Assembly (NCBI RefSeq): GCF_008065095.1
Contig: NZ_CP042911.1
Location: 8,940,001 to 8,972,000, forward strand
Length of the DNA: 32,000 nucleotides
Direction of reading: 5' to 3'
Source of the DNA: Gemmata obscuriglobus
Lineage (GTDB): Bacteria; Planctomycetota; Planctomycetia; Gemmatales; Gemmataceae
This document shows, piece by piece, positions 1-32,000 of this stretch. Both the position numbers and the translations under genes were made by a program. The first letter of the stretch is position 1; each line of letters starts with the position of its first letter. The notes beneath the pieces are model-generated. The model did no database searches. It was not told the DNA's origin and was given only the letters and a program-made list of their open reading frames with translations.

Positions 1-130
1 GTCGGTACTCGGGTGACTACTCCCGACTTGGCGCGGTAGATCTCTCCGGCCCGGCCGGCGACCTTCCGCGTGCAAAAAAAGGTCAAACAGGGATGCCGAC
101 CTTCTGCTGCTACTTGCACGGAGATTCCTC

Positions 131-982
131 GTGTCGTTCTTAACACGCGCTTACCCGCGGCGGCGTATCGGCTTCACGCTCATCGAACTCCTCGTTGTGC
201 TCGCCATCATCGCTGTGATGATTGGCCTTCTGCTACCCGCGGTGCAATCGGTGCGGGTCACGGCCAAGCGGATGCAGAACCTGAACAATTTGAAGCAACT
301 CGGGTTGGCCGTTCATCAGTACGCGTCTGCGCGCGGCGGTCGGCTGCCGACATTTCCTTACGAGCAGGTTCCGGGCAGCATTGTACCCAGCACAGTTCAC
401 ATGCAACTTCTCCCGTACGTCGAGCAGGAGAACCTTTACCGGGCCTACTTTCGACAGGGCACGCCGGTGACGGACTCCTACGTCAAGGTGTTCCGTTCGC
501 CGTTCGATGACACCGACTGGGCCTACAAATCAAGTCTGACGAGTTACGCTTACAACCCGCACGTGATCTCACCCTTTCGCCGGATCGAGGGGATTACCGA
601 CGGCACCACCGGGACCATTTTGTTTGCCGAGCGCTACGCCGTTTGTGCCGGCGAGGCGTTCCAGTTCCACAGCCCGATCTCCTACCCATACGGTTCGGCC
701 AGTTCCCAGCGGCCAACGTTCGCGGAATTCGCACGCGGGGATTATTACCCGATCACGAGTGGCGTCCCGCCCGTGAGCGTTGCTTCTGACCGTTCGGTCA
801 CCTTTCAAGTCCGGCCGTTGGCGGGCGAGTGCGACCCGAGGCAGTTAAGCACCGGCGACCCCAAGGGGCTGCCCTGCGCCATGGCCGACGGCAGTGTGCG
901 GGTGGTCAGCCGCGGCGTGGCACCGGCGGCCTTCTGGTCCGCCGTCACCCCGGATGCTGGCGAAGTGGTCCCACTCGACTGA
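131..982 (+). CDS. DUF1559-family protein with prepilin-type N-terminal cleavage/methylation motif (pseudopilin-like)
   Basis: 283-aa ORF with a GTG start and GGAG about 8 nt upstream. The N-terminus [30 protein letters not shown] is the classic prepilin methylation motif plus hydrophobic helix. The C-terminal [10 protein letters not shown]...FWSAV block is typical of planctomycete DUF1559 paralogs. Confidence 0.85.
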
Positions 983-1078
983 GTCGCAGAGTCGGGCGCG
1001 GGTACCGGGCCGACGAGATCGTCGGGGTGTTGAGCGCGTCCGCGGGCGACGCGCGGTGACGGCGCGTACACTACCCGC

Positions 1079-2476
1079 ATGAGCGACAACCCGTTCCGCG
1101 CCCTCCCGTCCGTCGCCAAGGTGCTGGCCAGTCCCGCGCTCGCGCCCGCACACGAGAGCCACCCGGCCGCGGCGGTCACCGCCCAGGTGCGCGCCGCCCT
1201 CGACCGGCTGCGCGACCGGCTGAAAGCCGGTGAACCGCTGTCCGCCGATGTCGATACGATCGCCCGCGAAGCCATGAGCGCGCTCGACGCCCAAAGCCGC
1301 CCCCTCTTGCGATCGGTCATCAACGCGACCGGCATCGTCCTGCACACCAACCTCGGGCGCTCGCCGCTCCACGAAGAGGCCGCCCGCGCCGCTTACGAGG
1401 CCGCCCGCGGGTACCTCAACCTCGAACTCGACCTCGCGACCGGTAAGCGCTCCTCGCGCCAAAGCCCCGTCCGCGCGGGCCTGAAGGCCGTCACCGGAGC
1501 CGAGGGCGCGACGGCCGTGAACAACTGCGCCGCGGCAACCGTGATCGCGCTCCGGGCGATCGCGGCCGGTAAAGAAGTGGTCGTGTCGCGCGGGCAGTTG
1601 GTCGAGATCGGCGGGAGCTTTCGCATCCCCGATGTGATGGCGGTCAGCGGCGCCGCGCTGCGCGAGGTGGGCACCACCAACATCACCCGCCTGAGCGATT
1701 ACGAGCGCGCGATCACGCCCAACACGGCGGCGCTCATGCGGGTGCATTGCAGCAACTACCGCGTGCGCGGGTACACGAAGTCGGTCGAACTCGAAGACCT
1801 CGTCGCGCTCGGGCGCAAGCACAACCTCCTCGTGATCGACGACGCGGGGAGCGGCCAGGTCGCCGACCTCACCCCCTTCGGACTGCCCGGCGAGCCGCTC
1901 ATTTCCGCGAGCGTGTCCGCCGGCGCGGACCTGGTGCTCTTCAGCGGCGACAAGCTCCTCGGCGGCCCGCAGTGCGGGCTCATCGTCGGAAAGGCCGACC
2001 TGATTCAGCGCATCGAGAAGGACCCGCTGATGCGCGCGTTCCGGCTCGACAAAATGACCCTCGCCGCCCTCGAAGCGACGCTGTTACTCCACCGCGACGC
2101 GAAGAAGGCGGTTCGCGACGTTCCCACGCTCCGGATGCTCACAACCCCGCTCGCCGAGCTGAAGCGGCGGACCGAGTCCTTCGCCGAGTGGGTGCGCGAG
2201 ATCCCCGGGGTGACGCTCGGCGTGTGGGAGGACGAGGCGTTCGTCGGCGGCGGCTCGCTGCCGGATGTGAGCGTTCCGACGGTGGTGCTGGGGTTGAGTG
2301 CGGCGGGCCTGAGCGAATCCGAACTCGCGGCGCGTCTCCGCACAGGAACGCCCGCGGTGATGGCCCGCGTTCAGGACGGCCGCGTCCTCCTGGACCTGCG
2401 GTGCGTGCTGGAGCGACAGGAAGCAGAACTGCTCGGCGCGCTCACAATTGCGTGTGCGGAGCACTCACCTTCGTAA
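1079..2476 (+). CDS. selA: L-seryl-tRNA(Sec) selenium transferase
   Basis: 465-aa ORF carrying SelA signatures: VINATGIVLHTNLGRSPL, GGSFRIPDVM, RVHCSNYRVRGYT and the PLP-lysine block FSGDKLLGGPQCGLIVGK, followed by RAFRLDKMTLAALEATLLLH. Confidence 0.92.
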   Translation: MSDNPFRALPSVAKVLASPALAPAHESHPAAAVTAQVRAALDRLRDRLKAGEPLSADVDTIAREAMSALDAQSRPLLRSVINATGIVLHTNLGRSPLHEEAARAAYEAARGYLNLELDLATGKRSSRQSPVRAGLKAVTGAEGATAVNNCAAATVIALRAIAAGKEVVVSRGQLVEIGGSFRIPDVMAVSGAALREVGTTNITRLSDYERAITPNTAALMRVHCSNYRVRGYTKSVELEDLVALGRKHNLLVIDDAGSGQVADLTPFGLPGEPLISASVSAGADLVLFSGDKLLGGPQCGLIVGKADLIQRIEKDPLMRAFRLDKMTLAALEATLLLHRDAKKAVRDVPTLRMLTTPLAELKRRTESFAEWVREIPGVTLGVWEDEAFVGGGSLPDVSVPTVVLGLSAAGLSESELAARLRTGTPAVMARVQDGRVLLDLRCVLERQEAELLGALTIACAEHSPS

Positions 2477-2825
2477 CACTCCGAGGCCGCGCCCAGCGCT
2501 CCCACGGCACGAACAGCACGTAAAACGTCAGCGAGTACAGCGCGAAGTGCCCCACTTCGAGCGTCAGGAATGTGATGATGTGAAACGCCACGCCCATCAC
2601 CAGGCACAGCACGCGGGTCCGCCGAAACGCGAGCAGCACCGGGAACGCCAGCTCCCAGCCGATCGTGACCCACGAACTCAACCGGTGCGCGAACGGCGGC
2701 AAGTACGGGCTCAGGTTCGGCGTCAGCGACCACTCCAGATCGTGGTTCACGAAGTACATCACGTACCCCGTCTGCCACCCCGGGGACACCAGCTTGTAAA
2801 CCGCGCTGAACACGTACAGGCACAC
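2442..2825 (-). CDS. small multi-pass membrane protein resembling only the C-terminal half of an HTTM-type domain; possible gene remnant
   Basis: Only the 3' ~380 nt of the 289-aa minus-strand ORF look coding; upstream of that it is antisense to the hydrolase gene. Hydrophobic segments include SWVTIGWELAFPVLLAFRRTRVLCLVMGVAFHIITFLTLEVGHFALYSLTFYVLFVPWE. Start is uncertain: GTG at 2825 (127 aa) or ATG at 2759 (105 aa). The 3' end overlaps the selA 3' end by 35 nt. Confidence 0.4.
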   Translation of the reverse strand: MCLYVFSAVYKLVSPGWQTGYVMYFVNHDLEWSLTPNLSPYLPPFAHRLSSWVTIGWELAFPVLLAFRRTRVLCLVMGVAFHIITFLTLEVGHFALYSLTFYVLFVPWERWARPRSVTKVSAPHTQL

Positions 2826-2861
2826 GAACTGAACCAGCCGTCGCGCGACTCGGAGGTTGAC

Positions 2862-3785
2862 ATGCCGGTTCCCGGTCGGAAGAGCGCCCGGAGGAGGTGG
2901 AGGGTGTGGCTGCTCGCCCTTGGCGCTCTTGGCGCCACATTTTGGCTGCTGGGCTCCTACGCGGCCGCGTACCGGCTCACGCACCGGGCCGGTCCCCAGC
3001 AGCCGGAGCCGGCGCCCACACTCGCGTGGGGCCGCATCGAGCCGTTTCGCCTGGCCACCGCCGACGGCCAGGAACTCGGCGCGTGGTTCGTTGATGGGCG
3101 CCCCGATCGGCCGCTCGTTCTGTTCCTCCACGGTAACGGCGGGCGCCGGTCCGCGTGCCTCAAGGAGGCGGAACTCATCGCGAGTACCGGGAGCGCGGTC
3201 CTGATGATTTCGTTCCGCGCGCACGGGGACTCGACCGGTGACGTGAACGACTTCGGGTACAGCGGACGGCACGACGTGATCGCGGCAGTCGAGTGGCTCC
3301 GGGCGCGACACCCCGGGCGCCCGGTGGTCGTTTGGGGGCAGTCGCTGGGATCGGCGGCGGCGGTATTCGCCGCAGAGGAGTTAGGGAACCGGGTAGCCGG
3401 CTACATCCTGGAATGCCCCTATCAGGACCTCCGGACCGCGACCCGGAACCGGACCCGTATGTACCTGCCGCCCGGGCTCGAGTTCGTCGCGTACACGGGC
3501 TTCTCCGTCGTCGCGCCGATGCTCCTGTCGAACATCAACGACATTTCTCCGCTGACCGCCGCCGCACGAATTCCGGCGTCGGCTCGGGTGCTGGTTCTGG
3601 CCGGAAGCGCCGATCGTCGCGCGCGACCGACCGAGGCGGCAGCCATCGCCGACGCGATCGGGGAACGGGCGGAGTTGGTCGTCATCGAAGGTGGCGATCA
3701 CCTTCACCTCGCCGCGGCTGAACCGGAACGGTACCGGAAGGCGGTGACCGGCTTTTTGGAGCGGTGTGCGCCGGTCGAGAAGTGA
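2862..3785 (+). CDS. membrane-anchored alpha/beta hydrolase
   Basis: ATG at 2862 inside the longer 2448-3785 ORF. N-terminal anchor RRRWRVWLLALGALGATFWLLG, HG oxyanion block LVLFLHGNGG, nucleophile elbow GQSLGS, and a late GGDHLH histidine block. Confidence 0.85.
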   Translation: MPVPGRKSARRRWRVWLLALGALGATFWLLGSYAAAYRLTHRAGPQQPEPAPTLAWGRIEPFRLATADGQELGAWFVDGRPDRPLVLFLHGNGGRRSACLKEAELIASTGSAVLMISFRAHGDSTGDVNDFGYSGRHDVIAAVEWLRARHPGRPVVVWGQSLGSAAAVFAAEELGNRVAGYILECPYQDLRTATRNRTRMYLPPGLEFVAYTGFSVVAPMLLSNINDISPLTAAARIPASARVLVLAGSADRRARPTEAAAIADAIGERAELVVIEGGDHLHLAAAEPERYRKAVTGFLERCAPVEK

Positions 3786-3808
3786 GCCGGGTCCGGTAGA
3801 ATACCGCA

Positions 3809-4927
3809 ATGGAACCGGTGTACCTCGACCACAACGCGACCACGCCGCTCCGGCCCGAAGTGTGGGAGCGGATGCGGCCGCTGATGCTGGAGACGTTCGG
3901 GAACCCGTCGTCGGCGCACGCGTTCGGGCGGAAGGCCCGTCAGGCACTCGAAGACGCGCGCGAGAAGGCGAGCGCGCTCCTGGGGGCACACCCCGACGAG
4001 CTGACGTTCACCAGCGGGGCGACCGAGGCGAACAACCTCGCGATCTTCGGGCTGCGGCCGGCGCGCGCGGTCGCCTCCCCCATCGAACACCCGTGCGTCG
4101 TGGAACCGCTCCGGCGACTGGAAGCGGGCGGCGCGGCGGTCGAGTGGCTCCCGGCGGACGAGCGCGGGGTGATCGCCTGGCGCGAGCCCGCCGCCGACGC
4201 CGATCTGGTCTGCGTGATGCTCGCCAACCACGAGACCGGAGCGGTTCAGCCGGTCCGCGCGATCGCGGCCACGCTCCCGAAAGGCACGAAGCTCCACTGC
4301 GACGCCGTTCAGGCCGTGGGGAAGATCGGGGTCGATTTTCACGAACTCGGCGCGACCACCCTCACTGCCAGCGCGCACAAGTTCGGCGGGCCGAAGGGGG
4401 TCGGGCTGCTGCTCACGAGGCGCGGCACGGACCTGAAGCCGCACACCTTTGGCGGGCACCAGCAGGGCGGCCGGCGCCCGGGTACGGAACCGGTCGCGCT
4501 CGCCGTCGGGATGGCCGCGGCGCTAGAGATCGCGACCCGCGACCTCGCTGCGAACCGGGCGGCGCTCGCCGCGCACCGGGCGCGGCTCTGGGACGCCCTG
4601 CGGCGCGAGTGCGCGCCCGTTGTGCTGAACGGTCCCGAGATCGGGGCCGCGGACGTGGCACCGGCCGCGCTGAACGTGTCGTTCCCGGGGTGCCGGGCGG
4701 ACCTACTCCTCATGTCCCTCGACCTGGCCCGGGTCGCGTGCTCGACCGGGTCCGCGTGTTCGAGCGGGAGCCTGTTACCCAGCCCCGTACTGCGGGCGAT
4801 GGGCGTACCGGACGAGGTACTGAAGTCGGCACTCCGGTTCAGCTTCTCGCCGGCACAAACGAGCGCCGAGATCGACGAAGCGGCAGCTCGCATCGCCCGC
4901 TGCGTGCGGATGACGCGCAACGGGTAA
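3809..4927 (+). CDS. cysteine desulfurase, class V aminotransferase (NifS/IscS family)
   Basis: 372 aa. N-terminus YLDHNATTP, then FTSGATEANN, PLP-lysine motif SAHKFGGPKGVG and the active-site cysteine loop CSTGSACSSGS. Starts 23 nt after the hydrolase stop, so probably co-transcribed. Confidence 0.9.
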   Translation: MEPVYLDHNATTPLRPEVWERMRPLMLETFGNPSSAHAFGRKARQALEDAREKASALLGAHPDELTFTSGATEANNLAIFGLRPARAVASPIEHPCVVEPLRRLEAGGAAVEWLPADERGVIAWREPAADADLVCVMLANHETGAVQPVRAIAATLPKGTKLHCDAVQAVGKIGVDFHELGATTLTASAHKFGGPKGVGLLLTRRGTDLKPHTFGGHQQGGRRPGTEPVALAVGMAAALEIATRDLAANRAALAAHRARLWDALRRECAPVVLNGPEIGAADVAPAALNVSFPGCRADLLLMSLDLARVACSTGSACSSGSLLPSPVLRAMGVPDEVLKSALRFSFSPAQTSAEIDEAAARIARCVRMTRNG

Positions 4928-4997
4928 CGTGAAATCTTTGAGTTCGTCCGGAGGTGCCGCAAACCGGACCCAGTCGTTTCAAGCTGGTCGTATGCTC

Positions 4998-5033
4998 GCG
5001 CCGCACACACAGGAATGTCTGTGCCACAAGAAA
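4998..5033 (+). repeat. REP-like hairpin element, family 1, copy 1
   Basis: gcgccgcacacacaggaatgtctgtgccacaagaaac. The core GCACA(C/G)ACA-GGAA-TGTCTGTGC folds into a 9-bp stem. It sits in the convergent intergenic gap between the desulfurase and flavoprotein genes. Near-identical copies lie at 20992-21024 and 21036-21068. Confidence 0.8.
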
Positions 5034-5058
5034 CAAACACAACTACCCGGACCATGAA

Positions 5059-6297
5059 TCAGAGCTGGCGGCCCGCGAGCCGTCCCGTGCTCCACGCGGA
5101 CTGGAAGTTGTACCCGCCGATCCAGCCGTCGAGGTCGAGCAGTTCGCCCGCGAAGTACAAGCCCGCCGCGCGCTTGCTCTGCATCGTGCGCGAATCGACC
5201 TCGTCCAGGCTCACCCCGCCGGCGGTGACCTCGGCCTTCTCGAACCCGAGTGTCCCGCGCAGCGGCATCCGGAGTCGCTTCGTCGCGCCCACCAGGGCGA
5301 GGCGGTCGGCCTTGGCCAGCGCCGCGGCCTTACGGTCCGCCGCCATGCCGCACAGCGCCAGGAGCTGGTCGGCAAGCCGGCGCGGGAGCTTGTCCGCGAG
5401 CACCACCGCGAGTTGCTTCTTGCCCGACGCCAGCGACTCGGCTTGCAAGAAATCGTTGAACGCCTGCTCCGGCTCGGTCGGGAGAAAATCGGCTTCGAGG
5501 GTCAGTGACCGCGGCTCGGCGTGCCCGCTCACCGCCCGGCTCACGTCCAGCGGCGCCGGCCCGGTGAGGCCGAAGTGCGCGAACAGCATCGAGCCCCGGC
5601 GCTGCGTGAGCGCCTTACCCTGCGGGGGAAGCACCTTCAGGTTCACGTCGGGCAGGGTGATGCCGCGCAGCTCGCCGACCCATTCGGGCTGGACCGTGAG
5701 CGGCACGAGGGCCGGGCTCTGGCCCACGATCGTGTGCCCGAACTTGGCCGCCAGGGCGTACCCGTCGCCGGTGGTGCCGCACCCGGGGTACGACCGGCCG
5801 CCGGTGGTGAGCAGCACCCGCTCGGCGGTTAACGTGCGCGCGGGTGTGAGCACCCGGAACCCGCCGTCGGGGCGCGGCTCCACGTCTTTTACCGGCTCGT
5901 TCAGCGCGAGCACGGCCCCGCTCCGCGCGAGCCGCTTCAGGAGCGCGTCGAGGACATCGACCGCACGGTCGCTGACCGGGAACACCTTACCGGTATCCTC
6001 GACTTTTGTTGCCACGCCTTCGCCGTTAAAGAACGCGACTGTTTCGCGCGGCCCGAGCGCCGCGAGCGCGGAGTGGAGGAACTTCCCGTTCGGCCCGAAC
6101 GCCTCAACAATGCCCCGGGCGTCGCAGTCGTGGGTGATGTTGCACCGCGTCCCGCCGCTCATCAGGATTTTGACGCCGGGCTTCTTCCCCTTCTCCAGAA
6201 GCAGAACCCGACGCCCTCGCTCGGCAGCATGAATTGCGGCCATCAACCCCGCTGCACCAGCCCCGGCGATGATTGCGTCGTAGTCGAACGTCGTCAT
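5059..6297 (-). CDS. FAD-dependent oxidoreductase, HI0933/BaiN (aminoacetone-oxidase-like) family
   Basis: 412 aa. N-terminal dinucleotide fold DAIIAGAGAAGLMAAIHAAERGRRVLLLEKGKKPGVKILMSGGTRCN. Family-typical C-terminus EVTAGGVSLDEVDSRTMQSK...GLYFAGELLDLDGWIGGYNFQSAWSTG. Confidence 0.9.
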   Translation of the reverse strand: MTTFDYDAIIAGAGAAGLMAAIHAAERGRRVLLLEKGKKPGVKILMSGGTRCNITHDCDARGIVEAFGPNGKFLHSALAALGPRETVAFFNGEGVATKVEDTGKVFPVSDRAVDVLDALLKRLARSGAVLALNEPVKDVEPRPDGGFRVLTPARTLTAERVLLTTGGRSYPGCGTTGDGYALAAKFGHTIVGQSPALVPLTVQPEWVGELRGITLPDVNLKVLPPQGKALTQRRGSMLFAHFGLTGPAPLDVSRAVSGHAEPRSLTLEADFLPTEPEQAFNDFLQAESLASGKKQLAVVLADKLPRRLADQLLALCGMAADRKAAALAKADRLALVGATKRLRMPLRGTLGFEKAEVTAGGVSLDEVDSRTMQSKRAAGLYFAGELLDLDGWIGGYNFQSAWSTGRLAGRQL

Positions 6298-6361
6298 GGA
6301 AACACCAAGTTACCCGGCCGCTATACTTGATTCGGCGCGCCGTTCAGGAGAATTTGAAGGC

Positions 6362-6706
6362 ATGAACGTCCGACTGATAGCACCCGACACCACTGGCGGC
6401 ACACGTTACCTCTGGCTCACTCCGGGAGCAGAGTACGAAGTCCTCGGAATTGAGGCCGACTGGTTACGGCTTCTCAACGACCGGGGGGAGCCGGTACTGT
6501 ACGACCCGGCTTGCTTCGAGATGATCGATCCGACAGAACCGGAAGATTGGGTGTCGGTGGTGGAGGATGGTGTCAGGTACGCGTACCCACCGGCTTGGGG
6601 ATGCCCCGGCTTCTTCGAGGACTGGCACGACGGGGCTCCAAAAGTCCGCGAACAGTTCTCAACGACTTTGGCCCAGCGGTCTGCGAACTCGTCATCACGA
6701 TCGTGA
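6362..6706 (+). CDS. hypothetical small protein (cassette 1)
   Basis: 114 aa from the ATG at 6362, with AGGAGA about 10 nt upstream; the ORF-track start at 6296 would overlap the flavoprotein start codon. Visibly lower GC than flanking DNA. Sequence MNVRLIAPD...YEVLGIEADWLRLLNDRGEPVLYDPACFEMIDP...YAYPPAWGCPGFFEDWHDG. No family recognised with confidence. Confidence 0.6.
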   Translation: MNVRLIAPDTTGGTRYLWLTPGAEYEVLGIEADWLRLLNDRGEPVLYDPACFEMIDPTEPEDWVSVVEDGVRYAYPPAWGCPGFFEDWHDGAPKVREQFSTTLAQRSANSSSRS

Positions 6707-6732
6707 CGGAGTTCGTTACGTAAAATTTCCCC

Positions 6733-6888
6733 GCACCGCGTCCCGCCGCTCATGAGGATCTTGACGCCGGGCTTCTTCCCATTTTCCAGAAGCAACACCC
6801 GGCGCCCCCGCTCGGCGGCGTGGATCGCAGCCATAAGCCCGGCGGCTCCGGCACCGGCGATAATCGCGTCGTAATCGAAGCTGATCAT
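6733..6888 (-). pseudogene. displaced 5' fragment B of the flavoprotein gene (codons 1-52)
   Basis: Encodes MISFDYDAIIAGAGAAGLMAAIHAAERGRRVLLLENGKKPGVKILMSGGTRC, 49/52 identical to the intact gene start at 6142-6297. Nucleotide identity is only about 80% by hand count. Homology stops exactly after the TGC (Cys52) codon. Confidence 0.85.
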
Positions 6889-6935
6889 GGTCACAGGGGA
6901 CTCCGAATCTGCCGTCAAGCAAAAGACGAATATGC

Positions 6936-7313
6936 TTATGTCTCACTGGATGGTTCGGCCCATGCGAGTTGAAGCTCCTCCCAGGATTTGTAGCCCTTGA
7001 CCCAAGGGAACTTCGCCCCTGTCTCCTTGGTCCAGGTCAGGTGAACAAACGCGAGTGGCATCTCAGGATGGGCGGTGAAGAAAAGAAACTCGTTCGGGTC
7101 ACCACCGTTCCGGGCAATAGGAGAGCACGGCACTTGAAATAGTTGGTGGGCAGGGCTGACCTCTCGCTGAAGTTCATCGGCAAGGGAGTCGGATGGAGGT
7201 TCCCCACCAAACGTCTCGGCCATGATACGGGGGTATCCAAGCCAAGTGTCACCGGCGGGGATTGGTGCCCAGTTGGCAGGCCAAGCAAAGCCTTCCGGCG
7301 GCGTTGGTGTCAT
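6936..7313 (-). CDS. hypothetical small protein (cassette 2)
   Basis: 125-aa ORF with an ATG start 3 nt after the stop of the fragment-C mini-ORF. One 60-nt sample line counted 57% GC, against ~80% in a selA line. Sequence includes ELQREVSPAHQLFQVPCSPIARNGGDPNEFLFFTAHPEMPLAFVHLTWTKE. No family recognised with confidence. Confidence 0.6.
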   Translation of the reverse strand: MTPTPPEGFAWPANWAPIPAGDTWLGYPRIMAETFGGEPPSDSLADELQREVSPAHQLFQVPCSPIARNGGDPNEFLFFTAHPEMPLAFVHLTWTKETGAKFPWVKGYKSWEELQLAWAEPSSET

Positions 7314-7316
7314 GAG

Positions 7317-7454
7317 TTATTCCCCGAGCCGGGTTCGATGCAAAATTCCGTCGCATCGCGTCCCGCCGCTCATCAGTATCTTGACGCCGGGCTTCTTCCC
7401 TTTCTCCAGCAGCAACACCCGACGCCCTTGCTCGGCAGCGTGGATCACGGTCAT
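7317..7454 (-). pseudogene. displaced, 5'-truncated fragment C of the flavoprotein gene, now a 45-codon mini-ORF
   Basis: 7353-7454 encodes MTVIHAAEQGRRVLLLEKGKKPGVKILMSGGTRC, matching residues 19-52 of the intact protein. Homology ends after the same TGC codon as fragment B. The frame then runs 11 unrelated codons to TAA at 7317-7319. Confidence 0.8.
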
Positions 7455-7509
7455 TAGTACCGTGGTTCAGGCTCATGCTACTCGCGGAAAATCCCTGCTC
7501 TAAAGCAAC

Positions 7510-7542
7510 GGCCCCGGTCCTTTCTTGCGAAGGACCGGGGCC
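7510..7542 (-). terminator. hairpin downstream of the giant surface-protein gene
   Basis: ggccccggtcct / aggaccggggcc form a 12-bp perfect GC-rich stem with a 9-nt loop, 34 nt past the stop at 7576. On the minus strand it is followed by only a weak GTTGCTTTA tract. Confidence 0.5.
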
Positions 7543-7575
7543 GCGCCCGAACTCACGTTGAGCTCGCGTTCGGAA

Positions 7576-10500
7576 CTACTTCGGGGCACTGCCGCCCACG
7601 AACACGCCGCTCGTGGACGGGGCCTGGCCCGGCGGGATGGCGATGAAGCTGTCGAGCAGCAGCGACGGGTCGAGCCCGCTGAACGCCTTCACGTGCGGGG
7701 CGCCACCGGCCGAACCGGTGAGGATGTCGGCGAGCCGGTCCCCGTTGCGGTCCGCGACCGCGACCCGCACCCCGAACGGGGCCGGCGAGCCGTTCCCGTT
7801 GGTGTACGCGAAGAAGCTCGCCACCTCGGACCCGTCCAGCCGCAGCGCCTTCACGTGCGGGGCGTTGGTGGCCCCGGTCACGATCTCCGCCCGCCCGTCC
7901 CCGTCCAGGTCGCCGGCGGCCACGTAGATCCCACCCAGGTACCCCGCGCCGTATGCGAAGTAGCTGCCGATCTGCTGCCCGCTCGCCGAGAACGCCTTCA
8001 CGTGGCCGGCGAACGTGGCCGACCCGGTGATCACGTCGGCCCGGCCGTCCCCGTCCACGTCGCCCGCGGCCACCGTCACCCCGACCGGGTTACCCCCGCC
8101 GTAGGCGAAGAAGCTCAGGATGGTGCTCGGGTCGGCCGTGCCGTTCGCGGCGATGCCGCCGTTCAGCAGCGACCGGCCGGAGAACGCCTTCACGTGGTCG
8201 TTACTGGCGGCGGTGCCGATCACCACGTCACCGAACCCGTCGCCGTCCACGTCGCCGACCGCGACGTTGACGCCGCCGTTGTACCCGAGGAACGTGAAGA
8301 AGCTCGACAGCAGCCCGAACGACACGCCGTCGTACACCTTCACGTGGCCGCCCGGCGCGCCCGCCCCGGCGGACACCACGATGTCGGCAACCCCGTCGTT
8401 GTTCACGTCGCCGGTCGCCACCTTCACACCGCCGGTGTACTGGTCGAACGGCTGGAACGTGCCGACCAGTGCCCCGGTAGTCGAATCGAACACCTGCACC
8501 GTTGCCACCGGGCCCGCGTCCGACCCGACCACCACCCGGTTCTGCCGGTCCACCACTTGCGTCACGGTCGCCGTGCTCGCACGGTAGAAGCTGTCGCCCG
8601 AGTACGTCACGGTCACCGTCGCCGTACCCGGGGGCAGGGCCGCGGTGCTGAACACCGCCCGGCCCGTGGCGTCCAGGGCCACGACCCCGAGCACCGCTCC
8701 GGTCGCGGAGTTGGTGAACGTGAACGTCCCGGTCGGCGTCTGCAGCCCCGACTGCTCCCCCACGCCGGCCAGGAACGACGTGACGCTCCCAAACACCACC
8801 GGCCCTTGCAGAGCCGTCAGGGTCGTGGTCGAAGGAACGGTAACGGCCTGAACTATTGCGGCGGTAGCAGTCAGGTACGGAGACGCTGTTGGAACCGTCT
8901 GCGGAGTGTACACGGCGGTGATCGTGTGCGACCCGTTCACGAGGGCCGAAGTCGTCAGCACCGCCACCGCCGAATTCCCGGACCCGGCCGTCAGCGTAAC
9001 CGGTGCGCCGATGTTGACCCCGTTGTCCTGGAACTGGACCGTGCCCAGCGGCATCGGGTCGGCGCCAGCGGTCGGGGTGATCGTGAAGGTGAACGTGACC
9101 GCCGAGCCCGGCAGCGACGGGTTGTTGTTTGAAACGAGCGAGGTGGTCGTGGCGTTCGCCACCTGAGTGACGACGACACTGGTGGCCAGGTAGCTAACCT
9201 GGTACACCCGGTTGTTGAGCGTGAACGTGCCCTGGTCGGGCAGACCGTTGAACGCCCCGCTCACCCCGCCCGCCGCGGTCAGGATGGTGAACGAGTCACC
9301 GAGCGTCGGAGTGAAACCGAGGTTGAAGCCCAAAGTAGCGCCGTTGAGGTTCGCAGTCCCGGTAGTCACGTACCGGTCGTACTGCGTGCCCACCGTCGTA
9401 CCGTTCACCTCGACCAAGAAGGTCGAGCCGGCGCTAAACGTCAAGTTGCCGGTGCTGTTCAGAATGCCCGGGCTCGTACCGGGTGCCAGGACGCCACCCG
9501 GGTTGACCGTAACGGCGCCGACCGTACCGGTGCCGCCGAGCGTAGCGCCGCCCTGCACCACGACGCTCGCGCTGCTCTGGTTGGCCGTGACCAGCAACGT
9601 GCCCCCGGCCACGACACTGCTACCGGTGTAAGCAGGACTGTTACCGGTCAGGGTCAACGTACCGGCGCCCACTTTCGTGAGGGTGCCGCTCCCGGTGATC
9701 GGCCCGGCGAACGTGTCGTTGCCGTTACTCACCCCAGTTGCGAGGTTGCCGCCGGCGCCCAGGTCCAGCGTGCCGGCCCCGGTCAGCGACGCGACCTGGT
9801 CGCTGACCCCGGGGTTCACCGTCAGAGTGCCCGTCGTCACGACCACCCCGGTGTCGGGCAGGGCGTTGTTCACCCCCACCACGATCGCCCCGTTGAGCCC
9901 GTTGACCGTGGTCGTGCCCGTGTAGGTGTTGACGGCGTTCAGGACCAGTTGGCCCGAACCGGTCTTGATGACCCCGGCCCCGGCGGCGCCGCTCATCACG
10001 GCGTTCATTTGGAGCGTGGGCTGGGCCGCACCGACGATCGTGGGCGGGGGGGCCAGCGGGGGCAGCGGCGGGTTGCTCACCACCAGGTTGTTGAACGTCG
10101 CCTGGTTGGACTGGTAATTGGAGTCCCCAGAGGTGAACACAGCGGTGATCGTGTGCGTGCCGATCGTCAGCGTGTTCGTGGTCAGCGTCGCCACGCCGTT
10201 GACCAGGATCACCTGGCCGCTGATCGGGGTCGCGCCGTCGAAGAACTGCACCGTCCCGGTCGGCACCGGGTCGTTGGTTCCGGGGGTCAGGCGGTACGTG
10301 AACGTCACGTTGGCGCCGGTGGCGGTCGGGTTGTTGTCGGCGGTGAGTTGGATCGCCGCCGGGGTCGTCACCACCTGGCTGGGCACCAGCGTCGCGACCC
10401 CGCTGGTGTAGTTGGTGTTCCCGTTCTCGGGTATGAACTGGGCCGTGATCGTGTGCGTGCCGGGTGTAAAGCTCACGTCCCGGGTTGCGCTACCGGCGTT

Positions 10501-13500
10501 GAGCGGCACAGTGCCACCGATTGGAACGCCGTTGTCGAAGAACTGGACGCTCCCGGCCGGCACCGGGTCGCCCGCCTTACCGCTTGCCACGAACGTCAAC
10601 GTGACGAGGCTTCCGGGAGGGGCCGGGTTGAGGTTCGATGTGAGCAGCATGATGGGGGGGACACCCACCACCTGACTTGGCGCAAGCGGAACATCAGTCA
10701 CCGTCGGGGCGTAAGTCGGGGTGAGCCCACCGCTCCCAAAGTACCTGACAGTAATCGTGTGCGTACCGGGTGTCAGGTTCGGTGTCGTCACCGACGCCGA
10801 ACCGCCGACGACGTTCTGAATAGTGCCGATCTGGACGCCGTTATCATAGAAGCTGACGGTCCCGGTCAGCGCCGGCGCGCCGGGGAGGGTAATAAAGTTG
10901 GCCGTGAACGTCACGTTCTCGGTCACGCCCGCCGGGTTGTTGCTCGACGAAACCTGGATAATATACGGATTTACAACAACCTGAGCCGGCGTCAGGGTGT
11001 AAGTATTGGCCGTGTAGTTGCCGCCGAAATACTGGGCGCGAATCGTGTGCGTGCCCGGGGTCAGGCCACTCGTCGTCACCGACGCGACCCCGTTGTTGCC
11101 CACGGTGTTCAGCGCGACCGGCGCGCCGATGGGGGTGGTGCCGTCGAAGAACTGCACCGTCCCGTTCGGAATCACGCCGCCCGACGGCGGGATCGCGGTG
11201 AACGTGAACGTCACGTTCCCGTTGCTCGTCACCGAGTTGGAACTCGAGGAGACGATCCCCGCAATGGTGCCCGCAGCAGGCGTTGGAGCGGCAATGATGG
11301 TCTGATTTGCCGTCAGCCGCCCCGTCCCGCCCGCATAGAAGTTGTCTCCGGAGTAGACGGCGGTAATGGTGCGCGAGCCGACTCCGAGCGTGGTCGGCGA
11401 GATCGTCGCCTGCCCGTTGACGAGTGCCACCGGGGCGCCGATCCCGACGCCGTTGTCGAAGAACTGCACGGTCCCAGTCGGCACCGGGTCGCCCGCCCGC
11501 CCCGTGGCGATGAATGTGAGCGGCACAGCGCTGGCGGCAATGGCCTGGTTCGCGCCAGAAATCACCGTGAGGAGGGGGGTGCCGCCCACGACCAGGGTCG
11601 GGGCGAGCGGCACGACCCCGGGCAGGTACACGTTCGCATCGCCGGTGTACGCCGCGGTGATGGTGTGCGTGCCGACCGTCAGCGCGCTGGTGGTCAGCGT
11701 CGCCACCCCGTTGGCGTCGAGCGCGACCGGTGCCCCGATCGCGACGCCGTTGTCGAAGAACTGAACGCTCCCGCCCGGCGTCGGGGCGGACGAGTCCCCG
11801 CTGGCGATGAACGTGAACGTCACGGGGCTGCCCGGCGCGACCGGGTTGCCGCTCGACCGGAGCACGAGCTGGGCCGGCGTACCCACCTGCTGGTTCGCGA
11901 GGGTCACCTGAACCGGGGAGTAGGTGCCGTCGCCGCTGTACGCGGCCGTGATCTGGTGCGACCCGACCGGCAGGGTCGTCATGTACGTCGCCGTTCCGAG
12001 GGCCGACAGCGCCACCGGCGCGCCGATGGGGTTCGGCCCGTCGAAGAACTGCACGGTCCCGGTCGGCACCGCTTCACCCGCCCGGGGCGGCAGGTTGAAC
12101 GTGAACGTGATGACCTGCCCGGCCAGCGCCGGCGAGGCGCTCGACGTGAGCACGGCCCGCTCGCTCGGGTTCACGATCACCAGGCTCTGATCCAGGGGCA
12201 CGGTCGAGGGGGCGTAGTTCGCGTCGCCGGTGTACACGGCGGTGATGGTGTGCGCGCCGACCGTCAACACGTTCGCCTGCACCGTGAAGGTCGCCGTGCC
12301 GGCGAGCACGGTCGCCGTGCCGAGGAAAATGTTGCCGTCGAAGAACGACACCGTCCCGGTCGGCACGGGGTCCCCGGGGTTCCCGGTCACCGTGAAGGTG
12401 AGCGTCACGGTCCCGCCGGCCTGGGCCGGGTTCCGGTTCGCCGAGAACGTGGTGGCCGCCCCCGGGAGGAAGGTGAAGGTCCGCGTGGTGGACCCGAGGA
12501 ACACGTTCCCGGTGATCCTCGACATCTCGGACGAGCCGAAGGTCGCTACGTTGGTCGTGAGGATCAGCGAGCCCGCACCCGTTGTCACCTCGCCGCCCTG
12601 GAGCGCCAGCGGCCCGACCGTTTCGTTGGAGCCGTTCAGGTCGAACAGCCCGGACGAGTTGACCGTAATGGCCCTGGTGTCGGGGATCTGGTTCGGGGCG
12701 TCCAGGCGCAACACGTCCGCGTTGTTGCCGCCCTGCCCGTCGCCGACGATGATCGCCCCGGCGACGGCGTTGACCGTGGTGCCGACGGGGGCGATCTTCT
12801 TGAGCGACACCGTACCCTGTTCGATCTGGAGCGTATCGACGAAGGTGTTGGAGGCGGTGCCGGTGAGCTTCAGCTCACCGGCGCCGAGCTTCCGGATCTT
12901 GGCGTCACCGCTGACGACGTTGCTGAACTCGAGCGACCCGGTCGCGCCGGTGACGTTGATGATGGCCTCGTCGCCGGGGCCGATCTGGTTGTTCCCGATC
13001 ACGCTCACGGTCCCGGTCCACACGTTGGTGCCGGAACTCACCTGGAGCGCCGCGGAGGAGCCGGCCGCGCTGGTGAGGGTGAGCGCCTCGTTCTGGACGG
13101 TGATGCCGCTCGCGAGCACCAGGGCGGCGCCGGAGGCGACCGTGGTGCCGGCGCCGCCGGTGCCGCCGAACCCGCCGCCCCTCGTGACCGTCGTGACGCC
13201 GTTGCGCAGCGTCAGCGCCCCGAGGAAGGTGTTGGTGTTGGTGATGCTGACCGTGCCGGTTCCGACCTTCGTCAGGTTCTGCCCGGCCGCGCCGCCGATG
13301 ACCCCGCTGATGGTCAGGTCGGTGTTCGGGTCGTTCGAGATCGTCGTTGTCGAGGCGATCGTCACGGTCCCGGCCACATCGATCACGGTGTGGACCGCCG
13401 GGGTGGCCGCGTTGTCGGTGATCGACAGCGCGCCCCCGGTGTACCCCGGCCCGTTGAGGGTGAGGTTCTTCTGCAGCGTGTACTGGCCCTGAAGCTCGAG

Positions 13501-15252
13501 GGTGCCGAACGACTGGTTCGTGATGTCGGAGTTCACGGTGATCGCGCCACCACGCGGGGCGGTGGTGCGGGTCGCGGGGCCGAGCACGTTCGGCCCCTGC
13601 ATGACGAGGACGCCGTTGTTGACGAACGTGTTGCCGCTGAACTCGAGGTTCGGGTTCGGGAAGATCACCGTGCCCTTGCCCCATTTCGACAGGCTGGCGT
13701 TCGCGACGACCGGCCGGTTGAGCGCCCGGTACGCCTGGAGGGAGAGGGCCTCGGTCGGCGTCAGGAGGGCCGTGGCCGCCGCGCTCGCCGGCAGGTTGGC
13801 GAGGTGACCGCTGACCAACAAGGCCCCACCGTCAAACACCCCGATGGTGGCGTTGCCCTCCAAGAAGATCGCGCTCCGCCACTCCGCGGGCGTCGTGCGG
13901 TTGGCCCCTTGCGCGAACAGGGCGCCGAGCGGCTGATTGTTGTTGCCCGTGTCCGCGAGCCCGGTGCCGTTCAGGATGAGCAGTTCGTCGTCGATCACGC
14001 GGGCGCCCGACACCGGGTTGCTCAACAGCGCGAGCGTCGCGCCGCTGCTGACCACCGTGTAGGAGCCCGGCGACAGGGCGTCGTCGTTGCTGATCGCGAG
14101 GGACCCGGCGTTAACGAACGTGACACCGCCGTAGGTGTTCGCCGTCGTCAGCGTGATCGTGCCTATAGTCGTCAGGTTTCCAGACCCAGAGACCACCCCG
14201 CTGATCGTCAGCCGGCCGCCGACCGTCGCCGACGGGTTCAGGGTCACCCCGTTCAAAACCGTACCGCCGGTGAGCGGGTCGACGCCGTCGCCGCCGAAAA
14301 GAGCGCCCTGGCCCCCGACGCCGGTCCCCTGAATCGTGAGCGACTCGCGGAAGTTCGACACGTTCACCCTGAGCGTCGCCCCGTTCAGCACGTTCGTGCC
14401 GACGGCGGTCAGGCCGAGGGCGTTGTTGCTGTTGGCGAGGAGGACGCCTTGTTGCACCTCGACGAGGCCGGCGAACGTGTTGTTCCCGCCGGCGGCCCCC
14501 GTTACCGGGTTCCTCCCGCCGAGCGAGATCGTTCCGTCACCGAGTTTGATAAAGCCCACCTGTGACGGGTTCGCGGCGGCCGGTGAGGTGCCGATGTTGC
14601 CGATGATGTTCAGCGTCCCGGCCGCGTTGGTGGCCGTGAAGTTCTGCGCCTCGTTGCTCAGTTGCATCCGGAAGTAGAGCGTACTACTGCCGGCACCCAA
14701 GTACGTGATCCCGTCCGTGACGGTCAGCGTCCCGAGGTTCGTGGGAGCGTTGCCCTGGGGGAAAAGTGGCTCATCCACGACCTGATCGACGATGAGCCAG
14801 CCCGCGTCCTTGATGGTAATGGAGCGGACCGTTTGGGTGAGGTCCATCACCGAGTTGGGAGTGGGTACAAACCTGTCAGTCGTATAATATTTGAAATAGT
14901 TCGCACTGCGCGGCAGAGTACCGCCATAGAACGCCGCGGTCTCGAACACCACGTCGTCCCCGCTCGTGGGGACGCCGAGGTCCCAGTTGAGCGGGTTCGA
15001 CCAGCTAAGATCACCGCTCTCGCCGACGTCGTTGGGGTTGACGGGCGCACCGTTTGCGTCCACAGGGCCGACGTTGGTGGTCCCGCTCCCGTTGAAGTCG
15101 AAGTCCGGCACCGCGCCGCCGGTCCACGTGATGATGGCCGGCATGGCGCGGTTTTCTAGCGCCTCAAGCGTGAGCGCGTTTTGGAACGGGGCGACCGTGC
15201 CGTGGCCCGTGAACTTATTGCGGAACAGTTGGCGGAGCCAAGAAGGCAACAT
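7576..15252 (-). CDS. giant (2558-aa) secreted/cell-surface repeat protein: autotransporter-associated beta-strand (PATR) repeats, Ig-like repeats and C-terminal FG-GAP repeats
   Basis: A single uninterrupted ORF. The N-terminus has LTLEALENRAMPA. PATR-type units include NLTKVGTGTVSITNTNTF, IRKLGAGELKLTGTASNTF and GTLTKVGAGTLTLTGNSPAYTG. There are about 10 Ig-like units of the form VTFTF...PTGTVQFFDG...GTHTITAVYSGD, and 5 clear GDVDGDGxADxxxG FG-GAP calcium-loop motifs. Confidence 0.93.
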   Translation of the reverse strand: MLPSWLRQLFRNKFTGHGTVAPFQNALTLEALENRAMPAIITWTGGAVPDFDFNGSGTTNVGPVDANGAPVNPNDVGESGDLSWSNPLNWDLGVPTSGDDVVFETAAFYGGTLPRSANYFKYYTTDRFVPTPNSVMDLTQTVRSITIKDAGWLIVDQVVDEPLFPQGNAPTNLGTLTVTDGITYLGAGSSTLYFRMQLSNEAQNFTATNAAGTLNIIGNIGTSPAAANPSQVGFIKLGDGTISLGGRNPVTGAAGGNNTFAGLVEVQQGVLLANSNNALGLTAVGTNVLNGATLRVNVSNFRESLTIQGTGVGGQGALFGGDGVDPLTGGTVLNGVTLNPSATVGGRLTISGVVSGSGNLTTIGTITLTTANTYGGVTFVNAGSLAISNDDALSPGSYTVVSSGATLALLSNPVSGARVIDDELLILNGTGLADTGNNNQPLGALFAQGANRTTPAEWRSAIFLEGNATIGVFDGGALLVSGHLANLPASAAATALLTPTEALSLQAYRALNRPVVANASLSKWGKGTVIFPNPNLEFSGNTFVNNGVLVMQGPNVLGPATRTTAPRGGAITVNSDITNQSFGTLELQGQYTLQKNLTLNGPGYTGGALSITDNAATPAVHTVIDVAGTVTIASTTTISNDPNTDLTISGVIGGAAGQNLTKVGTGTVSITNTNTFLGALTLRNGVTTVTRGGGFGGTGGAGTTVASGAALVLASGITVQNEALTLTSAAGSSAALQVSSGTNVWTGTVSVIGNNQIGPGDEAIINVTGATGSLEFSNVVSGDAKIRKLGAGELKLTGTASNTFVDTLQIEQGTVSLKKIAPVGTTVNAVAGAIIVGDGQGGNNADVLRLDAPNQIPDTRAITVNSSGLFDLNGSNETVGPLALQGGEVTTGAGSLILTTNVATFGSSEMSRITGNVFLGSTTRTFTFLPGAATTFSANRNPAQAGGTVTLTFTVTGNPGDPVPTGTVSFFDGNIFLGTATVLAGTATFTVQANVLTVGAHTITAVYTGDANYAPSTVPLDQSLVIVNPSERAVLTSSASPALAGQVITFTFNLPPRAGEAVPTGTVQFFDGPNPIGAPVALSALGTATYMTTLPVGSHQITAAYSGDGTYSPVQVTLANQQVGTPAQLVLRSSGNPVAPGSPVTFTFIASGDSSAPTPGGSVQFFDNGVAIGAPVALDANGVATLTTSALTVGTHTITAAYTGDANVYLPGVVPLAPTLVVGGTPLLTVISGANQAIAASAVPLTFIATGRAGDPVPTGTVQFFDNGVGIGAPVALVNGQATISPTTLGVGSRTITAVYSGDNFYAGGTGRLTANQTIIAAPTPAAGTIAGIVSSSSNSVTSNGNVTFTFTAIPPSGGVIPNGTVQFFDGTTPIGAPVALNTVGNNGVASVTTSGLTPGTHTIRAQYFGGNYTANTYTLTPAQVVVNPYIIQVSSSNNPAGVTENVTFTANFITLPGAPALTGTVSFYDNGVQIGTIQNVVGGSASVTTPNLTPGTHTITVRYFGSGGLTPTYAPTVTDVPLAPSQVVGVPPIMLLTSNLNPAPPGSLVTLTFVASGKAGDPVPAGSVQFFDNGVPIGGTVPLNAGSATRDVSFTPGTHTITAQFIPENGNTNYTSGVATLVPSQVVTTPAAIQLTADNNPTATGANVTFTYRLTPGTNDPVPTGTVQFFDGATPISGQVILVNGVATLTTNTLTIGTHTITAVFTSGDSNYQSNQATFNNLVVSNPPLPPLAPPPTIVGAAQPTLQMNAVMSGAAGAGVIKTGSGQLVLNAVNTYTGTTTVNGLNGAIVVGVNNALPDTGVVVTTGTLTVNPGVSDQVASLTGAGTLDLGAGGNLATGVSNGNDTFAGPITGSGTLTKVGAGTLTLTGNSPAYTGSSVVAGGTLLVTANQSSASVVVQGGATLGGTGTVGAVTVNPGGVLAPGTSPGILNSTGNLTFSAGSTFLVEVNGTTVGTQYDRYVTTGTANLNGATLGFNLGFTPTLGDSFTILTAAGGVSGAFNGLPDQGTFTLNNRVYQVSYLATSVVVTQVANATTTSLVSNNNPSLPGSAVTFTFTITPTAGADPMPLGTVQFQDNGVNIGAPVTLTAGSGNSAVAVLTTSALVNGSHTITAVYTPQTVPTASPYLTATAAIVQAVTVPSTTTLTALQGPVVFGSVTSFLAGVGEQSGLQTPTGTFTFTNSATGAVLGVVALDATGRAVFSTAALPPGTATVTVTYSGDSFYRASTATVTQVVDRQNRVVVGSDAGPVATVQVFDSTTGALVGTFQPFDQYTGGVKVATGDVNNDGVADIVVSAGAGAPGGHVKVYDGVSFGLLSSFFTFLGYNGGVNVAVGDVDGDGFGDVVIGTAASNDHVKAFSGRSLLNGGIAANGTADPSTILSFFAYGGGNPVGVTVAAGDVDGDGRADVITGSATFAGHVKAFSASGQQIGSYFAYGAGYLGGIYVAAGDLDGDGRAEIVTGATNAPHVKALRLDGSEVASFFAYTNGNGSPAPFGVRVAVADRNGDRLADILTGSAGGAPHVKAFSGLDPSLLLDSFIAIPPGQAPSTSGVFVGGSAPK
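7600..8560 (-). repeat. FG-GAP (integrin-alpha-like beta-propeller) repeat region at the C-terminus of the giant gene
   Basis: Repeated blades of the form ...HVKAFSG...FFAYGxG..GGV.VAAGDVDGDGRADVITG. Five D-x-D/N-x-D-G loops were read: GDVNNDGVADIVV, GDVDGDGFGDVVI, GDVDGDGRADVIT, GDLDGDGRAEIVT and ADRNGDRLADILT. Confidence 0.75.
8575..9165 (-). repeat. two further Ig-like repeats inside the giant gene
   Basis: Units AVTFTFTITPTAGADPMPLGTVQFQDNG...GSHTITAVYTP and QTPTGTFTFTNSATGAVLG...ATVTVTYSGDSFY. Boundaries are approximate. Confidence 0.6.
10085..12460 (-). repeat. eight tandem Ig-like domain repeats (~300 nt period) inside the giant gene
   Basis: The nucleotide block gtcgaagaactgcaccgtcccggtcggcaccgggtc (encoding PTGTVQFFD) recurs near 10238, 10534, 11144, 11455, 11752, 12040 and 12338. 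Boundaries are approximate. Confidence 0.75.
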
Positions 15253-15843
15253 CGATGAATACCTGCGTGGTGGGAGGGACTACTAGTTCCGTGTCGGTCA
15301 ATCAAAAACGTAAAAGCAAACCGCTCCGAACAACACCATTCCGCGGACCCGCGAGTTCTGGTCCGGGCCGAACCGCCGCGGGGCAGCTCTCATCAATGCC
15401 GGGGCAGAAAACAACGTCCTTGATCCAGCATGTCTGAAAACCGCAAACGAGCAACGGGAATGCATCCTACGCGGGCGAATTAACCCCATGTAAACCGCCG
15501 CAAAAAACAGATCTCGGCGTTGCGCACCGCGTGCGCAATCCGTCAGGTCTGTGGCAAGTGGGGCATGTGCGGCACGGGACCACCGGTTCGCGCCGATTCT
15601 GAGCAAATAAACGCAAGTTGTGCCAGCCCGGGTCCGTCGGAATTCGCGCCTACTCAACTGACGGTTTCGCGGCCCGAAAAGATTCGGCACTTTCCAATTG
15701 CGACCCAGGGGCGTTCAAGCTAGTCTCAGTAAGTGTTTGCGACTGCGCGGCGCCACCCGTCCACACCGCCCAGTTGTACTTTTGCCTACCAGCCAGATGT
15801 CCGCTTCCCCACCGACCTTTCTCCAAAAAGTGGAGCACATCCG

Positions 15844-17133
15844 ATGCTGACCTTCTGGGGCGCCGCCCAACGGTACTGCGACAACGTGAGCCGCCGGAAT
15901 TTCTTACAACTCGGGGCGTTCGGGGCCGGGCTGACGCTGGCGGACGTACTCCGGGCGCGGGCCGCCCAGAATCCGGCCGCGCGGGCCGGCACGTCGCAAA
16001 AAGCGGCCATCATGATCTACCTGCCGGGCGGTCCGTCGCACCTGGACATGTATGACCTTAAACCCGACGCACCGGCCGAGTTCCGCGGCGAGTTCAAACC
16101 GATCAAAACGAACGTCAGCGGCGTCTCGATCTGCGAGCACATGCCGCTCCAGGCGCGGATGTGGGACAAGCTGGCGGTCGTCCGCTCGCTCGTATCGGTC
16201 GATGAACATTCCGACTCGCTGGTGAGCACCGGGTTCAGCGAGCAGGTGAACCGCGTCGCGGCGCACCCGGCGTTCGGCTCGGTGGTGGCCAAGCTGCGTG
16301 CGGACGGCGGCAACGACGTGCCCCCCTTCGTGAGCCTTCGCGGCGGCGGCAGCCCGGGCACCGAACCGGGCTACCTCGGGCCGGCCCACCGCCCGTTCAC
16401 CCCGAGCGGCGCCGGGGTGGAGAACCTGAGGCTCGCCGGCGGAGTCACCGGCGACCGGCTGGGCGACCGCAAGGACCTCCTCGGCAAGTTCGACACCGCC
16501 CGCCGCGAGATCGACGCCAGCGGCACGATGAAGGGAATGGACGCCTACGCCGGCCGCGCGTTCGACATGATCGCGTCCGGGGTGGTCCGCAAGGCGCTCG
16601 ACCTGAAGCACGAGGACCCGAAGACCCGCGACCGGTACAAGGGCGTCGAACAGTTCCTCACCGCCCGGCGGCTGGTCGAGGCCGGCGTGGGCTGCGTGAC
16701 CCTCAGCTACGGCGGCTGGGACACGCACACCGGCAACTTCAAGGAGCTGAAGCGGCAGCTCCCGCAGCTCGACCGCGGGGTCGCGAACCTGATCCAGGAC
16801 CTGCACGACCGCGGGATGCAGGACGACGTGGTGACGGTGGTGTGGGGCGAGTTCGGCCGCACCCCGAAGATCAACAGCTCGGACGCCGGCCGCGACCACT
16901 GGTCGCCCGTCATGAGCGCCCTGGTGGCCGGCGGCGGGCTGAAGATGGGCCAGGCGGTCGGGAGCACGTCCGCGAAGGGCGAGTACCCGAAGGAGCGCCC
17001 ATACAAGGTGCCGCACCTGCTCGCGACGCTGTATCGGGCGATGGGCATCGACCCGGCGTACACGTTCCCGAACGGCGCCGGCCGCCCGATGTACATCCTC
17101 GACGACCGCAACACGGTCGAGGAGTTGCTCTGA
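15844..17133 (+). CDS. DUF1501 domain protein (sulfatase-fold) with Tat signal
   Basis: ATG at 15844 with GGAG 9 nt upstream. Twin-arginine motif SRRNFLQLGAFGAG. DUF1501 blocks AAIMIYLPGGPSHLDMYDLKPDAP, GGWDTHTGNF, WGEFGRTPKIN and GRDHWSPVMSALVAGGG. Confidence 0.9.
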   Translation: MLTFWGAAQRYCDNVSRRNFLQLGAFGAGLTLADVLRARAAQNPAARAGTSQKAAIMIYLPGGPSHLDMYDLKPDAPAEFRGEFKPIKTNVSGVSICEHMPLQARMWDKLAVVRSLVSVDEHSDSLVSTGFSEQVNRVAAHPAFGSVVAKLRADGGNDVPPFVSLRGGGSPGTEPGYLGPAHRPFTPSGAGVENLRLAGGVTGDRLGDRKDLLGKFDTARREIDASGTMKGMDAYAGRAFDMIASGVVRKALDLKHEDPKTRDRYKGVEQFLTARRLVEAGVGCVTLSYGGWDTHTGNFKELKRQLPQLDRGVANLIQDLHDRGMQDDVVTVVWGEFGRTPKINSSDAGRDHWSPVMSALVAGGGLKMGQAVGSTSAKGEYPKERPYKVPHLLATLYRAMGIDPAYTFPNGAGRPMYILDDRNTVEELL

Positions 17134-17160
17134 TCGAGCCCGAGAGCAACATCGTGATAG

Positions 17161-17192
17161 CGGGGAGCCAGACGGCTCCCCGTTGGCATTTG
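17161..17192 (+). terminator. rho-independent-type terminator after the DUF1501 gene
   Basis: CGGGGAGCC-agac-GGCTCCCCG is a 9-bp perfect stem with a 4-nt loop, followed by TTGGCATTTGG, 28 nt past the stop. Confidence 0.55.
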
Positions 17193-17223
17193 GTACAATC
17201 AGAACATGCACCGGAGGTTCACG

Positions 17224-17493
17224 ATGGAAGCGTTCGACCGCATCACACACAACCCCCTCCAAATGGGCGGGCGGCCGTGCATCCGCGGGATGCGGATCAC
17301 TGTCGGGCTAATCGTCGGAATGCTTGCCGCGGGTCGTTCTCATGAAGAAATTCTGAAAGCGTACCCCTACCTCGAAGGAGAAGACATCACACAGGCACTC
17401 GCCTACGCCGCCTGGAGGCTTGAGGAGCGCGAACAGCCGCTGGGAGCCACTTTGCCCGTCTCCAAACAAGCTTCCATCCGCGCAATGGACTAA
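17224..17493 (+). CDS. DUF433 domain protein (antitoxin-like partner of DUF5615)
   Basis: ATG at 17224 with GGAGG 7 nt upstream. Core ITHNPLQMGGRPCIRGMRITVGLIVGMLAAGRSHEEILKAYPYLEGEDITQALAYAA matches the DUF433 pattern. It has an atypical ~20-aa C-terminal extension. Confidence 0.8.
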   Translation: MEAFDRITHNPLQMGGRPCIRGMRITVGLIVGMLAAGRSHEEILKAYPYLEGEDITQALAYAAWRLEEREQPLGATLPVSKQASIRAMD

Positions 17494-17685
17494 CAGCCAG
17501 CGCAAGTTTTCCACAGGATGGCAGTAGTCGCAACTGTCTACCTGAAGAACACTTCGGATCAATCATGTGCATTAGCTGCCACAATAGCAGCCCACCTTTC
17601 GACGCTATCACAAGTGCTTAAAATGAAGTGCAGCAAAGGGAAAAGCTGGCACGAATACCAGTCTTCCCACCCCAACTGAGGGATT

Positions 17686-18054
17686 ATGAACTTCTCGATC
17701 CTCATCGACCTGAACCTGTCACCGGATTGGGTGCCGGTGTTGAACGCGGACGGGCACGCCGCAGTCCACTGGTCAGCGGTGGGCGATCCGCACGCTCTCG
17801 ACTCGGAACTTGTGGAGTAGGCACGAGACCATGATCATATCATTCTGACCCACGACCTTGACTTCGGAACAATTCTGGCACAGACGCGAGCCTCGCGGCC
17901 GAGTGTTGTCATTATCCGAGATTCTGATCCGAGCCCGACATCGATCGGCGCCCAGGTTCTTGCGGCCTTCCAGCAGCACAGCACGGAACTGGCTGCCGGC
18001 GCCCTTCTCAGCGTCGATGTGCGGCGAGCGCGTGTGCGAATTTTGCCAATTTGA
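17686..18054 (+). pseudogene. DUF5615 (PIN-like/Mut7-C-type toxin) gene interrupted by an in-frame TAG
   Basis: MNFSILIDLNLSPDWVPVLNADGHAAVHWSAVGDPHALDSELVE, then TAG at 17818-17820, then in the same frame ARDHDHIILTHDLDFGTILAQTRASRPSVVIIR...VRILPI and a stop at 18052-18054. Joined, the two halves form a full-length DUF5615. Confidence 0.8.
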
Positions 18055-18195
18055 TTCCCGGCAACGCCTCACTTCCCGCTCTCCAAACACAAGGTTAAGG
18101 CCCTGTCTTCCATTGCCGCACTGTAACCCCAGTTACAGCGCCACACGTCAGGAGCCACTCGCCGACCTGAACCCACGCCCCGCGCTCACCCCAAC

Positions 18196-18972
18196 CTACA
18201 ACTCGCCGGGGTGCCGGACGCCGTGGGCGGCGCGCACCTTTTCGAGGTACTCGTTGAGCGGGCGCATGGCCTTCACATCCATCCCCCGCACGTTGTCCTC
18301 GTTCTGGTACATCGCGCGAAGCGAGGCGAACAGCCCCGGGTCGCCGCCGGTGAAGCCCGTCACGAGCGCGAGCCACCGTTCCCCCAGCGGGCGCGCCTTC
18401 TCGTCACCGGGTCCAACGCCCGCTTCCATCGCCGCCCGAACGTCCGCGAACAGGTCGGCCCACATTTGCGGTCCCGTCGCGATGGCCGCTTGCAGCTCGG
18501 GGCCGGCGGAGTTGCGGCGGTCCTCGATCTGTTTCAGTTGCTCGGGGGTGTAGTACTTCTCGATCATGCTCATCACCTCAATCGTTTCGAGGAACGTGTC
18601 GGCGGACGGCGCGTCCGCCGCGTCGAGCATTTCCGACAGGGACTGCAACCGGTCGCCGAGGCGGTCCAGTTCCGCGGCCCGCCGGCGCACGTTCGCGAGG
18701 TGCAGCCGCACGACCTCGCGGGGGTCGTAGGCATCGCCGGTCATGTACTCGCGCACCTGTTCGAGGCTGAACCCGAGTTGCTTCAGGCACAGGATCTGGT
18801 GCAGCCTCGTAACGTCGGCGGCGGTGTACAGCCGGTGCCCGGAGCCGTGCGCGGACCCACTACGATCCGATGGCACGAGCAGCCCGATCGCGTCGTAGTG
18901 GTGTAACGTGCGCACGGTGAGCGCCGTCCGCGCGGCCAGCTCACCGACCTTCCACCGCTGCCGTTCCGACAT
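18196..18972 (-). CDS. MerR-family transcriptional regulator with TipAS-type C-terminal ligand domain
   Basis: Start at the ATG at 18972 with GGGAGGG about 7 nt upstream. Helix-turn-helix WKVGELAARTALTVRTLHHYDAIGLLVP...RLYTAADVTRLHQILCLKQLGFSLEQV, a coiled-coil, then a TipAS-like tail YYTPEQLKQIEDR...WADLFADV...GD. The longer starts in the ORF track would overlap the predicted promoter. Confidence 0.88.
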   Translation of the reverse strand: MSERQRWKVGELAARTALTVRTLHHYDAIGLLVPSDRSGSAHGSGHRLYTAADVTRLHQILCLKQLGFSLEQVREYMTGDAYDPREVVRLHLANVRRRAAELDRLGDRLQSLSEMLDAADAPSADTFLETIEVMSMIEKYYTPEQLKQIEDRRNSAGPELQAAIATGPQMWADLFADVRAAMEAGVGPGDEKARPLGERWLALVTGFTGGDPGLFASLRAMYQNEDNVRGMDVKAMRPLNEYLEKVRAAHGVRHPGEL

Positions 18973-19003
18973 GGGGCCGCCCTCCCGGTTGATCGACGCG
19001 GGC

Positions 19004-19034
19004 ATGGTACGGCCTGACGTAACGTGAGGTTCAA
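19004..19034 (-). promoter_or_regulatory. MerR/TipA-type promoter-operator with a 19-bp spacer
   Basis: On the minus strand: TTGAAC (-35, 19029-19034), a 19-nt spacer ctcacgttacgtcaggccg, then TACCAT (-10, 19004-19009). The spacer and its -35 flank carry the imperfect dyad CCTCACGT/ACGTCAGG (7 of 8 positions complementary). It lies about 30 nt upstream of the chosen ATG. Confidence 0.6.
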
Positions 19035-19060
19035 GCACAATTCTGGCGAATCCCGCCGGT

Positions 19061-20650
19061 TCACACCTTCAGGCCGACGGCCCGCATGAGTGCCAGTCCG
19101 TTGCCGTGCGGCACCACGCCGGGGTGCATGGTGTAATCGAAGTGCAGTTCGCCGCCCGCCAGCCCGTCGCAGAAGTGATGGTTCGCCGCGCCCGGAATGC
19201 TGTCCGTCACCGCGGTCAGGCTCAAATCGTGCGTCGTAACGAACCCGACCGCGCCCAGCGCCACGAGCGCACGTGTGACCCCTTCCGCACCCGCAACGCG
19301 GTCCGCCGAGTTGGTGCCGGCGAACAGTTCGTCGAGCAAGAAGAGCAGGGGCGGCCCGTCCGCGCGACCCGCGATGTCGAGCAGCAGGCGCACCTTCGTG
19401 ACTTCCGCAAAGAACCGCGACCGCCCGGCCTGGAGCGAGTCCTGCACGCGCATCGTTGCCCCGACCGAAACGGGCGTCAGGGCGAAGCTCTTTGCCCGCA
19501 CCACCCCGCCCGCCAGCGCCAGCACCGCGTTCACACCCACCGCGCGAAGAAGGGTGCTCTTACCGGACATGTTCGAGCCGCTCACGATCAGCACGCGGTT
19601 CGCGCCGTCGCCAAGCGCCACGTCGTTACGAACGCACTTCGCGGCCGGAATCAGCGGGTGCCCCACGCCGACCGCCGCGAGCCGCACGGGGCCGGGCTCG
19701 ACCGTCGGAACCACGTCCGCGGGGTTCTCGTAGGCGTGCCCGGCGAGCGACGACAGCGCTTCAAATTCGCCGACGGCCCGCAGCCACCGCCCGACCGCCA
19801 AACCGGACCGCGTCCGCCACGCTTCGAGCTTGAACGCGAACCGCACGGGCCACATCCGCAGCACGGCCACCGGAATGAAGAACGCGTTGCGCCGGGCGTT
19901 GTAACCGTCGAGAAGCAGTCGGAGCTGCCGGATCTGTTCCGACGGCAACAGCCCGCCGGCGCGCATGGAACCCTGAAGTTCCTTCAGGCGCGGGGCGCTG
20001 AACGGCTCGCGCTCGAGCCGGATCAAGACGGCTTCAAAGAGGGACAGGTTCTCGGCCGCGCGGTCGAGCGGCTTCAGCACCCGGCCGGCCCACGACATCA
20101 GCGGCGCCGCGAGCCCGAGCGACAGCAGCCCGAACGCCAGAACGGGCAGCGCGGTCGTCTCCGCGAAGAGCCACCCGGCCCAGGCGAACACGTTCAGCCA
20201 GCCCAATACCTCGACGGCCCACCACTTCCACGCCGGCGGCGCGTCCGCCGGCGCAGCGCCCCATTGCACCAGCGGCCGGTAATCGGCGGCGGGCGCTTCC
20301 GCCCCGGCCACCGCGACCGCCTCGCGCAAATCGAGGCGGGGCGCCAGATCCGCAACGGCCTCCTGGCGGGCCTTCACCTCCCCGGGACCGGCGGGCGCGA
20401 GCAGCCACGCCGCGAGGGTGTCCTCACCGGTCCGCGTGCGGCACACGGTGAGCAACTCGAACAGCGACCCGGGGCCGAACAGGTCGAGGTCGTCCGAGTA
20501 GGGGTGCGCGTCGTCGGCAAAGCGTGTTCCGTCGCCGTTACCGGACGGCCGCCCGGCGAGCCGTTCGAGCCCGCCCGAATAGAACCGGGCGGCGCGCTCG
20601 GCCCACGCCTTGCGCCCGCGGGCCGCCTCGAACTTCGCCACAAGGAACAC
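19061..20650 (-). CDS. membrane-associated MutS-related ATPase (MutS domain V only)
   Basis: Walker A LIVSGSNMSGKSTLLRAVG; MutS domain V blocks SRFFAEVTKV, LLFLLDELFAGTNSADR and FVTTHDL. Internal TM pair WWAVEVLGWLNVFAWAGWLF...LPVLAFGLLSLGLAAPL. The 5' end given is the first canonical start (GTG), but the true start is probably further upstream (see findings). Confidence 0.8.
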   Translation of the reverse strand: MFLVAKFEAARGRKAWAERAARFYSGGLERLAGRPSGNGDGTRFADDAHPYSDDLDLFGPGSLFELLTVCRTRTGEDTLAAWLLAPAGPGEVKARQEAVADLAPRLDLREAVAVAGAEAPAADYRPLVQWGAAPADAPPAWKWWAVEVLGWLNVFAWAGWLFAETTALPVLAFGLLSLGLAAPLMSWAGRVLKPLDRAAENLSLFEAVLIRLEREPFSAPRLKELQGSMRAGGLLPSEQIRQLRLLLDGYNARRNAFFIPVAVLRMWPVRFAFKLEAWRTRSGLAVGRWLRAVGEFEALSSLAGHAYENPADVVPTVEPGPVRLAAVGVGHPLIPAAKCVRNDVALGDGANRVLIVSGSNMSGKSTLLRAVGVNAVLALAGGVVRAKSFALTPVSVGATMRVQDSLQAGRSRFFAEVTKVRLLLDIAGRADGPPLLFLLDELFAGTNSADRVAGAEGVTRALVALGAVGFVTTHDLSLTAVTDSIPGAANHHFCDGLAGGELHFDYTMHPGVVPHGNGLALMRAVGLKV

Positions 20651-20991
20651 GAACCCCAGCAGCGGGACCAGCGTGAACCACGCCGAAAAAAGCCCCGCGC
20701 CGAAGCTCAGGGCCGCAGCGAGCAGGACGACAGCGAAGGCCCCGAGCCGGGCGTAGCTGAGCGCATCGAGGCGCGCCGTAAGTTCGGCGACGGAGGCCGT
20801 TCGTGCCGCCAGGCGGTCGGTGTAAACGGCCGAGGGTGTGTGCGGTGACAGGGGAGTGCGGCCTCAAGTAGATCTGAAGAACGGAGGCGCGAGCCTCCCG
20901 AGTAACCGAAATAAAGACAAAACGCAATAGCGCCGGCACAGCGAATCAGTTCGGCGACAATAGATCACTCACGATTCGGCTGATTGTGCCC

Positions 20992-21068
20992 GTTTCTTGT
21001 GGCACAGACATTCCTGTCTGTGCGACCTCCAGGCCCCGCACAGACAGGAATGTCTGTACCACAAAGAC
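20992..21068. repeat. two inverted copies of the family-1 REP-like hairpin element
   Basis: 20992-21024 gtttcttgtggcacagacattcctgtctgtgcg is the reverse complement of the 4998-5033 element. 21036-21068 ccgcacagacaggaatgtctgtaccacaaagac is in forward orientation. Together they form a composite palindrome between the epimerase 3' end and the MutS-like 5' region. Confidence 0.8.
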
Positions 21069-21114
21069 GTAAACCCAAAACGGACACCCGCAACTGGACC
21101 GTGCGCCAGGAAAG

Positions 21115-22125
21115 TCACGCCCCCCGCTCGCCCTTGTGCCAGGCCAGCGCGCGCCCCATGCCCTCGTCGAACAGAACGCGCGGGGTGTAGCCCAGCTTCG
21201 TGCGCGCCTTCGCGATGGAAAAGTCGAGGTTCAGCCCGGCGAATTTGAGCTGCGCCTGCGTGATCCGCGGCGGGTGCGGCTTGTTCAGTTTGCGGAACGT
21301 GCTCTCGCGCCAGTTCGCCATCGCCCGCGCCAGCCACACCGGCACGGGGGGGAAGCCCCGCGGCCGCTTCAGCCCCAACCCGTCGGCCACCGTCTCGAAG
21401 AACCGGCGCTTGCTCACGAACTCGCCGTCGGTGATGTTGAACACCTCGCCCACGACGCCTTCCGCCGGCGCCCCGAGCGCGAGCAGCACCGCGTCCGCGA
21501 TGTTGCCCACATAGGTCGTGTTGAGCGCGTACCGGCCGCGGGCGATGTAGATCACGCTCCGCTCGCGGAGCCGCTCTGCCAGGCGCGGCAAAACCGTCCG
21601 GTCGCGCGGGCCGTACACGAACCCGGGGCGCAGAATTACGACCGGGACCTTCTGCTTGCGGTGGTACTGGAGCGCGATCCGCTCCGCCTCCACCTTCGAC
21701 TGCGTGTAGCCGTCGATGTGGTCGTTCGGGAGCGGCTCGGTCTCATCAGTGCCGTAATGGTGCCGGGCCTCGTACACGCCCAGCGAGCTAATGTGGACGA
21801 ACCGGTGCAGCGGTTGCCCGAGGGTCGCATCGAACAGGTTGCGCAGCCCCTCGACGTTCACCGCGCGGTAACCGTCCACGTGGCCCCAGTCGCCGACCTT
21901 CGCTGCGCTGTTCACCACGGCGTCGCACCCCGCGGCGGCCCGCTTGAGGGCGTCGGCGTCGGTCACGTCGCCCGGAACGAGGGTGACCCCGAGGGCGGTC
22001 AGGAACGCGGTGTCGCTACCCGACCGGGCGAGCGCGCGGACCGTGTGCCCGGCGCGAACGAGCGCCTCGGCGACGTGCGAGCCGACGAACCCGGTGGCCC
22101 CGGTGAGTAGAATCGTGTGTGGCAT
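21115..22125 (-). CDS. NAD-dependent epimerase/dehydratase family protein (extended SDR)
   Basis: Starts at the ATG at 22125 (MPHTILLTGATGFVGSHV Rossmann motif). Catalytic YTQSK (YxxxK). The ORF-track start at 22152 is a TTG nine codons upstream. Confidence 0.88.
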   Translation of the reverse strand: MPHTILLTGATGFVGSHVAEALVRAGHTVRALARSGSDTAFLTALGVTLVPGDVTDADALKRAAAGCDAVVNSAAKVGDWGHVDGYRAVNVEGLRNLFDATLGQPLHRFVHISSLGVYEARHHYGTDETEPLPNDHIDGYTQSKVEAERIALQYHRKQKVPVVILRPGFVYGPRDRTVLPRLAERLRERSVIYIARGRYALNTTYVGNIADAVLLALGAPAEGVVGEVFNITDGEFVSKRRFFETVADGLGLKRPRGFPPVPVWLARAMANWRESTFRKLNKPHPPRITQAQLKFAGLNLDFSIAKARTKLGYTPRVLFDEGMGRALAWHKGERGA

Positions 22126-22180
22126 CGCGCTGTTGTCGGGAACAGCGTCCAAACGGCAAGACTCCTCACAAGGGCCGACC

Positions 22181-23488
22181 GTGGCGACACCCCTCCGCGT
22201 GCTCGCAAGCGTTCTGGTGGCGCTCGCTCTGCCAGCCCTGGCGCGTGCCGGGCTGCACTACTCGGGCGAGCAGTTCGCGGAGCTGCCGAGTCGCCCGTCC
22301 GGGTTCCTGACGGACCACCGCGCGCTCCGCGCCGCAGGCTACGAGCGCCCGGACGGCCTCCCGTCGCCCCTGCGCGACGATTACCGCGCCGCCGCCGACC
22401 GCCTGGAAAAGCTGAACAAGATCCGCGCGCTGACCGCCGACGAAATCGCCGACCTCGGCGCCGTCCACCTCCGGCTCGGTAAGCCCGACCAGGCGCTCAA
22501 CGTTCTCGCTCCCGCGGTGCGCAAGTTTCCCGACCATTTCCGCATCGCCGCGAACCTCGGCACCGCGTTCCAACTGACCGGCAATCTAGAACGCGCCGCC
22601 GCGCAACTCGAAGAGGCCGTGAGGCTTGCTCCTGCGAAGCTCAAGCCGTTCGAACACGCGCATCTCAAACTCGTTACGCTCCGGCGGAAGGAAGGAAAAG
22701 CCGCCGCCAGCCCCAGCGCCGTCGATGACCTGTTCGGGGTCAAGTACATCGGACCGTCGGGAGCCCCGGAGCCGGGCGTGCTGGCCGAAGCCGAGCGCAA
22801 GAAGCTCCCCGCCGACGCTCTGGTCACCGTCCAGCAACTGGCGCTGTGGCTCCCGGCCGACGGCCGGTTGCTCTGGCAGATCGGCGAAGTCTGTAACGCG
22901 CTCGGCGACCCACGCGCCGCGGCCGCGGCCCTCGACGGGTGCGTAACCGAGTTCGCGCTCGCGGCCCCGGACCTCCGCAAGCGCCGACTGCTGTACCGCG
23001 CCGCGGCCGACGAACTGGCGAAAAAGCCCGGCCACGACCCGCACCGCAGCCCCATCAAGGTGAAGTCAACGCGCCCACTCATCAAGGCGTTCGATGAGGC
23101 CCTGCTGTCCGCGATCGACGATGCGGGAGTGAACGTGCTCCCGTGGCCCGTTCTGGGAGCGACCACGATTACCGCGAAGGGGAAACCGTCGTTCGCGAAA
23201 CACCTCGAAAAGCTCGACGGCAAAACGGTCACGCTCACCGGCTTCATGCAGCCCGTCAAAGACGAGCTTGCCGTGACGGGCTTTCTGCTCCTCGAATACC
23301 CGGTGGGCTGCTGGTTCTGCGAAGTGCCCGACCCGACCGCGATGCTCAACGTGGAACTCAAGGCCGGTAAAACCGCGGAGCTGCGCAAGGGGCTCATCAA
23401 GGTAACGGGAACGCTGGTACTGAACCGAACGGACCCGGAGAGTTACCTGTTCTCACTGAAGGACGCCCGCGTCGGCGAAGTGGACTGA
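22181..23488 (+). CDS. secreted TPR-like plus DUF3299-like domain protein
   Basis: GTG at 22181 gives the signal peptide VATPLRVLASVLVALALPALARAG; sequence upstream in the long ORF is antisense to the epimerase gene. The C-terminus LDGKTVTLTGFMQPV...FLLLEYPVGCWFCEVPDPTAMLNVEL...VTGTLVL resembles DUF3299. Confidence 0.75.
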   Translation: MATPLRVLASVLVALALPALARAGLHYSGEQFAELPSRPSGFLTDHRALRAAGYERPDGLPSPLRDDYRAAADRLEKLNKIRALTADEIADLGAVHLRLGKPDQALNVLAPAVRKFPDHFRIAANLGTAFQLTGNLERAAAQLEEAVRLAPAKLKPFEHAHLKLVTLRRKEGKAAASPSAVDDLFGVKYIGPSGAPEPGVLAEAERKKLPADALVTVQQLALWLPADGRLLWQIGEVCNALGDPRAAAAALDGCVTEFALAAPDLRKRRLLYRAAADELAKKPGHDPHRSPIKVKSTRPLIKAFDEALLSAIDDAGVNVLPWPVLGATTITAKGKPSFAKHLEKLDGKTVTLTGFMQPVKDELAVTGFLLLEYPVGCWFCEVPDPTAMLNVELKAGKTAELRKGLIKVTGTLVLNRTDPESYLFSLKDARVGEVD

Positions 23489-23510
23489 TCCCGGCGCGTT
23501 TCACACTGGA

Positions 23511-23858
23511 TCAATCGACGATTTTCACCGGTAGTTTGCGCTGCCCGGCCATCCACGGTTGGGCCGGCATTTCCTTGAGCCAGTCACTCAGGCTGGGAAT
23601 GAAGCCGAGATCTTCGAGAACGTGCTGTTCGGCGATGTCGCGCACGAACACCTCCCGGCCGTCCGAATTGGTCACGAACCGGCCAAAGATCTCTTCGATG
23701 ATGTAGATCCCGAACGCGGAGTGAAACACGCACCGGTGCGTCACCTCGGCGTGGGCGCTCTTGGTGCTGTCCATGCGCTCGTGGATGTCGATGTAGTCCT
23801 CGGGCTTACCGCCCCAGCGCTTCGCGGACGATTGCGCGTGAACCCAGGCCTTCGACAC
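23511..23858 (-). CDS. conserved hypothetical small protein (third gene of a three-gene operon)
   Basis: GTG at 23858 with GGAGGA about 7 nt upstream, starting 2 nt after the upstream gene's TGA. Sequence SKAWVHAQSSAKRWGGKPEDYIDIHERMDSTKSAHAEVTHRCVFHSAFGIYIIEEIFGRFVTNSDGREVFVRDIAEQHVLEDLGFIPSLSDWL resembles a widespread uncharacterised small-protein family; I cannot name the family with certainty. Confidence 0.7.
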   Translation of the reverse strand: MSKAWVHAQSSAKRWGGKPEDYIDIHERMDSTKSAHAEVTHRCVFHSAFGIYIIEEIFGRFVTNSDGREVFVRDIAEQHVLEDLGFIPSLSDWLKEMPAQPWMAGQRKLPVKIVD

Positions 23859-23860
23859 GG

Positions 23861-24289
23861 TCAATCCTCCAACGTGGTTTCGCGCACCTCGTACCATTCG
23901 AACTCGTCGAACGCAGCCCACACCGCGTCCCGCTGCCCCTCGGTCAACTCGCCCACCACCCGCGCCCACCATTGGTCCCACTGCACGTACCCCACCTTCG
24001 GCGCCTTGGGTTCAGGAACGCCGAACGTCTTGAGGAGCTTGAAAAGCTCGTCCTCGTCGGACATCAGGAAGCCCGGGTCGGTGTCGTGCGCAAACGGGTT
24101 CGTGACCGCACGCAGCTCGCGGTTGAGGCGCTCCGCGTGCTCCTGCGCCGCCTTCTTCGACGCGAATACAAGGTCCGGTTCGGTGTAACTCGTGTTCACC
24201 GCCGACACCTCGCGCACCACGATGTACGCCTTGAGCGGTTTCGCCTTTCGGGGTCGCTTGGCCTTCTTCGCGGCCGGCTTGCGGCTCAT
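23861..24289 (-). CDS. hypothetical protein with a lysine-rich basic N-terminal tail and an NPF/WW/AVW module
   Basis: 142 aa. The ATG overlaps the upstream stop as ATGA (24286-24289). N-terminus MSRKPAAKKAKRPRKAKPLK. The remainder is paralogous to part of the upstream gene product. Confidence 0.75.
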   Translation of the reverse strand: MSRKPAAKKAKRPRKAKPLKAYIVVREVSAVNTSYTEPDLVFASKKAAQEHAERLNRELRAVTNPFAHDTDPGFLMSDEDELFKLLKTFGVPEPKAPKVGYVQWDQWWARVVGELTEGQRDAVWAAFDEFEWYEVRETTLED

Positions 24290-25053
24290 TCCAGCCCCTC
24301 CAGCGGGACCTCAATGACCTCGTAGAACGGGGTGTCCTTCACCAGCCGAAAAACGCCTTCGCCCTTATTCAGCTTCTGGCTGCCGAGCAGTCCGCGCTGC
24401 CGCCGGACGCGGTCCCGCATGTCGAACATGGCGTACTCGTCCTCGGTCTCGTAATCCCCCGCGAACTCGTCGGACTCGTCAACGATGTCAGCCCACAGAT
24501 CGCGAGCGATGTCGTTACTGTCCGCGCACTCCTTCTCGGCGCGCTCGCGGGTGCGGAACACCTGCATCACCTCGCTCTGGTCCGGGTGTGCGTCGTAGGT
24601 TTCGTCGTTGTACTGCCAGTTGATGTGGACCACCGCGTAGCCGACCGGGCGTACCGGTTCCTCGACGACCGCGTAAAACCGCACCTTGTCGAGCGCTTCC
24701 CATACCGCGTGCCGCTTCTCCGCGGACAGCTTTGCGTGCCCCTTCTTCCACCACCCGGCCCAGTCGGTGGCACCGCCCTTCTTCGGATTCGGCGGATCGA
24801 CGCCGTGATCCATGAGCCAGTCGCGGAGCCGCGGCTCGTCGAGGTGCGTCCAGAAGTACACGCCGGCACCGCAGGCGAACGGGTTCACCACCTCGCGGCA
24901 CGCGTTCTCGCGCGTAACGCGCTCGGCGTCCGCGGCATCGAACGTGTCGAACGACGCCACGTTCCGCGCCCCCGGTTGCCGCTCCATTGTGCCGTCGTAG
25001 GACTCGGCCCAGTTGAGCCGTTTGAGTACGAACCGCGTTGCGGGCTTCGCCAT
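24286..25053 (-). CDS. hypothetical protein with an NPF/WW/AVW module and an acidic C-terminal region
   Basis: ATG at 25053 with GGAGG 6 nt upstream (MAKPATRFVLKRLNW...). Contains an internal repeat of a NW.Y.D...F.T...AE unit and the acidic stretch DIVDESDEFAGDYETEDEY. Confidence 0.75.
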   Translation of the reverse strand: MAKPATRFVLKRLNWAESYDGTMERQPGARNVASFDTFDAADAERVTRENACREVVNPFACGAGVYFWTHLDEPRLRDWLMDHGVDPPNPKKGGATDWAGWWKKGHAKLSAEKRHAVWEALDKVRFYAVVEEPVRPVGYAVVHINWQYNDETYDAHPDQSEVMQVFRTRERAEKECADSNDIARDLWADIVDESDEFAGDYETEDEYAMFDMRDRVRRQRGLLGSQKLNKGEGVFRLVKDTPFYEVIEVPLEGLE

Positions 25054-25117
25054 GACTGCCTCCGGAGAAACCGAAAGCAGCATAACGCGTGCGGGAAATG
25101 TGGTCGAGGTGCGCAAC

Positions 25118-25178
25118 AAAAAAGCACCGGCGGGCCGGGCACCTCGCAGTTGATCGCGAGGTACCCGGCCCGCCGGTG
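25118..25178 (-). terminator. strong rho-independent terminator
   Basis: On the minus strand: CACCGGCGGGCCGGGTACCTCGC, an 8-nt loop, then GCGAGGTGCCCGGCCCGCCGGTG. This is a 23-bp stem with one non-Watson-Crick position, followed by CTTTTTTGTTG. Confidence 0.85.
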
Positions 25179-25200
25179 AAACCGAACGGTGCGTTAAGCC

Positions 25201-25311
25201 TTAGCGCACGCCGCCCTTGTACTTCTTGCTGCTGCGGAGCTTATGCTTGCGGGCCTTGCGGCGCTTCTTCGAGGCGTTCCGCTGGCTCTTCGGCGCGTGT
25301 TGAATGCCCAT
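25201..25311 (-). CDS. 36-aa highly basic small protein (too short for the ORF track)
   Basis: ATG at 25311 with GAGGGA 7 nt upstream. Sequence MGIQHAPKSQRNASKKRRKARKHKLRSSKKYKGGVR, TAA at 25201-25203. Of the 35 codons after the ATG, 32 end in G/C, matching genome codon bias. It sits between the rimO stop (25362) and the strong terminator. Confidence 0.6.
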   Translation of the reverse strand: MGIQHAPKSQRNASKKRRKARKHKLRSSKKYKGGVR

Positions 25312-25361
25312 TTCGACGTCCCTCGGTTAGCGTTCGTGCGAAAGCGGCATTTTAGGAACGA

Positions 25362-26765
25362 TCACCACGGCTGGCCAATCGCCCGGGCCACGAGGTCGTA
25401 CCCGTCGGACGCCGTGATCTTCGCCCGGACGAAATCGCCCGGGCGCAGGTTCTTCCCCTTCACCCGCACCGCGCAATCGATCTCGGGTGCGTCGGCGTAA
25501 GTGCGGCCCCGGAAGTGGTTGGCGAACTCGGGGTCCGGCCCGTCGATCACAACGGGATGCTCCCGGCCGACTTGCGCCTCGGCCCAGCCGAACGCAACGC
25601 CCTGTTGCACTTCCATGATCGCGTTCACGCGGGCCTGCTTCACGTCCTCAGGCAGGTGCCCGTCGAGCTTCTCGGCAGGCGTGCCCGGTTCGAGCGAGTA
25701 CGGGAACACCCCCACCCGCTCGAACTTGAACTGCGCAACGAAGTCGCGCAGTTCCTCGAACTCGGCGTCGGTTTCGCCGGGGAACCCGGTGATGAACGTG
25801 GTGCGGATCGCGAGGTCCGGCCACTTCTCGCGGAGCCGGTACAGCAGCTTCTCGGTCGCGGCGCGATCGACCCGGCGGATCATCCGCTTCAGCACGCGGT
25901 CGCTGATGTGCTGGAGCGGCATATCCAGGTACGGGATGATCTTCTTCGAGCCCGCGAACGTCTCGATCAGCTCGTCCGAGATGTGTTCCGGGTAGGCATA
26001 CAGAGTGCGAATCCACTCGATGTTCTCGACCTTGTCGAGTTCGCGCAGCAGTTCGGCGAGCCGGGTGCGGCCGTACAGATCCATCCCGTAATAGGTCGTG
26101 TCCTGCGCGACGATGATGAGTTCGCGGACGCCGTCGGCGGCCAGCTCGCGGGCCTCGCGAATGACTTCCTCGATCGGCTTCGTGACGTGCTTCCCGCGCA
26201 TCTTGGGAATCGCGCAGTAGGTGCAGAGCCGGTCGCAGCCCTCGCTGACCTTCAGGTACGCGAAGTGCCGCGGGGTGATTCGGAGGCGGGCCGTGTCCTC
26301 GAGCGCCCGCACCGGCGCCGGCCGGAACAGCGACCGCTGCTCGTCGCGCTGCGACACCGCACGGTCCACGACGGCAGCGATCTCCTCGCGGCCGAACACG
26401 CCGACAATCTGATCGACTTCGGGCACCTGCTCGAGCAGCACGTCTTTCTGCCGCTCGGCCATGCACCCGGCGACGACGACGGACCCGACCTTGCCGGCCT
26501 TCTTCAGTTCGAGCATCTCGCGGATGACCGCGAGCGACTCCTGCCGCGCCGGCTCGATGAACCCGCAGGTGTTCACGATGACCACGTCGGCGCCGGCGGC
26601 GTCGGGCTGGAGCGAGTACCCGTCCTGGGCGAGTTTGCCCAGCATCCGCTCGCTGTCCACGGTGTTCTTGGGGCAGCCCAGCGAGATGAAGGCGTAGTTC
26701 CCTTTGGTCGCGGCGCCCGCGGCGGGCGACTTATCAGCGCTGAGCGGGAGACTCTTGACGGACAT
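25362..26765 (-). CDS. rimO: ribosomal protein S12 methylthiotransferase
   Basis: 467 aa. N-terminal MTTase domain ISLGCPKNTVDSERMLG...VVIVNTCGFI, radical-SAM cluster motif CDRLCTYC, and a C-terminal TRAM-like domain. Confidence 0.9.
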   Translation of the reverse strand: MSVKSLPLSADKSPAAGAATKGNYAFISLGCPKNTVDSERMLGKLAQDGYSLQPDAAGADVVIVNTCGFIEPARQESLAVIREMLELKKAGKVGSVVVAGCMAERQKDVLLEQVPEVDQIVGVFGREEIAAVVDRAVSQRDEQRSLFRPAPVRALEDTARLRITPRHFAYLKVSEGCDRLCTYCAIPKMRGKHVTKPIEEVIREARELAADGVRELIIVAQDTTYYGMDLYGRTRLAELLRELDKVENIEWIRTLYAYPEHISDELIETFAGSKKIIPYLDMPLQHISDRVLKRMIRRVDRAATEKLLYRLREKWPDLAIRTTFITGFPGETDAEFEELRDFVAQFKFERVGVFPYSLEPGTPAEKLDGHLPEDVKQARVNAIMEVQQGVAFGWAEAQVGREHPVVIDGPDPEFANHFRGRTYADAPEIDCAVRVKGKNLRPGDFVRAKITASDGYDLVARAIGQPW

Positions 26766-26842
26766 TCGATTGCGGCCCGGCGGTGTGTGGCGAAGGTCGA
26801 ACCGGTATTGTAGGGCGCTTATTGTAGGGTAACAAGCGGGGC

Positions 26843-27103
26843 TCAGCGCCGGCGGCTCGGCCCCGCGTACAGCACCTCGACCCGAAGGTTGTTATCGTCA
26901 ACGCGATAGTAGACGCCGAGGACATCCTCGTACCACAGCCGGTACCCTTGATCGCGGGACTCGCCCATGTCGCGCGGGGTACGCCGTAGGACCCAGTCGA
27001 TGCGAGCTGCGGCCGCACGTACGGCCGCCGGGTCATCGGCGGCCGCTTCAATGCGGGACACCTCAAGCGTGGCAGTCAACCGCCACGTGACAGTGAACGT
27101 CAT
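26843..27103 (-). CDS. ParE/RelE-superfamily toxin-like protein
   Basis: 86 aa from the ATG at 27103 (MTFTVTWRL...). The tail GYRLWYEDVLGVYYRVDDNNLRVEVLYAGPSRRR fits the ParE/RelE pattern. The start overlaps the upstream gene's stop as ATGA. The rest of the 240-aa ORF in the track is non-coding. Confidence 0.6.
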   Translation of the reverse strand: MTFTVTWRLTATLEVSRIEAAADDPAAVRAAAARIDWVLRRTPRDMGESRDQGYRLWYEDVLGVYYRVDDNNLRVEVLYAGPSRRR

Positions 27104-27348
27104 TGCCAGCCCAGCCGTTGTTTCATTTCTTCGAAGGTGAATCCCGGCTCGGTAAGCCGGCGGGCGGTCTCCTCGGGAGTGATCCCCCGGACCCAGTCGG
27201 GCTCGATCGCGCCCGCGGGGTCGGTCGCCGCGAGGAGCACGCCCGCCGGGTCGCGGAACTCGATGCGCTGGGTGCGGGCGGCTTCGACGAACAGCTTTTC
27301 GGCGTCGGCCCAGCTCACGGCCCGACCGCCGATGTGCAGCGTAACCAT
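27100..27348 (-). CDS. putative cognate antitoxin (family not recognised)
   Basis: 82 aa from the ATG at 27348 with GGAGG 6 nt upstream. It has a 4-nt ATGA overlap with the ParE-like gene. Sequence MVTLHIGGRAVSWADAEKLF...DWVRGITPEETARRLTEPGFTFEEMKQRLGWQ. Confidence 0.55.
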   Translation of the reverse strand: MVTLHIGGRAVSWADAEKLFVEAARTQRIEFRDPAGVLLAATDPAGAIEPDWVRGITPEETARRLTEPGFTFEEMKQRLGWQ

Positions 27349-27375
27349 CACACGCCTCCGATGAGATCAGTCTGT

Positions 27376-27405
27376 ATTGTAACACGTCTGCCCGGCGCTC
27401 AACAA
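27376..27405 (-). promoter_or_regulatory. candidate sigma70-like promoter of the toxin-antitoxin pair
   Basis: On the minus strand: TTGTTG (27400-27405), an 18-nt spacer, then TACAAT (27376-27381), about 28 nt upstream of the antitoxin ATG. Planctomycete promoter consensus is poorly defined. Confidence 0.3.
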
Positions 27406-27701
27406 CGCGCGAAAGCGGCACAGCAAGGGCTGTCGATGGGGCGCGGTTCGTCGTCAGGAAGGGCGCCCGGGCAAAAGGCGCCGGCTCGACTTCTTTGAGC
27501 CGAAGGAGTGGACCGCGGGCACCGAGCGCGAACCAAGTCACGCCCGTCGTCGGCTTGAACAGCACCGCCTGCCGTTCCCTTGGCGCAAGAAAACAGTACC
27601 GGGTTTACCGCCGCCGCGGCTTCACCGCGCTCCGCTCCTCGCGCGTCCCGTCCTCCGTACAACAGCGGGTGACTCGTCCCGCTGTACGGAGCTTCCTTCC
27701 G

Positions 27702-28787
27702 ATGCCTCTCGCCATCCGCACCGACGCCTGCGCCCTCGACTTCCTTTCCCTCGGCGCGCTGGTCCACCGGCTCGACCCGGGCGTCGTCCCGTTCCGCAAG
27801 GCCCGTAACTTCGACATCCACGTGTCCGGCGGCGAGTACAACGTCGCCGCGAACCTGTCCGACTGCTTCGGGCTGAAGACCGGCGTCGCCACCGCGATGG
27901 TGAACAACCCGGTGGGCGACCTCGTCCAGGCGCGCGTCCGCGAGATGGGCGTGGCCGCGTTCTACAAGCACTTCGAGCACGACGGCGTGCGCGGGCCGAA
28001 CATCGCCACGGTGTACAGCGACCGCGGCCAGGGCGTGCGCGCCCCGGTCGTGTTCTACAACCGGGCCAACGAGGCCGCTGCGCTCCTGAAGGTCGGCGAC
28101 TTCGACTGGAAGGCGATCATGACCGGCGGGTGCCGGTGGTTCCACTCCGGCGGCATCTTCGCGTCGCTCTCCGAAGCCAACCCGGACCTCATCATCGACG
28201 GGATGAAGGCCGCGAAGGCGCAAGGCGCGGTCGTGTCGTTCGACCTGAACTACCGCGGCAAGCTGTGGAAGACGGTCGGCGGCGACAAGCGGGCCGTTGA
28301 GGTGCTGCGCAAGATCGTGGCCAACGTGGACTGCCTCATCGGCAACGAAGAGGACATGCAGAAGGGGCTCGGCGTGAAAGGCCCCGAGGTGACCAAGAAG
28401 GAAGAGTCGAAGCTGAACCCCGACGTGTTCTTCGGGATGATCGAGAACACCGTGAAGGAGTTCCCGAACATCAAACTGGTCGCCACCACGCTGCGCGAGA
28501 CGCACTCGGCGAACCGGCACGACTGGGCCGCGGTGCTGTGGATGGACGGGCAGCGGTACATCAGCCCGACCGCCCAGCTCGACGTGATAGACCGCATCGG
28601 CGGCGGCGACGGGTTCGCCGCGGGCACCATTTACGGCCTGCTCGCCGGGCGCCAGCCGCAGGAGGCGCTGAACCTGGGCTGGGCGCACGGCGCGCTGCTC
28701 ACCACCTACCACGGCGACACCACGATGGCGACGCTCGCCGAGGTCGATGCGTTCGCCGCCGGCACCGGGGCGCGGGTGCAACGGTAA
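27702..28787 (+). CDS. PfkB/ribokinase-family sugar kinase (2-keto-3-deoxygluconate-kinase-like)
   Basis: ATG at 27702 within the longer ORF. Blocks GGEYNVAANL, FHSGGIF, VSFDLNYRGKLW, NEEDM and the ATP/anion-hole motif DRIGGGDGFAAGTIYGLLAG. Confidence 0.85.
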   Translation: MPLAIRTDACALDFLSLGALVHRLDPGVVPFRKARNFDIHVSGGEYNVAANLSDCFGLKTGVATAMVNNPVGDLVQARVREMGVAAFYKHFEHDGVRGPNIATVYSDRGQGVRAPVVFYNRANEAAALLKVGDFDWKAIMTGGCRWFHSGGIFASLSEANPDLIIDGMKAAKAQGAVVSFDLNYRGKLWKTVGGDKRAVEVLRKIVANVDCLIGNEEDMQKGLGVKGPEVTKKEESKLNPDVFFGMIENTVKEFPNIKLVATTLRETHSANRHDWAAVLWMDGQRYISPTAQLDVIDRIGGGDGFAAGTIYGLLAGRQPQEALNLGWAHGALLTTYHGDTTMATLAEVDAFAAGTGARVQR

Positions 28788-28847
28788 GTCAGATCGGCCG
28801 CCCCGGACCCGTGTCAGGGGACCGGAGGCGGCCCGACCGCTCAGTCG

Positions 28848-29750
28848 CTACTTGACCAACTCCACCTCGAAGATCAGGGTGGCGCCGCCCGGGATGCTCG
28901 GCTCGCTGCCGCGCTCGCCGTACCCCAGATCAGAGGGCACAACCAGTTTGCGGATGCCGCCGGGTTTCATGCCCGGAATGCCCTTCTGCCAGCCCTGCAC
29001 CAGACTGGTCAGCGGCCACGTGTTCGGCGCCTTGCCCTTGTTGCTGTCGAACTGCGTCCCGTCCACCAGCCACCCGGTGTAGTGGATCGTGACCGTCGCG
29101 CCCGGCGCGGCCGGTTCGCCGGTGCCTTCCTTCAGGTCGCGGACCTTCAGCCCCTCGCCGATGTCCTTCAGGCCGGGATCGTCGGTGCCGCCGTTCGACC
29201 CGTCCGACATCGGCTTCCCGGGACCGGTGGTCACGTTCTTTTGCGACATCACCTCGATCAGCTCGACCTCGAAGATGAGGGTACTGTTGGCCGGGATCTT
29301 GCCCTTGCTCGTCGACCCGTAACCCTTGTCGGGCGCGATCACCAGCTTGCGGATGCCGCCCGGTTTCATGCCCGGGATGCCCTCCTGCCAGCCCTTGATG
29401 AGCCCGGCCAGTTTGAACTGCGCCGGCTGCCCGCGGTCCTTGCTGCTGTCGAACTGCGTCCCGTCCACCAGCCACCCGGTGTAGTGGATCTTCACCTCGG
29501 CCCCCGCGGGGCACTCCTCGCCGACCCCCGCCTTGATGTCGCGGTACTTCACGCCCGGGGTCAGTTCCTTCAAACCGGGATCGTCGGGCGACCCATCCGA
29601 CCCGTCGGACATCTTCTTCGCCGTCGCGGCGTCGGACACGTAAATCACCAGCGACACCAGCACGATGATCACGCCGACCGCCAGCGCCGGCACCAGGATC
29701 TGCTTCATCTTCTGCTTGTCCAGCCCGTCGGGCTGAGCCGCACCCGCCAT
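28848..29750 (-). CDS. membrane-anchored peptidyl-prolyl isomerase with two tandem FKBP domains
   Basis: ATG at 29750 with GGAGGTG 5 nt upstream. TM anchor ILVPALAVGVIIVLVSLVIYV. The FKBP core occurs twice: IHYTGWLVDGTQFDSS...GWQEGIPGMKPGGIRKLVIAP...GYG...IPANSTLIFEVELIEV, then a second copy ending IFEVELVK. Confidence 0.9.
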   Translation of the reverse strand: MAGAAQPDGLDKQKMKQILVPALAVGVIIVLVSLVIYVSDAATAKKMSDGSDGSPDDPGLKELTPGVKYRDIKAGVGEECPAGAEVKIHYTGWLVDGTQFDSSKDRGQPAQFKLAGLIKGWQEGIPGMKPGGIRKLVIAPDKGYGSTSKGKIPANSTLIFEVELIEVMSQKNVTTGPGKPMSDGSNGGTDDPGLKDIGEGLKVRDLKEGTGEPAAPGATVTIHYTGWLVDGTQFDSNKGKAPNTWPLTSLVQGWQKGIPGMKPGGIRKLVVPSDLGYGERGSEPSIPGGATLIFEVELVK

Positions 29751-29848
29751 CGCCGCACCTCCGCGCGCCAGGAATGGGAATCGCAAGCTGTTATACGCCC
29801 GCGCCCCGGGGTAGCATCAACCCTCTCACCCCTCGCGAGGATTAAATC

Positions 29849-30706
29849 ATGCGCTTGTGTACTGCCGTCGTGTTCGCCCTGTGCGCGTGCGCGCTCGGGG
29901 CCGGCGGCCAGGAAAAGAAAGACAAAGAGGAGCTGACGAAGCTGCTCGGCGAGATCAAATCTCTCATGCAGGACCGAAAATACGCGAAGGTGATCCCGCT
30001 CGCGAAGAAGGCCGCCGAACTCGACCCCACGAACCCCGGCCCGCCGTTCGCTGCGGCAAACGCCCACGCCGAGCTGCGCCAGCACGCCGAGGCCGTAAAG
30101 GCGTGGAGCCAGTTCATCAAGCTCGTGCCCGAAGAGGCGAAGGCCTACGACGCCCGCGGCGACGCGCAACTCAAGCAGGGGAACTTCAAGGAAGCCCTCG
30201 CGGACTTCGACGAGTACCTCAAGCACAACCCGAAGGCGGCCCCGGACCACTGGCGGCGCGGGATCGCGCTGTACTACGCCGGCCGGTTCAAGGACGGGGC
30301 GGCGCAGTTCGACGCGGCCGAAGGGAAGGCGCGCGAGGACGTCGAGAACTCGGTGTGGCACTACCTCTGCAACGCCCGCGCGAACACGCCCAAGAAGGCC
30401 CGCGCGGAGCTGATTCCGGTAACGAAGGACGCGCGGGTGCCCATGAAGCAGGTGCTGGAACTGTTCGCGGGCAAGATCAAGCCGAAGGATGTGCTCGCTG
30501 CCGCCGAGGACGCGCAACTGGACGGCGAGGGGCTCAAGGAAGCGCGGTTCTACGCGAACCTGTACGTCGCGCTGTACTACGAAACCGAAGGCGACGCGAA
30601 GAAGTGCCTCGAGCACATGGCGACGGCGGTCGAGAAGTACGAAATCGGCCACTACATGTGGGACGTGGCCGCCGTCCACTTGAAGCTGTTGAAAGGCAAG
30701 AAATAA
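29849..30706 (+). CDS. TPR-repeat lipoprotein (NlpI-like)
   Basis: ATG with GAGGA 7 nt upstream. Signal and lipobox-like MRLCTAVVFALCACALG. TPR-like helices such as AKAYDARGDAQLKQGNFKEALADFDEYLKHNP. Confidence 0.8.
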   Translation: MRLCTAVVFALCACALGAGGQEKKDKEELTKLLGEIKSLMQDRKYAKVIPLAKKAAELDPTNPGPPFAAANAHAELRQHAEAVKAWSQFIKLVPEEAKAYDARGDAQLKQGNFKEALADFDEYLKHNPKAAPDHWRRGIALYYAGRFKDGAAQFDAAEGKAREDVENSVWHYLCNARANTPKKARAELIPVTKDARVPMKQVLELFAGKIKPKDVLAAAEDAQLDGEGLKEARFYANLYVALYYETEGDAKKCLEHMATAVEKYEIGHYMWDVAAVHLKLLKGKK

Positions 30707-30708
30707 GC

Positions 30709-30812
30709 GTGTTCACCGCAGAGGGCACGAGAGGGCGCGGAGAAAGGCATTGAGAGTCCGAGAACTCTCAAGGTCTTTCTCCGCGCCCTCTCGTGCCCTC
30801 TGCGGTGAACAC
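30709..30812. repeat. 104-bp near-complete palindrome (REP-like family 2), likely bidirectional terminator
   Basis: The 38-nt arm gtgttcaccgcagagggcacgagagggcgcggagaaag (30709-30746) is perfectly complementary to 30775-30812. The centre holds an inner dyad ttgagagtt/aactctcaa with one mismatch. A partial third arm lies at about 30829-30848 (gcgccctctgcggttaacac). It sits between the convergent TPR and MATE genes. Confidence 0.85.
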
Positions 30813-30852
30813 CTTTCTTGTCTTCTCTGCGCCCTCTGCGGTTAACACCCTT

Positions 30853-32000
30853 CTATTCACTTAACCCCGGCTCGATGACGCGCATCGACTTCCACTTGCC
30901 GCCGCGGAACCGGAACCAGAAGCACACGCTCATCCCGATGATGTGCAGCGTCGCGAACACCCAGCACCAGTACAGGTTCCCGCCGTTGAACACAACGACC
31001 GCGGTCGGGATCACCATCAGGGGCCACGCCAGCGCGAACGTGAGGGCGGTCACGTACTTGGTGTCCCCGGCCCCGCGGAGCGCGAACGCGAACGACACGT
31101 TGATCGCGTCCGCCACCGAGAACACCGCCACGCACAGCAACAGGTTCGGAACCAGCGCCGCGATCGCCGCGAACTGCTCCGGCTCCTTATCCCCCTCGAA
31201 CACCGACAGCAGCACCGTCGGAATGGTGACGTAAGCGAGCGCGATCAGGGACATGTACCCGAACGTCCACTTCAGCCCGGTGTAGGTGCTCTTCTCCGCG
31301 AGGTCCGGGCGGTCGCCGCCGAGCCGCTGCCCCACCATGATGCAGATCGCCTGCCCCATCCCCATCATCGGCAGGAACGCGATCATGTTCAGCCGGATGG
31401 CGAGGGTCGTCGCGCCCAGGGCCGCGTCCCCGAGCCGCCCGACCAGTTGCGTGAAGGCGTTGAACACCAGCACGTCGAGGAACACCTGCATCCCCGCCGG
31501 ACCGCCGTAAACCATCAGCCGCCGGAACAGCTCGCGCTCCGGCTTCCACCCGCTGAAGGTGCCGAACTCGTCGCGGTACTTCTTGCGGAGCATCAGCGCC
31601 AGCGCGAACAGCGCCGCCGCCCACGACCCCGCTACCGTCGCCCACCCAGCGCCTTCGATGCCCAGTTCCGGAAAGCCCAGTCGGCCGAAAATCAGTACTA
31701 AGGCGAATGCGATATTCACCGCCGTGCCGGCCGCTTCGATTCCGAGCACGGTCCACGTCTGCCCGCGCCCGGAGAAGAACCCGTTGATCGCGCCCATCAC
31801 GAGCATCGGCAGGGCCGCGAAAGCGAGACACCGCAAGTAAATGGTCTCGAGCCGCTGGATCTCCGGCGTGTGCCCGCCCACCGCAATCAGGTGCGGGGAC
31901 GCCGGAACCACCACAAGGAACAGCACGCCCGCGACAACGGCGAAGTGAATCCCCTGCCACACGGCGGCGCCGACGCGGTGCGGGCGCTTGGCCCCGGTGT
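30853..32000 (-). CDS. MATE-family efflux transporter (5' end beyond the window)
   Basis: Multi-pass membrane ORF with a TAG stop at 30853-30855. The frame stays open through 32000 (...TGAKRPHRVGAAVWQGIHF), so the M at 31962 in the ORF track is an internal GTG codon. MATE-like blocks include GAGDTKY and LGFPELGIEGAGWATV. Confidence 0.85.
   Translation of the reverse strand, partial: TGAKRPHRVGAAVWQGIHFAVVAGVLFLVVVPASPHLIAVGGHTPEIQRLETIYLRCLAFAALPMLVMGAINGFFSGRGQTWTVLGIEAAGTAVNIAFALVLIFGRLGFPELGIEGAGWATVAGSWAAALFALALMLRKKYRDEFGTFSGWKPERELFRRLMVYGGPAGMQVFLDVLVFNAFTQLVGRLGDAALGATTLAIRLNMIAFLPMMGMGQAICIMVGQRLGGDRPDLAEKSTYTGLKWTFGYMSLIALAYVTIPTVLLSVFEGDKEPEQFAAIAALVPNLLLCVAVFSVADAINVSFAFALRGAGDTKYVTALTFALAWPLMVIPTAVVVFNGGNLYWCWVFATLHIIGMSVCFWFRFRGGKWKSMRVIEPGLSE

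What the first reader, a model, noticed from the sequence alone, without database searches (positions are those of the whole stretch)
6142..7454. Three nested copies of the flavoprotein gene's 5' end flank two ~600-bp single-ORF cassettes
**What the sequence shows**
- The intact gene start (A, 6142-6297) is followed upstream by two displaced copies: B (6733-6888, codons 1-52 with start codon) and C (7353-7454, codons 19-52).
- B and C both lose homology at exactly the same point, directly after the TGC codon of ...MSGGTRC.
- Both are then followed, 2-3 nt later, by a shared motif: AAAATTTCC at 6722-6730 and AAAATTCC at 7342-7349 (plus strand).
- A and B differ at roughly 18-20% of nucleotides by hand count but at only 3 of 52 amino acids. 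Almost all divergence is therefore synonymous.
- The interposed segments, 591 bp (6142-6732) and 620 bp (6733-7352), each carry one small ORF and are visibly lower in GC than the flanks.

**Interpretation**
- Each copy appears to have evolved as a functional gene start before being displaced, and was probably imported from different lineages. In-situ duplication followed by decay would not preserve the protein sequence this way.
- The pattern fits repeated site-specific insertion of miniature modules at one codon of a housekeeping-type gene. Each module brings its own replacement 5' end, so the target stays intact.
- It is integron-cassette-like in size, but the attachment site is inside a coding sequence. 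No recombinase is visible in the window.
Basis: partly seen in the sequence, partly recalled or inferred. Interest (0 to 1): 0.85.

Follow-up and report, generated by a model that had tools for sequence, protein, structure and literature searches.

The report
Mini-cassettes stacked at a gene start
Two ~600-bp single-gene cassettes sit stacked upstream of a conserved flavoprotein gene in Gemmata, each leaving behind an older copy of the gene's first 52 codons; the same breakpoint and junction motif recur in other Gemmataceae genomes, which points to an undescribed, integron-like but attC-free way of capturing small genes.

Summary
Three direct copies of the 5' end of an HI0933-like flavoprotein gene (A 6142-6297, B 6733-6888, C 7353-7454) bracket two single-ORF modules of 591 and 620 bp. 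The displaced copies B and C lose homology directly after codon 52 (TGC). The copies differ mostly at synonymous sites (dN/dS 0.04-0.12).

- Five of 80 other Gemmataceae species carry displaced 5' fragments upstream of the same gene. Four of them end at the same codon.
- These junctions, plus a degraded one in a sixth genome (L001), share a motif of about 18 nt (GAGGNAATTTWACGTNAC). A 13-nt form of it occurs nowhere else in about 1 Mb of fetched loci.
- In Limnoglobus, an empty site (L035) and an occupied site (L031) show a 430-bp cassette inserted with duplication of the block.
- In genomes with arrays, the block attached to the gene is compositionally foreign.
- The cargo is small accessory genes. 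One family is a genuine integron cassette in another genome, and one cargo is a SMI1/KNR4 protein.

There is no attC site, and I found no recombinase in the window or next to the flavoprotein gene in any locus.

Best reading (confidence about 0.5): non-autonomous mini-cassettes integrate into the gene's 5' block and supply a replacement 5' end. The enzyme is unknown, and spread by homologous recombination alone is not excluded.

The parts
5059..6297 (-). Intact target gene: a 412-aa HI0933-like FAD flavoprotein (aminoacetone-oxidase family). It is conserved across Gemmataceae.
   Evidence: Pfam HI0933_like 2.6e-80 and NCBIfam TIGR00275 9.9e-124. 80 orthologous loci at 61-99% identity.
6142..6297 (-). 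Block A: codons 1-52 of the intact gene. On the best model it is the replacement 5' end brought in with cassette 1.
   Evidence: GC3 is 0.74 against 0.90 for the rest of the gene. The first 38 codons have GC3 0.68, counted from the sequence. Identity to G. algarum (L004) is 87% here and about 96-97% in most of the rest of the gene.
6298..6361 (.). 64-nt divergent intergenic region between block A and ORF1. It belongs to cassette 1.
   Evidence: It is homologous to the same interval in L001 and L090, where ORF1 homologues are also divergent neighbours of the gene.
6362..6706 (+). ORF1, the cargo of cassette 1: a 114-aa protein of unknown function, with a predicted SH3-like beta-barrel followed by helices.
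   Evidence: 46 homologues in all, one a 100%-identical annotated Gemmata obscuriglobus protein, the rest at 47-75% identity among those aligned. AlphaFold2 pLDDT 87.6. Only weak SH3 fold matches. No Pfam or NCBIfam hit. A homologue is a canonical attC-flanked integron cassette in L003.
6715..6732 (-). Junction motif 1, GGGGAAATTTTACGTAAC. It marks the left end of cassette 1, directly after the TGC of block B.
   Evidence: The only zero-mismatch match to the pattern in the 32-kb window. The same motif sits at the junctions in L001, L005 and L014 (twice), with a 7-nt-shorter variant (ATTTCACGTTRAC) in L031/L033. The 13-nt degenerate form hits the B, L001, L005 and L014 junctions and nothing else in about 1 Mb of loci.
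6733..6888 (-). Block B: a displaced, complete copy of codons 1-52, with its start codon at 6886-6888.
   Evidence: 3 aa differences from A and dN/dS 0.044. Of the three copies it is the most similar to other Gemmata blocks.
6936..7313 (-). ORF2, the cargo of cassette 2: a 125-aa protein of unknown function, in the same orientation as the flavoprotein gene. Its ATG lies 39 nt after the junction.
   Evidence: 9 homologues at 60-69% identity with many invariant columns. No Pfam hit and no fold match. GC3 is 0.60.
7333..7352 (-). Junction motif 2, GACGGAATTTTGCATCGAAC. This is a variant of the motif and marks the left end of cassette 2, directly after the TGC of block C.
7353..7454 (-). Block C: a displaced copy truncated at its 5' end (codons 19-52). 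It is the outermost copy and presumably the oldest.
   Evidence: It carries extra replacements (A20T, A21V, R27Q), read from the translations.
7509..7543 (.). Perfect 14-bp hairpin just downstream of the stop of the upstream 2558-aa gene (7576-15252, -). It marks the outer limit of the array.
   Evidence: Inverted repeat I9, 100% complementary. ORF list.

Best explanation
The locus is an accretion array of two non-autonomous, single-gene mini-cassettes integrated into the 5' coding block of a conserved flavoprotein gene.

Cassette anatomy. In its circular or donor form, each cassette would consist of three parts:
- a conserved left-end motif of about 18 nt;
- one small cargo ORF, in either orientation;
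- its own upstream region plus a copy of codons 1-52 of the target gene.

Integration. Recombination between the cassette's block and the resident block joins the cassette's 5' end to the body of the gene, so the gene stays intact. The crossover lies at codon 52 or within about 45 nt upstream of it. The resident 5' end is pushed upstream, where it abuts the cassette's motif. A second insertion repeats the process. The copy nearest the gene (A, with ORF1) is therefore the newest and the outermost copy (C) the oldest.

What is shown:
- the anatomy of the array;
- the recurrent breakpoint and motif in several genera;
- an empty and an occupied site in Limnoglobus;
- the foreign composition of the gene-proximal block;
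- purifying selection on the copies before they were displaced;
- cargo families shared with true integrons.

What is inferred:
- that a site-specific recombinase encoded elsewhere in the genome acts in trans;
- that free circular cassettes exist;
- that the motif is part of the recombination site.

Forward-oriented cargo starts 39-45 nt after the junction. It could therefore be transcribed from the promoter of the displaced gene start; this too is inferred.
For: Anatomy and selection.

Recurrence in other genomes:
- Displaced fragments ending at the same codon occur in L005, L014 (two), L031 and L033. L061 has one ending 8 nt further on. That is five of 80 species.
- The conserved motif follows the break in cassettes whose cargo is unrelated and oriented either way. 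Its 13-nt form hits the B, L001, L005 and L014 junctions and nothing else in about 1 Mb of loci.

Empty versus occupied site:
- The L035 flank plus block is collinear with the L031 flank plus displaced block (295/300 and 144/150 identical).
- A 430-bp cassette follows in L031.
- The new block differs from the L035 block at 11/150 positions.
- Closely related L034, L038 and L081 also lack the insertion.

Mobility of the cassette: the same ORF3 cassette family occupies this site in Gemmata sp. L005 and in Limnoglobus. ORF3 is 81% identical between them, against 74% for the host gene.

Composition: block GC3 minus rest-of-gene GC3 is -0.16 in the window and -0.17 in L014. The mean across 76 genomes is +0.03 with sd 0.07.

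Cargo: small accessory genes. The ORF1 family is an attC-flanked cassette in the L003 integron. The L014a cargo is SMI1/KNR4.

Size: all cassettes carrying the motif are compact, about 430-900 bp with one ORF.
Against: - No recombinase was found in the 32-kb window. A jackhmmer search seeded with the two integron integrases found no related integrase next to the gene's 5' end in any of the 80 loci, and gene lists for seven of them show none. That query would miss unrelated recombinase families.
- The junction has no recognisable recombinase core, such as inverted arms around a spacer, and no attC-like fold.
- In L031 the informative sites suggest that the crossover lay inside the block, not at the homology boundary. 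That is equally what RecA-mediated recombination would give.
- Block B looks more 'native' than block C, and its GC3 (0.88) does not match ORF2's (0.60). Block and cargo therefore do not always share a history.
- Divergence of ORF1 and ORF3 between genomes is similar to that of the host genes, so no transfer is demonstrably recent.
- Two pattern scans of the metagenome collection found no further junctions.
Confidence: 0.5

Rival explanations
1. Homologous recombination only. One (or very few) ancient illegitimate events created a block-insert-block structure. Arrays and presence/absence alleles then spread among related Gemmataceae by ordinary RecA-mediated recombination in the flanking block and gene after DNA uptake. 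Arrays grew by unequal recombination between alleles with different inserts. No dedicated recombinase or cassette circle exists.
For: - No recombinase was found anywhere near the site.
- The last 42 nt of A, B and C are nearly identical, which makes them a good homologous-recombination substrate.
- In L031 versus L035 the exchange points fall inside the block. The displaced block's 3' end carries old-looking damage next to a pristine 5' part, as expected if a pre-existing array allele was imported by two homologous crossovers.
- Cassette divergence tracks host divergence.
Against: - This does not explain how at least five unrelated cargo genes, in both orientations, came to lie directly behind the same ~18-nt motif at the same codon in different genera.
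- Nor does it explain why every insert is a compact single-ORF unit.
- Copies that are 13-17% diverged are poor RecA substrates outside the short conserved 3' stretch.
Confidence: 0.25
2. Decayed remnants of ordinary integrase-bearing islands or prophages. These use the 5' part of this gene as attB and carry a replacement 5' end in attP, as phage 21 and e14 do at the 3' end of icd, or as tRNA-targeting islands do. Internal deletions then left only one attL-proximal gene per element.
For: - The direct repeats made of the target gene's end, the restored target gene and the tandem accretion are the classic signature of such elements. Successive integrations that push older elements outward and leave partial target repeats are described for tycheposons (bioRxiv 10.1101/2020.12.28.424599).
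- Larger foreign inserts occur at the same gene start: a restriction-modification pair in G. algarum L004 and 2.5 kb in L061.
Against: - None of the 80 loci has an IntI-like integrase or integrase pseudogene at this site, and gene lists for seven of them show none.
- All seven motif-bearing cassettes are 430-900 bp with exactly one intact, conserved ORF. Independent random deletions would not give this.
- The viral contig collection holds no attP-like block.
Confidence: 0.15
3. Integron cassettes inserted by an integron integrase at a secondary site, i.e. a CALIN-like cluster.
For: - The ORF1 family is a genuine integron cassette in L003, and L002 has the same family near an IntI-like gene.
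- Cassette size and single-ORF content match integron cassettes.
- IntI-mediated insertion at secondary sites is documented (PMC4889954).
Against: - No RYYYAAC...GTTRRRY pair exists on either strand in 6100-7500 or in the cassette regions of L001, L005, L014 and L031. The L003 control has ten or more.
- The junctions show no hairpin beyond shuffled controls.
- The break is not at G|TT.
- Secondary-site insertion does not duplicate 156 bp of the target.
Confidence: 0.04
4. Assembly artefact, or an in-situ tandem duplication that then decayed.
For: None beyond the existence of repeats.
Against: - The copies differ by 13-17%, almost all at synonymous sites.
- The intervening DNA is unrelated between modules.
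- The same architecture appears in independent assemblies of other genera.
Confidence: 0.01

Closest known systems
Integrative elements that replace the end of their target gene (phage 21/e14 in icd; tRNA/tmRNA-targeting islands; tycheposons)
   Same: - The attachment site lies inside a gene.
- The element carries a diverged copy of the gene end, so the gene stays intact.
- The displaced end remains as a direct repeat.
- Repeated integration builds tandem arrays with the oldest unit outermost (tycheposon preprint; the icd example is from my own knowledge).
   Different: - Here it is the 5' end (start codon to codon 52) of a protein gene that is replaced.
- The units are only 430-900 bp with one cargo ORF.
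- No integrase, excisionase or replication gene was found in any unit examined.
Integron gene cassettes, including clusters of attC sites lacking an integrase (CALIN)
   Same: - Compact single-ORF units stacked at one site.
- The newest unit sits next to the fixed platform.
- Cargo is small accessory or unknown proteins, and the ORF1 family is shared with a real integron (L003).
- The recombinase is not necessarily adjacent, as in CALINs (PMC4889954).
   Different: - There is no attC site or fold and no G|TT crossover.
- The repeated unit is a coding 5' block plus an 18-nt motif.
- The platform is a conserved enzyme gene, not attI next to intI.
- Cargo lies in either orientation.
Non-autonomous att-flanked elements mobilised in trans (cis-mobilisable elements of streptococcal ICEs; Xer-dependent pdif modules)
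   Same: Short recombinase-less modules bounded by recombination sites and dependent on an enzyme encoded elsewhere (from my own knowledge).
   Different: - There are no paired 28-bp XerC/XerD-type sites. Only a chance-level GGTGCG match to E. coli dif and a partial match to a XerD arm, both by eye.
- No linked ICE.
- The site lies inside a coding sequence and the gene end is replaced.
Orphan toxin/immunity arrays downstream of rhs and cdiA genes
   Same: Incoming modules recombine within a conserved coding segment and displace the previous module, which keeps a fragment of that segment. Immunity-type cargo (SMI1/KNR4) is typical (from my own knowledge).
   Different: - There the displaced part is the variable 3' toxin end of the protein itself.
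- Here the displaced 5' blocks encode nearly identical peptides, and the cargo is a separate gene.

Membership tests
Integron / integron gene cassette | attC site at the cassette 3' end: an imperfect palindrome with R'' (RYYYAAC) and R' (GTTRRRY) boxes, 57-141 nt long, that folds as a hairpin | tested here: not met
   No R''/R' pair lies 47-157 nt apart on either strand in window 6100-7500, or in the cassette regions of L001, L005, L014 and L031. The L003 control gives ten or more canonical 98-100-nt sites. Single-strand folds of the junctions have z-scores from -1.5 to +0.9.
Integron / integron gene cassette | Integron integrase (IntI with its specific extra domain) adjacent to attI and the array | tested here: not met
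   No Phage_integrase or other recombinase domain in the sizeable window ORFs. The IntI of L003 does carry the IntI patch, recognised by eye. A distant intI elsewhere in the genome cannot be excluded.
Integron / integron gene cassette | Single, usually promoterless ORF per 0.5-1 kb unit, with units stacked at one site | tested here: met
   The units are 591 and 620 bp with one conserved ORF each. The ORF1 family is an attC-flanked cassette in L003.
Integrase-mediated integrative element with target-gene end replacement | Direct repeats (attL/attR) made of the target gene's end; target gene reconstituted by an element-borne copy | tested here: met
   Empty versus occupied site, L035 versus L031. 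Foreign GC3 in the gene-proximal block.
Integrase-mediated integrative element with target-gene end replacement | Element encodes its own tyrosine or serine integrase next to an att site | tested here: not met
   The cassettes hold only ORF1 or ORF2, which have no recombinase domains. No IntI-like integrase lies at the gene's 5' side in the 80 loci, and gene lists for seven of them show none.
Integrase-mediated integrative element with target-gene end replacement | Excision to a circle and re-integration at attB | not testable with these tools
   This needs read-level or PCR data. Presence/absence among close Limnoglobus relatives is compatible with it but does not prove it.
Xer-dependent modules (pdif modules / elements that exploit Xer recombination) | 28-bp dif-like sites (an XerC arm, a 6-bp spacer and an XerD arm) bounding the module | tested here: not met
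   Inspection of all junctions shows only ATTTAACGTGA, which resembles an inverted XerD arm. No spacer or partner arm is conserved among the cassettes, and no inverted pair bounds a module.
HI0933-like / aminoacetone-oxidase-family flavoprotein (the target gene) | Full-length match to the family models above their curated cut-offs | tested here: met
   PF03486 scores 269.8 bits (cut-off 50). TIGR00275 scores 413.2 bits (cut-off 183.8).

The most novel reading that the evidence does not exclude
Gemmataceae possess a previously unrecognised cassette-capture platform that is functionally parallel to an integron. Recombinase-less single-gene cassettes use the first 52 codons of a conserved flavoprotein gene, plus an ~18-nt motif, as their recombination site. 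They restore the gene on insertion and stack with the newest unit next to the gene. They may be expressed from the displaced gene starts, and they draw on the same cargo pool as true integrons. A still unidentified trans-acting enzyme moves them.
Probability: 0.3. Interest if true: 0.85.

Novelty: new variant of a known kind. Interest (0 to 1): 0.7.

Why it matters
If these are mobile units, they are a second, attC-independent route by which bacteria stockpile small accessory genes at a fixed chromosomal platform. They occur in a phylum whose mobile elements are poorly known. They also show how an element can target the inside of a conserved gene without cost, by carrying a replacement 5' end with its own start codon.

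The system offers a defined, testable substrate for finding a new recombinase specificity: a 156-bp block plus an 18-nt motif. It also gives a recognisable signature for mining other genomes, namely truncated gene starts followed by a conserved motif.

If homologous recombination alone explains it, the locus is still a clear example of how a short, highly conserved coding stretch can nucleate a gene-insertion hotspot.

Tried and rejected
- **attC or hairpin recombination sites.** Box-pair scan and single-strand folding were both negative.
- **Xer/dif-like sites, and HUH or rolling-circle nick sites.** By eye there are only short partial resemblances (GGTGCG; ATTTAACGTGA versus an inverted XerD arm; AATTTTAC versus the geminivirus nonanucleotide). 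No partner elements are conserved, so I dropped these.
- **Recombinase nearby.** Pfam on the window's sizeable ORFs found none. A jackhmmer search with two IntI sequences against all ORFs of at least 100 aa in 83 loci found only a tRNA-adjacent integrase downstream of the gene in L057, which is unrelated to the 5' site.
- **More junctions.** The viral contig pattern scan and an N-terminal protein scan gave nothing relevant.
- **Origin of each block from nearest neighbours.** 102-156 nt is too short. All blocks are 80-90% alike.
- **DNA-level constraint on the attB region across 78 genes.** Synonymous variation around codons 38-59 is not clearly lower than elsewhere.
- **Cargo function.** ORF1 gives only weak SH3-like fold matches and ORF2 gives none.
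- **Position-weight-matrix scan for weaker motif copies.** Only the training junctions score high.
- **Contexts of ORF1 and ORF2 homologues elsewhere.** These are mostly unrelated to the flavoprotein gene. The exceptions are L001 and L090.
- **Promoter and terminator consensus scan of 6000-7700.** Nothing found.


Full report
**1. The observation**

The window comes from Gemmata obscuriglobus. ORF1 is 100% identical to an annotated protein of that species.

The gene at 5059-6297 (-) encodes a 412-aa HI0933-like FAD flavoprotein. It matches PF03486 at 2.6e-80 and TIGR00275 at 9.9e-124.

The repeat finder reports a three-copy direct repeat starting at 6142, 6733 and 7353, with spacings of 591 and 620 bp. 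The alignment shows the following.
- Copy B (6733-6888) covers codons 1-52, including the ATG.
- Copy C (7353-7454) covers codons 19-52.
- Both lose similarity to the intact gene at the base after the TGC of ...MSGGTRC.

The copies differ as follows.

| Pair | nt differences | aa differences | dN/dS |
|---|---|---|---|
| A vs B | 27/156 (17.3%) | 3/52 | 0.044 |
| A vs C | 13/102 | 3/34 | 0.079 |
| B vs C | 13/102 | 4/34 | 0.119 |

GC drops to 0.54-0.62 between 6200 and 7500, against 0.69-0.78 on either side.

Each interval holds one real gene.
- ORF1 (6362-6706 +, 114 aa) has 46 homologues in all, one of them the identical G. obscuriglobus protein.
- ORF2 (6936-7313 -, 125 aa) has nine homologues with many invariant columns.
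- Neither matches Pfam or NCBIfam.

The 170-aa ORF at 6406-6918 (-) is block B reading on through the antisense strand of ORF1. It is probably not a gene.

**2. The same thing happens in other genomes**

A scan of one genome per species returned 80 Gemmataceae loci carrying the orthologous gene. Searching them with the N-terminal 60 residues found extra, displaced 5' fragments upstream of the intact gene in five species.
- L005 (Gemmata sp.).
- L014 (an unclassified planctomycete MAG), which has two fragments, so three copies as in the window.
- L031 and L033 (two Limnoglobus species).
- L061 (Fimbriiglobus).

In L005, L014, L031 and L033 the fragment ends at the same codon as in the window. 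In L061 it ends 8 nt further on (TGCAACAT|). That junction has no motif, and the copy is 92% identical to the intact one.

Directly after the break, every junction except L061 carries a related sequence.

| Junction | Sequence after the break |
|---|---|
| Window B | GGGGAAATTTTACGTAAC |
| Window C | GACGGAATTTTGCATCGAAC |
| L005 | GAGGCAAATATACGTCAC |
| L014 (both) | GAAAGGATTTAACGTGAC |
| L031/L033 | ATTTCACGTTRAC |
| L001 | GAGGCAATTTAACGCAAC |

A 13-nt degenerate form of this motif occurs five times in about 1 Mb of fetched sequence, counting both strands. All five are at these junctions: window B, L001, L005 and L014 twice. Beyond about 18 nt the cassettes are unrelated.

**3. Cargo**

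The cargo differs between cassettes and lies in either orientation.
- ORF1 is reversed. It occurs in the window and in L001.
- ORF2 is forward.
- A 107-aa 'ORF3' is shared by L005, L031 and L033.
- L014 carries a SMI1/KNR4 protein (Pfam 3e-10) and, in its second cassette, a lipoprotein-like ORF.

All motif-bearing units are compact, about 430-900 bp.

**4. Direct evidence for insertion with replacement**

Among Limnoglobus genomes, L035 is an empty site and L031 an occupied one.
- The 300 nt upstream of the block are 295/300 identical between the two.
- That flank continues into L031's displaced block, which is 144/150 identical to L035's only block.
- A 430-bp ORF3 cassette follows.
- A second block is then joined to the gene. 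It differs from L035's block at 11/150 positions, all within its first 109 nt.

L033 shares the insertion (flavoprotein 98.1% identical to L031). L035 (96.7%) lacks it, as do L034, L038 and L081.

A compositional test points the same way. Across 76 genomes, the GC3 of the block exceeds that of the rest of the gene by 0.03 on average (sd 0.07). In the window the difference is -0.16 and in L014 it is -0.17. Within block A, the first 38 codons have GC3 0.68, like ORF1, and the last 14 have 0.93 (counted).

Against G. algarum (L004), the block is 87% identical while most of the rest of the gene is 96-97%. Synteny between the two species ends at the start codon. In G. algarum the position is occupied by a DNA methyltransferase and a second gene, apparently a restriction-modification pair.

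**5. Where the crossover lies**

The homology boundary is codon 52, but the exchange may be a little upstream of it.
- In L031, the new block's last 41 nt are identical to the empty-site sequence, while the displaced block carries four differences there.
- In the window, the last 42 nt of A, B and C differ at only 2-3 positions, whereas the first 114 nt of A and B differ at 25.

Either the crossover is near codons 38-41, or this stretch is kept uniform. Synonymous variation across 78 orthologues shows no obvious DNA-level constraint there.

**6. What it is not**

- **Not an integron array.** There is no R''/R' box pair on either strand in 6100-7500, nor in the other cassette regions. The integron in L003 yields ten or more canonical attC sites with the same script. 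Single-strand folds of the junctions do not differ from shuffles.
- **Not visibly autonomous.** No recombinase domain occurs in the sizeable ORFs of the window. No IntI-like integrase lies at the gene's 5' side in the 80 loci, judged by a jackhmmer search with two integron integrases and by gene lists for seven loci. The single hit, in L057, is a tRNA-adjacent integrase downstream of the gene.
- **Not an artefact.** The copies are 13-17% diverged, and the pattern recurs in independent assemblies.

**7. Link to integrons**

In L003 an ORF1 homologue (54% identical) is a textbook cassette. It is flanked by roughly 100-nt attC sites (GCCTAAC...GTTAGGC) in an array next to an integrase carrying the IntI-specific patch. 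L002 has another homologue in an array of small ORFs near an IntI-like gene.

Other ORF1 and ORF2 homologues sit in unrelated contexts. There are two exceptions, in which ORF1 is again the divergent neighbour of the flavoprotein gene.
- In L001 the motif and a 6-nt remnant (CGGTGC) are present.
- In L090 both have been lost.

The cargo therefore belongs to the pool of small mobile accessory genes, while the vehicle here is different.

**8. Mechanism**

The best-supported model is successive integration of non-autonomous cassettes, each consisting of motif, cargo, its own upstream region and codons 1-52.
- Recombination occurs between the cassette block and the resident block.
- The gene is reconstituted and the old start is displaced, where it abuts the incoming motif.
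- The newest unit lies next to the gene.

This model accounts for the anatomy, the recurrent breakpoint, the motif, the composition data and the Limnoglobus empty and occupied sites.

The enzyme is inferred, not seen. Because attL would read like attP and attR like attB, the reaction could be freely reversible. That would fit the patchy distribution.

Forward cargo starts 39-45 nt after the junction. In L014 and L001 an in-frame TAA inside the motif closes the truncated peptide. Expression from the displaced promoter is therefore plausible but untested.

**9. Rivals**

- **Homologous recombination only.** This fits the internal crossover, the lack of a recombinase, and cassette divergence that parallels host divergence (ORF3 81% against 74% for the host gene; ORF1 75% against 77%). 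It does not explain how unrelated cargo repeatedly ends up behind the same motif at the same codon. It probably contributes to spread among close relatives even if a recombinase creates the junctions.
- **Remnants of larger integrase-bearing islands.** This fits the classic att-duplication logic (tycheposons) and the larger inserts in L004 and L061. It does not fit seven uniformly tiny single-ORF units with no integrase trace.
- **Integron secondary-site insertion and artefact** are effectively excluded.

**10. Uncertainties**

- Block B looks more like other Gemmata blocks than A or C do. Its GC3 (0.88) does not match ORF2's (0.60). Blocks and cargo can therefore have separate histories, or blocks become hybrids.
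- Block phylogeny cannot be resolved at this length.
- The metagenome scans found no further junctions. The frequency estimate rests on 5 of 80 species plus the window and L001.

**11. Verdict**

This is a new variant of a known kind: integrative elements that replace a target-gene end, reduced to integron-sized, recombinase-less cassettes that target the 5' coding block of a conserved gene. Interest is high but limited by the missing enzyme.

Noticed in passing
L003:248-12330: A complete planctomycete integron. The 475-aa integrase carries the IntI-specific patch (KYP..W.FLFP...RRHH). It is followed by ten or more same-strand cassettes separated by very uniform 98-100-nt attC sites (GCCTAAC...GTTAGGC), each with an inner 20-nt palindrome CGTGTGCCGCAG. 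One cassette encodes an ORF1 homologue.
   Followed up: partly
L004:3931-6140 (Gemmata algarum): At the position where the window has its cassettes, the closest relative has a foreign-composition pair (GC3 0.72-0.78 against 0.90). One gene is an N6/N4 DNA methyltransferase and the other is a 347-aa protein with no Pfam hit, probably a restriction-modification system. No displaced 5' fragment or motif was found. Synteny with the window ends at the start codon.
   Followed up: partly
L014:7950-7996: A fourth, tiny remnant of the block end (atc atg tcc ggt ggg tca acc tgc = IMSGGSTC) lies 12 nt upstream of the intact gene's ATG. It may be the trace of a further event, or of a cargo-less unit.
   Followed up: no
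L061:5355-7856 (Fimbriiglobus sp.): A recent duplicate (92% identical) of codons 1-54 lies 2.5 kb upstream of the gene. It ends 8 nt beyond the usual breakpoint (TGCAACAT|) and has no motif. The insert carries a 557-aa PQQ beta-propeller gene on the opposite strand. Whether it arose by the same process is unclear.
   Followed up: partly
L001:6372-6412: About 15 nt beyond the CGGTGC remnant there is a second, oppositely oriented motif-like sequence (GAATTTTATGTAAGC). With the first motif it forms an inverted pair. This could be chance in AT-rich DNA or the trace of another junction.
   Followed up: no
window 5986-6063 (codons 79-104 of the flavoprotein gene): There is a second patch of raised divergence from G. 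algarum (83% identity, 13/26 third positions) inside an otherwise 96-97% identical gene. It suggests an independent recombination tract.
   Followed up: no
window 7576-15252 (-): A 2558-aa protein with many Ig-like (Big_3_5) repeats and C-terminal FG-GAP repeats. The repeat families at 7640-8450 come from the FG-GAP units. It is not the upstream neighbour of the flavoprotein gene in any other locus examined.
   Followed up: partly
window 6406-6918 (-): Block B keeps its start codon and reads on for more than 100 codons antisense to ORF1, giving a 170-aa ORF. Its codon-position GC pattern (0.50/0.61/0.66) is unlike that of a gene. Annotation pipelines may nevertheless call it a truncated oxidoreductase.
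   Followed up: partly
window 1079-4927: Selenocysteine synthase SelA (1079-2476) lies upstream of an alpha/beta hydrolase and a class-V aminotransferase (a cysteine desulfurase or selenocysteine lyase-like protein, 3809-4927). The last is convergent with the flavoprotein gene. Only G. algarum shares this downstream neighbour.
   Followed up: no
L057:9440-10938: A tRNA gene followed by a tyrosine integrase lies just downstream of the flavoprotein gene in a Fimbriiglobus MAG. This is an ordinary tRNA-targeted island, unrelated to the 5' site.
   Followed up: partly

Follow-up and report, generated by a model that had tools for sequence, protein, structure and literature searches.

A conserved three-gene operon of Gemmata obscuriglobus is a local version of a widespread pairing between DUF6915 and small acidic proteins

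The window analysed here, a chromosomal stretch of 32,000 nucleotides from Gemmata obscuriglobus (NZ_CP042911.1, positions 8,940,001 to 8,972,000), contains three closely packed genes on the minus strand, which we refer to as g1, g2 and g3. The open reading frame called as g1 (24286–25053) starts with ATG and encodes an acidic protein of 255 amino acids (pI 5.0) with two tandem hairpin-helix modules. The g2 product (23861–24289, 142 amino acids) consists of a tail rich in lysine, alanine and proline (residues 1–20, window 24230–24289, minus strand) and then a single module, while g3 (23511–23858) starts with GTG and encodes a DUF6915 protein of 115 amino acids. A first-pass annotation of the sequence had described this packing, and we could confirm its coordinates, the ATGA in which the g2 start codon overlaps the g1 TGA, and the 2-nt gap between the g2 TGA and the start of g3. 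The ribosome-binding sites of GGAGG type that it had assigned to each gene are likewise readable in the sequence of the minus strand, 5′ of the start codons of g1 (25059–25063), g2 (24297–24301, within the end of g1) and g3 (23866–23870, within the end of g2), with a spacing of 5–7 nt in all three cases.

At its 5′ boundary, the operon is delimited by an intrinsic terminator (25118–25175, minus strand) that belongs to the preceding transcription unit and whose stem at 25175–25128 comprises 20 base pairs, 17 of them G-C, followed by a T-run, and on the other side lies a convergent gene (21944–23488) encoding a product with TPR repeats and DUF3299; a strong terminator and a convergent gene had both been anticipated. 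A sigma-70 scan of the interval between the terminator and g1 detected no promoter, an upstream ORF of 36 amino acids had no match in NCBIfam, and a search of the window against Rfam returned no tRNA or other RNA-family match. The neighbouring genes are of housekeeping type (RimO-like, epimerase, TPR, PfkB and MutS-like), integrase, transfer and phage genes are absent from the window, and the GC content of the trio is just slightly below that of its flanks. A prophage or defence-island setting, which had been put forward for checking, is not what surrounds the trio in this window.

The first-pass annotation had placed g3 in a widespread but uncharacterised small-protein family, and this proved accurate: g3 matches PF21866 (DUF6915) with 150.2 bits (E 2.1e-44) against a Pfam gathering cut-off of 27 bits, covering the model over its full length (positions 2–102 of 102), and it also matches phrog_8143 (E 2.5e-45). 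An alignment of 35 diverse sequences from across phyla, including phages, shows H7, S11, G16, G17, D21, H26, D30, K33, H41, R42, H46, H79 and D83 to be invariant in DUF6915, and all of these residues are present in g3, whose invariant His, Asp, Lys and Arg are thus common to members of the family from phages, plasmids and bacteria. Since five His and three Asp are among the invariant positions, this conservation suggests a putative metal or ligand site. The g3 protein is near neutral (pI 6.05) and is predicted to be small and mostly helical, with a model of moderate quality (pLDDT 72), for which a Foldseek search of the PDB yielded no structural relative (best E 2.2). Sequence searches of the PDB with g3, by single sequence and by profile, gave one sub-threshold match, the profile match to a hemerythrin (1hrb, E 0.078); because it faded to E 0.6 once the profile was broadened to 35 sequences, we do not use it as evidence. 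DUF6915 has no assigned function and no solved structure, and in the literature searched we found no paper mentioning DUF6915, DUF6878, PF21866, PF21798 or phrog_8143, nor any describing a pairing of DUF6915 with acidic partners.

The other two genes are paralogous. The N-terminal module of g1 (residues 1–134; 24652–25053, minus strand) is of the NPF / LRDW / W..WW / VWEALD type found in g2, as had been noticed at first reading, and residues 43–131 of g1 align with residues 52–137 of g2 at 38% identity (BLASTP, E 2e-12), a relationship that a g2 profile extends to the N-terminal half of g1 at E 3e-20 (hhalign). The C-terminal module of g1 (residues 135–255; 24289–24651, minus strand), of the WxYNDE hairpin type, holds an acidic stretch. 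A repeated unit within g1 had also been claimed; indeed, its two halves align with a probability of 95% (hhalign, E 3.6e-8), and the AlphaFold2 model of g1 (pLDDT 87.9) shows a unit running from a hairpin and a helix to a strand that occurs twice. Invariant residues in the N-terminal module are W15, P58, F59, D78, D82, W98, W101 and W118, and across g1 and g2 they are mainly Trp, Phe, Pro and Gly, with no conservation of catalytic appearance. The C module further matches proteins encoded directly upstream of DUF6915 in Planctomycetaceae (E 3e-11) and the Ralstonia phage protein RsoM2USA_140 (E 4.5e-8; both hhalign).

Searches against annotated families returned no domain for this module. In Pfam, g1 matched nothing and the best match of g2 (DUF7839, E 0.15) lay below the cut-off, NCBIfam had no match for the module, PADLOC-DB gave nothing at E ≤ 1 for g1, g2 or g3, and the best PHROG matches of the module were weak and to families without an assigned function (E 0.0066 and 0.044). 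Sequence searches of the PDB, with single sequences and with a profile, found no match, and the best Foldseek match of g1 in the PDB, Csf5, was rejected as a fold relative (E 0.09, TM 0.10), while a fold search of BFVD gave a sole match at E ≤ 0.001, an unnamed viral protein of 141 amino acids (E 9e-5). The module, with its confident model and no relative found in the PDB, marks a gap among protein families. The novelty attributed to it stands insofar as no annotated domain was matched, but it is neither rare nor local: g1 has 111 close homologues, and the family comprises 938 clusters at E ≤ 1e-3 among 1.84 billion representative proteins, including multi-module proteins of 350–550 amino acids. 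In IMG/VR, tblastn confirmed no relatives of g1, and four module-bearing viral contigs were found by profile HMMs only. Among 10 distant or long family members there were no informative domain fusions, and the long N-terminal extension of one protein (P0331) was set aside as it looks like an over-called high-GC ORF. We conclude that the acidic hairpin-helix modules of g1 and g2 represent a family that is large and yet uncatalogued.

The charge features reported for the two proteins are real. The net charge of g1, −14, resides wholly within the C module, where the acidic stretch at about residues 190–210 is poorly conserved in sequence and retains its character in orthologues. In g2, the first 20 residues, which form the Lys/Ala/Pro tail, carry +10 and the remainder −11; the basic character of the tail is kept in orthologues and its length varies, several of them having a short tail or none (L003, for example). 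The ‘complementary charge’ pointed out at first reading is a fact of composition only.

Across Gemmataceae, genes of g1/g2 type adjoin g3 in 16 of 21 species loci, and seen from the g1 side, g3 is present in 14 of about 17 informative metagenome loci. Gene order and junctions (4 nt for the first, 0–4 nt for the second) are conserved across genera of the family in at least two neighbourhoods, and one genome carries two g1-g2 pairs with a single g3. The trio is a real, conserved operon. Its co-occurrence, which the first-pass annotation had proposed, holds for order and arrangement but is facultative: the remaining five loci have a solitary g3 (77–91% identity) and lack any gene of g1/g2 type within 4 kb, and distant g1/g2 pairs lacking g3 are also found, so the partnership is not obligatory. 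Outside the family, in Planctomycetaceae, a single-module partner overlaps DUF6915 by 4 nt, and some assemblies hold two copies of the pairing (L034/L038; L046/L050).

These independent occurrences of g1/g2 and g3, the lysine-, alanine- and proline-rich tail of g2 and the existence of proteins with several modules would fit a reading in which there is no assembly at all, g1 and g2 being structural proteins associated with nucleic acid or the nucleoid, as their H1-like tail and repeated modules might suggest, and g3 a small enzyme with no relation to them beyond a common transcript. We regard this as quite unlikely, as several orthologues have only a short basic tail or none at all, and adjacency of the module to DUF6915 recurs in Gemmataceae, Planctomycetaceae, Armatimonas, a Ralstonia jumbo phage and four IMG/VR contigs. 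Because this adjacency recurs at such different evolutionary distances, a functional link is hard to avoid.

The three proteins differ in their rates of change, with median identities of orthologues to the window proteins of 92% for g3, 60% for g1 and 44% for g2, and g3 is under strong purifying selection. Gemmataceae genera share the position of the locus between the RimO and TPR genes, a synteny that indicates vertical inheritance; the trio is also found elsewhere, adjoining LplA and ABC-transporter genes. The chromosomal, syntenic and vertically inherited state of the locus suggests that the Gemmataceae operon has a cellular rather than a mobile-element role.

More widely, the neighbour of DUF6915 almost always comes from one of three alternating partner families, namely the g1/g2 module, DUF6878 or a third, unnamed family that is often downstream of DUF6915. 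A partner family adjoins DUF6915 in 70 of 80 bacterial loci (GTDB) and 73 of 80 viral loci (IMG/VR), counts for which the HMMs of two partner families were built partly from loci later counted. Sampled partners from all three families have pI values of 4.2–4.6; neither DUF6878 (hhalign, E 0.1–0.3) nor the third family could be related to the module by sequence (E 0.1–0.5 for the two together), and a ‘W-E-x-N-D’ motif was not counted as a link between partner families, since it spans just 7 columns (E 0.013). Alphaproteobacterial DUF6878-DUF6915 pairs, on conjugative plasmids and chromosomes, resemble the Gemmata architecture in that an acidic protein (pI ~4.2–4.4) is encoded just upstream on the same strand, with a gap of ~1–12 nt; they differ in having two genes in plasmid transfer or establishment surroundings, compared with three chromosomal genes in Gemmata. 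At first reading the module had been called novel and the system one with no described function; the module matched no annotated domain, and the operon itself is one form of a general arrangement in which DUF6915 is paired with an acidic protein. The Gemmata operon is a local version of this widespread pairing and not a Planctomycete oddity.

Small overlapping genes, an upstream partner that has diverged more than the protein encoded after it, exchange of partners, and occurrence on plasmids, phages and chromosomes are all shared with type II toxin-antitoxin systems. DUF6915 could accordingly be imagined as a toxic enzyme whose cognate antidotes are the upstream g1/g2, or DUF6878 elsewhere, stabilising DNA or mediating an abortive response. 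The partner gene preceding the effector gene with 4-nt overlaps, the far stronger conservation of the effector, the swapping of partner families around one effector family, the frequency of the pairing on plasmids and phages and its two copies in some Planctomycetaceae assemblies are all consistent with this idea. It is weakened, however, because g3 stands alone, at 77–91% identity and with no g1/g2 gene within 4 kb, in five of the 21 Gemmataceae loci, where an antidote may nonetheless be encoded elsewhere in the genome; this solitary state, like the vertical inheritance indicated by the RimO/TPR placement, departs from the toxin-antitoxin pattern. In addition, g1–g3 have no HTH, RHH or AbrB-type domain and no toxin or antitoxin match in PADLOC, Pfam or NCBIfam, so that the trio lacks any known toxin, antitoxin or DNA-binding antitoxin domain; g3 is near neutral; and genes of the third partner family are often found on the downstream side of DUF6915. 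On balance, we consider a toxin-antitoxin role unlikely.

DUF6915 occurs on 224 plasmids, 156 of which are conjugative or mobilizable, in 127 phage records and in at least 580 IMG/VR stretches. In all five plasmid loci examined it lies in co-oriented arrays that include genes such as ssb, ardC, radC, parB-like and strawberry-notch genes, the setting of DUF6878-DUF6915 pairs on conjugative plasmids, and in Bacillus phage Izhevsk DUF6915 lies near genes for RNA ligase, PRPP synthetase and nicotinate phosphoribosyltransferase. Known DNA mimics are about as acidic as the partner proteins. These surroundings raise the possibility that the pairing serves anti-defence or establishment, with the Gemmata copy residing in a cryptic integrated element and countering host immunity, for example through an acidic DNA mimic and an enzyme. 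Gene sets of this kind (ssb, ardC, radC, parB-like) typify plasmid leading regions (PMC11541004), which the plasmid homologues of g3 resemble in gene content alone; the copy in the window, unlike leading-region genes, has housekeeping neighbours and is not on a mobile element. For the Gemmata copy such a role seems improbable, given the absence of integrase, transfer and phage genes and of RNA-family matches, the synteny maintained across genera, a GC content only slightly below that of the flanks, and strong purifying selection on g3 of a kind unlike that of typical arms-race genes. Moreover, neither DUF6915 nor DUF6878 is in the supplementary tables of the leading-region study (PMC11541004).

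The reading we prefer, which we hold tentatively, is that g3 is the active core and g1 and g2 its binding partners, encoded together in one coupled operon that is the Gemmataceae form of the widespread pairing. The three genes constitute a single translationally coupled operon. In this model, g3 would be the conserved active part, and g1 and g2 would bind it stoichiometrically and could act as its regulators, inhibitors or targeting adaptors; the lysine-rich tail of g2 may tether the assembly to nucleic acid. Gene structure, paralogy, co-occurrence, the alternation of partner families and the asymmetry in rates are shown by the data; physical binding, metal binding and any biochemical activity are inferred. 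More generally, the pairing couples DUF6915 with a very acidic small protein, for which three families are interchangeable, and on conjugative plasmids and large phages its gene neighbours are of the kind that serves the entry and establishment of DNA.

A bolder extension, which we consider possible and yet rather doubtful, is that DUF6915 and its interchangeable acidic partner form an unrecognised, very widespread two-component system that conjugative plasmids and large phages carry among their entry and establishment genes. A small metal-dependent effector would be matched in it with a cognate regulator or mimic of acidic character, and the mechanism, perhaps a new one, could be anti-defence or the processing of nucleic acids. 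In Gemmataceae the system would have become a domesticated core operon of the chromosome, and its partner would have grown into a multi-module family with a new fold. Should the pairing act while DNA enters the cell, it would be a candidate for a new establishment or anti-defence function; should the operon of Gemmata be a domesticated copy, the biochemistry could be worked out on a chromosomal model. One recurrent gene pairing joins DUF6915, DUF6878, an uncatalogued module of ~940 clusters and a third unnamed family, and spans many bacterial phyla, 224 plasmids, most of them transmissible, and hundreds of viral contigs.

Phage genomes also display variations on the pairing. In phages of Streptomyces, DUF6915 is preceded by a gene for a small basic protein instead of an acidic partner. 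In Ralstonia phage RsoM2USA, the single-module gene RsoM2USA_140 overlaps the DUF6915 gene RsoM2USA_139 by 4 nt; unlike the Gemmata operon, genes 138–141 of this phage, all four annotated as hypothetical, comprise two DUF6915 copies and a partner of the third family.

The three genes under study follow one another closely on the minus strand: g1 (25053-24286, ATG start, 255 aa) shares an ATGA between its stop and the start of g2 (24289-23861, 142 aa), which ends 2 nt before g3 (23858-23511, GTG start, 115 aa). Reading the sequence, we located a GGAGG upstream of each gene on the same strand (25063-25059, 24301-24297 and 23870-23866, respectively), spaced 5-7 nt from the start codon in all three cases. 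Upstream of g1, a minus-strand terminator (25175-25118), consisting of a G+C-rich 20-pair hairpin and a T-run, closes the preceding transcription unit, and the gene at 21944-23488, encoding a TPR and DUF3299 product, is convergent to the trio. Further neighbours in the window encode a RimO/MiaB-type radical-SAM enzyme, an epimerase, a PfkB kinase and a MutS-like protein, with no integrase, phage or transfer genes found among them, and the GC content of the trio is 0.60-0.66 versus 0.65-0.72 in the flanks. Because of these neighbours, it is unlikely that the window copy still serves as an anti-defence function of an active mobile element; in Gemmataceae the operon is part of the chromosome and is passed on vertically. 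An extremely basic minus-strand ORF of 36 aa (25201-25311; MGIQHAPKSQRNASKKRRKARKHKLRSSKKYKGGVR), unmatched in NCBIfam, lies in the interval from the RimO-like gene to the strong terminator. A 36-aa gene occupies the equivalent position in two other loci from our scans (L001 and L003), and the predicted product may resemble bS22-type small ribosomal proteins.

Sequence comparison indicates that a single module type, present twice in tandem in g1 and once in g2, underlies both of these paralogues. Residues 43-131 of g1 and 52-137 of g2 are 38% identical (BLASTP, E 2e-12), and profile comparisons match the g2 family to the N half of g1 (E 3e-20) and the two halves of g1 to each other (E 3.6e-8). 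The AlphaFold2 model of g1 (pLDDT 87.9, pTM 0.76; input alignment of 41 sequences) contains the same unit twice, in which a long beta-hairpin is followed by a helix, then a variable helical insert and finally a closing strand, as copy 1 (E6-17, E23-35, H38-53 ... E127-133) and copy 2 (E137-149, E152-166, H169-191 ... E244-250). Since the invariant positions of g1 are chiefly Trp, Phe, Pro and Gly, along with a few acidic residues, its conservation pattern looks structural, not catalytic. The net charge of g1 (-14) is located wholly in the C module, and g2 combines a core of -11 with a 20-residue tail of +10, whose basic character is kept in orthologues at variable length.

The module represents an uncatalogued yet large family. 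It had no match in Pfam, NCBIfam or PADLOC, and only weak matches in PHROGs, to entries of unknown function. No relative was found in the PDB by sequence, with single sequences or profiles, and a Foldseek search of the PDB with the g1 model reached a best E of just 0.09. In BFVD, the sole match at E<=0.001 was an unnamed 141-aa viral protein (E 9e-5, target TM 0.60). Even so, profile searching recovered 938 clusters from among 1.84 billion representative proteins at E<=1e-3, 431 of them at E<=1e-10; many family members are 350-550 aa long with two or three matched stretches, and known domains were found in none of ten sampled.

The third gene is assigned by its profile matches to a catalogued but uncharacterised family, DUF6915 (PF21866, E 2.1e-44; phrog_8143, E 2.5e-45). 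Across 35 aligned sequences drawn from phages, plasmids and numerous phyla, H7, S11, G16, G17, D21, H26, D30, K33, H41, R42, H46, G59, H79, D83, G85 and P88 are invariant. The AlphaFold2 model of g3 is helical with one hairpin, at moderate confidence (pLDDT 72), and a PDB fold search with it gave no match. Hemerythrin was considered, but its sub-threshold match (E 0.078) faded to E 0.6 using a broader profile. Given this and the missing fold match, it is the residue pattern alone that suggests a putative metal site. In the literature searched, we found no mention of DUF6915, of DUF6878 or of DUF6915 being paired with acidic proteins.

In the nearest genome, Gemmata algarum JC673, g1, g2 and g3 are 99%, 97% and 97% identical to the window. 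The gene order and junctions are unchanged on contigs with g1 homologues, including those whose first gene is 54% (P0066) or 42% (P0095) identical to g1, and one genome carries the arrangement g1-g2-g1'-g2'-g3. The trio is surrounded by RimO ... TPR genes in locus L003 and by LplA/ABC-transporter genes in L004. Genes of the g1/g2 type adjoin g3 in 16 of 21 Gemmataceae species loci (GTDB scan with the DUF6915 alignment), and an independent scan with g1 found g3 at 14 of about 17 metagenome loci with sufficient flanking DNA. Five Gemmataceae loci retain g3 (77-91% identical) beside unrelated neighbours, and DUF6915 is not nearby at three distant g1/g2 pairs. Median identity to the window across 19 loci is 92% for g3, 60% for g1 and 44% for g2.

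Several individual loci deserve mention. One distant pair lacking DUF6915 (L117, 4471-5583) has an AAA_25 (RepA-like ATPase) gene just upstream, which hints that some module pairs may reside on mobile DNA. In two Fimbriiglobus-like loci, the last module gene is separated from g3 by an additional ORF of ~284 aa (L023, 3154-4008; L106, ~5157-6082), and its '...GVIDGDGYLGY...' stretch looks, by eye, like a LAGLIDADG-type homing endonuclease. A contig labelled 'uncultured Alcaligenaceae' (L025, CAYUHJ010000016.1) carries a Gemmataceae-type module-module-DUF6915 operon, whose g3 shares 82% identity with that of the window, and is probably mis-binned or mislabelled.

At least 523 GTDB species genomes encode DUF6915, as do 127 phage records, 224 plasmids (123 conjugative, 33 mobilizable) and at least 580 IMG/VR stretches. 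Its partner gene lies on the same strand, usually a few nucleotides upstream, and comes from one of three families. The first is the module: Planctomycetaceae (Schlesneria, Planctomicrobium) encode single-module proteins that overlap DUF6915 by 4 nt and match the C module of g1 (hhalign E 3e-11), and further module partners occur in Armatimonas, Rubripirellula, the Ralstonia jumbo phage RsoM2USA (E 4.5e-8) and four IMG/VR contigs. In L035 (3570-4004), L038 (3507-4004), L042 (3573-4004) and similar loci, the partners start with a twin-arginine-like stretch (SRRGFFAHL..AGAGAVA), which could either be a genuine signal peptide or result from an ORF called too long; other Planctomycetaceae single-module partners, such as that of L050, do not have it. 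The second family is DUF6878 (PF21798), in Alphaproteobacteria, Acidobacteriota, Deinococcota and others. The third has no Pfam model and carries the motif W.QYTPYFNDGD / W.F..E.DDEGG in sampled members of 136-170 aa (L043, 3474-3986; L070, 3578-3988; L009, 2574-2987; L006, 4345-4839); it is found in Bacillus and its phages, Hydrogenophaga and many viral contigs, upstream or, often, downstream of DUF6915. We detected no sequence homology among the three families, and sampled partners of all three have a pI of 4.2-4.6.

Among 80 GTDB loci, 29 had a module partner, 35 DUF6878, six the third family and ten none, a tally that is partly circular because the HMMs for the single-module type, DUF6878 and the third family were trained on some of these loci. 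The IMG/VR tally is independent of the training loci: of 80, four had the module, 29 DUF6878, 42 the third family, the commonest partner on viral contigs, and seven none, two contigs with both module and third family being entered in both columns. In RsoM2USA (L006, MG752970.1), four consecutive 'hypothetical' genes (3162-4839) encode a DUF6915 paralogue (3162-3566), a module protein (3576-4001), DUF6915 (3998-4342) and the third-family partner (4345-4839), so that a single phage unites both partner types and two copies of DUF6915 in one compact cluster. With adjacency recurring from Gemmataceae through jumbo phages, the view that the trio is merely co-transcribed, without assembly, is hard to square.

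In five of five plasmids (Sulfitobacter, Sphingobium, Komagataeibacter, Celeribacter, Roseovarius), the DUF6878-DUF6915 pair lies in a co-oriented array, containing a relaxase gene on one of them and otherwise, varying by plasmid, ssb, ardC, radC, a large parB-like gene, a strawberry-notch helicase, DUF2493, DUF736 and toxin-antitoxin genes. Plasmid leading regions are typified by co-oriented SSB, anti-restriction, methylase, toxin-antitoxin and many uncharacterised genes (Samuel et al., PMC11541004); our arrays resemble them in gene content, and DUF6915 and DUF6878 are absent from the supplements of that study. In phages, DUF6915 sits in accessory regions: Streptomyces phages have tRNA genes and the gene of a Ro-like protein close by, and the neighbourhood in Bacillus phage Izhevsk includes genes for RNA ligase, PRPP synthetase and nicotinate phosphoribosyltransferase.

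Gene order, the asymmetry of rates and the swapping of partners would all fit a toxin-antitoxin system, but this reading is weakened by the synteny, by g3 genes that are solitary yet well conserved, and by the trio containing no known toxin or antitoxin domain. Most economically, DUF6915 would be a constrained active core and the acidic proteins its lineage-specific partners. Translational coupling would supply the two in a fixed ratio, and in Gemmataceae the partner may have grown, so that each g3 is matched by three modules (six in L001). Partner binding, metal dependence and activity are what we infer, and because any mechanism is so far putative, we do not consider the operon categorically new, filing it as the three-gene chromosomal form of a catalogued-but-uncharacterised pairing. 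The operon is real, conserved and experimentally tractable, and joins plasmid, phage and chromosomal biology.

Elsewhere in the window, two overlapping small minus-strand ORFs (26843-27351; 83 aa and ~95 aa) upstream of the RimO-like gene, neither matched in Pfam or NCBIfam, look by eye like a small toxin-antitoxin-type pair. By far the longest ORF of the window, at 2558 aa, occupies 7576-15252 on the minus strand.
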